Assembly (NCBI RefSeq): GCF_001194135.2
Contig: NC_068998.1
Span: forward strand, 49,880,615 to 49,944,614
DNA from: Octopus bimaculoides
Taxonomy: Eukaryota
Direction: 5' to 3'
DNA: 64,000 nucleotides
Shown here: piece after piece, positions 1-64,000 of the stretch
Position numbering within the stretch: the first letter of the stretch is position 1
Layout: each line of letters starts with the position of its first letter
The notes under the pieces: model-generated
The model's input: the letters and a program-made list of their open reading frames with translations, nothing else
Databases searched by the model: none
Told to the model about the DNA's origin: nothing
Program-made: the position numbers and the translations under genes

Positions 1-1850
1 TCATACAAGTATATCTGACAATTATGGGCTAGATGCAATTCCCTTCTGGCTGGACCAATATCCGGAAGAGATACCAGAAATGATCAGCGCTTCATGTTTG
101 ACGTTTGAAAACGCGTTCTATCGACAAAAGTCCTGAATTGTCATGGCCACTAGGTCAAGCCCGGTCATTGCGAGCCTAAAAATGGGTTATCTGTACTTAA
201 TGACATAGCTTTGGAAACCTTCTTTCCCAATACATAAAAGAATATTGGAAAAGATTCCTAGACGACTGTTTCATCCTTTGGAATGAAAACACAGACAAAC
301 TCCTGAAATTTAAAATATTATTGAACAGTTTTGGTTTAGATCTGTTCTTTTCGATATCTTTACAGCGGGTTGGTTTGTATCTGTTCTTCTACATATCAGA
401 AAAGACAAAATTAAACTTGCATTCAGTGATAATAGTTATCAGTTTTTGATGGTGCATAAACAGACATTACAACTTGATTGGACAGTCGCGTTGCTGAATA
501 TATTTCTATCGGGTGCTGATCCTTCAGTGTTTTGTACATCCAAACGTCCGTAAAAGATGTTTTATCCACATAAATACACACACATACACACACACATACA
601 CACACACACAGACACACATACACACACACACACACACACATACACACACACACACACACACACTTTCGTTGATACATACAAACATACAGGGGACGTTGAC
701 CACCCGCCCATCCGGTCAATCTCAAACTATACGATGAAATAGGGAAAATCTTCAAACTCGACTTGAGTGAAGACATCAGAAAAAAGTGGAAACGCTACCT
801 CGGTGACTGTCTCATCTTTTGGGACAGATCAGAAGATCTACGAACATTCCACATCATCCTCAACACACTGCACCTTTCTATCAACTTTACGACAGAAACC
901 AGCTACAACGAACTTCCCTTATAGATTTCAACATGAAGACACACAACTCCATCGTCACAGCAGATATCTACCACAAAACAACCAACACATAACAATATTT
1001 AAATTTCTACTCCTGCCACCCATCCCGCATAAAAACAAATATTCCATATAGTATGGCAAGACGCATGTGCAGCATAGTGGCCGACTTACAAACATGCCAA
1101 ATAAGACTAAATGAGCTTAAAAACTTCCTACTAGAACAGATATACTCACTCAAATTAATAAAAAACGCAATCACAAGGGCAATGAAATTGGACATCACAC
1201 AACTCAGAACTCCAAAAAGAAAACAAAGAAAACATCATTCCTTTCATAAACACACACAACCCTGGAGTTACCAATATGTTTCGAATTATACATTCAAACT
1301 TACCAATAGTCCTACAAAGCTCCAAAATGGGAAACCTATTAAACAAATATTACATTAAAAAAACCCTGTAAAACCTGTAAAAACCTGTAAAAACAACTGA
1401 CAAGAGCAAAATTATCATCAGAGAACGAAATCGAATTCTTTGTAAAAGAGTGTGGAGATGGTAGATGTGGGATCTGCAGTAACCCCGTCTATAAATATAT
1501 AGAGCGAAACAATAAAATTTTTGAGTGGACACTCATTAAAAGTAAATGCAGACATGAATTGCGAGACGCAGAGCGTAATATACTGCATAACCTGTCCCAC
1601 ATGCAAGGAGAATTACATCGGTGAAACTGGAAATACTTTATGCCAAAGAACCAGAATTCACCGACACCGTCCGACTGGAGGAACTGCGACAGATTCTACT
1701 GAGTAAGCACTTAGAAACATGTGAAGGAAAATTTAAGATCTTTCCCTTCTATAAATGCCCAAGGAATGACACATTCTTTAGAAAATTATATGTAACAAGA
1801 CTTCATAACGAAATTTTCCCCTAAACTGAATAGCTGAAATGTGAAAGTCA
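1..1850 (+). mobile_element. Penelope-like retroelement, degenerate (RT, thumb, Cys knuckle and GIY-YIG endonuclease); RT core appears twice, interrupted by a (CA)n repeat
   Basis: Frameshifted translations give KRFLDDCFILW (~250-280), KWKRYLGDCLIFW (~795-830), NIPYSMARRMCSIV (~1040-1080), KECGDGRCGICS (~1445-1480) and VIYCITCPTCKENYIGETGNTLCQRTRIH (ORF 1521-1706, GIY-YIG signature). Confidence 0.85.
510..665. repeat. (CA)n/(TACA)n microsatellite
   Basis: Directly visible CA run at ~575-663; it explains ORFs 423..776, 513..737 and 557..742. Confidence 0.9.
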
Positions 1851-2159
1851 CATTAACTTACCTATAAACCCATCTGGAACAATTAGCTTAGTCTGTGTAA
1901 TAATGTCCTCATAACGTACAAGAAATTATATGCATATCTGTTTCATTGAGCTCCTTCACCAGCCACTTTCCCTTGAACATTATTACCCATCGAAATATCT
2001 CCCTTTTTGTAAAGAATTGTTCCTTATCTTCATTTCTCTTGAAAAAGAATATAAATATATACCTGTGGCTGGTGAATATCACTATTTCTGTATTGATTTG
2101 GACTGGATGAGGGAATAGTTTTGTAAAATAAACTGTAATTTTGTATTAAACTCAAACAC

Positions 2160-2201
<42 letters not shown>

Positions 2202-2229
2202 ACACATTTATATATGAATNNNNNNNNNN

Positions 2230-2260
<31 letters not shown>

Positions 2261-2449
2261 GCTATACATAAATAGAAATATTCTTGCATCCAAATATTCC
2301 AGCCCATACCAGCACGGGAATCACCTACCCGAGCGTTAAAGTAATACACCTGTTTCTTGTTCATACGGCTGTCTTCGTCTTTTGCTTTTCTGCAAATTTC
2401 AAGTACTATACATATATATATATATATTGATATATATATCTTCTTCCAC

Positions 2450-2580
2450 GCCTTTTACCAGAATCCACTCAGCAGGTTTTGGACCGGCATGAGTCTGTTG
2501 TAGAGTACACTAGCACAACATGCAAAGAAGTAGGCCTGAAACTGGAAACATAGGATTAGGAGGCAAACTCTTTACCACTA
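2450..2580 (-). mobile_element. tRNA-head SINE copy (family also at 7105-7260, 23640-23860, 30895-31020, 63900-63950)
   Basis: Reverse complement carries the shared gtggtaa...tttgc...cc head and the gagtggatt.tggta body seen in the other copies. Confidence 0.6.
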
Positions 2581-2856
2581 TCCAGATCCTGGCTACATAG
2601 ACATAAAGAACTCCCAAATCGTACTAAGTACCGATACACATGTGTGCATTTTTATATGCAGACAGTTTAATATGCTGAGTATTACATATGGGTTAAACTG
2701 GCAAGTTATTTCAGTCATAATATAACAACATGCAATAAATAACGACAGAATATAATATTTATTAAATAACTATCTGTTACATCATTTTAAACTCGAGTGA
2801 CAAAGTTCTACATAGTGCAAACGGCAACACTAAATAACGACAATATCTTATCTACG

Positions 2857-3577
2857 ATGAAAAAATTTATTTGCATATTTTTTCTTCTTTTCGGTAAGTT
2901 GCTCTTCCCTCAGCCGGTTATATATATATATATATATATATATACATGCATTCTCTCTGTTAATTCCCTCGTGTTTCTTTCTAGTGAAAAGCGTAGGCTG
3001 GAAACGTAAAAGATCTGTTTTCCGAGCGTCAGACTAATGCACCTGCTTGTTGTTTATACACATATCTTCAGCTTTTGTTCTTTTGTAAATTGCATATATA
3101 TATATATATATANNNNNNNNNNNNNNNNNNNNNNNNNNNNNNNNNNNNNNNNNNNNNNNNNNNNNNNNNNNNNNNNNNNNNNNNNNNNNNNNNNNNNNNN
3201 NNNNNNNNNNNNNNNNNNNNNNNNNNNNNNNNNNNNNNNNNNNNNNNNNNNNNNNNNNNNNNNNNNNNNNNNNNNNNNNNNNNNNNNNNNNNNNNNNNNN
3301 NNNNNNNNNNNNNNNNNNNNNNNNNNNNNNNNNNNNNNNNNNNNNNNNNNNNNNNNNNNNNNNNNNNNNNNNNNNNNNNNNNNNNNNNNNNNNNNNNNNN
3401 NNNNNNNNNNNNNNNNNNNNNNNNNNNNNNNNNNNNNNNNNNNNNNNNNNNNNNNNNNNNNNNNNNNNNNNNNNNNNNNNNNNNNNNNNNNNNNNNNNNN
3501 NNNNNNNNNNNNNNNNNNNNNNNNNNNNNNNNNNNNNNNNNNNNNNNNNNNNNNNNNNNNNNNNNNNNNNNNNNNNN

Positions 3578-3624
<47 letters not shown>

Positions 3625-4307
3625 ATATGCACGTACATATGACTATGTATATGCATATATATGTGTGTGTGTATGTAATTCATCGTTTCTTCTTAAAATT
3701 GCTTTACTTTTGGAATACAAATCATCTGTAATGTGCAACTTGATTTGAAAATCTAGATTATCAATCTCCCTTCTGAATGCTACATGGCGTTTACATGCAA
3801 CTTACCCTAGAATTCAATATTTCGAAGGAAAAGAACTAATATACTCACTGACTATATGTGCAGAACACATAAAATATACCCACTCCAACAAATTTGTAAA
3901 GATAATTCGACAAGAATTCATAACGAGTAAAATTGAAAGCATAAATTTTGAAAATGACAATCGTACAATTAATGATCCCGTATTTTCTAGATCAACAACT
4001 TACGCACACAGAAAAAAAACAAAAAAAAAAAACAAAATCAAAATATAATATTCCTACATATGTTATTAAACGTCTACTTTCAGATTCAAGAGAAGAATTT
4101 ATACTCTAGTTGTAGAGAAACGTTTCATTTTATATGCCGTATTTCTGTGTAACCAACAAAGTAGAACATAAATCAAGTAGAAAAATATTTATTTTTTAAA
4201 ATTCTAGGTACGGCAGTCTCCAATTACTGCTTCAGAGAAGGCGCGAAACATTGCAAATATGTTCTAAGACGTTTTCCTGTAACGCACCCGGATATTAACC
4301 TCTGCAA
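2857..4307 (+). pseudogene. G1: truncated member of the 6-Cys tandem family; join(2857..2893,4208..4307); no exon B or tail exon found
   Basis: Signal exon MKKFICIFFLLF(G)|GTAAGT. Exon A after TTCTAG| gives GTAVSNYCFREGAKHCKYVLRRFPVTHPDINLC(K)|GTAAAT, with the same 37/100-nt lengths and phases as the paralogs. I found no B or tail exon in the gap-free 4.3-11 kb region. Confidence 0.75.
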
Positions 4308-4818
4308 GTAAATATTCGGTTTTTACTATTATCGTTCATATTTCCGCCAATAAACTTTGCAAATTCATTTCACATACTCACTTGTTAATATTGTAACAAG
4401 CTATGTTACGAGATATATTCCACAAAATGGAATATATCTAACAATGCCTAAGACATTGTTAGATATGGGATAAATTACTTGTCCCATTGATTCAACACCC
4501 ATTCATACATCATGTTTGAATTATATAAATGCAATACAATTCTATCATAGGCTCACATGCCCCACTTATCAACTGTTATTTAGGTAAACCTCTCTGAATT
4601 TCTAATTACCATCATTTCGACCGCAGAAATAGGAACGATAATATTCTCACACTTAAGCGACCACAGAATACTAACCATATTAATATTTCTGATATTGTAA
4701 GGAGGTTAGCGGAGAGAATCGTTAGCACGCCGGTCGAAATGCTTAGAGACATTTCGTCCGTCTTTACGTTTTGCCTTTTTAATATATCTTCAGCATCAAA
4801 TGTTTACCGCATTAGTTA

Positions 4819-6418
<1,600 letters not shown>

Positions 6419-6529
6419 TTTTTAATAACAAAAAATAATTTATTTACCTCGAAATGCTTACCAGCTATACATCGGTGCATATGATGCTATAATCCTGTCC
6501 CACCGTTCATACTACTTTGGTACTCGTCC

Positions 6530-6960
6530 CAGACATCGCTTTCCGTAAGCGATTCGATGATCTCCTATGATGCGCTCTGGATTATGAAAACTTGGTAAAA
6601 ACGGCTAACTTTGAACTGCATTTTCATTTAGGGAAAGCGATGAAATTCAGCAGCTGCTAAATCCAGAGAATAGGAATAGAGAGGACGCGGATGAGATACC
6701 ATGTTGTTTTTGCTGACATTCTCTGTTTTGTTGAGATGCACTGAGAGTTCAGTGACAGGGTGTATAGTCATCTTGAAGAATACAATACTTCGAACTCCGC
6801 CGACCAATTCGATTTTGCCGAAAGTTCTCATTCAAACACTTCAAAATGTCGTTGTTTGTCCTGCGACGATTCTCATATTCATCATTAATATATTAGAACA
6901 TCTTGCAATGATATTATTCCAAACAGCAACCAAAATATGTGTTCAATATGCCTAACATGA
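6530..6960 (-). mobile_element. mariner transposase relic (C-terminal part)
   Basis: ORF 6628..6831 VSHPRPLYSYSLDLAAAEFHRFP matches the mariner HPPYSPDLAPSDFHLF motif. Confidence 0.75.
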
Positions 6961-7104
6961 ACCACACTATATATAACATTACAAACGCCGGACTTGATAA
7001 CAAAATATCAGATTATAAAAAAAAGTTTAAATATTAATTAAGGTTATCCGCACAAATAAAGCATAACAGGCGAAAAATTTCATGTAGATTTTCACTTTTA
7101 TATT

Positions 7105-7260
7105 ATAGTGCAGACCTGGCTGTATGGTAAATGTCTTGCTTCTCAACAACATGCTTGTGGTCTCAGGGTAGCTTGAGCAAGTAGTTTGTACTCCAACCAG
7201 GTACCGACCACAGTCATTTGAGTGGATTTGGTAGATTGAAACAAAAAGGCGCTCATCACT
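7105..7260 (+). mobile_element. tRNA-head SINE copy
   Basis: gcagacctggctgtatggtaa...ttgcttctcaacaacatg...cttgagcaagt...ccgacc...gagtggatttggtaga; the head matches the reverse-complemented copy at 63900-63950. Confidence 0.65.
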
Positions 7261-7559
7261 TATATCAATGTAATATATAGGCATCGAGGTGTAGGAAGAA
7301 AGTTAGCTACGAACAAACCGTAGGAGATATAAAAATCAGCTTTCATGAATATTAGCGGTTTATCGAGACGAAAGGTTGCGGACTATTTTTCTTTAGAGAA
7401 AAACGATGAGCAAAACACTGTTCATTTTATACTCCACGGTAGGCGATCAGGTTTGTCGAGTGATCGAAAAAGAATACAAGTTTTACGGAATGGCTACATA
7501 TATTACATAGTTTGTGAAGCTTCAGAAGTGGTAAAATCCAAGTGATGTGTATACAGCCG

Positions 7560-9140
7560 GCTACCCTTCAGGCAAGGGGTATCTTCATTATATTACAGTT
7601 TACATTGCCGCGAGGAGGTACATGTTGACGCCAAGAAGATTCAGTCAGAATGTGCGGAGGGTACAGGATGAGAGGGGTATATAAATGTAGGGAGAAATAA
7701 TTATTAGAAGGGAAGGATGACGAAAACATAAAAGGGAGTGAGAGGAAGGAGGAATTGGGAGAGGGGTGTTGACTTGTAGTTGACAATATATTAGTTTTAC
7801 CTAAATCACATAATTCAGTCATGGGATTGGTACTTGAATATAAATTGGACGGGAGAGGATGAGGAAATATTTTAGGCAGTGGCGGAGAAAGAAAATGTGT
7901 ATAGATAAAGCAAGAAATTTAAGCCCGGCTAGCTGGTTGTTAAAATACCTTTATGGCCGATGGTAGAAACTAGCAGGGAATGGTAAAAATGTTTATAAAG
8001 AGAACAATCGTATGAAGAAGTGGATGTGTATGTAGGCTTACAGATGGAGAGTGTAGGATGAGAGGGAGTTGAAATAAAGGGAAACAAAATATTCTGACAT
8101 GAAATTCAAAGGGTAGAAAGACATTGTTGGTTTAATACAGTATCTCCCAATTTGGGCGCTATTGTACACCTGGGAGCGGTGGAAAGTTCCCAGGAGGCGT
8201 TAAAATCAGTGGGGTTAAAAACAAGTGGGCTTACATGTAGAGAGTTGGAGATTATTTTGAATTAATTTAATACGGTGGGGCCACGCCTTTGGTGGATTTC
8301 GGAGTTTCTTGTTACGATTTCCGATTACTCCGGCAGTGTTGTTGGTGGAGTAGAATAATTTTATAGACGTGAGTTTAAATTTTTTTCTAAGGGGTTTAGA
8401 TTTAAGGAAATATTATTCGAGTTGGACGAAGATAAATCTGGGTACTCGACTCTGGACGTTTAGGTCGAAGCAGGGTGGAAGCAGATGACGTCTCGAGTTC
8501 CAGTTCGTGTAATCCGATTTGCGAGGTTACCTGGGTGGAAATGGGTTTTGCAGGTGTATATCTTAGTGGGTTATGGTGAATTTAGAATAAAGGGTTATCA
8601 GGTAATGTGTCGTTACCTGCGCCTCTACATATATATAGTCTTTCTTTCTTTCTTATCACATCGCCCATTCTTTTCGACCATTCTCCTCATTTTAACATAC
8701 ATATATATTCTCTTCTTTCTATCACTATGTTATCAAAATTTCATTCACACCACAAACCCCACTGAATGAACAGCACATGGAATCTACATCTCCACACACT
8801 CAATTTGTAATAAGAAAATATGAACTATCGGAATTAAAATACAACGGACGGGAACCATTTCTACCATTTCTATACACCACTTTCATGGGATAATGGAACT
8901 GCAAATATAACATCCTACATATTTTTTTATTCTTTTATTCTCTAATTTCCCTTTATACATCTTGTTTCCATTCTTTTCCCAAATAACTCCTTATATTGAA
9001 CTGTACTATTTCCCGCTATGTAACTCTCTCACATGGTCTCTGATGAAGCGAACTTCCAAATAAACAAGAAACAGCTGTAAGTGTAACTTTCTCTTTATTA
9101 GTGTCCTAAGATTTTCGCACAGCCTCGGCTTAGTTGTCTA
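7560..9140 (-). mobile_element. Degenerate Penelope-like element 3' region (7560-8660, minus) plus a pseudo-LTR-like segment with a hammerhead-like core (8700-9140, plus)
   Basis: Decayed PLE-type C-terminal coding remnants with pyrimidine-rich 3' sequence; CTGATGA...GAAACAGCTGTA motif at 9040-9079. Confidence 0.5.
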
Positions 9141-9193
9141 ATTTTTTCTAACACACACACATACACACATACATACATACATACATACATATA

Positions 9194-9264
<71 letters not shown>

Positions 9265-9689
9265 ATATATGTATATATATAAACAGAGATAGATGCATAT
9301 AAACACGCACACACACACACTGATGTCCGCGTGTGTGTATTTGTGTTTTGATATATGTACATGATTTTTAGAACACCCGAAGAGAGTCAAATAATTTCAG
9401 CTGTCATGTCAAACATAACATAATTCCACATAATAAATTACCAAGTGAATGGGATAAAATTTATAGCATTTTAAGGAACTGAACACGTGTTTCCTTATAA
9501 TTATTTCTAAAGGACATAATTTGCACGGAGTGCATAGTGCAGCACCAAAAATTAAGTGTTTTGAACAACTAATATCTCTTCGATATTAAGACGCTCTTTC
9601 ATAAAACTGCCAGCCAAACTGGCAGATAGATTGTGCATGTGAGAGTATAATACCAAAATCCGAGAACAAAGAAATGCTATCACACATTT

Positions 9690-10420
9690 TGCATACCTAA
9701 CAAAAGAGAAATACACAAAAAAGTGTCCGTTTTATTATATATTTTTTTTTTAGCTTACATGTTTTAACCAATATACCTAGAAATGAGAGTTCGTCTTGGT
9801 TGCATTTTATTGTGAATTGTATGTTGTTGTCAATGTTATTATGGAGTTTTTCTGATTCTATGAGTTTATATTGGTGTATAGGTTCAAATGAAACCATGAG
9901 TGTTTCTTCCTTGATCTATTCCCATAAGTGATTTAGCATATCTCAGTCAATCCTAATATAACTTTCGATGTAATATAGAAATGGCTTTAGGATGATGTCC
10001 ATGATATGTTTCACAGAATGGTCCAGCTACGATGGGCCGTAATTTTAGGTCTCCTGGTGCTGGTGTGTGTATGTCTGCTTTGAAGATTTTTTAATCACTT
10101 CGTCTATAGTTTGGCGTTTGTGAATTTTCGGTAGAACATAGAATAGTCTGGCTTTACACTTAAAGTTTCTTAAAGTGTCTAGTTCTGTTTTTTTTTGTTA
10201 GGTCGTTTCCCTGGGTCAGAATTAATGAAAAGAGCGTTTTCATTATTTTAGGTGGAGTATAATCTTTGAGTTTTTCGTAGTGTTTATCATTGTTTAGGAT
10301 ATTACTAGAGTTTTGTAATATAGGGTGTCCATTACCACAACCACTCTCAGTGAGCATTTTGACAGATGACACAGAACAACTGCAACCACATTTCTTAATC
10401 TTCACATTATATCAATTTAC
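9690..10420 (-). mobile_element. Penelope-like RT fragment, internally deleted
   Basis: Minus-strand translation gives ARLFYVLPKIHKR...DLKLRPIVAGP (PLE RT N-terminal motif LPKIHK...RPIV) and LHNNIDNNIQFTIKCNQDELSFLGILVK. Confidence 0.8.
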
Positions 10421-11098
10421 TATTTGGGCCTGAACCCAAGAGTAACTAAATAAAGACGCCTCATTAGTTGAAAAATATAAGCCAGAATTAAATATAAGCC
10501 CATATTGGAAAGTAAAAATTTACCACATCTATTCAATATTAACTGATATAAGCCACAATCAAATAAAATGAATATTAAGAATTACAGTTTTACCTCCCCT
10601 TTGCCGAAAAATAACTTGCATACCAATTATCTCCCCCTAGCAAGCAAAATCCCGAACTCCGGATTGTATCTAGCACTCAAATTTGAAGTGCGAAACCGGT
10701 TATTATGTTGGAGGAAAACATTTTTATTTTGTATAATATTGTATAATACATTTCGTATGAGGATTCTAACATATTCTTTTATCTTGTAAGACAAATCTGT
10801 TTTCATCTTTTTACTTTCCTTTATATATATATATATTTTTTTTTTTAAACAGCACAGAAAACGGTTAGATTCATTTCATTTTATAAATATTTTCTGATTA
10901 GAACATTCTATGGCGGGAAAGGTAAACTGCATTTTCAGATATAATGTAACACCACATGATAAGTAATACAGAATATAATAACAGTTAAAAAGAAAGGAAA
11001 AACATCTGCTACATCGTGTTAAACTGAAAACACAAATTTCGACGTTGTACAAAACGGCAACAGGTATATACAGAACGAACAGCAATACGTTATCTACA

Positions 11099-14000
11099 AT
11101 GAAGATTATTATATGCATATTCTTTCTAATTTGTGGTAAGATAATTTTTCATAACCAGGCACACACAGACGCATGCGGATGTATACACGTGATTATGTAT
11201 GTATGTTTGTATGTATGTATGTATGTATGCATGCATGCATGCATGTATGTATGTATGTATGTATCTATGTATGGATTGATGGATGGATGGATGGATGGAT
11301 GGATGGATGGATAGATGTAAAGAAATATGTATGAAATATATATATATACATAAACACACATACATACATACATATTCACACACAAACATCTAGACATATA
11401 TTCACATATAGTTAGATGACTAAATATATATACTTGGTCGGGAAAACGAAAGCGTGTGGTTTCGAGTTCCACGTACACGAAAAACCCTACTCATTCTGTC
11501 GATCGCTTATATGCTCCATTAGTATACTATTTCTTTAGACATACCCAGTGATCGCTATAAGATTTTAAGCTTATAAAATACTATTGTTTTTATTATTTAC
11601 ACAATTGTAAAAATCGACGCTGCTTAGCAAAACCATCCCAGTAATATCTATCTATCTTTCTATATTTATATACATAAATATNNNNNNNNNNNNNNNNNNN
11701 NNNNNNNNNNNNNNNNNNNNNNNNNNNNNNNNNNNNATAGTGTATATATTTATATACCAACAACAAATATTAAAATACCAACAACACAGCAAATACTCTC
11801 ATTCCGTCAAATTTGCGACGAAACATCGGCAAGATATCGTAATGAAAATGATCGAACCATATTTTAGAAGCGAACAATCGTGGAATTAATGATCCCTATA
11901 TTCTAGATTTGCTAGGTGATGCTGTGGATATTTTGCAACAACCTTTAATTAAAAGCAACAAAATTTTGAAGTTTATGATCGACAAATATACGCATGTACA
12001 GAAAAACAAAAAAAAACAAAATATGATAATCCTATACTTGTTATTAAACGTCTGCTTACACTTTCAAATGAAGAATCATACCTTCGTTGCAAAGAAATGT
12101 TTGTTTCATTTTATATGCCTTATTTCTGCGTAAGTAATTGATTAGAAAATATGTCCTGGAGAAAAATATATAATTCTTAAAATTCTAGGCGCTGCAGGGT
12201 CCAGAATCTGTTTCATACAAGCCGATGACCAATGCAAATATGCTCAGAAACATTATCCTGTTCAGGAACCAGACATTCATCTCTGCAAGTATATGTACTG
12301 CTTTTACTTCTATCATCCGTACTACCACCTATAACATTTGCAAATTAATTTCTCATAATCACTTGTTCGTAATATATTATTTACAGAGGAGCAATCTATG
12401 TAATGCGAGGTTGAAATATATTTCACAAAATGTATTCCATCACTGATTCAGTAAATTTTACATCAATCTAACAACGCCCAAATTAAAATATTATCGGTTT
12501 TTTTCGTAGACCGAAAGTAAACGATAAACTATTTATCTCAACAGAAATTAATCTATAACGGCTTTGTCTGATTGACAAGAAATCAAAAAAAATTCTATCA
12601 TTGTCTCGAATGTGCCTTTTCTCGATTCTTCTTTATGTAACCCTCTTTGTATTTCTAATTAGTATCATTTCCACCGCAGAAATATAAAAAGTGATATTCT
12701 TACAGATATGAAGCGACCACAGAATTTTAGCCATGTAAATAATTTTGATTTTGTAGGGAGTTGAGCAGACAGAATAATTAGCACGCCAGTAAAAATGCTT
12801 AGCGGCATTTCATCCGTCTTTACGTCTGTGATCGACTTCATTCTTCATTATCCCGGTCCGATAAAATACGGAACCCACAAAAATTGTTCTTGACTTGTAC
12901 CAAAGTTGGAAATTAATATTTGAAATATTGTAAAGCGGTGAGTTAGACAAATCTTAAGGAGCCCGGGCAAAATTCCTAGCGATGTTTCGTCCCAAATTAC
13001 GTCGTTTGCTTCCCTTTCCGCCGAGGCCTATTTTGATTTCCATCTTTTCAGGTAGATAAAATAACTATCATTGGTGCACAAGAATGTTCTAAATCTGAAA
13101 TAATGTTTCACATACTGAACACCGTTACGTAACTCTTGACACGAAGTATAGTCTTTTACATTCAATACAAACATATTCTGACATAATAAAAGAAGTATTG
13201 ATTATCATTATTTTTTTTTATAATCAATGAAAGTTGAGAAACGTTTTATGTTCCAGACGACTATGGCTGTATGAAACCTGTTATATGAATAGCAATAATT
13301 TTTGTAGAAACGTCATGCTCCAAAACCGTAGAGAAGAAAACTGTCTTCGTAAGTAAAGTAATCTGTCTTATTAAAAGCGCTGTTTCAACAAATGAAATTT
13401 CAATCGCACACACACACACATGCAAATTTCATTAGATGATATATTAACCTTGTGAAGGGATGATTGCATCTACAGAATCGATATGATACCGGACAAAATT
13501 CTTAGAGGCATTTAAGGCGTATCAACGTACTGATTCCAAACTTCGTCGTGATCCACTGTACGTTAAGAAGAAGATCATATATATACCTGCAGAAATAAGA
13601 GCCCTGTATCTTTGAAATATTAAAAGGAACAGGGCAACTTTCTTTCGCCAAAGTTTTACAATCGTAATATGCTGCAACGCCTATGATTAGAAAAAATGGA
13701 ATTCAATTGTCAAATAGAAGGAGAAGGAGGAGGGCAGCAACAAGGGGGAGGAGGAAGATTATAATCATGAATATACACAAAATATAAGTTCCAGTCATCG
13801 GCATTTCCTGTTTAGTTTCTAAATGAATATTCGCCTTTATCCGTCGATTCATTGATAACTTAAATGCCAACTAATTGTTGCAGTTCGTTAAGTGTTTAGA
13901 ATACAATCGTCTATAAACGTGCTGTTTCATCAGCTCACCTGTAGATCCATGAGGAATGGAACTTTGTTTACTTTATTGATCGAGAACAATTTTACCATTG

Positions 14001-14167
14001 TATTTGATTTTCCTAGAAAACATAAACTATGTTGGTGAAATGAATCCACTAATTGTAAATGAATACCACATTAACATAGTTTTGCCTTGAATATTACAGA
14101 TGCTGTGACCTGCATCATTTCATTGAACAGTATATTATTGGTACTTCCTGTATCGATCTTATTTTAA
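11099..14167 (+). CDS. G2: secreted, putatively GPI-anchored 6-Cys protein, 98 aa; join(11099..11135,12189..12288,13257..13348,14100..14167)
   Basis: Canonical GT-AG at all junctions and an open frame: [104 protein letters not shown] at 14199-14204. Confidence 0.88.
12750..13070 (+). mobile_element. Nested SINE insertions in G2 intron 2 (equivalent at 16630-16990 in G3)
   Basis: ttagcacgcc...aaatgcttagcggcatttc.tccgtctttacg motif occurs twice, with ggtccgataaaatac; identical arrangement in G3. Confidence 0.65.
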
Positions 14168-14466
14168 AGTAATTAGAAGATATGCACCGTGTGAACCTAA
14201 TAAAGAATAATAACCATATAATAATTTTGTGTTAGTTTGAATTATATAAAAACTTATCTTCAGTATATTACACAAGTAAGGATGTACAGAGCTTCAAAAT
14301 GTTATTATTACAACATTGCCCAAGTTGCTTACAAAATTCCCTTCAAATTTGGTTCATCGCCATGAGTCTATTTTAGAAGACGCTCTTCTAAAATTATATG
14401 AAGCAGGACTAAAATTGGAAATATAGGATTGGGAGACAAAATCTTTACGAATGACCAACAACTGGG

Positions 14467-14469
<3 letters not shown>

Positions 14470-14550
<81 letters not shown>

Positions 14551-14570
14551 CACACACATACACACACAAA
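14470..14570. repeat. (CA)n(TA)n microsatellite at the G2/G3 duplication junction
   Basis: Directly visible; homology to the G2 upstream region begins right after it (~14575 vs ~10895). Confidence 0.85.
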
Positions 14571-14780
14571 GAACTGAGCAGAACATTCCGGAGCAAGTTA
14601 AACTGTATTTTCAGATATAACGTAACACTATATGAATAATAACGAGATAATATAATATCTGTTAAAAAAATAAAAGTTAAAAAAACATCTGCTACATCGT
14701 GTTAAACTAAAAACACAAATTTCTACATTGTACCAACGGCAACAGGTATATACAGAACGAACGGCAATACGTTATCTACA

Positions 14781-15273
14781 ATGAAGATTATTATATGCAT
14801 ATTCTTTCTAATTTGTGGTAAGATAATCTTTCATAAACCTGCGATCTTAAAGGAACACCAGACACACACAGACGCATGCAGATGTATGACTTGCTTATGT
14901 ATGGATTGATGTATTAAAATATGCATGCATATATATATATATACATACGCACTCACATACATACATGCATGCATACATACATGCATACATACATACATGC
15001 AAATATATTCACACACATACATCTAGATATATATTCATATATATTTATGACTATATATATATTTGGTCGGGAAAACAAAGGGGTGTGATTTCGAGTTGCA
15101 CGCGTACGAAAACAACAAACTATCCCTTCGATGACTTATATGGACATTTATTATACTATTTCTCTAGTCATTACCCAGTGATCGCTATAGCTTTAAGCTT
15201 ATAAAATACTATTATTTTGATTATTTATAGAATTGTAAAAATCGACACTGCATAGCACAAACCATCGCAGTAA

Positions 15274-15333
<60 letters not shown>

Positions 15334-15334
15334 C

Positions 15335-15397
<63 letters not shown>

Positions 15398-18318
15398 CGC
15401 AGAGTTCGACTGTCCACCTCTTCTTTGCGGGGTCGATAACTTAAATACCTGTTGCGTACTGGGGTCGATATAATTGACTCGTTCCGTCCCCCAAAATTTC
15501 GGTCTTGAGTAAAAAAGATTATTTGGTCATTGTTTTTCTTAATTTTTTTTTTGTTTTTAATACAAATTCTTTACATTATGAAATTTGACATAAATATTCC
15601 CGATTATCAATGTCCATCCTCAATTACTCATGTCAGTTATATGAAACATATTTTAGCAATGAATATTTTCGAAGGGAACCAACTTGTATAGTCACTGACT
15701 ATATACCAACAACACATCAACTACTCTCATTCCGTCAAATTTGCGACGAAAATTCGGCAAGATATGTTAATGAAAATAGTCGAAACATAAATTTAGAATA
15801 TACGATCCCATATATTCTAGATTTACTAGGCATGCCATAATCGTTAATTAAATACTATCAAATTTTGAAGTTACTGATCAACAAGTATACGCACACAGAA
15901 AAAAACAATATCAAAATATGATAATCCGATACTTGTTATTAAACATCTACTTACACTTTCAACTGAAGAATTTATACCCGCGTTGCAAAGAAATGTTTCA
16001 TTTTATATGCCTTATTTCTGTGTAACCAATGAATTAAAGAAATAATTTAAGGAAAAAAGTATGCAATTTTTAAAACTTTAGGCGCTGCGGGTTCCAAAGT
16101 CTGTTTCATAGTAGCCAAGGACCAATGCAAATTTGCTCTGAAAAGTTATCCTGTTCAGAAGCCAGATATTCATCGCTGCAAGTATATATTCTTCTTTTAC
16201 TATCATTCGTGCTACCACCAATAACATTTGCAAATTTATCTCTCATAATCACTTGTTCGTAAAATATTACTGGCAGAGGAGCAATCTATGTTATGCGAGG
16301 TTGAAATATATTTAACAAAATGTATTCCATCCCCGATTCAGTAAATTTTACATCAATCTAACAACGCCCAAAATATTATCGGTTCTGTTCGTAGACCGAA
16401 AATGAATGATAATCTATTTATCTCATGACGTATTAATCCATAACGATTTCATCTGATTGATAAGAATACAAAAAAATTCTATCTTTGTCTCATATGTTCC
16501 TTTTCTTAAAAATCTTCTTTATGTAACCCTCTTTGTATTTCTAATTAGCATCATTTCCACTGCAGAAATATAAAAGTTGATATTCTCACAGATATGCAGC
16601 GACCACAACATTTTACCCATGCAAATACTTGTAATATTGCAGGGAGTTGAGCAGACAGAATAGTTAGCACGCTGATCAAAATGCTTAGCGGTATTTCATC
16701 CGTCTTTACGTTTTGCCTTGAAATACCGCCGTGATCAACTTCATCCTCCCTCAGTCGGGTCCCAATAAAATACGGAACCCACAAAAATTGTTCTTGACAT
16801 GTACCAAAATTTGAAATCAATATTTCAAATATTGTAAGGCGAGTTAGACAAATCTTAAGGAGCCCGGGCAAAATCCCTAGCGATATTTCGTCCGTCTTTA
16901 CGTTGTTAGCTTCACATTACGCCGAGTCCGACTTTGGTTTCCATATCTTCAGGGTTGATAAGATAACTGCCAATGGTGTACAAGGATGTTCTAAATCTGA
17001 AACAAATGTTTCGCTTATTCTTGACGCTTACATTCAGTACATAATATTCTGATATAATAAAAGTAACTATTATTTATGCTTATAATTAGTAACTCTTGAG
17101 AAACTTGCTATCTTTCAGACGACTATGGATGTATGAACTATGTTTTATTGATACAGATTATTTTTGCAGACACGTTATGCTCCTATACCGTAAAGAAGAA
17201 AATTGTCTTCGTAAGTGAAAGAATTTGTCCTATTATTAAAAGTGCTGTATCAACAAATGAAATTGAAATCAGAATTCCTTTTTAGTAGATTATGTGTTGA
17301 GATACTATGCTAGGAGTGTCGGTATTGTATTCAATTTCAAAAATTCACCTTAAACTAAATACTCCTTGAGTTGCTTCTCTACATCTGAAAGTATTAGTTA
17401 ATCAAACACGACTGTCCGTACACATCACATATTACTGTGCTAAAAGACATGTTTTTACCACGTGATTGATATTATGTAAGAAAAATGATTTGTTCTTCAC
17501 AGATGAGCAAACACCTACCAAACATTATGATGGCATGAGATAAAATTATTTTATAAATTTGTTTGCATTCCGGCAGTGTATATTCTTGCCCTTTTCAGCG
17601 CACATATATTTGTGTGAAAATATTCTACAAAAATAAATGGCGAAAAATCAGAGCCACTGCAGCATGATAACGGCTACTTTCACGTTACAGTCTACGCAAT
17701 ACGACAGAATTCATATTTTGCAAGTCTGATATTTAATACATTCAAATTAGAAAACAAAGATAAATTCCTTTTGCAATTCAGAAAATTTACTAGAAATAAA
17801 AAAAAATGGAAATCGACCTTCTTATTCTTGATTCTTAAGCTTAGAACAATATTACAGCTTTGTAACGTGGGCGTCAATATGATTTTGGTAACATATCATT
17901 GGAAATAGGTTCGCGACGAGTGCTACTTTACGATAGTTATAAAAACAAAAACCCCGTAAGCTGACCATCACTGAGTGTGAACGTTATTATTGCACTTCCT
18001 TCATCTCATTCTTAAACAGAAATGTAGTATATATGTATATATCTATATCAATGAACTGTCTAATGTAGATCTCTGGAGAATGGAAACTAGTTCACATTGT
18101 TGGTGGAGAACAATTTTCACACTGTATTCATTTTTCTAGAAAATGTAAAGGACGTTGGTGAAATGAATCCACTAATTGTAAATGAATAGCAAATTAACAT
18201 ATTTTTTGCCCTGAATACTACAGGGGCTGTGAGCTACATTGTATCATTGAACAGTATATCACTGGTTCTTCCTGTATCGATCATATTTGAAAGGAATCCG
18301 AAGATATGCAGCGTGTGA
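14781..18318 (+). CDS. G3: 6-Cys family protein, 107 aa, with extended C-terminus; join(14781..14817,16082..16181,17119..17210,18224..18318)
   Basis: Canonical splice sites: [107 protein letters not shown]. Signal exon identical to G2; AATAAA at 18345-18350. Confidence 0.87.
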
Positions 18319-18769
18319 AGCTAAGAAAATATAATAAGCCATGTAATAAAATTTTTCGCTACCTTGTATTATATAAACATTTACTTTCAGTATATTACAC
18401 TAGTAATTGTGTACACAGCTTCGAAATTTCATTATTACAACATTGCCCAGAAATAGTATATCTAACAGGCTTCAATACAACATTACTTAACATTTACAGG
18501 TGTTGAAATGATATATATATTTTCAATCCATTTTCAAATCATTTCCTTTTTAATATACCTTCAGTATTAAATGTTTAATGCATTAGTTATTTCTAATAAA
18601 AAGTTAACTTTTAGTTACCACATTTATAACATATATCGCCTTAGAAATAGTCATGTTGCATAGCTATACACTAGTGCCAATATTCATATACGTTTTGATA
18701 TCGGACCCAGAAATAGCTTTATGAAAGCAATTCATGTATCTTCTACGATTCGACCCGGATTTCGACAAC

Positions 18770-19260
18770 TTTGAAGGAACGGCAACATTTGAGTTCCATA
18801 TTCATCTTATGAGACAGATATAATTCAGTACGTGCGAGATCTGGAAAACTGTGAGGACGCAAGAGCGATACGATAATGTTTTTGAAATTCACAATTGAGG
18901 AGAGCGAAGTGACAGGATGCATGGTCGTCGTGCAAAATATAATACTCGATCTCCGCTGTCCAGCTCACTTTCGCCGAATGTCCTCCATCAAACATTTAAA
19001 AATGCCGTTGGTTGTTCTGCGACGACTGTCATATACAAGTTGATGAATTGTCTCCCCCTTCCTCCGGTGGTGACGAATGTTGTGAGTCGTCCAGATAACT
19101 TACCGTTTTGCCGATGGTGCTTATCCATTTTTGGAGTGCGCATATCACTCGAAACTTTTCAATACGGCTTCACTTTTCTTCACGTACATTTAATGGTGGT
19201 TTACAAGATTTTTGTCACAAGGAGAAAAGTGAAATTTATGTTATACGTTGAAGTAACTCT
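18770..19260 (-). mobile_element. mariner/Tc1 relic, internally deleted
   Basis: Similar to the copies at 6530-6960 and 50800-51600 (shared tcgcc.aatgt.ctc.atcaaac segment). Confidence 0.6.
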
Positions 19261-20473
19261 TTTATGAGAAACATATATAAAGCCGATTATCTTTCCAATT
19301 TTTTAAACCAGTTAAGATACACACACATACACGTACACAAACATACACTCAGATATACATTCATATACATATATAAAACTTATATATATATATATATATN
19401 NNNNNNNNNNNNNNNNNNNNNNNNNNNNNNNNNNNNNNNNNNNNNNNNNNNNNNNNNNNNNNNNNNNNNNNNNNNNNNNNNNNNNNNNNNNNNNNNNNNN
19501 NNNNNNNNNNNNNNNNNNNNNNNNNNNNNNNNNNNNNNNNNNNNNNNNNNNNNNNNNNNNNNNNNNNNTATATATATATATATATATTTAGGTATGTATT
19601 TATGTATATACGTACGCATAAATGTATGTATGCAGATGCATATGTAATATATACGTATTTACGATTTAACTGATATTCCAAAAAAGTAACGTAAGCTATC
19701 ATTTGATCTTAAAATTGTGGTTATATTTCCGAAAACCCTAAAGGAATTATTTCAAGTTGGCTAATGAAAACAGCATGGAAATTCAAGACAAATACTTTTT
19801 TTTTAAAGCTCTTCCTGATATCACATTTTCTATTATTTATTATGTGATATGTGCCGCCTATGTGGGATTTAGTTAATTTGCTTATTTAAATTTGTACTGG
19901 CGAAAAGGGTGGCTGTCATGAACTATATATGTTTTTTAAAGTATTTTGGTTATCCCAGCTTTTATCAATTTAAACAATGTCTGTGTTTTAATTCATTGTT
20001 CTGCAAATTATCGACAAATTTGATCTTACAAAACATTATATTAGTAAAAGTTAGAAGAGAATAGATCGAGATATATTTTACATAGAGAGGTAGGGCAAGC
20101 TGTCATCTTTCTTATGAGATATCCTACATGAACGCATATTCATCATTAATACTAGAACATAATGCAAAGCAATTTTTTCCCAACAGCAACCACAATATAT
20201 GTGATATATATTGCCTAAAATCAACTACACTCTAATTAACTTTAGCATCGACAAACTTGATAATTAAATATTAGCTTAAGTACAATGATAAAACTTAACA
20301 AATATTTCAAATCATCTGCACATATAAAGTATAATCTTGAACACAAAAAGCGACGATTTTCATGTAAATTTTTCACTATTATATTATAGTGCGATCGTGG
20401 GTGTATGGTACTGTATAAGGTACTGTTTACACAAAATTGTTATGGATTACCAAGCATATATATATACTAGCTC

Positions 20474-20522
<49 letters not shown>

Positions 20523-22499
20523 GTATATATGTGTGAGAGAGAGAGAGAGCGAGTGAGAATGTGTGTGTGTGTGGATGTGTGAGAGAGAGTGAGAGTCTGA
20601 TTGTAATCGACCGTTATTGATTAGGGCATACAGATGTATATTTAAATACATATTAGATATTAAAGTAATTGGGGCTTGGGACAAAAGGAGTCCAGTACAT
20701 AGTGGCTCATGCATGCAAAATAAAAATTCATAGACACTCATATCTACGCGCAGACATACATTTATATACATAAGCATATGCATGTACAAACACAAACTAT
20801 ATACAGACATATACGTATGGATATACAATCTCACATGTAGATAAACTGACATGCGTAAAATAAACATGTAAAATCAGTGAGTTTTAGAAGTGCATAGAGG
20901 AGAGGTATAGACTAAATATTTAGAAGGATTTCGTGATTTTATTACATGCACTGGATTTTAATTAAAAATGCAAGATTTACATATATAAATTCTGGATCAA
21001 ATATGTATTGTATTAAATTAATAGGGTTTCGTATTCTGTAGATAATTAATTCAGGAATTTAGATGTAAAAGATCAAAATAATTCTTAAATATATGTGATG
21101 TAATGAAATTTATCAAAAAGATATGTATGAACACTAAGACAAGGAGAGAATTTCTCAACACTCATTTATTAGTTTTCTTTTAGTAAAAATAAGAATTAGA
21201 TAGTATTCGGTTGTACGAAGATCACAGTATTTATCTGGGAGATGGATGGGTTTCATCGAACGTTCGGTAGACTTTCGAAGAGAAAGTTCTAACCACTGTT
21301 TCAACTGTGGCTTGGTATGATGATCTTTTTTCCTTTTGCAGTGATTATTAAATTTACACTATTCTTTAATTCTAATATCGCAAAACTTAGTAATGTTTCG
21401 AGAGGGGAGTTCATGTTGCTTTGGGCGAGTGTTCTCCCCTTGATTGTTAAATTGATTTGTTGTATGTTTAGCATAAAATGTACGTTTTTATGCATTTATG
21501 TATATGTGTGCATTTGTGCGTATGCGTGAGAGAGTATGTGTGAAAGAAAGAGAGTGAAGGCTGTGTTATCATGTAGACGTACATACATAATTACATATGC
21601 ATAGATCATTATATGAATGTATATATGTATGCGTGTGTATATGTACGAGAGAGTGATGCCTAAGTTGCACTCACTCTCACCCTTTCTGTTTTTTTCTCTC
21701 TCTCTGTGTCTCACAAACACACACGCACACACTTCCATTTCATACACATGTACATACATCTTTTAATTTCTCCTCTCTTTCGCTTTAAAAGAAAACTAAG
21801 TAAATAAATTTTTTACGGAAATTAACGAACAAAACCGAAAGTTCATTTTTGCATTTCCTCACGTTCAACCAAAATAATGCCAAAACATGCGATTCTAAAA
21901 ACAACATTCAGCAGCAAAAGGACAACCGCAGAGAATATCATAAAAATTATTAGAATTGGGAATCAAATGTGAAAATATCAAGTGGCTAGCGGTAAACCAC
22001 CCCGAGGGCGGTCTTTCAGCTAGTATATTATAACATAAAAGAATTGAAAATCAATACATATATGACGACGAGAAAACGCACAAACACGTACATATATATA
22101 TGCGATAAACTCTGCGATGGTAAAAAAAAAAAAAAATTTCATTGTAACAGATAATAGCGACGAGTTTATCACTATTTTGTCTTCCTTTGTAAATTTCTCA
22201 CAAATAAATTTTGAAGTCGTTTAATATAACAATAACAGAATAGTACAAAAGAGTATATAGTCTAAAAACGTCTCCGTTTTTCAAATGAAAGGCACGGAAG
22301 ATATGGAACCGAATATCGAAACACGCTGCATACATACATACATACATACATGCTGCTTGCATATATTGCATATATGGGTGCAGAACGTCTCTAACGGTGC
22401 AAATAGCATATTCGGCCTATTTTGCTTTATGATTTCAATAAAGGCAACAACGCAACGCAATGTGCGAGGAATATTTATACAGTGTATGGGGATATGACA

Positions 22500-23290
22500 A
22501 GAAGCGTACACCAGTGTCGAGGGTGGTCCCAGAAATTCCGAGCCGGAAACTACAGCCTAGAAGACGAGCATCGTCTTGGTATATTGGTAAAGATCAGTGA
22601 TGACATCCTGTAATACCTGATGGAACAAAATCCCGTCGTTAATCTTGAAAACCGAGCAGAGAAGCTTCGATTTGCTCTTTCAACCATCGATACCTTTATG
22701 CTCTCGGAAAATAAACAAATTTTGTCCATGGGTTCCTCATAAATTCTCCGAGCCTAATTGCGCGCAGAGAATGAATGTATGTCCTTCTTGGACAGAATAT
22801 TGACTAGTGAAAAGAAATGGGTTCTCTATCAAATGTCAAGTACCAAAACAGTGGGTAGAGATATGAGAAACACCGTCACCCTAGACTAAAGTGATTTTCA
22901 CCAACGTAAGGTGTTGTAATTTGTTTGGTGGGATATGAAATATTTAACTCTGAACTTTAAACCTAATCCAAACGAAAACAAAGATCTACTTCGAACAACT
23001 TGAGCGGCTTAAGTGAGTGCTAGAAAAAAACGACCATTTTTATCTTCCAGACGACCATCTTTGGTTTGAGAATAATGCTCGGCCACATACTACAACGATG
23101 GCATGACATTCGAACGATTGATACAGTTTGAATGGGAAAGGATGCTCCATACACCATATTTGCTGGACATTGCCCCATTTGATTATCATTTATTCCGCGA
23201 TCTCCAAAATAATTTGGACGAAAAATAAAACAAACATATATATATACTTTTTCCAGGGACGCCTTCGCATCGAAGATTGGTGATTGTCGT
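22500..23290 (+). mobile_element. mariner (Mos1-like) transposase pseudogene
   Basis: Frameshifted FRAGNYSLEDEHR (HTH), ILTSEKKWVLY, DNARPH and HTPYLLDIAPFDYHLFRDLQNNL motifs. Confidence 0.8.
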
Positions 23291-23538
23291 ACGCTCACGA
23301 AGGGTAAATACTCCGAAACTCGTGTCCGAGCGTATCATGTCAGATCAACGATGAGAAGGATGACTTCCCTTTGCAAATAACGACAGGGCATAGATGTGTG
23401 CCAATAGCCAGCTAGAAGAGACGTTCTCCTGGGGCTAAAAGCAACAGTAACATTCACCCTTAGGGTTTAGCCATATTTAAGTGGCAAATATACTTCACGT
23501 TGTCGTGCAGTTACTGTTTATATCTCGTTCAGAGATTT

Positions 23539-23608
<70 letters not shown>

Positions 23609-24137
23609 AAGTACATTACAAATCAGTGTGAATCTTCCTTCAAAGACCGCTTTCAATGTTAACCAGCCAAACTAGCGCATAATAGGAAAATACAATGAAT
23701 TAAGTTTTAGCTTCTCTCATTTTTGGTTTACTAAAATTCACTCAAAAGTACTTGGACGCTGCGAGTGTAACACAGAGGACATTAGCGCAATGTGCAATGA
23801 AGTGGGGCTGAACCCGGAAACATAGGATTTGGTCGCAAACTCTTTATCACTAACCAACCCTTAGGTAAACACAAACAAAACATACACAGACACCCATACA
23901 CCTATGCGCAATTTCATGCGTACGTGTTGATTAGCAACATTAAGTGTTGGCAATATAAACTGCCATTTTAAACATAATATATTACCATGCAATAAACAAC
24001 GAGAGAATATAAATTTTGTTTCCAATTTACCCTTAAGCAAACATCTGTTTCAGAGCTTTTAATTCTGCAAACAAAGCTGTACGTAGTAGAAACGGCAACA
24101 CCAAATATAGAGAGCTTGGGACAGTATCTTAAATACA

Positions 24138-24377
24138 ATGAAAAGTATTATAAGCCTACTGTTCATTATTTTTGGTAAGACGTTCTTTCAAAAACCGGTA
24201 CTCATAAGGCAACGGGTGACACGGCCAGGAACAAACAGACGCAAAGAAATGCATGAATGTACATATGTCTATATGTAACTATCTATCTGTCTGTCTGCCT
24301 GTCTGTTTGTCTGTCTGTCTGCATGTCTGTGTGTCTGTCTGTCTGTCTCTCTCTCTCTCTTTTTTTCTCTCTCTCTT

Positions 24378-24428
<51 letters not shown>

Positions 24429-27400
24429 NNNNNNNNNNTATATATGTATATATATATATACATAGATGCATACATGCAATACATATATGTCTATGTGTGT
24501 GAACGTGTGTGTGTGTGTATTTAACGTTGTCTGAGCATGCCATCATATATAGGTTCAGATTATTCGAATCAATTACTTTAAATTGTTGTTATTCTGTATT
24601 TTTTTCATCATTCCGATTTCGTATCAGAAGTGTTTCAATTTGTTCATTATTAGGTCATCGTCATTCTTAAAATTATCTCCGTTTTCAGTAGAATTTCTCT
24701 GCATTATGAAATTTAATATATAATGTCTCGTTTATCAACATTCTTCCTTATACTCACACGCCGGTTATATACAACATGCCTCAGGAAACAATATTTTCGA
24801 AGGAAAATACCTACAATACTCAATGATGATATGCTCAGACTACGTTACATACTCACGTTCTGCATACACTAACAAAGAAAGATTGGCAAGTTATCTTAAT
24901 GTAAAAAAGGAAACAACAAATATAGAAAAGAGCGATCGTAGAAATAAAGATCCCATCTATACTGGAGTTACTATAAGATGTAGAGGACATTTTGAAATAA
25001 CCTTTACGTGAAAGGAAGTAAAATGGCACTATATGATTTACAAGTATACGCACCAACAGAAAAAAAACTAAACATAATGTAATAATCCTGTATATGGAAG
25101 TAATCGTCTACTTATAGATTCAATTAAATAATTTATCTCTGATCGAAAATAATTGTTTCATTATATATTGACTTAATCCTGTATTCCCCCAAAGGGAGTA
25201 GTGAATAAATTGTGTAAAGCATATGTAATTGTTAAAATTGTAGGTGCTGTAGAATCCGAAATCTGTCTCAAGGTAGCCGAGAAACATTGTCAATACGCTC
25301 TGCATATTTATCCTGTAAAGTATCCAGATATGAATTACTGCAGGTATATATTCAGCTTTTACAACGATCGTTCACAGTACCGCCAATATAATTTGGAATT
25401 CTGCTCCACGAAATCAATTGTTCGTAGTGTATTACACACAGGAACAAACTATGATTCGATCAGAAATTTTTTATTTAAATCTCACGAGAGATATTCAGCA
25501 ACAGTACTTTGGAAAAAGGATTATTTGCCAACATAACATGGCATTCCTGGTTTAGGACGAATGTTACTGTAATTTAAGCCCAGGAGATATCGTCTCCAGC
25601 TGGCTATACGGCACGATCTGTGACTCACCTATTGTTTTGAGTCGAGTAGGGGTGCTAGATTCCCTTGTTCGAAAATATAAGGACATAAATCGTGTCGTAT
25701 AGCCAGCTGGAGACGATGCCACCTGGGGTTAAATTACAGCAACATTCGTCCTAAACCAAGACTGGCATGTCATGTTGGCAAATAATCTTTACTCCTATCT
25801 TATGATTGTTTTGAAATGTATTCCACCTCCGGTTCTGGAAATATTCCGTCAATCTTGCAACGCCTCAAACCAAATATTATCGCCTTTGACGATAGACCGA
25901 AAACGAAGGATAAATTACGAATTTCATTGTTTCAAACTCACTTTCCCATTGCGATTTCAACACCCATTCATCCATTGATGCGATACAAATAATTTCTATC
26001 ATAGACTAACATGTTTTCTTGGCCAACTGTTCTTTATGTAAAACTATTTGTATTTCTAATTAACATCATTTCCACCACAGAAATATAAAAGGGGATATTC
26101 TCAGAGAATGTTAATACTTCAGATATAGTATGATGGTGAACTAGCAGTATAGTTTGTACGCCGGTCCAAAAGCTTAGCGGCATTTCGTCCGTTTTTACTT
26201 TCTCAGTTTCATATTCTGCCGTATTTGATCTTCGCTTCCATCTTTCCAGGGTCGATAAAATATCTACCAGTGGTGAACAAGGACTATATTAATTTGAAAC
26301 CAATTTCTCGCATATTGTAAACCTTGACGCCAAGTATAATTTTCAATTCATACATACATACATATTCTGATTATAATAACAGAAACTATATTGATAATGT
26401 TTTATTATAATTACTAATACTTCAAACAAAAATTTGTTTTGCAGGCGTCTATGGATGTATGAAACTTGTTTTATTAATGTAGATAATCGTTGTAGAAAGG
26501 CTATGCGCGATATTCGTAAGGACAAATGCCCTGGTGAGTAAAGTAATTTGTCGTATTATTAAAGGTGTTATGTCAACAAAGTAAATTCAAATCACAATTT
26601 ACTTTTGCTGGACTCTATTTTGAGATAACAAGCCAGGGGCCTCGGCGTGGTACTCAATTTAAGCTATTGACTTCACTTTAACCCAATAAGTGCCAAATGT
26701 TTTATTCATATTTTTGGCGGTTGCCAGGTGTCTTACGAGTTAAAATAATATATAATATTTTAATTCATACGTAAATTATTTTGGAAATTTTGATAGTTCT
26801 TTCCAAAAGTTCCAAATAGGGATCGCTGAAAAATAACATATTTATCCAATCCTTTTCAATTGCAATAATAAACTCTGTGTGTGACTCTGTGTGAGTAACA
26901 TAATATAATATATAACATATAAGGAAACAAGCTGGCAGAATCGATAGCACACTGGACTAAATACCTGGTGACATTTTATCTGTAGCCACGTTGGGAGCTC
27001 AACGTTCCGCCGAGGTCGACTTTACATTTTACCGTTTCCTGGGTAGATGAAATAAGTAGCAGTTGAGCGCTTGTTTCAATCTAACGGACTTAGTCCCAAC
27101 CAAAACAATTGCTGTCATATCATTCTGCCAAAATTTGAAAAAATATAATAAAATCGAAGTTTATTTCATTTCTAAATTTATGTTCATCTTTTTGTGCTGA
27201 TTCATGGATAAAATAAGTGCCAACGTATTGCTGCAGTTCATTAACTCTATGAAAAGCTCTCTTCTGTAAGTGCGGTAGTTCACCAGATCACACGCAGTGC
27301 ACTGTGAAAGGAAAACTATCTCTGTATTACTGCTCGAGACCATTTCTCATACTGTATATAATTTTCTAGAAAATATGAAAGATATTCATGAAATAAATCC

Positions 27401-27543
27401 ATGAATTGTATATGAATTATTGGTTAACATATTTTTTTTTTGTCTTGAATTCTTCAGGAGATATGCCCGCTGATAACTCAGTGCCATGCATTGTAACATT
27501 AAACAGTATATTATTGGCTGTTCTCCAATGGGCCATATTTTAG
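24138..27543 (+). CDS. G4: putatively GPI-anchored 6-Cys protein, 103 aa; join(24138..24174,25244..25343,26445..26533,27458..27543)
   Basis: Canonical splice sites: MKSIISLLFIIFGAVESEICLKVAEKHCQYALHIYPVKYPDMNYCRRLWMYETCFINVDNRCRKAMRDIRKDKCPGDMPADNSVPCIVTLNSILLAVLQWAIF*. AATAAA at 27575-27580. Exon A lies within ORF 25201..25536. Confidence 0.88.
25513..25790. mobile_element. Palindromic MITE-like element / long inverted repeat (~100-bp arms) in G4 intron 2
   Basis: TGGTTTAGGACGAATGTTACTGTAATTTAAGCCCAGG...CGTCTCCAGCTGGCTATACGGCACGAT is mirrored by ATCGTGTCGTATAGCCAGCTGGAGACG...CCTGGGGTTAAATTACAGCAACATTCGTCCTAAACCA; pairing extends outward to GATTATTTGCCAACA/TGTTGGCAAATAATC. Confidence 0.75.
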
Positions 27544-27780
27544 TGGAATTCGAACATATGCACCGTGTGAAGCTAATAAATATAATAAATTTGTAACAAA
27601 CAATTTTGGTAGTTTTGCATTATGTTAAATCTTATCTTCTGTATAAAAATAACTTCTAAAATTATATTTTAATAAACATGTCAAGAAATATATCTATTTC
27701 GTGTCCATACTATATCACTTTACATTTACTGTCATTGCAATATGATATTTATTTGCAGTCTACTACTGTATATATATATA

Positions 27781-28103
27781 TGGTGGTGGTTGTCTACTCC
27801 TTAAACAGAGTTTGACCACCTCCTGCACCTACACCTTAGCCCTTTCATGGCGTCTGATGTGGCTTTTTAAACCAGAGGGTGTTTTGAAAATACACCCACA
27901 CAGATTGCACCTCTGATTTGCACTACCAATACCTGCAAGTAAGCTCTGCTCATTGTGGATCCTAACATGTCTTTTAAGACCCCCATTGGATTTGCAAACC
28001 CTCCGGCACACACCACATTCAAACGTGTGCACAGACATATAATCAGAATAGCTGGATGAGGTTTGTTTTCCATGGGTTCGCAGGTGAGATTTGAGGCCAG
28101 CCA
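27781..28103 (-). mobile_element. 3' end of an RTE-type LINE encoding C2H2-like zinc fingers; 5' part lies in the N gap
   Basis: GLKSHLRTH...CGVCRRVCKSNGGLKRHVRIH...CNLCGCIFKTPSGLKSHIRRH* followed within ~50 nt by a short 3' UTR ending in ACCACCACCA-(TA)n. A host C2H2 gene is not excluded. Confidence 0.6.
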
Positions 28104-29485
28104 NNNNNNNNNNNNNNNNNNNNNNNNNNNNNNNNNNNNNNNNNNNNNNNNNNNNNNNNNNNNNNNNNNNNNNNNNNNNNNNNNNNNNNNNNNNNNNNNN
28201 NNNNNNNNNNNNNNNNNNNNNNNNNNNNNNNNNNNNNNNNNNNNNNNNNNNNNNNNNNNNNNNNNNNNNNNNNNNNNNNNNNNNNNNNNNNNNNNNNNNN
28301 NNNNNNNNNNNNNNNNNNNNNNNNNNNNNNNNNNNNNNNNNNNNNNNNNNNNNNNNNNNNNNNNNNNNNNNNNNNNNNNNNNNNNNNNNNNNNNNNNNNN
28401 NNNNNNNNNNNNNNNNNNNNNNNNNNNNNNNNNNNNNNNNNNNNNNNNNNNNNNNNNNNNNNNNNNNNNNNNNNNNNNNNNNNNNNNNNNNNNNNNNNNN
28501 NNNNNNNNNNNNNNNNNNNNNNNNNNNNNNNNNNNNNNNNNNNNNNNNNNNNNNNNNNNNNNNNNNNNNNNNNNNNNNNNNNNNNNNNNNNNNNNNNNNN
28601 NNNNNNNNNNNNNNNNNNNNNNNNNNNNNNNNNNNNNNNNNNNNNNNNNNNNNNNNNNNNNNNNNNNNNNNNNNNNNNNNNNNNNNNNNNNNNNNNNNNN
28701 NNNNNNNNNNNNNNNNNNNNNNNNNNNNNNNNNNNNNNNNNNNNNNNNNNNNNNNNNNNNNNNNNNNNNNNNNNNNNNNNNNNNNNNNNNNNNNNNNNNN
28801 NNNNNNNNNNNNNNNNNNNNNNNNNNNNNNNNNNNNNNNNNNNNNNNNNNNNNNNNNNNNNNNNNNNNNNNNNNNNNNNNNNNNNNNNNNNNNNNNNNNN
28901 NNNNNNNNNNNNNNNNNNNNNNNNNNNNNNNNNNNNNNNNNNNNNNNNNNNNNNNNNNNNATACATACATATATATATATATATGCGCGCGCGCGCGTGT
29001 GCATCACAATTGAAAGTGTTGCTTTACAGGTTCACTTTCCCTAGCAGAAAAGTGATGTTTATATGTCATACATTGAAGTACGCAACACACGATATATATA
29101 CAATTAGTTCATTTTTTAGTTTATATACATATTTACTTACTTTTAAATTTTTCATTTGCAAATATAATGTTAATGCGTTCTCATGCAGAAATACCTTTCA
29201 TTAAAAATTTCCCTCCAAAACTGAATGTTTGGAAGGGGAGACCGTACATTTTGTATTCTAAAGATAACGCTAAGCGGAGAAAAAGAAAGAGGTAAAAAGA
29301 AGGAAAACGGGGAGAGAGATGAACAAACCGTACTTTTCTTTTTTCTTTTTTGGAAGAGGTCACTATTCCACACATTCCAATACGAAGTTAAAGGACTAAA
29401 TAAATAAATGGTTAAAGGAAGGGGCATAGCCCTTCTCTCTCACTCCCTCTAACTATGTGTCTATCTGACTGACAAACTATCCGTG

Positions 29486-29541
<56 letters not shown>

Positions 29542-29757
29542 CATCTCCATTGTCATTGAACCTCGCCCATAAAACAAAAACAATGACCTCTTCTTAACAG
29601 CTCCCCACCCAAAAATCTGTTTGGTACAAATGAACAAGGTGTTTGAACCTTCACAAAATATTATTTGACAAATTCGAGAAACGAACGAAAGCGATAATAA
29701 ATGAGGAAATAATAAAAGGGTTTTTTTCTCTAAAATCCTGACATAATCTTTTCTCGA

Positions 29758-29800
<43 letters not shown>

Positions 29801-30059
29801 ATATATATAATTGGAATAATTTGAATTCAACAAAAAGGCGTGCGGTTGGATATTTATTTTTGATCAGTACAATTGTTTCCATGGAACTTTCTGTTACTTG
29901 ATATGCACTTAGTTGTGTTTCGTCAAGTGATATGTAAATATTGTCTACAGAAGTTGACATTCCCTGCCTCAAGAACATCCTCTCTATCTGTCGTGTCCTG
30001 AAATTAGTAGCTGTCACTGAGTTTATCACGATGTGTTGTAGCTGAAGGCACGGTGCCAA

Positions 30060-30841
30060 TTATCTTTTCGTGGTCGGTAAATCAACAACCAGTTAAATGC
30101 TAGGGTCGACTACTCCGATATTACTGACCTTGTGTTAACATTTGGATACATTATTTGGCACGGAGAAGCTGCCAGATTCGTTTGCATACCTGAAAAAAAA
30201 AACATCTAATGACATTTTTCCGGATTAATGTTGAGAATTTAAGTTTCACCGAAGTCTATTTTAAATCCCATATTTCCAGAGTCTCTCAAATAAGGAGCAG
30301 TTTAACATTTGAGTTGATATAAACGAGTTACGCTCTGCCCCGAAATGATAGACCTCATGACAATATTGGAGACGTTGAAGCCCTACGCTGGCAGAATCTT
30401 CTGACGGTCGAGATAAGTGCATTGCAATATTTTCTCTGGCATTTTAGATCGGAGTTTTAGACTTTACACTCCCGGGTGGATAGAATAGAAAGTTTGTCAA
30501 CAACTTTGCCGATGGTATAAGCTTCGTTCCCCTAAAAATTGTTTCAATAAAAATCATCGTTATTCTGAATATTTAAATGCATTTGTTATATCTACGGATA
30601 TTATTCACTAATATGCTATGATTGTCAGAGATTTAGTAACAGCCAAGTGATATGCATTCAATACATTCTTATTCTAGTACATAATCAATAAATATATAAA
30701 TTATCTAACAATGAAGAACGCAATAGAAACCTTAGTGAAACAGAGGGTGGAATATATTCGTTCGGTTCCTGTCGCCACCACACATTGGTTTGTCTACTTA
30801 GATGATTTAAGAATAAAATAAATTAGTCCACACACACACAC

Positions 30842-30884
<43 letters not shown>

Positions 30885-32660
30885 TACGACGAGCATCTTT
30901 TAGGTTCCGTCTACGAAATCCACTACTAGAAAACAGTTGCCCAGGGTGGCACCTAGTTCGACTGAAAGCGGAATCATGTAGTTGTGAAGCAATCTCCTTA
31001 CCACACTGTCACGCTAAATCAGAGTGGGCAAGTGAAAGAAGATGACAAGGCAATGAAGAAACAAAGGATAGGAGAAGTCTTAGTTAGGAAATCTGAAGGA
31101 GAAGTAAAATGAAATAATTGAACGTGGTAAGGATAAGAAAGAAGATCAAGAAAGCCGTTTATCGTTAACAAGGCAAAGAAAAATATTGATAATTATTATG
31201 ATTACAAAACTTAAAGAACCTACAGGAAAAGAAAAGATAACAATGGAATGATATTACTAAATTTTAAAAAATGGTACAAGTGTAAAATAAAAAAACGAAA
31301 TGAAAATTTATTTGTGATCAGAATCTGTTTTAGATCAGAAACGACGGTTTAGACAACGGTAATTTCTGGTCTTAAAAATCGTCGTTGTTGCTATTGGAAA
31401 ATTTGGTTTGCTCACTTTACTAATTCATTTGTCAAAATGAAGCCGGTCAAAAACAAAACATAAAAGCTATACACGTATAAATCTGATGTTCTTTCTAATC
31501 TATATCTCGTTCTATTGGATTAGGGAATAATTTATGAGCGTTCTTTTCAAATTTATTTTAAACAAAATACATACAACAAATTAATCAATAATATACACTC
31601 CGTTGTTGTTAAGAATTCCTTTCCTCGTTTAATAAGTTCTTCGATCCCGCGGTGAGAGACATGTCCCGGTCTTCAGTGAAAGAATTCGTCCAACGAAGTC
31701 AATGTTGAACACACCGCTCAAAGCATTCGAAAGCAGTGGACAGAGATGTAAATCTGACGCTACTAAGGTTGGAGACTATGGATTATGAGGCAGCGCTTCC
31801 CATTCGAGTTCATGAATTGCGGCTTTGATCATACTGGCGATATGAGGACGAGTGTTGTCGTGTTGCAGAAGAACGCTATATTGTAAAACAAAAACGTCTA
31901 TTTTAAATTGCATGAAACATTTTCACAATACACACCGGTCAAAATTCTTAGCGGCGTTTCCTCCGTGTTTACGTTCTGAGTTAAGTTTCAGCAGGCGTCT
32001 TCTTTGCATTTCCTCAAGTCTCGGTCGATAAATTAAGTACCAATCAAGTACTACGGTCGAAGTACTCGACTATCCCCCCCCCCCTCAAATTCCAGGTTCT
32101 GTGCCAATGGTAGAAAGATAATTAGTATTTAAGGTATTTTTAATGCAGTAAAGTGGTAGAATCGTTAGCTTGCCGAACCAAATGCTTAGCAACATTTCTT
32201 ATGTTTTCATGTTTTGAGTTACATTCTGCCGAAGTCGAATTTACCTAAGAAGAAGAATAAAATGAAAACAATAATCAATAATACAATGAATATATGTCTC
32301 TGTTTATTAGAAATACTGTTTTCTTTCCAAATCTATATTCATTTTCTTTGACTGATTTATCGATAAAATAAGTGCCAGTATATTGATGAAGTTCTTCGAG
32401 TGTATATAATGAACTCATCCGTACGTTTGGTATTTGATGAGGTTACACGCAGAGCTCTGGGGAATGGAAACTGTGTTTGCGTTATTGGTCGAGGACAATC
32501 GTCACATTTTATATACGTTTTTGTAGGAAATATCAACTTTATTCAAGAAATGAATGTACCAATTGTAAATGAATACTGCAATTTATATCACATGAATTAA
32601 TAATAATTCATGTGATATGTGCAAATCTAAGTCAGCAGCCTGCATGCATTGTTACATTAT
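30060..32660 (+). pseudogene. Relic family unit R1: intron-2-homologous block plus a degenerate tail exon
   Basis: 30060-30690 aligns by eye with 48290-48930 (G6 intron between A' and B'). 32400-32660 matches the pre-tail intron and tail exon (compare 36830-37060), but the acceptor is TTCAT rather than TTCAG and the exon breaks off after ~50 nt. Confidence 0.6.
31630..31910 (-). mobile_element. mariner-like fragment
   Basis: Reverse complement shows HDNTRPH and WEALPH...PSSVRFTSL...FEC-like remnants. Confidence 0.5.
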
Positions 32661-32826
32661 ACCCTATAATAATGGACCATATTTTAATGGAAACTGATAT
32701 GCAGAGCTAGGAATAGGGGTAGATAATAAAGTACTGGTGACGGTGAGGTGAATAAAAGAGAGAGAAAAAGAGAAAGAAAGAAAGACGAACAGTAAACTAA
32801 AAGCAGAGGGAGGCAAAATAATACAT

Positions 32827-32883
<57 letters not shown>

Positions 32884-33902
32884 NNNNNNNNNNNNNNNNN
32901 NNNNNNNNNNNNNNNNNNNNNNNNNNNNNNNNNNNNNNNNNNNNNNNNNNNNNNNNNNNNNNNNNNNNNNNNNNNNNNNNNNNNNNNNNNNNNNNNNNNN
33001 NNNNNNNNNNNNNNNNNNNNNNNNNNNNNNNNNNNNNNNNNNNNNNNNNNNNNNNNNNNNNNNNNNNNNNNNNNNNNNNNNNNNNNNNNNNNNNNNNNNN
33101 NNNNNNNNNNNNNNNNNNNNNNNNNNNNNNNNNNNNNNNNNNNNNNNNNNNNNNNNNNNNNNNNNNNNNNNNNNNNNNNNNNNNNNNNNNNNNNNNNNNN
33201 NNNNNNNNNNNNNNNNNNNNNNNNNNNNNNNNNNNNNNNNNNNNNNNNNNNNNNNNNNNNNNNNNNNNNNNNNNNNNNNNNNNNNNNNNNNNNNNNNNNN
33301 NNNNNNNNNNNNNNNNNNNNNNNNNNNNNNNNNNNNNNNNNNNNNNNNNNNNNNNNNNNNNNNNNNNNNNNNNNNNNNNNNNNNNNNNNNNNNNNNNNNN
33401 NNNNNNNNNNNNNNNNNNNNNNNNNNNNNNNNNNNNNNNNNNNNNNNNNNNNNNNNNNNNNNNNNNNNNNNNNNNNNNNNNNNNNNNNNNNNNNNNNNNN
33501 NNNNNNNNNNNNNNNNNNNNNNNNNNNNNNNNNNNNNNNNNNNNNNNNNNNNNNNNNNNNNNNNNNNNNNNNNNNNNNNNNNNNNNNNNNNNNNNNNNNN
33601 NNNNNNNNNNNNNNNNNNNNNNNNNNNNNNNNNNNNNNNNNNNNNNNNNNNNNNNNNNNNNNNNNNNNNNNNNNNNNNNNNNNNNNNNNNNNNNNNNNNN
33701 NNNNNNNNNNNNNNNNNNNNNNNNNNNNNNNNNNNNNNNNNNNNNNNNNNNNNNNNNNNNNNNNNNNNNNNNNNNNNNNNNNNNNNNNNNNNNNNNNNNN
33801 NNNNNNNNNNNTATATATATATATATATATATATATATTTACATATACATAAATACATATATATATATATATATATATGTTCGTGTATGTGTGAATATAT
33901 TC

Positions 33903-33972
33903 ATTGGCTGAATAGTCTATGACGTCACAAAAAGGAATAACATTGATTTATGTCATTTTTTTATAATATAAA
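33903..33972 (+). promoter_or_regulatory. Putative promoter of G5: reverse CCAAT, CRE and TATA
   Basis: ATTGG at 33903-33907, TGACGTCA at 33920-33927 and TATAAA at 33967-33972, 74 nt before the ATG. G6 has TGATGTCA (40993-41000) and TATAAA (41029-41034) at equivalent positions. Confidence 0.5.
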
Positions 33973-35039
33973 TATGTGTGAAATTTGAAACGTAACAGAT
34001 AGTGCCGTACAAGGATTTAGATCCTATAAGGAACTTCGGAATGAAAGCTACAATAAGCATGTGTTTACTCATTCTCTGTAGGTAACTCTATTGGACGTTG
34101 AATTTTTCCCAGAAACAAAATCTATTTAAAATTACCATATGATCTACTTAAACAAACAGCGTATGTTTTTTTCACAACCATATGTGTAAAGACTGATATT
34201 CAAACACCGAAACACACCCCCACACATGCACACACATTCACACACACACATAAACAAAGTCACACAGGTGAACGCTATATTTCGTTATCTGCCTCTCCAT
34301 GTGTATATGAATGGGCATGTGTATGTCTGAGTGTATATGTATTTGCAAGTACGTGTGTTTGTGAAATAATGCATCGATCTTTTTAAAAAAGTTACGTTCC
34401 TATCATTGCGTGTTCGTTTCTTTTTCGCATCTGATAAATGTATATTATGGGACTGTTATTTTGACTAGTTGTGTCTATTTATCAACCGATGAGAAACATC
34501 GACATCGCCGGATCCTTCTGGACCAGGCGTTAAGCGTCGCACCCGTGAGGACTCGATGCTAGCCGTGAAGTGATCTTAGTGCAACTAAAATAAATTAATA
34601 CTAAAATCATATATTTCTCGCACACAGAGACGCACATGTACTCATACAAACACACATATATATACATAAATGGAAATTCCTGTCTGTCTGCCTGTCCATC
34701 GGCCTGTTACAATCTAGCTGCCCAGACCATGGAAGCGATCTCCACCAAACCTTTTGAAATGACATCTTGTTCAATTATAGGCTAATAGGATTTCAATAAA
34801 AATTGATGACGGACTGCGGGGTTGGGTTATTACATGAGAAAATGACAGCTGTGCAATAGTGTTAGGTTCAGGGAATCATGGCATAATGAGCGAGGCTATG
34901 TATCCCTGCTCGGTATGTGGTGAAGCAATTAACTGACCTCTAATTATAATTATGCTTATAATTATTGAATATTTGTATAATGTTATCTATATTTCGCCAT
35001 GAAGACATGAGCGAAATTAACAGCTATGGGATTACCGGG

Positions 35040-36000
35040 TGCTAAAATCTTTGTCCAAACTTTATTGTGTTGCTTTGTAACACAAATCGCAATAATCTAA
35101 AGAGAAAATTATTTGATGGAATAGATTTGTTTGACCCCTTTGCGAAATTATGTAGGCATATTTGTCGCCTGTCATTGTGGCCAATATTGAGATATAAGGT
35201 AGAAACATCCAGGGTTACCAAAAAACAGTTCCCGACATGACCCTGGTGTTTAAAAAAAACGTAGTTGATCTCAGACACAAAAGCAAAAGTATCCCGAATA
35301 TAAGGAACTTTATCCTTTTGTGACAAGGCGGAGTAGAAACCCGCCATTCCAAAAACTTGGATGTACATTCATATCCGCTGCAAATTGGGCGCATTGGAGG
35401 AAATCTTTTGAACGTTCTGTGTATTTTAGGAAGACCATAAAATACAGATGTTCTTTCTGACCATAAATTCCGGATTCTGCATTATTACTGAATTTGTTTA
35501 CTCCCATTTTCAGAATTATTTTGCCAAGTCCCTCTCTGCAATTGTGTTTTGGGTTGACAGGTAATACTTCATATGAAGTCTTGTTATTTAGAACGGCTTC
35601 ACAAACCGGAATACACTCGCTGTTCTCCCTAATTACGTTAGCATCTCCCATACCCGCCATTTTGATAACAATAGAATCATTATCAGTTAGAGGTCGTAGT
35701 GCGTAACGATGGGAATTTGTGAGATTATTCCAGTATTTCTTCCCACTTGTTTTAAGGATATTTTAAAAGCCTGTATTTTCTTGTTTCCTCTTTTTTTCTG
35801 TCTTTGTGTTCGCCTGTTATAAAATTGTAACTGAAAGACTGATGATGTCCTTCCATCACCGTGTGGACGCTGGTTGCTCTCGTTCATACTTTAAATTTAA
35901 ATTTCTATAATTTTGAATTTTTATCACTTCTTATGTTGAACTTCACAAAGACAGGCTTACTGTCGTAATATCGTTCAGCCAATAACATATCTATTAGAAA
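35040..36000 (-). mobile_element. Penelope-like RT fragment
   Basis: ORF 35042..35368 contains FLVTLDVSTLYLNI (PLE RT motif LDVxSLYTNI) and RFVLQSNTIKFG. Confidence 0.8.
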
Positions 36001-36019
36001 CCAATCGCTTTCTTCACGT

Positions 36020-36025
36020 TGACTA

Positions 36026-36066
<41 letters not shown>

Positions 36067-36088
36067 GTTAGTAGTAGTAGTAGTAGTG

Positions 36089-36133
<45 letters not shown>

Positions 36134-36348
36134 CCTTCGCATAGTTTCTAACGCTGGAGATGTACTACAGTGTCAGCTGTTCACTACCAGTGCACTATAA
36201 TAACACATCCTACTTAACGAGCACCTTCCGGAGTATTCGAGCGGTTCCAAGCAGTGCTGTTTTCTACAAGTGCTCAACCCTTGTTGCAGCCCCTATTTGT
36301 TCCACGTAAATCTCGAGATTTTGGCCCACCATTCCCAGGGCTCCGGCA

Positions 36349-36393
<45 letters not shown>

Positions 36394-36420
36394 CATTATT
36401 ATTATTATTATTATGATTAT
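36020..36420 (-). mobile_element. 3' end of an R4/Dong-like LINE between (ATT)n/(AGT)n tracts
   Basis: Minus strand reads GALGMVGQNLEIYVEQIGAATRVEHL*KTALLGTARILRKVL, the typical C-terminus after a REL endonuclease, with a microsatellite tail. Confidence 0.65.
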
Positions 36421-37439
36421 TTAATCTATTTTAATTCAGCGAACTGGTAAACTTGTTAGGACACCGTACGAAATGCTTAGCAGATTTTAGTCCTTTACCT
36501 TCTGAATGGAAATTCCGACCAGGTCCACTTTGCCGTTCAGCCTGTCAGGTCGATAAAATAAGTAGGAGCTGAAGCGAAGAAGAAGAAGAAGAAGAAGAAG
36601 AAGAAGAAGAAGGAGGAGGNNNNNNNNNNTAAGTAGGAGCTGAAGCGAAGAAGAAGAAGAAGAAGAAAAACTACAACAACATTAATTATAATAAAGATAC
36701 ACTGGAAATTTATTTACCAGCTTATTATAATTACTGTTTAATTTCCACATCTATTTTTATCTTTTTCTGCCAAAATTATTTCCAATGGTTTACAGCTGCT
36801 TAGTCTACGTATTGCTCTCGTTTGTAAGTTGTGTATTTCACCTGATTACACGCAGAGCTCTTATGAATGGAGACTGTTTGCGTTATTGGTCGAGAACAAT
36901 CCTCACACTTCATGTAATTCTCGAGAAAATGTCAACGATATTGACGAAATAAATCCATCAATTCTAAATGACATGACTAATTCATTAACATATTTTTTGT
37001 TTCAATTTATTTAGGTGACGTTCCCAAATCTAGGTTAGCGCCCTGCGTTGTTACATTAAACAATATATTATTGGCCGTTCCTGAATCTACCATATTTTAG
37101 TGGAATTCGAACGTATGCACGATGTGAGGCTAACATATATGAAAAATGTAAGTGAGACATTTTCGAAAGTTTTGCATTATATTAAATCTTATATTCAGTA
37201 TATAACAAATGGAAGTAACTAAATAGCTTCGAAATAATATTTTTATACCCATGCCAAGAAACATTATATCTAATTCGTTTGAATACAATGTCACTTTACA
37301 TCTACTGACGTTGCTATGTGATATTTATTTTCAATTCATTACTGCATCAATGCTATAAGAGTAGTGTCAGATAATTTGAAAATGAATTGCTCTTCAATAT
37401 ATATTCAGTTAGAAAAGTTTCACGAACAAGCTATTTTGG

Positions 37440-38190
37440 AGGAGCATTATCTTATTTTCCTACGTTTTATTATCATCTCCTTCGAAAAAGTCATCTTCCG
37501 CATCTGTACTCCGGCCGCACTCTTCCTACCACTTTTGGAATCCGGTTTAGAAATTGATTTCTGCAAGCGTTACGCGGAATTTCCGCAACTCGACCTGGAT
37601 CACGACAACTGTGGGAAAACGATGATCTTGGAGTCTTCATCTTCGGGAAGAGAGGAAATTCCGCAGATGTTAAATCTGGGGAAAATGTTGGTTCCGTAAG
37701 CTATATTATGTTGATTTTGTTGAGAAACTTACGAGCGTGGAGATCTCAGTGATAGAGTGCATTGTCATTGTGAAAATTACAATTTTTGCGCTCCACAGAC
37801 TCGGTTGTTTTCGGAGAACGTACTCATTCACAAGCTTCAAAAGGTCATTGATTGTCTTGTGACGATGCTCATGCTCGAGCTGATGAGTTTTCCACATTTC
37901 ATCGGTGGGTGGGGGGACGCTGGTAGAATGTCTTCAAGTTCTCTAATCCACTTCTAGGATCATTCTACCACTTTTGAAGCGTCAATGCCACTCGAGACAT
38001 CACATACGACTCACGTAAGCTTGCCGAATCTTTCTCAATGTTTCTGTAGCAGATTTCGCAATTTAATGCAGCGTATCACGTTTGCTTTCTTGTCGAACCC
38101 TCGTCCTTGACAAAATCGCAAACTACAGCATACACATAATCACAAATTCACTTGTGAAGTAAACACAACGATATCTCTCGATTTCACTGT
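37440..38190 (-). mobile_element. mariner relic
   Basis: Decayed transposase-like sequence resembling the other mariner copies in the window (e.g. cgtaagcttgccga shared with 51405-51420). Confidence 0.5.
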
Positions 38191-41111
38191 GTCATGAAGA
38201 TCACGGCAACCTCTCACCGTGAGCTATCACATTTTGGCGCCCTATGGTACTAGCACGTAAAATGTTTGATACCACCACGTATGGCAGTTTCGAAGAAACA
38301 TCATCCAAGGTTTAACTCTATGAATACCCTGCAACATTTTATGTGATACTGGTATCACATTTTATGTGATACCAGTAGCATATCAATAGACATAGCATTA
38401 TCAAAGGACATTCTTTTCAAGGGAATATTCCGTTGTTACCACTGGGCATTACTAAAACAATATCAACAGGTCTGTGTGATATATTAACACAACATATCCA
38501 CATGCTGCAATTTATAATTCATAACTAAAGAAAGTAAATTTAAATGATATCAAGTCCTTTGTGGCATAAAACAACCGTTTACAAAGGTTTCCCGAATTTC
38601 ATTAGTAATATTACTCTATGGAGATGAAACGAAAAAAAACTAGCTTTGGGATCAAATTATACTTCGGTATTATTTCAAGTCGAACCTGGAGAAAATGTTG
38701 TAAGGCATGGTGTACGACACAAAAGAATTTAATCTCCTACTAGACTCTTTGATATATCAATAATGGTTCATTTAGGCAGGATGTTAGATAGAAGAAATCG
38801 GTCACTAGATTCAATCCTCGTAGTTGGATGGTGCGTTACATTACTGCCTTGAAAGAGATGAACGCTCCTTATGTACCAGTTGAAATTGAACAAGTAAAGT
38901 AATATTCCGAATAAAATAACATAACATGCTTCGTTTTCTCCATACTTTCTTGTCAAGCGATATTGTTTTGCTTATTTTACAAGTGCTAATATTATTTTCA
39001 AGGTATTAGAAACCTATTGACGATAAGTTTCTTCAGGGGGAACTAATAGTTAATACTGTGTATTACAAATTTAAATTGACAATAAACTATTAAATATTTC
39101 AATAAATCTTGCGTTTTTCTATTCTCTGTACTAGTTGTTACGGAAGTTGTACTTATAATGTGTATCCGTAATACATATAAAAATAAATATGCATAAGGAT
39201 ATAATTACATATCTCTAATAATTTCTGAATAATTTTCCTCACGTACTTGTATGAGAAATTCGTGGCTACGCCAGAGCATTGCTCGAAAGGTTTAGTCGAA
39301 GATATCAATCTCAATTCTCAATTAAAACTAGTAATTAATTTATCCGTAATACGACATGACTATGTAAATTTCTTAATATAGATTTGCATACATTATGACA
39401 TGAATATATATATATATATANNNNNNNNNNNNNNNNNNNNNNNNNNNNNNNNNNNNNNNNNNNNNNNNNNNNNNNNNNNNNNNNNNNNNNNNNNNNNNNN
39501 NNNNNNNNNNNNNNNNNNNNNNNNNNNNNNNNNNNNNNNNNNNNNNNNNNNNNNNNNNNNNNNNNNNNNNNNNNNNNNNNNNNNNNNNNNNNNNNNNNNN
39601 NNNNNNNNNNNNNNNNNNNNNNNNNNNNNNNNNNNNNNNNNNNNNNNNNNNNNNNNNNNNNNNNNNNNNNNNNNNNNNNNNNNNNNNNNNNNNNNNNNNN
39701 NNNNNNNNNNNNNNNNNNNNNNNNNNNNNNNNNNNNNNNNNNNNNNNNNNNNNNNNNNNNNNNNNNNNNNNNNNNNNNNNNNNNNNNNNNNNNNNNNNNN
39801 NNNNNNNNNNNNNNNNNNNNNNNNNNNNNNNNNNNNNNNNNNNNNNNNNNNNNNNNNNNNNNNNNNNNNNNNNNNNNNNNNNNNNNNNNNNNNNNNNNNN
39901 NNNNNNNNNNNNNNNNNNNNNNNNNNNNNNNNNNNNNNNNNNNNNNNNNNNNNNNNNNNNNNNNNNNNNNNNNNNNNNNNNNNNNNNNATATATATATAT
40001 ATATATATACTATCTATATACTTATATATAGATACCTATTAATGTGCGCATGTGTGTGTCCATGCGTGTGCGTATATGCTTCTGTGTGCATTTCTGTGTC
40101 TTTTTAAGAATGTACTTGAAGTGTTTCCTTCTCTACGTTGATGTGTTTGTATCTATGTCTAAGACTGTGGGTGAATCCTATTTGGTATCTTTTAATTTCT
40201 TTCAATTTAATTACAACTTAAGGATAATATGAATCAACCCTGAACTCTCTATTACTTCTGCACAAACTCCATTTATACAGTCATAATGAAATGACCTTTT
40301 TAAATCCGTAGAACAGAAATGTGATTGGTTTCCGCACTCTCGATTGTTGATATATAAGATATTTCCCTGGGTTCTCTAAGCGAATTCATTAAACAGTAGA
40401 CTCTAAATTGACCAGTAGTAACAGCAAACAGAAGAAATAGTGCACATCAATGTAACTTCTGAAATTGCTTAATCTACTTCCGGCGAGATTTTGAATCAAA
40501 ACACAGTATTTAACTACCAATTCCACCCCCTTCATTCACACATTTTAATCGCTCAATTCGGTTTTGGTTTCATGCATCGTAATTGAATTATGGTGCGTAT
40601 CTTATTGGAATTCTGTTTAATATAATAATAACACGAGGTGAATCAAGGGAATGTATCGATAGGTTATCTTCTACATTGAGGTTATCTGTACAAACAGTGT
40701 CTATGCTTGGGATTAAGTAACAGATTGTACACTCATGATAATACATCTAACTACTTTATTATGACGTGTACTTTTTATATTACTTCGTATCTTTCCCTCA
40801 CTCTTTCCACACCAACACATACACACTTATATATATACAGCCACACAAACGCATATGTGCGTGTGTGTGTGTCTGTGTATGGATATGTGTACTTGCGTGT
40901 GTTTGTATGTGGGTGCGTGTGTGTGCCTGTGTTTGTATTTATGACGAGTCTATATGCATGGGGTTGAATTTATGCTGTGGCTCATTAAATTATGATGTCA
41001 GAAAAAGTAACGTTGATTTATATCGCGTTATAAATTAGTGTATGTGAATATTCGAGTCAAGGCTTGATAGTCAGTGCTGACCAGTGTTTCGACCAAACAA
41101 GGAAAACCGCA

Positions 41112-50491
<9,380 letters not shown>

Positions 50492-50799
50492 TGGAATTCA
50501 AGTTATGCACCACGTGAAGCTAATAAATCTAATGAACATGTAACAGTTATATTTTCGCTAGTTTTACATTATATTAACTCTTAATCTTAGTATATAACAA
50601 AAGTAAGTATCAAATTATCTTTGAAATGCTAAGAAATATATCTATTTCGCTTCAATACAATATTTCTTTACATCTAATGTCGTTGCAATATTATATTTAT
50701 TTTTAATCCATTACTGCTTTATGTTATGTTATTGGCGTGACACAATTTTCAAAAACCAAATTCTTTTTAATACTTCATGAGCATCAAAAGTATCCTGGA

Positions 50800-51600
50800 A
50801 TATTTTGTTTTTTTAATAACAAAATAATAACTAAGTTTTACCATATATCTCTTTCGAAATTGTCGTCTTGAACAGCTATAGATCGGTCCCTCGGTTCTTG
50901 CCACTTTGAGAATCCGACCTGGAAATATTTTCATCCCACTTTGGGATTCCGGCCGGGAAAGTGATTCGGGGACCCTCAACGATTCGATCTGGATCTGGAC
51001 AACGGAGTTAAAATGGTGACTTTTGAACTGCATTTCCATATTGGGGAAGAGATGAAAATCCATAGTTCCTAGATATGGCGTATGAGGCGGTTACGGAAAA
51101 GGTAAAATGTTATTGTTGGAGAGAAATTCACGAGAAAGGTGAATTCATTGACAAGGTACATGGTCGTTTTGAAGAATCCAGCTCTTCGCACTCGACATAT
51201 CCCACCGCTTTCGCCCAATGTTCTCGATCAAACGTTTCAAGACCTCATTGAATGTCCAGCGACAATCCTCATGCGCATGCTCATGAATCTTCTCATTTCT
51301 CCGCGGTTGACGCTCCTGGCAGGTCTTCTGATTTCCTATCGACTCTCACTTGAGAATCCCCAATGCCACTGGAAACTTTGTGTATGGCCCATTGCCTGGT
51401 CTCCGTAAGCTTGCCGATCACTATTTGCAATTTAAACCCTGTGATATCTCTTGGCACACATACTGTTACATGAAGCTCACAACCTTGTGCTGCCATCTGT
51501 TTGTGAGCCACTGAACTAGTCCGGGATATTTTTGATACCACCTCGTATTACAGCCAAGATTTATCTCTATAAATACACTGTAATACGAGGTTACAATATT
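50800..51600 (-). mobile_element. mariner relic
   Basis: ORF 50767..51063 DFHLFPNMEMQFKSHHFNSVVQIQ matches the mariner C-terminus DFHLFPKLK..LKG.RF. Confidence 0.75.
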
Positions 51601-53029
51601 AAGATTCACCCGTGAACTCTCCAATACCACCGAATAAGCTCCATTTATACAGTTATAATGCAAAAAAACCTTCCTAAAACCACGCCTATTTTTTCCTAAA
51701 AGGAATTTGTAGAAAAACATCATGTGATTATTGTCCACCATTTAAATCACAAAGGGAATTTTCACCGCCAATTGCACCTTCAATAATTGAATTATAATTA
51801 AGGGAAAAGTTATTACCTTCACTATTATAGAAACTTATATTAGAATTCAAACCATAGCTACCAAACTGGTTATTAGGAAAATCATTAACATTTGTACTCA
51901 TGGAATCAGTAATTACCTACTTATATCGAAGATAAAACTGGATAATTTTTTCATTAATAAAAGAAATAATCTCAGATATATTCCGATAGACAGAAAAAGC
52001 AACCTTAATGGGTCTCGCATTCAAAATCTCATATCTACATTTTTGTTCAAGTGTATTAAAAATAATTTATACACCACCCCAACTAAGTTAATTTTTAATG
52101 GACTGGCTTAGGGCATAACATAACATATAATGCTACTCTTGTCCAAAATTAAATTAGAATGACCTAAATTATTCACCTTTTGTACCAAATTAGATTTATA
52201 AACTTTTATCACGTAATTATATTTATATTCGCGATCATTATTAACTGGAATTAAAGGATTACTGTCACTGTAGTTATGCCTACTTCCTAATTTATATGTA
52301 CCCTTCCGTTTAGATTTATCAGTATAATCATTGCTATAAATATCTAGGTATTCAATGTTCCTATTGTAACTGGCCTTTTTAAGGAGTATATTACCGTAAT
52401 CAGTATTTCTATCGAAAAGTTTAAGCCTGACCTAACTCTAGAAAAACAAGAGAAAATTCTTTCTATATAGATCCAATTCGCAGCAAGCTCCAGAAACTCA
52501 CACTCTAACGTAAACAGAATGTAAATAGCTACAAGCGTAAACTCCGCGGAATCTCTGGCTCCCATAGGAATATCAAAACTATCATAACTATCAGTTCTAA
52601 CCCAACTAATCAAACAGAAAATTCGAACGTGAGGAGGTACACAAGAAATATTTTAATTTACTGATAGGTGGAAGGAGAGAGCTGTTACCTTTCGATGATA
52701 GCTTTTCGTGGCAAAGAGGAAGAGAGAGAGAAAGAAGAAAATAAAGAAAAATCGCCACCAGTACACGTACGGTTACATTTCTGAATATATATGTGTGTGT
52801 GTGTGTATGTATTTAGTTTACATGAGCCAAAACATGACTGGTGAAGAAATAAGTAGCAGGTGATTAGTTTAACGCTTCAGAAGAATGGCGAAGTTTTTCA
52901 AGAGTGTTCAAATGAAATCGTCGCGAGAAAAAATATATGGATTATAATTCAGCACGATGAAATGGAACGTATATACGAGACAGGATCAAAAATTATACTC
53001 AGTCTTGTATTTTCAATGTATTTACAAAA

Positions 53030-53690
53030 AATCAGGGCGTAAAAAAATGAAGTTCATTTTCCTATTCACCTTCCTTTTGGATGTACTTGGACCAGCGGTC
53101 CATAAGCTTGCGTGTTCACTCCAAGAAGAAGGTTGTGTTTTCGTCGTGCAGCCATAACAGCACCGTTACACATCTTCATACGTAGGAAATTCACTATTTC
53201 GTAAGCCATCTTTGAGCGGTGAAAAGATATGAGAGTCAGAAGGGTCGAGATCTGGGCTGCAGGCAGTGTGTTCCAACAACTCAAAATCCAGTTGGTTAAT
53301 GGTTTCAGCGGTGTGTGCAACTGTCCGTGAGCGTGCATTGGCATGCAACAGCAAAACTTCCTCGATAATATGCTTCGGCCATTGAGGAAAATTGTTGGCT
53401 TAAATTTGTTGGCTAGAAAAGGACTTTATCCTGCGATGTTGATAGTAAAACACTTTACAATACAAATCGGACCACAGCACCTTGTTCTACCTTGGTACAC
53501 ATGGATAGTGGAGAGGTCATGCTTATACAGGAATGGTAGAAAGAAAAATGGTACGATGTGGCTCAAACTTCGATCACAGCTTCACAATAGTACCCAATAT
53601 ATGCACGCAGGCGCTGAAGGCAGCGTGACAATAGTAAATAGTTGTCATGCCGAAAGTGCACATTATATTTGATTTCCCTCGTGTACGTAT

Positions 53691-53695
<5 letters not shown>
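53030..53695 (-). mobile_element. mariner element, internally deleted
   Basis: ORF 53166..53354 LLHANARSRTVAHTAETINQLDFELLEHTACSPDLDPSDSHIFSPLKDGLR (HDNARPH...HPPYSPDLAPSDFHLF) plus an N-terminal EQGAVVRF remnant. Confidence 0.85.
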
Positions 53696-53757
<62 letters not shown>

Positions 53758-54021
53758 NNNNNNNNNNNNNNNNNNNNNNNNNNNNNNNNNNNNNNNNNNN
53801 NNNNNNNNNNNNNNNNNNNNNNNNNNNNNNNNNNNNNNNNNNNNNNNNNNNNNNNNNNNNNNNNNNNNNNNNNNNNNNNNNNNNNNNNNNNNNNNNNNNN
53901 NNNNNNNNNNNNNNNNNNNNNNNNNNNNNNNNNNNNNATCCTTTTATTATTTACACCACCTGTCCTCGTCTGTTGTTGTTTTTTCGTACATTCTCCCATA
54001 TATATATATATATATATATAT

Positions 54022-54055
<34 letters not shown>

Positions 54056-54497
54056 CCCGGAGTAAGTATATAAATGTGAAAAAAGGTGGAAAAAAGAGTA
54101 CTCAAATACCAGAGGTAGAGTAATATGCTTTATTTAAAAGCAGCAGAAATATAACAAAAGCTGTTACTCAGAGTTTCACGTTCCCGTCGGACAGTGTTGT
54201 TAAAATAGAACAGAAATAACGATATAATCAAAACTGGTTAAAGGATACATCTTTAAAAATGGATTTGTTTAATTGGTGTTTTCAATAAACGGTCTTAAGC
54301 ATGCAATGAAGAAAATAAAAACAAATGAATTCAATAAAAATTCATCGTATTATAAAAATCGAGGAAAACGGATTCAAAATGCGTATTGCAAATAGTTATA
54401 TACGAAATATAATTCACTACTTTTCTACCAAAGCAAGCCCCTTACCACACAGCCACTCAGCACCAATATGTGCTTTAGCTACAGATTTAGAATCGCC

Positions 54498-54499
<2 letters not shown>

Positions 54500-54573
<74 letters not shown>

Positions 54574-55075
54574 GAGTGAGAAAACAGTGCATGCCATCAA
54601 ATTGACACTAGGGGTAAAATATACGAAGCCAAGTATACCCATCATGACTACCCGTCTGATAAGAACTCATCAGGCAAATGCATTGCAATGATGTATGCGT
54701 GACATGGTGATTTCGCATCAAGATAAACAGCGCATGTCCTTGCAGGTAGAGCCCCGTTAGAATTTTCGTCAGTTCTTGTAGACCACCCCGCTCAAAAAGT
54801 CCCTGAATAAGGGTTGTTTAAGGATGTTGAAAAAGTGCAAATGTTTCCAGAGGAGAATTATCTAAGCCCCAAAGAATTCCTCTTAACACATGGGTATAAT
54901 GCTCCCCACACCCGTGCTCGTGAGAAGAGATGCACATATCGGCAGCCACTAAGGGACATGCTCAACTGGTTAAGGTGAAACAACTGACGAGCAAATCTGT
55001 GTCATTGAGCAGAATCTTTCCTGTAGCCCATCTTTCATAACAAGACAAAATAATGTACAAAATAATTAACAATCA
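54500..55075 (-). mobile_element. Retroposon 3' fragment with (ATT)n tail, family unassigned
   Basis: Higher-GC block bounded by an (ATT)n tract at 54498-54573; no assignable ORF. Confidence 0.4.
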
Positions 55076-55329
55076 GGTCTGTCTGTTTGTCTGATTAGCT
55101 GTGTGAATCTCTAAACCTCGAGAACTACACAACCGATTTCATTCAAATTTTACACGCGCCGTACTTAGGGTCCATACAGTTCATGGGCCAAACATATTTT
55201 CATCATCATGCTTAATTCGGGCCCGGAGCAATCTTCACTCTCTTACACTATTTCAGTATTACGTGTCAAAAGTGTATATACTCACAAACATAGACACACA
55301 CACACACATGTATATGTTTATATACAGAC

Positions 55330-55355
55330 CATCTGTTGCATTTAATGCCTATAAA
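55330..55355 (+). promoter_or_regulatory. Putative promoter of G7: E-box CATCTG and TATAAA
   Basis: CATCTG at 55330-55335 and TATAAA at 55350-55355, 78 nt before the ATG. CATCTG also lies ~95 nt upstream of the G2, G3 and G4 ATGs (11003, 14686, 24042). Confidence 0.45.
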
Positions 55356-55427
55356 CGTTCATAATTCACTTTTTAACTTGCGTATACTTTGCAGCATCAG
55401 ACGTTCCTGTTAGGAAAATTTTCTGAA

Positions 55428-58400
55428 ATGAAAGCTTGTGTATTCGTATTTATTCTCAGCTTTTGTAGATATCATATGCCAGGTATTTATTTTCCAAAAC
55501 ATTTCTATTTTAAAATGTGGATGTGATTGTACATGTCTCTTAAATACCGCCCATCTTTCTAACACACATGTCACGCACATACACATCTACACACACAAAC
55601 ACACACGCATACAGATAAACACACAGACACACACACACACATGGATAAAAAGTTAGTATTGTTTAGAAGTAATGCAGAGAAATATTATAATATAGCTATT
55701 ATCTAGGATGTCAATGGGTTAAGATATACGTTCCGTTGTTCTAAGAAAATAAATATTAGGTATATGAAAAGACTATATTGTACTTACTTATGATATGGGA
55801 CAAACCATTTTTAAACCAGTGGGGGAGTTTTTATTTTGTTAGGTTATAATACGAGTAACAGGTAATTTCCCTTTGTTTCGTATGGCTAAACTTGTCAGTT
55901 GATATTATGATGAAAAGCATCATGTGTTTCACTAGAGAAATATGTCTATAAGGTTTGTGGATAATGTGGATGTATATACGCGTGCGTGTAGTTTGCCGCC
56001 TTTCGTGTTGATTTTATACTTCATATTTTCTGTTTATTAATGGTATATATTTTATTATAGATCTATGCGATCATGGTATGTATGATTCATCGACTGTGTT
56101 ATTTCGTTTCAGTAGTGGATTACTTTTATTTTGGAATATAGTTACAAGTGTAAGTCTTTTGTTGTGTAGATTCTAAAGTCCGGAGGCAATCGTATTAAGT
56201 GTCTGGAATATGCTATTGGCATTGTTTAGAAACAAATTGAAGATATTGTTTGTTCAAATTACTGAACATGTTTCATGAATTATCGATGTTCGATATCTTT
56301 ATGTTTCTTTGCATTCAGAGCGTATGATGACATGCTTTATTGTCGGTGTGCTGTTGTTAAGGCATATATGTGAGATCATTGTCCCGGAACATATCGCTTT
56401 TGTGTTTTAGCTTCAGGTAAAACCTTGCATTTATTTTCTTTTATGAAGCGTGCGTTCAGTTTATCTCGCTTTATTTATGCTTTCATTCAAACACTTATGA
56501 GTTATGCTTTCGTTTTCTCCTTCAGTATGTCTGCGAAGTATGACATATAACGTTTATATTTTGGACCGTTTTTTGAATATTGGCTTATTTTGCTCAGTGA
56601 TGCATATGATATCTAACCCTTGTTTGATGTGATTGAGATTTGTTCGGTTATATGGCGTTCAAACAGTGGTAATCGATGGATAGATTCTAAATGATCGCTA
56701 TATGATGTTACAGTATGTTACTTACGTTTTCTGATCTTACACTGATATATTTTAAATCACTGGGAGTGAGTGTCTTCGCATATATTACGGTTGTATGTTT
56801 CTTTCTCTTTGTGCGTGTTGTGTGCATATGACTTCGAATGTTTCACTAGCTGACCAGATATCGCATTTTCGGACTGTATGTATTGTGATTATGTAGCTTT
56901 GTTGACATAATTTCGTGTGTATATACTCTCCCTGTGGTAGTCATATACATGTTTTTATGCGTTTGCCTGAAAACTGGAGGTCTGCAGCATGTTTACTGGT
57001 CATACGATTTTCATATTGTATATTTTGTACGACTGTAGCTAAATTCTTCACTATTGTCTCTAGTGAAAAGTTTGAGATATCTATGCTATTTAGGAGTTGT
57101 TTGCTAAAAACACCCTATGAGATTTGTACCCAGTTATTTCTCCAGTGAGACTGAACAGTGCTAGGAACGCGCTGTGGGTCTTTTCAGGGGGTTGTTGCTT
57201 ATTGTTTGTTGGTGATGTCTGTGCTATATATTACTGTTTGTCTGGGAATAGGAATGGACTTAGTGTTCGTTTGATTCTGCTCTGTCATATATTGTAGTCA
57301 GACGGAATTATTGAAAGATTGGGATTTTATTTGTCACAAGTAACCATCCAACCAGAAAGTGGAAACCTTGCAATCATTATCACACACAAATGAATATACA
57401 TCATCTTAAAACAACCCTTCTTTTTTTCTGGTGGATTCACCCTAAAATCATTGATTCATACAAAAATGAATGCTTTAATTAAAATTGGATGAATTTATAT
57501 ATGCTCATCGTTATAAGAAATGAACGACATTAAACACAATGCTAAATTTATAGTTCTTTCAGCGATACAGTCATGCATCGTGTCTGCACAAACATACTGC
57601 AAACTTGCTTTGGATCAGTATCCTCTGCGGAATCCAGATGTCAATTACTGCAAGTACATACATATTCATGCTATTATTATTTTTTATTAGTTCACATCTA
57701 ATTAGATTTTATTTAGTTTAACTTTATTAGATAACAATCAATGTTTTCAAAATACCGTAAACTCTTAATTGTTAATTCACTGTTGTTTCATGCATTGGTT
57801 CAAAGCTACTAATAGTCAGGTTAAGTCATTCTAACATGTTATTGCTCAGTGCTTGAACACAAGTTATTTTATCGAAATAACGATTGCGAAATATAACAAC
57901 AGCAATAATATGGTAATTAGTTTGGCGTTCTACGGAACCAAGTTTTAACCGGATAACTAAATGCACACACACATATACATATACATATATATATATATTT
58001 ATATATATATATATATATNNNNNNNNNNNNNNNNNNNNNNNNNNNNNNNNNNNNNNNNNNNNNNNNNNNNNNNNNNNNNNNNNNNNNNNNNNNNNNNNNN
58101 NNNNNNNNNNNNNNNNNNNNNNNNNNNNNNNNNNNNNNNNNNNNNNNNNNNNNNNNNNNNNNNNNNNNNNNNNNNNNNNNNNNNNNNNNNNNNNNNNNNN
58201 NNNNNNNNNNNNNNNNNNNNNNNNNNNNNNNNNNNNNNNNNNNNNNNNNNNNNNNNNNNNNNNNNNNNNNNNNNNNNNNNNNNNNNNNNNNNNNNNNNNN
58301 NNNNNNNNNNNNNNNNNNNNNNNNNNNNNNNNNNNNNNNNNNNNNNNNNNNNNNGGGGGGGGGGGTGTCAGTCTGAAGACAGTCCATAGGATTCGGAAAG

Positions 58401-59012
58401 AGTTGGTTGAGTCTAATGGTGATTACGAAGGTGTTTTGGAGTGATCACTAGTGATAGCAATGTTATGTCCCCATTTCTCTTCCCACATAGACTCAAACTC
58501 AAGACGGAGGCCTACATCAAGTGTCTGGAAGCGATAAAGCTGCCAGCGATGAAGAGGGTTGCCGCTGCAAGACCCTGTATCTGACTACAGGATTCTGCAC
58601 CATGCCACACATGCAGCAGATGCCAGCCATGGTAGTCAGACTATTTCTCCGATCACAATCACCCCTAGCATCTGGCCATCTAACTCCCGAAACTGCGATC
58701 CCCTTGATAATTACGTGTGGGGCAAAATTTCTTGAACTGAACGCAATGATTATGGCAGCATTCATCATTTTAAACACGGAGACCGTAAAGAAGAGTTGCA
58801 GGAGATTCCGAAGTTATCTCGACTCCGTGGTTGATATCAATGGCGATTTTACTGAATAAATTTAGTCGTTAGAGTTTCATGATATTTTATGTAATTTTCG
58901 TAAATATATCTGTTAAAATAAGATGTCTGATTTATTTTTATTTTCAAGTAATAATTTAGACGAAAGTTTATTCACCGCACCTTATACACACACACACATA
59001 CACCCCCCCCAC

Positions 59013-59067
<55 letters not shown>

Positions 59068-59077
59068 NNNNNNNNNN

Positions 59078-59147
<70 letters not shown>

Positions 59148-59898
59148 TTTGTGTGCTTGTGTGTGTTTGTGCGTATTCGTATTTGTGCCTAAATTGGTCA
59201 ACAATCCACACACTCTTGACATTTATCGTTTGTCGAAATATGGGCAGCAAATGTGTCAGGGTGAATTGAATTTGGTTCCATAAATTGATCTCAAATATAA
59301 ACGACTTAACATTTGCACGATATTATTTTAAAGAAAGCTAAGAGACTTTATCTACTTAAGAAATATAATACAAAACGATGTTTGCTGTTGTAAATGATTT
59401 TGTGACAAACGATTAAATGCAACTTTCGTATATTTTCCAGCCGTCTAAAAGTCTTACATGTATGCTATCCACCGGGTTCTAATTGCTTTCGCTCTATTCA
59501 CTTACTCCGTGAGCATGAATGTCAAAGTAAGCTATTTCACTTAATCCATTATTATTGATAAAAATACTGTATCACTCTCCTAGTTTCAAAACACCGATTA
59601 TTTTAGATAATTTCCTTTGTGAAGTCAATTCTAAGTGGATAAAATATTGAATCAATGATCATTTTGTAAAGGTGAACTTATCCTTTACCAGAAGAAAAAA
59701 ATATATTACTACATTGCATTCTTTTATGATGGGACACAGGAAGAGCATCTTCCTGTATATATTGTTTTTATATGTGTGGTTCTTTATAGCATTGAAGTCA
59801 GATTTTCATTTATAGTTTGCTGAGTACCAATCAACTGGATGTATTTTATTGTTTTACTAGGAACCAGTTATATATACATCTGGAAAATCTACATAGTG

Positions 59899-59939
<41 letters not shown>

Positions 59940-60228
59940 CATACTGGAAACCAGTAATATATTATATATATTTACTTTCTCGACATACGCGTAATATATG
60001 GAGAAATATAATATAGAAAATACAAATAAAACCCTAGTAAATCAGAGGAGTTAGTGTCAATAATTTTTTTTTAATGTTTGTCTAAAAATAACTATAACGA
60101 ACTGTTTTGTATCTATTTCAGGAAAGACGACCGAGAGTGGTGTACATTCGACCTACATTTGCACTCCATATAAGCCATTACTGCTATTCCTTATGTCGTC
60201 AGTGGTGTCGAGAAATAAAATCATATGA
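55428..60228 (+). CDS. G7: divergent 6-Cys family protein, ~109 aa; join(55428..55464,57554..57653,59441..59526,60122..60228)
   Basis: MKACVFVFILSFFLSAIQSCIVSAQTYCKLALDQYPLRNPDVNYCNRLKVLHVCYPPGSNCFRSIHLLREHECQRKTTESGVHSTYICTPYKPLLLFLMSSVVSRNKII*. Exon lengths 37/100/86 match the paralogs. The first donor is a weak GTAGAT, with an alternative at 55482; the tail exon is the least certain. Confidence 0.75.
58360..58900 (+). mobile_element. Tc1/mariner (DD37D-like) transposase fragment
   Basis: Frameshifted SIWPSNSRNCDPLDNYVWG matches the WPPNSPDLNPLDYYVWG motif. Confidence 0.7.
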
Positions 60229-63094
60229 TTCGAAATAATCGATATCAAATTAATGATGTAACTATGATATGTGCTATATTTATATAGATATACTATATTT
60301 ATATTAGTTTGTTAGTCTTATTTTCTTATTCAAGTGTTAAATATATAATGTCAACTCGTAATTTTCTAAAACGAATACCGCTTAAGGATGTCACGTTATT
60401 ATTAATAATAATGCTACGATGCCAATATATCTTGCATTTCATTGTTACAGTAATAATTGGTTACTTGTTTGCAATAACTGTAATGTGTGTGGAAATGCGT
60501 TTGCAATGGCACGTCTATATCTCCGTTTTATATAGAGTAACAATAAAATACAAAAAAAAGGTACAGTAATAAAATAAATTGTACATCCAATGCAAATTTG
60601 TGTGAAATTTCTATATTACTGCATTATTGTCATACAGCCATGATGTCATTAACTTCAACACATATTGAGTTATGTTACGTTAATAAAAACTGTAATATCA
60701 CTGTCAATCACTTACATAAGACTGAAAATTATATTATCAACGATTTATCAAACCTTAACCACGATGCGTTTAATATGAGAAAGAACCATCTTTTCAAATT
60801 AATCTATATGTTTCTTCAATTCTAATTTAATGAACTATAAATCAGATTAGAGGAAAATGTTGAATCTGTATATGTATCACACTTTGGGAATAACTAAAGT
60901 GCAGGCATTTTGTTTTGCAAGTTATTTAATTTTGTTATCACGTTAGAAGCAACCGTTACATTTCGTACAATGTTTCGCCTGAGAAATGGCGTCCAGGCGT
61001 AGAAAATACGGTAAATCTGACATTGATGTCTACTGACTCACAAGCTTCTATCAAACCGTCAAAACTATACAAGCATCAAAAACAGATGTTAATTGATGAT
61101 GGCGATGATGATCATGAACATTATCATGATAATCACGTTCATGAGCTACGTTATGGAGAGGTAAGGAACCAACAACTAGTGTCAAGCGATACTGGGGACA
61201 AGCCCATACAAATACACGAACGCACACACATACATTCACAGTTTAGGCAAACACACACACACCACACAGCCATACACACATAAACGCACACAAACGCAGA
61301 CAAACGCACGCTTAGACTGAGACATGCACACACATTCACGTATATGCATGTGTCTGAGCAGGATATTACTGGTTATGCTCTCCAATTTTGTTCACTAATT
61401 GTAATATATGTGCAAGAAACTTAAATCGTGTGCCTAGTAAATGATATTTATCTCTCAGCGGATGGATTTCATTTCTGTGAACCCTACCAATAACGCAAGA
61501 ACAACTATAGGTGTTATATACTTACTTTTATAACATAATCACTTTCCCGCCAAACATATACATGCAAAAAGGTGTTAACAGACAAATGTATGCTTATGTC
61601 CCTTTAACAATAAACGATCGATGACTCAAATCTGTTATGGATGTACATACAGACATAAATGTAAACGTTGTCTAGGATAGGCAAGTGAGTTATCCTCCGT
61701 TGTTTATGTAGCACACGTATCGCTAAGCTATGCCAATGGTCGGGCAAAGACCAAGCGTTATAATAGTTCTGCGGAAGTGGAAGGAAAATTTAAATCTAGA
61801 TGCAACAACTATTTTCAAACTTTAATTCCCCCGAGAAGAGATATGCGATAGCTTCCTAGTCATTACTCTGGAAACTTAAGTACGAGCAGATAGTTACAAC
61901 AAAAATTCTGAATATGATTTCTGTGTATATTAACGGGTCAGAAAGATGTTCCGAAAGTTAGCTATTAAAATCTAAATCATCTATAAAAACCAGAAACAAT
62001 TAATGACGTGTAAAAGTAGATACGTTTCTCTCTTAAAAGTATGAGAAATTTGGCGAAATTTGCGAAGAATTCAATATTTCTGCTTGCGTCGAAGTTTCCG
62101 CACTGTTTTTTTTTTTTGTCATTTGCACGTGTCGCTTAATTTCACACTCGTACACTCAGACACATACACACTCAACACAAATGAGTTGCAGGAGTAAATT
62201 ATGTACGCACGTCAGTATATATATATATATATATATATNNNNNNNNNNNNNNNNNNNNNNNNNNNNNNNNNNNNNNNNNNNNNNNNNNNNNNNNNNNNNN
62301 NNNNNNNNNNNNNNNNNNNNNNNNNNNNNNNNNNNNNNNNNNNNNNNNNNNNNNNNNNNNNNNNNNNNNNNNNNNNNNNNNNNNNNNNNNNNNNNNNNNN
62401 NNNNNNNNNNNNNNNNNNNNNNNNNNNNNNNNNNNNNNNNNNNNNNNNNNNNNNNNNNNNNNNNNNNNNNNNNNNNNNNNNNNNNNNNNNNNNNNNNNNN
62501 NNNNNNNNNNNNNNNNNNNNNNNNNNNNNNNNNNNNNNNNNNNNNNNNNNNNNNNNNNNNNNNNNNNNNNNNNNNNNNNNNNNNNNNNNNNNNNNNNNNN
62601 NNNNNNNNNNNNNNNNNNNNNNNNNNNNNNNNNNNNNNNNNNNNNNNNNNNNNNNNNNNNNNNNNNNNNNNNNNNNNNNNNNNNNNNNNNNNNNNNNNNN
62701 NNNNNNNNNNNNNNNNNNNNNNNNNNNNNNNNNNNNNNNNNNNNNNNNNNNNNNNNNNNNNNNNNNNNNNNNNNNNNNNNNNNNNNNNNNNNNNNNNNNN
62801 NNNNNNNNNNNNNNNNNNNNNNNNNNNNNNNNNNNNNNNNNNNNNNNNNNNNNNNNNNNNNNNNNNNNNNNNNNNNNNNNNNNNNNNNNNNNNNNNNNNN
62901 NNNNNNNNNNNNNNNNNNNNNNNNNNNNNNNNNNNNNNNNNNNNNNNNNNNNNNNNNNNNNNNNNNNNNNNNNNNNNNNNNNNNNNNNNNNNNNNNNNNN
63001 NNNNNNNNNNNNNNNNNNNNNNNNNNNNNNNNNNNNNNNNNNNNNNNNNNNNNNNNNNNNNNNNNNNNNNNNNNNNNNNNNNNNNNNNNNNNNN

Positions 63095-63132
<38 letters not shown>

Positions 63133-63952
63133 AGCAATATAGATTAGTCTTTTCAAAAGCATGAATCGTAATGATCTACTTTGGTAATGTGAAGAATAAT
63201 AAAATAATATTCTGCTTGGAACCTCAATGTGACACACATGCAGAAGTACGTTTGTGGGTGATTGTGGTGGTTTTGCAAGTATTTGTATTTTTAGTTTACA
63301 TTTCTCCTCACAAAAGAAGCTGGTATGTGTGTACGACTGTGTCCGTACTAACGAGATGCATATGAAATAATACAGAAATGCAACCTTTTATTAACGTTCC
63401 ACAATGCATATGATCGTCATTTTCAAAAATTTAATACACGTGTCTTTGGTGGCTTTAATCAGGATGATAAAATCAGTCCCCAGTCGTAATATACAATTTC
63501 GAAAGAAATATTTGATGCCAGATGGAACCGTACTTGTTGAAACTTAAATCATCAGAATACATTTAAATATGACATTTCAATCATTAAATATGTGATTAAC
63601 AGCATATAGCGATGTCTATATTATGTATAGAGATGTATATGGAATTTTAGTGTGCGTAAACAGATGCTACATCTTATATATTTCTAAGTGCCACAGTTTT
63701 CCGTACACAATTATTCACTGCCAAAAGTTAAGCTTGGAAAATAAACCATGTTAAAATTGTTTGTTATAATATCTGCGCTCATTGCTGGTGAGTAAATGTA
63801 ATATGCGTTATGCATATATATTCTTTTGAAAATATCTGTACTTATTTTCATATTCACACAGAGACACACGTACACATATAACTATATATATATAGATGAC
63901 CCGGAACCGTGTGGTTGGTAGGCAAGCTGCTTACCACACAGCCACTCCTACT

Positions 63953-64000
<48 letters not shown>

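What the first reader, a model, noticed from the sequence alone, without database searches (positions are those of the whole stretch)
24138..27543. Cys core resembles the RGM N-terminal / neuritin (CPG15) helical module
Seen: G4 NYCRRLWMYETCFINVDNRC and G2 [20 protein letters not shown] follow C-x2-L-x2-Y-x2-C-x7-C. From my recollection of the families, RGMa N-terminal domain reads [20 protein letters not shown] (same C-x2-L-x2-Y-x2-C-x7-C; a disulfide-linked three-helix bundle that binds BMP). Neuritin is a small GPI-anchored 6-Cys protein with C-x8-C-x7-C and a YP in the long loop. Inference: these genes could be stand-alone RGM-N/neuritin-like mini-proteins, hence candidate BMP modulators or neurite cues expanded in a large-brained invertebrate. 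DUF19/CPG4-type domains are an alternative. The outer Cys spacings differ, so the likeness may be convergent.
Basis: inference. Interest (0 to 1): 0.78.

Follow-up and report, generated by a model that had tools for sequence, protein, structure and literature searches.

The report
Octopus-only three-helix cysteine mini-protein family
The finding is one gene in a tandem array of an uncharacterised, fast-evolving gene family found only in octopuses, encoding small, probably membrane-tethered three-helix proteins that weakly resemble the BMP-binding end of repulsive guidance molecules but lack their BMP-contact residues and show no resemblance to neuritin beyond cysteine spacing.

Summary
Window 24138-27543 is a four-exon gene (G4, 103 aa) on an Octopus bimaculoides chromosome, one of at least nine tandem paralogues. 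The quoted motifs exist after splicing. The N gap lies in intron 1 between two microsatellites.

The family has 24 clusters at 50% identity. Every named one is from Octopus and uncharacterised. The shared domain is about 55 residues with six invariant cysteines. AlphaFold2 on 43 domains gives a confident three-helix bundle (pLDDT 94.6). Most single-domain members carry a signal peptide and a GPI-signal-like tail.

RGM_N is the only recurrent Pfam hit (21 of 43 domains, all below threshold). One fused four-domain model scores 37.9 bits against a 24.2-bit cutoff. RGMB is the top PDB sequence hit, and cysteine-preserving shuffles show more than spacing. But the match covers only about 30 residues, hhalign gives 22% probability, Foldseek does not retrieve RGM structures, and the RG(D/N) loop and His that bind BMP/GDF5 are absent in all 43.

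Neuritin, DUF19/CPG4 and GDNF/GAS1 find no support. Domain dN/dS is about 1 against O. vulgaris. I read it as a diversifying surface-protein family, possibly RGM_N-derived, not a conserved BMP modulator.

The parts
24138..24174 (+). G4 exon 1: ATG plus signal peptide (MKSIISLLFIIF-G), phase-1 GT donor
   Evidence: homologous exon 1 found upstream of G1, G2 and G3
24429..24438 (.). Assembly gap inside G4 intron 1, flanked by (CT)n and (TA)n microsatellites; non-coding
   Evidence: same gap in the public record
25244..25343 (+). G4 exon 2 (100 nt, enters in phase 1): Cys1-Cys3, helix 1 and the YP..PD loop
   Evidence: exon-2 HMM E = 9e-13
26445..26533 (+). G4 exon 3 (89 nt, leaves in phase 1): Cys4-Cys6, helices 2-3; the RGM_N-like stretch spans the exon 2/3 junction
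   Evidence: exon-3 HMM E = 2.9e-14; RGM_N match at residues 39-63
27458..27543 (+). G4 exon 4: short hydrophilic spacer (GDMPADNS), hydrophobic C-terminal tail ending the protein (GPI-signal-like), then stop
   Evidence: dN/dS 0.3 against O. vulgaris
27575..27580 (+). AATAAA 32 nt after the G4 stop, at a position conserved in G2 and G7
2857..4307 (+). G1: exon 1 (2857-2893) and exon 2 (4208-4307) only; no exon 3 or 4 detected
11099..14167 (+). G2: complete four-exon paralogue, 98 aa (11099-11135, 12189-12288, 13257-13348, 14100-14167)
14781..18318 (+). G3: four-exon paralogue whose last exon has lost the seventh Cys, the original stop and the conserved AATAAA
34041..37100 (+). G5: exon 1 (34041-34077) and exon 4 (37015-37100) only; no exon 2 or 3 was detected between them, and a 10-N gap lies at 36620-36629
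41112..45842 (+). G6: exons 1-3 (41112-41148, 44266-44365, 45757-45842); exon 4 not found
47893..50491 (+). G7: exons 2-4 (47893-47983, 49428-49513, 50406-50491); exon 1 not found
55428..59525 (+). G8: exon 1 (55428-55464), exon 2 (57554-57653), exon 3 (about 59442-59525)
   Evidence: matches P0128
63748..63787 (+). First exon of a further family member (MLKLFVIISALIA-G), matching the start of LOC128249882 (P0144); the rest lies beyond the window

Best explanation
G4 is one member of an Octopus-restricted, tandemly amplified and rapidly diversifying gene family.

Each basic unit has four exons: a signal-peptide exon, two exons that together encode the domain, and a tail exon. The domain is about 55 residues, C-x7-C-x16-C-x8-C-x7-C-x11-C. 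The tail exon encodes a small-residue spacer followed by a terminal hydrophobic stretch.

The product is most likely secreted into the ER, folded into a three-helix bundle locked by three disulfides, and tethered to the outer membrane leaflet by a GPI anchor. The seventh Cys sits in the hydrophobic tail and would be removed with the GPI signal.

The domain is most likely a very divergent offshoot of the RGM N-terminal domain. I put true homology at about 45% and convergence on the same scaffold at about 35%. It has lost the RGM C-terminal neogenin-binding domain and the RG(D/N)-Leu-His BMP-binding surface.

I infer that it acts as a variable extracellular recognition or ligand-binding module, not as a conserved BMP co-receptor. 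The scaffold (Cys, Pro20, Arg31, hydrophobic core), the signal peptide and the tail are constrained, while the helix surfaces change at about the neutral rate or faster.

Because the two domain exons together enter and leave in phase 1, units can also be concatenated into multi-domain proteins. This happens in family members on another chromosome and perhaps by read-through across G2, G3 and G4.

Shown: gene models, the array, family distribution, invariant residues, predicted fold, and the weak but specific RGM_N signal. Inferred: GPI anchoring, disulfide pairing, homology as opposed to convergence, and function.

The confidence of 0.5 is for the statement as a whole. By component it is about 0.9 for the family and gene anatomy, 0.7 for GPI tethering, 0.45 for RGM_N ancestry, and 0.85 that RGM-style BMP binding is not retained.
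For: Gene models and array.

Identity of the locus: O. bimaculoides CM046618.1, LOC128249887.

Family distribution: a profile search of 1.84 billion representatives gave 24 clusters at E < 1e-3. All named ones are O. bimaculoides, O. vulgaris or O. sinensis; most are annotated 'uncharacterized' or 'hypothetical', one 'Secreted protein' and one 'GDNF/GAS1 domain-containing protein'.

Domain: 43 distinct domains have six invariant Cys and near-invariant P20 and R31.

Fold: AF2 gives pLDDT 94.6 and pTM 0.78, with helices at 2-18 (kinked), 28-38 and 44-57.

Tail: GPI-like architecture in most single-domain members, with tail dN/dS about 0.3.

RGM_N signal:
- It is the only recurrent Pfam family: 21 of 43 domains, best E = 2.1e-4.
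- P0122 scores 37.9 bits against a 24.2-bit cutoff. P0127 and P0138 score about 22 bits. Matches in P0153 extend to model positions 14-69 of 70.
- The top four PDB sequence hits for the family profile are all RGMB.
- hhalign gives P = 9.6e-4.
- Cysteine-preserving shuffles: 0 to 9 of 1000 reach the real score. In the reverse direction z = 14, with 15 of 43 domains above the 99th percentile.
- The RGM N-domain is three helices with three disulfides (PMC7354924).

Diversification: domain dN/dS is 0.94-1.30 against O. vulgaris copies and 0.67 between G2 and G3. The signal exon is 37 of 37 identical between G2 and G3.
Against: - Foldseek of the high-confidence model against PDB returned nothing below E = 8, and no RGM chain.
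- The RGM_N match covers only about 25-30 residues. hhalign probability is 22%, and a plain C-x7-C coincidence between the two halves of the domain itself already gives P = 0.005.
- Single domains never reach the Pfam cutoff. The one protein that does is a fused gene model whose score is summed over four stretches.
- Outer Cys spacings differ from RGM: x7 against x4, x16 against x22, and x11 against x21.
- No GPI predictor, expression data or model coordinates were available.
- Family members are related to one another, so the shuffle statistics overstate independence.
- dN/dS of about 1 could reflect relaxed constraint instead of diversifying selection. The estimates rest on 61 codons and on uncertain orthology.
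Confidence: 0.5

Rival explanations
1. An orphan, lineage-specific cysteine-rich family with no ancestry in RGM. The three-helix, three-disulfide scaffold and the C-x8-C-x7-C core arose independently, and the RGM_N signal reflects structural convergence (an amphipathic helix in register with the cysteines).
For: - All named hits are from Octopus.
- Foldseek finds no RGM chain.
- The match is confined to helix 2 and the start of helix 3.
- Outer Cys spacings and the functional residues differ.
- hhalign probability is only 22%, close to the level of a C-x7-C coincidence.
Against: - RGM_N is the only recurrent Pfam hit among 24,736 models, and RGMB tops the PDB sequence search.
- The similarity survives cysteine-preserving shuffles in both directions.
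- Some members align over most of the RGM_N model.
- Neuritin has the same core spacing and gives no such signal.
Confidence: 0.35
2. The units are neuritin (NRN1/CPG15) homologues: small GPI-anchored six-Cys neurite cues.
For: - The architecture is the same: signal peptide, six Cys with C-x8-C-x7-C, a YP in the long loop, and a GPI-like tail.
Against: - No Pfam NRN1 hit at E <= 10 in 43 domains or 8 full-length proteins.
- hhalign probability is 0.1-0.4%.
- Cysteine-preserving shuffles reach the real score in 57-176 of 1000 trials. In the reverse direction z = 1.1, with 0 of 43 domains above the 99th percentile.
Confidence: 0.04
3. The real product of this locus is not a set of stand-alone mini-proteins but a multi-domain GPI-anchored protein, made by splicing the domain exon pairs of G2, G3 and G4 together as in the NCBI models (isoforms X1-X6 of LOC128249887). 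G4's own exon 1 would then be unused.
For: - NCBI models P0121 and P0145-P0149 chain the units in frame.
- The exon 2 plus exon 3 pair enters and leaves in phase 1.
- G3 has lost its own terminal Cys, stop and conserved AATAAA.
- Multi-domain relatives exist: P0123 has nine domains, and P0153 is 401 aa.
Against: - Each of G2, G4 and G7 keeps an intact ATG signal exon with a GT donor, its own tail exon with a stop, and an AATAAA at a conserved position.
- The signal exon is perfectly conserved between G2 and G3.
- The same four-exon units recur in gap-free O. vulgaris.
- The O. vulgaris fused model spans 69.5 kb and three segmental copies, which looks like over-chaining.
- Several NCBI isoforms break the domain.
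Confidence: 0.3
4. The domain is a GDNF/GAS1-type (GFR-alpha-like) cysteine-rich helical domain, as UniProt's automatic name for A0A0L8GPX5 implies.
For: - UniRef names P0124 (a fusion of G5 exon 1, G6 and G7 from this window) 'GDNF/GAS1 domain-containing protein'.
- From my own knowledge of the families, not tested here: GFR-alpha and GAS1 are all-helical, disulfide-rich and GPI-anchored.
Against: - Pfam GDNF gives no hit at E <= 10 for P0124, seven other full-length proteins or 43 domains.
- No GFR-alpha, GFRAL or GAS1 chain appears in the PDB profile search or the Foldseek search.
Confidence: 0.06
5. The proteins are released effector peptides, such as toxins, antimicrobials or pheromones. 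The conserved signal with a hypervariable mature peptide would then reflect an arms race, and the hydrophobic tail would be a propeptide, not a GPI signal.
For: - The signal exon is identical while the mature domain diverges. dN/dS is about 1, the genes are tandemly amplified, and the scaffold has six Cys.
- Some members lack the tail: P0129, P0133 and P0137.
Against: - The tail is under purifying selection and has canonical GPI-signal architecture in most members.
- Multi-domain members are atypical for such peptides.
- No tissue data were available.
Confidence: 0.12

Closest known systems
RGM N-terminal domain (Pfam PF06535; RGMA, RGMB, RGMC/hemojuvelin; PDB 4UHY, 4UHZ, 4UI1, 6Z3J)
   Same: - Three alpha-helices, six Cys and three disulfides.
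- An identical central spacing of C-x8-C-x7-C, with Leu at Cys3+3, Tyr/Phe at Cys3+6, an aromatic residue before Cys3 and Asp four residues upstream.
- The parent proteins are GPI-anchored.
- It is the only family with a recurrent, shuffle-robust sequence signal.
   Different: - Outer Cys spacings differ (x7/x16/x11 against x4/x22/x21), and helix 3 is shorter.
- There is no RG(D/N) loop and no His at Cys5+7.
- There is no C-terminal domain.
- The domain occurs alone or as tandem repeats.
- It is restricted to Octopus and evolves fast.
- Single domains score below the Pfam cutoff, and Foldseek finds no match.
Neuritin / CPG15 (Pfam PF15056 NRN1)
   Same: A small protein with a signal peptide, six Cys with C-x8-C-x7-C, YP in the long loop, and a GPI-like tail that starts just after the last Cys.
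   Different: No profile or HMM similarity beyond cysteine spacing. The loops are much longer (x9/x24/x27).
GDNF/GAS1 (GFR-alpha-type) domain
   Same: From my own knowledge of the families, not tested here: helical, disulfide-rich, on GPI-anchored proteins. UniProt's automatic name for one fused model from this window uses this label.
   Different: From my own knowledge, that domain has ten Cys and five helices, against six Cys and three helices here. No Pfam, PDB-sequence or Foldseek signal was found.
Families of secreted cysteine-rich peptides with a conserved signal and a hypervariable mature region (for example mussel MgCRP-I, PMC4558851, abstract seen; conotoxin-type evolution, from my own knowledge)
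   Same: The signal exon is conserved, the six-Cys mature part is fast-evolving, and the genes are tandemly amplified and lineage-restricted.
   Different: The fold is helical and the protein has a GPI-like tail. Multi-domain versions exist. There is no sequence relationship.

Membership tests
RGM_N (PF06535) | Sequence scores above the Pfam gathering cutoff (24.2 bits) | tested here: inconclusive
   G4 scores 10.9 bits as the whole protein and 13.5 bits as the domain alone. 21 of 43 domains hit below the cutoff, best E = 2.1e-4. P0127 scores 22.2 and P0138 22.0 bits. Only the fused four-domain O. vulgaris model P0122 passes, at 37.9 bits summed over four stretches.
RGM_N (PF06535) | Profile-profile match to RGM N-domains | tested here: inconclusive
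   hhalign of A6 against four RGM sequences gives P = 9.6e-4, probability 22%, over 30 columns. As calibration, a C-x7-C coincidence within the domain gives P = 0.005.
RGM_N (PF06535) | Three-helix bundle stabilised by three disulfides | tested here: met
   The AF2 model has pLDDT 94.6 and three helices, and there are six invariant Cys. The RGM description comes from PMC7354924. This is a prediction only, and the pairing of the cysteines could not be read.
RGM_N (PF06535) | Structural superposition on solved RGM N-domains | tested here: not met
RGM_N (PF06535) | Six-Cys framework C-x4-C-x22-C-x8-C-x7-C-x21-C | tested here: inconclusive
   The central C-x8-C-x7-C is identical. The outer spacings are x7, x16 and x11.
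RGM_N (PF06535) | BMP/GDF-binding determinants: the RG(D/N) loop after Cys5, Leu103 and His106 (RGMB numbering) | tested here: not met
   0 of 43 domains have R-G after Cys5 and 0 of 43 have His at +7. A hydrophobic residue at +4 is kept in 40 of 43, mostly Phe. The determinants are taken from PMC7354924.
RGM (whole protein) | C-terminal neogenin-binding domain following the N-domain | tested here: not met
   G4 ends 29 residues after Cys6. Multi-domain relatives contain only repeats of the same domain.
Neuritin NRN1 (PF15056) | HMM or profile similarity to NRN1 | tested here: not met
   No Pfam hit at E <= 10. hhalign probability is 0.1-0.4%. The shuffle tests are not significant.
Neuritin NRN1 (PF15056) | Small six-Cys protein with a GPI anchor | not testable with these tools
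   The tail architecture is compatible. No GPI predictor or experiment was available.
DUF19 / CPG4 | Pfam HMM match | tested here: not met
   Not among the hits at E <= 10 for 43 domains and 13 full-length or partial proteins.
GDNF/GAS1 domain (PF02351) | Pfam HMM match, or a sequence or fold match to a GFR-alpha chain in PDB | tested here: not met
   No PF02351 hit. No GFR-alpha or GAS1 chain appears. The label exists only as UniProt's automatic name for P0124.

The most novel reading that the evidence does not exclude
Octopuses have turned an RGM_N-derived three-helix module into a combinatorial surface-recognition system. Dozens of rapidly diversifying domain cassettes, each an exon pair that enters and leaves in phase 1, sit in tandem arrays. 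They are expressed either as single GPI-anchored mini-proteins or spliced across neighbouring genes into variable multi-domain proteins. This would parallel the clustered protocadherin expansion as a source of cell-surface diversity in a large nervous system.
Probability: 0.1. Interest if true: 0.8.

Novelty: new variant of a known kind. Interest (0 to 1): 0.5.

Why it matters
If the RGM_N relationship is real, this would be, as far as I know, the first case of that BMP-binding module existing alone, or as tandem repeats, and amplified into a large lineage-specific family. It would show how a conserved signalling domain can be stripped of its binding surface and reused as a fast-evolving scaffold.

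Either way, it defines an unnamed Octopus gene family. There are at least 24 clusters and at least 43 distinct domains. Most lie on one chromosome; the multi-domain members and P0127 sit on other large contigs. The family has a confident predicted fold and a clear evolutionary signature: constrained scaffold, signal and tail, with free surfaces.

Public annotations currently mis-join these genes into chimeric models, so expression and evolutionary studies of cephalopod novelties will mis-count them. The work also removes an attractive but unsupported label, that of neuritin-like neurite cues or BMP modulators.

Tried and rejected
- A word-indexed homologue search with G4 found nothing, although fused models containing G4 are in the database. 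The index is simply insensitive here.
- phmmer of G4 against PDB found nothing. The seven-sequence window profile gave only an antibody CDR hit.
- The first AF2 model, from window paralogues only, was weaker (pLDDT 80) and also gave no Foldseek hit.
- The third homologue search, with the RGMB N-domain, returned only two proteins. The RGM profile therefore had to be built from three PDB-verified human paralogues plus one bird sequence. That limits the power of hhalign.
I trimmed them at junction residues instead.
- MAFFT mis-aligned exon-3 fragments onto exon 2. I tested this as a possible internal duplication and found no support.
- An exact look-up of the stand-alone G4, G2 and G3 proteins found none in the collection.
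- The public chromosome record is the same assembly, so it cannot close the gap.
- Literature searches for the LOC identifiers, the SRR run and octopus-specific secreted families found nothing on this family.
- Rfam found nothing in the window.
- The intronic hairpin is no more conserved than its intron.
Full report
**What is in the window**

The window is eukaryotic: AT-rich, full of microsatellites, with 15 N gaps. It is identical to Octopus bimaculoides chromosome record CM046618.1 (GCA_001194135.2). Window position x corresponds to locus L001 position x + 7144.

The finding's coordinates run exactly from the ATG to the stop of a four-exon gene that I call G4. The exons are 24138-24174, 25244-25343, 26445-26533 and 27458-27543. 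All junctions are AG/GT. The CDS is 312 nt and encodes 103 aa:

MKSIISLLFIIFGAVESEICLKVAEKHCQYALHIYPVKYPDMNYCRRLWMYETCFINVDNRCRKAMRDIRKDKCPGDMPADNSVPCIVTLNSILLAVLQWAIF

Each spans the exon 2/3 junction, so they exist only in the spliced product.

**The assembly gap**

The flagged gap (24429-24438) lies inside intron 1 between (CT)n and (TA)n runs, so no reading frame crosses it. Its true length cannot be checked, because the public record is the same assembly. The order of exon 1 then exon 2 is nevertheless the same in paralogue G3, whose intron 1 is gap-free. It is also the same in the gap-free O. vulgaris locus L002.

**A tandem array**

tblastn, blastn and exon-level HMMs find at least nine units on the + strand:
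- G1: exons 1 and 2 only.
- G2: complete, 98 aa.
- G3: complete, but its last exon has lost a Cys, the stop and the conserved AATAAA.
- G4: complete.
- G5: exons 1 and 4 only.
- G6: exons 1-3.
- G7: exons 2-4.
- G8: exons 1-3.
- The first exon of a further gene at 63748.

Exon sizes and phases are conserved: 37 nt, then 100 nt, then 86-92 nt, then the tail exon. The two domain exons together enter and leave in phase 1. G2, G4 and G7 each have an AATAAA 31-32 nt after their stop, at a conserved position.

**The family**

A profile built only from window sequences was searched against 1.84 billion representative proteins. It found 24 clusters at E < 1e-3. Every one that carries a name is from O. 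bimaculoides, O. vulgaris or O. sinensis. Most are annotated only as uncharacterised or hypothetical; one is named 'Secreted protein' and one 'GDNF/GAS1 domain-containing protein'. One unnamed genomic contig from run SRR11869391 is 64% identical to the G3 region. It probably comes from a more distant octopod.

Several database entries are gene models that fuse neighbouring units of this very window:
- P0121 and its isoforms fuse G2, G3 and G4.
- P0124 fuses G5 exon 1, G6 and G7.

Multi-domain relatives also exist on another chromosome, for example P0123 with nine abutting domains.

Forty-three distinct domains align without difficulty. They share six invariant Cys in the pattern C-x7-C-x16-C-x8-C-x7-C-x11-C. 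Pro20 and Arg31 are near-invariant, and there is a YP..PD..YC-x-R-L signature.

**Fold and topology**

AlphaFold2 on that alignment gives mean pLDDT 94.6 and pTM 0.78. The helices are at 2-18 (kinked at 12), 28-38 and 44-57. This is a three-helix bundle, with cysteines placed as follows:
- Cys1 and Cys2 on helix 1.
- Cys3 and Cys4 at the two ends of helix 2.
- Cys5 and Cys6 at the two ends of helix 3.

Coordinates are not returned by the tool, so the disulfide pairing is inference only. By geometry I expect Cys3-Cys6, with Cys1 and Cys2 pairing to Cys4 and Cys5.

Most single-domain members have an N-terminal signal peptide and a tail of about 30 residues. The tail has 10-17 hydrophilic, small-residue-rich positions followed by 12-17 hydrophobic residues that end the protein. 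This is the classical layout of a GPI-attachment signal. In the G2, G4 and G7 subgroup a seventh Cys lies inside the hydrophobic stretch. It would be removed with the signal, leaving six.

- There is no NRN1 Pfam hit at E <= 10.
- hhalign probability is 0.1-0.4%.
- Cysteine-preserving shuffles of neuritin reach the real score in 57-176 of 1000 trials.
- In the reverse direction z is 1.1.

*DUF19/CPG4.* It never appears among the hits.

*RGM_N.* Here the picture is different.
- It is the only Pfam family hit recurrently: 21 of 43 domains, best E = 2.1e-4.
- The family profile's four best PDB sequence matches are all RGMB, at E = 0.04-0.19.
- hhalign gives P = 9.6e-4 over 30 columns.
- The family HMM scores RGMB, RGMA and hemojuvelin above 1000, 991 and 998 of 1000 cysteine-preserving shuffles respectively.
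- An RGM HMM scores the 43 real domains 14 standard deviations above shuffled sets.
- The fused O. vulgaris model P0122 exceeds the Pfam cutoff, at 37.9 against 24.2 bits. In P0153 the match spans model positions 14-69 of 70.
- The RGM N-domain is described as three helices with three disulfides (PMC7354924).

The limits on the RGM_N link are real.
- No single domain passes the cutoff.
- The aligned core is only helix 2 plus the start of helix 3.
- hhalign probability is 22%. A mere C-x7-C coincidence between the two halves of the domain already gives P = 0.005.
- The outer Cys spacings differ.
- Foldseek against PDB does not retrieve any RGM chain. This is a weak negative for so small a helical domain, but still a negative.

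*GDNF/GAS1.* UniProt's automatic name for P0124 ('GDNF/GAS1 domain-containing protein') is not reproduced by Pfam, PDB-sequence or Foldseek searches.

**Function**

RGM binds BMP2 and GDF5 through three elements:
- the RG(D/N) loop right after Cys5;
- Leu103, which inserts into a hydrophobic pocket;
- His106, which stacks on a Trp.

The mutations G101R, L103E and H106R abolish binding (PMC7354924). In the octopus family none of the 43 domains has R-G after Cys5, and none has His at +7. Only the hydrophobic position is kept, usually as Phe. There is also no neogenin-binding C-terminal domain. RGM-style BMP modulation is therefore unlikely.

The evolutionary pattern points elsewhere.
- Between G4 and its three O. 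vulgaris counterparts the domain has dN/dS of 0.94-1.30, while the tail exon has about 0.3.
- Between G2 and G3 the signal exon is 37 of 37 identical. The domain exons (80-84% identity) are no better conserved than intron 2 (86%), and dN/dS is 0.67.

With scaffold residues invariant, an average near 1 implies that surface positions change at or above the neutral rate. I therefore favour a diversifying, probably GPI-tethered, extracellular recognition or binding module. These estimates rest on few codons and on uncertain orthology.

**Gene structure caveat**

NCBI chains G2, G3 and G4 into one three-domain protein with six isoforms. The shared entry and exit phase of the domain exon pair makes this possible, and G3's decayed terminal exon fits it.

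On the other side, each unit retains an intact start exon, tail exon and poly(A) signal. The fused O. vulgaris model spans three segmental duplicates. Only RNA-seq junction counts can decide between the two readings.

**Verdict**

- Helical, disulfide-locked and RGM_N-like: plausible but not established.
- Neuritin-like: not supported.
- BMP modulator: unlikely.

The real result is an unnamed, Octopus-restricted, fast-evolving family whose public gene models are mis-joined. I rate it a new variant of a known kind, of moderate interest.

Noticed in passing
window 25511-25795 (intron 2 of G4); L002 22643-22932, 49915-50207, 73159-73466: A long inverted repeat with 112-nt arms, 87% complementary, a 61-nt loop and an RNA MFE of about -176 kcal/mol. 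It is single-copy in the window and sits at the same intronic position in three O. vulgaris G4-like genes. The whole intron aligns at 78%, so the hairpin is inherited and not specially conserved. It could be an old MITE or a double-stranded RNA (editing) substrate.
   Followed up: partly
window 11099-11135 vs 14781-14817: The signal-peptide exons of G2 and G3 are 37 of 37 identical. Their domain exons are 80-84% identical and intron 2 is 86% identical. This is either a conserved-signal, variable-mature-peptide pattern or local gene conversion.
   Followed up: partly
window 18224-18318: The terminal exon of G3 has lost the tail Cys (now Tyr), the ancestral stop (TAA to GAA, extending the ORF by 9 codons) and the conserved AATAAA (now AAGAAA). 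The unit may survive only as internal cassette exons, or it may be decaying.
   Followed up: partly
window 2857-27543 (NCBI LOC128249887); window 34041-50491 (UniProt A0A0L8GPX5): Public gene models fuse neighbouring array members into chimeric multi-domain proteins. Some isoforms use cryptic splice sites that break the domain. UniProt labels one fusion 'GDNF/GAS1 domain-containing protein', which could not be reproduced.
   Followed up: yes
L002 (O. vulgaris OX597831.1:17169723-17259231): The orthologous region in O. vulgaris contains three near-identical copies of a two-gene unit of about 27 kb (a segmental triplication). Its intron 1 is much longer, 4.7 kb against 1.1 kb.
   Followed up: partly
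window 2857-4307 and 4308-11098: G1 has a signal exon and exon 2 but no detectable exon 3 or 4 in the 6.8 kb before G2, and no large gap that could hide them. It is likely a truncated copy, or its exons are used only as an alternative 5' end (NCBI isoform X2 starts with G1 exon 1).
   Followed up: partly
L003 (Logan SRR11869391 contig, 2116 nt): A genomic contig from an unidentified sequencing run carries an exon-2-like ORF and aligns to the G3 region at 64% over 1.5 kb, including intron. This suggests the family exists in a more distant octopod.
   Followed up: partly
window 26150-26275, 26960-27060: Short interspersed repeat-like segments in G4 introns 2 and 3, containing GGTCGATAAAAT-type motifs. 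I recall similar sequences as common in octopus genomes, but they were not analysed.
   Followed up: no
window, whole: Fifteen N gaps total 5,071 bases. Several lie where family exons are missing (G5-G8), so the copy number and completeness of the array are underestimated in this assembly.
   Followed up: partly
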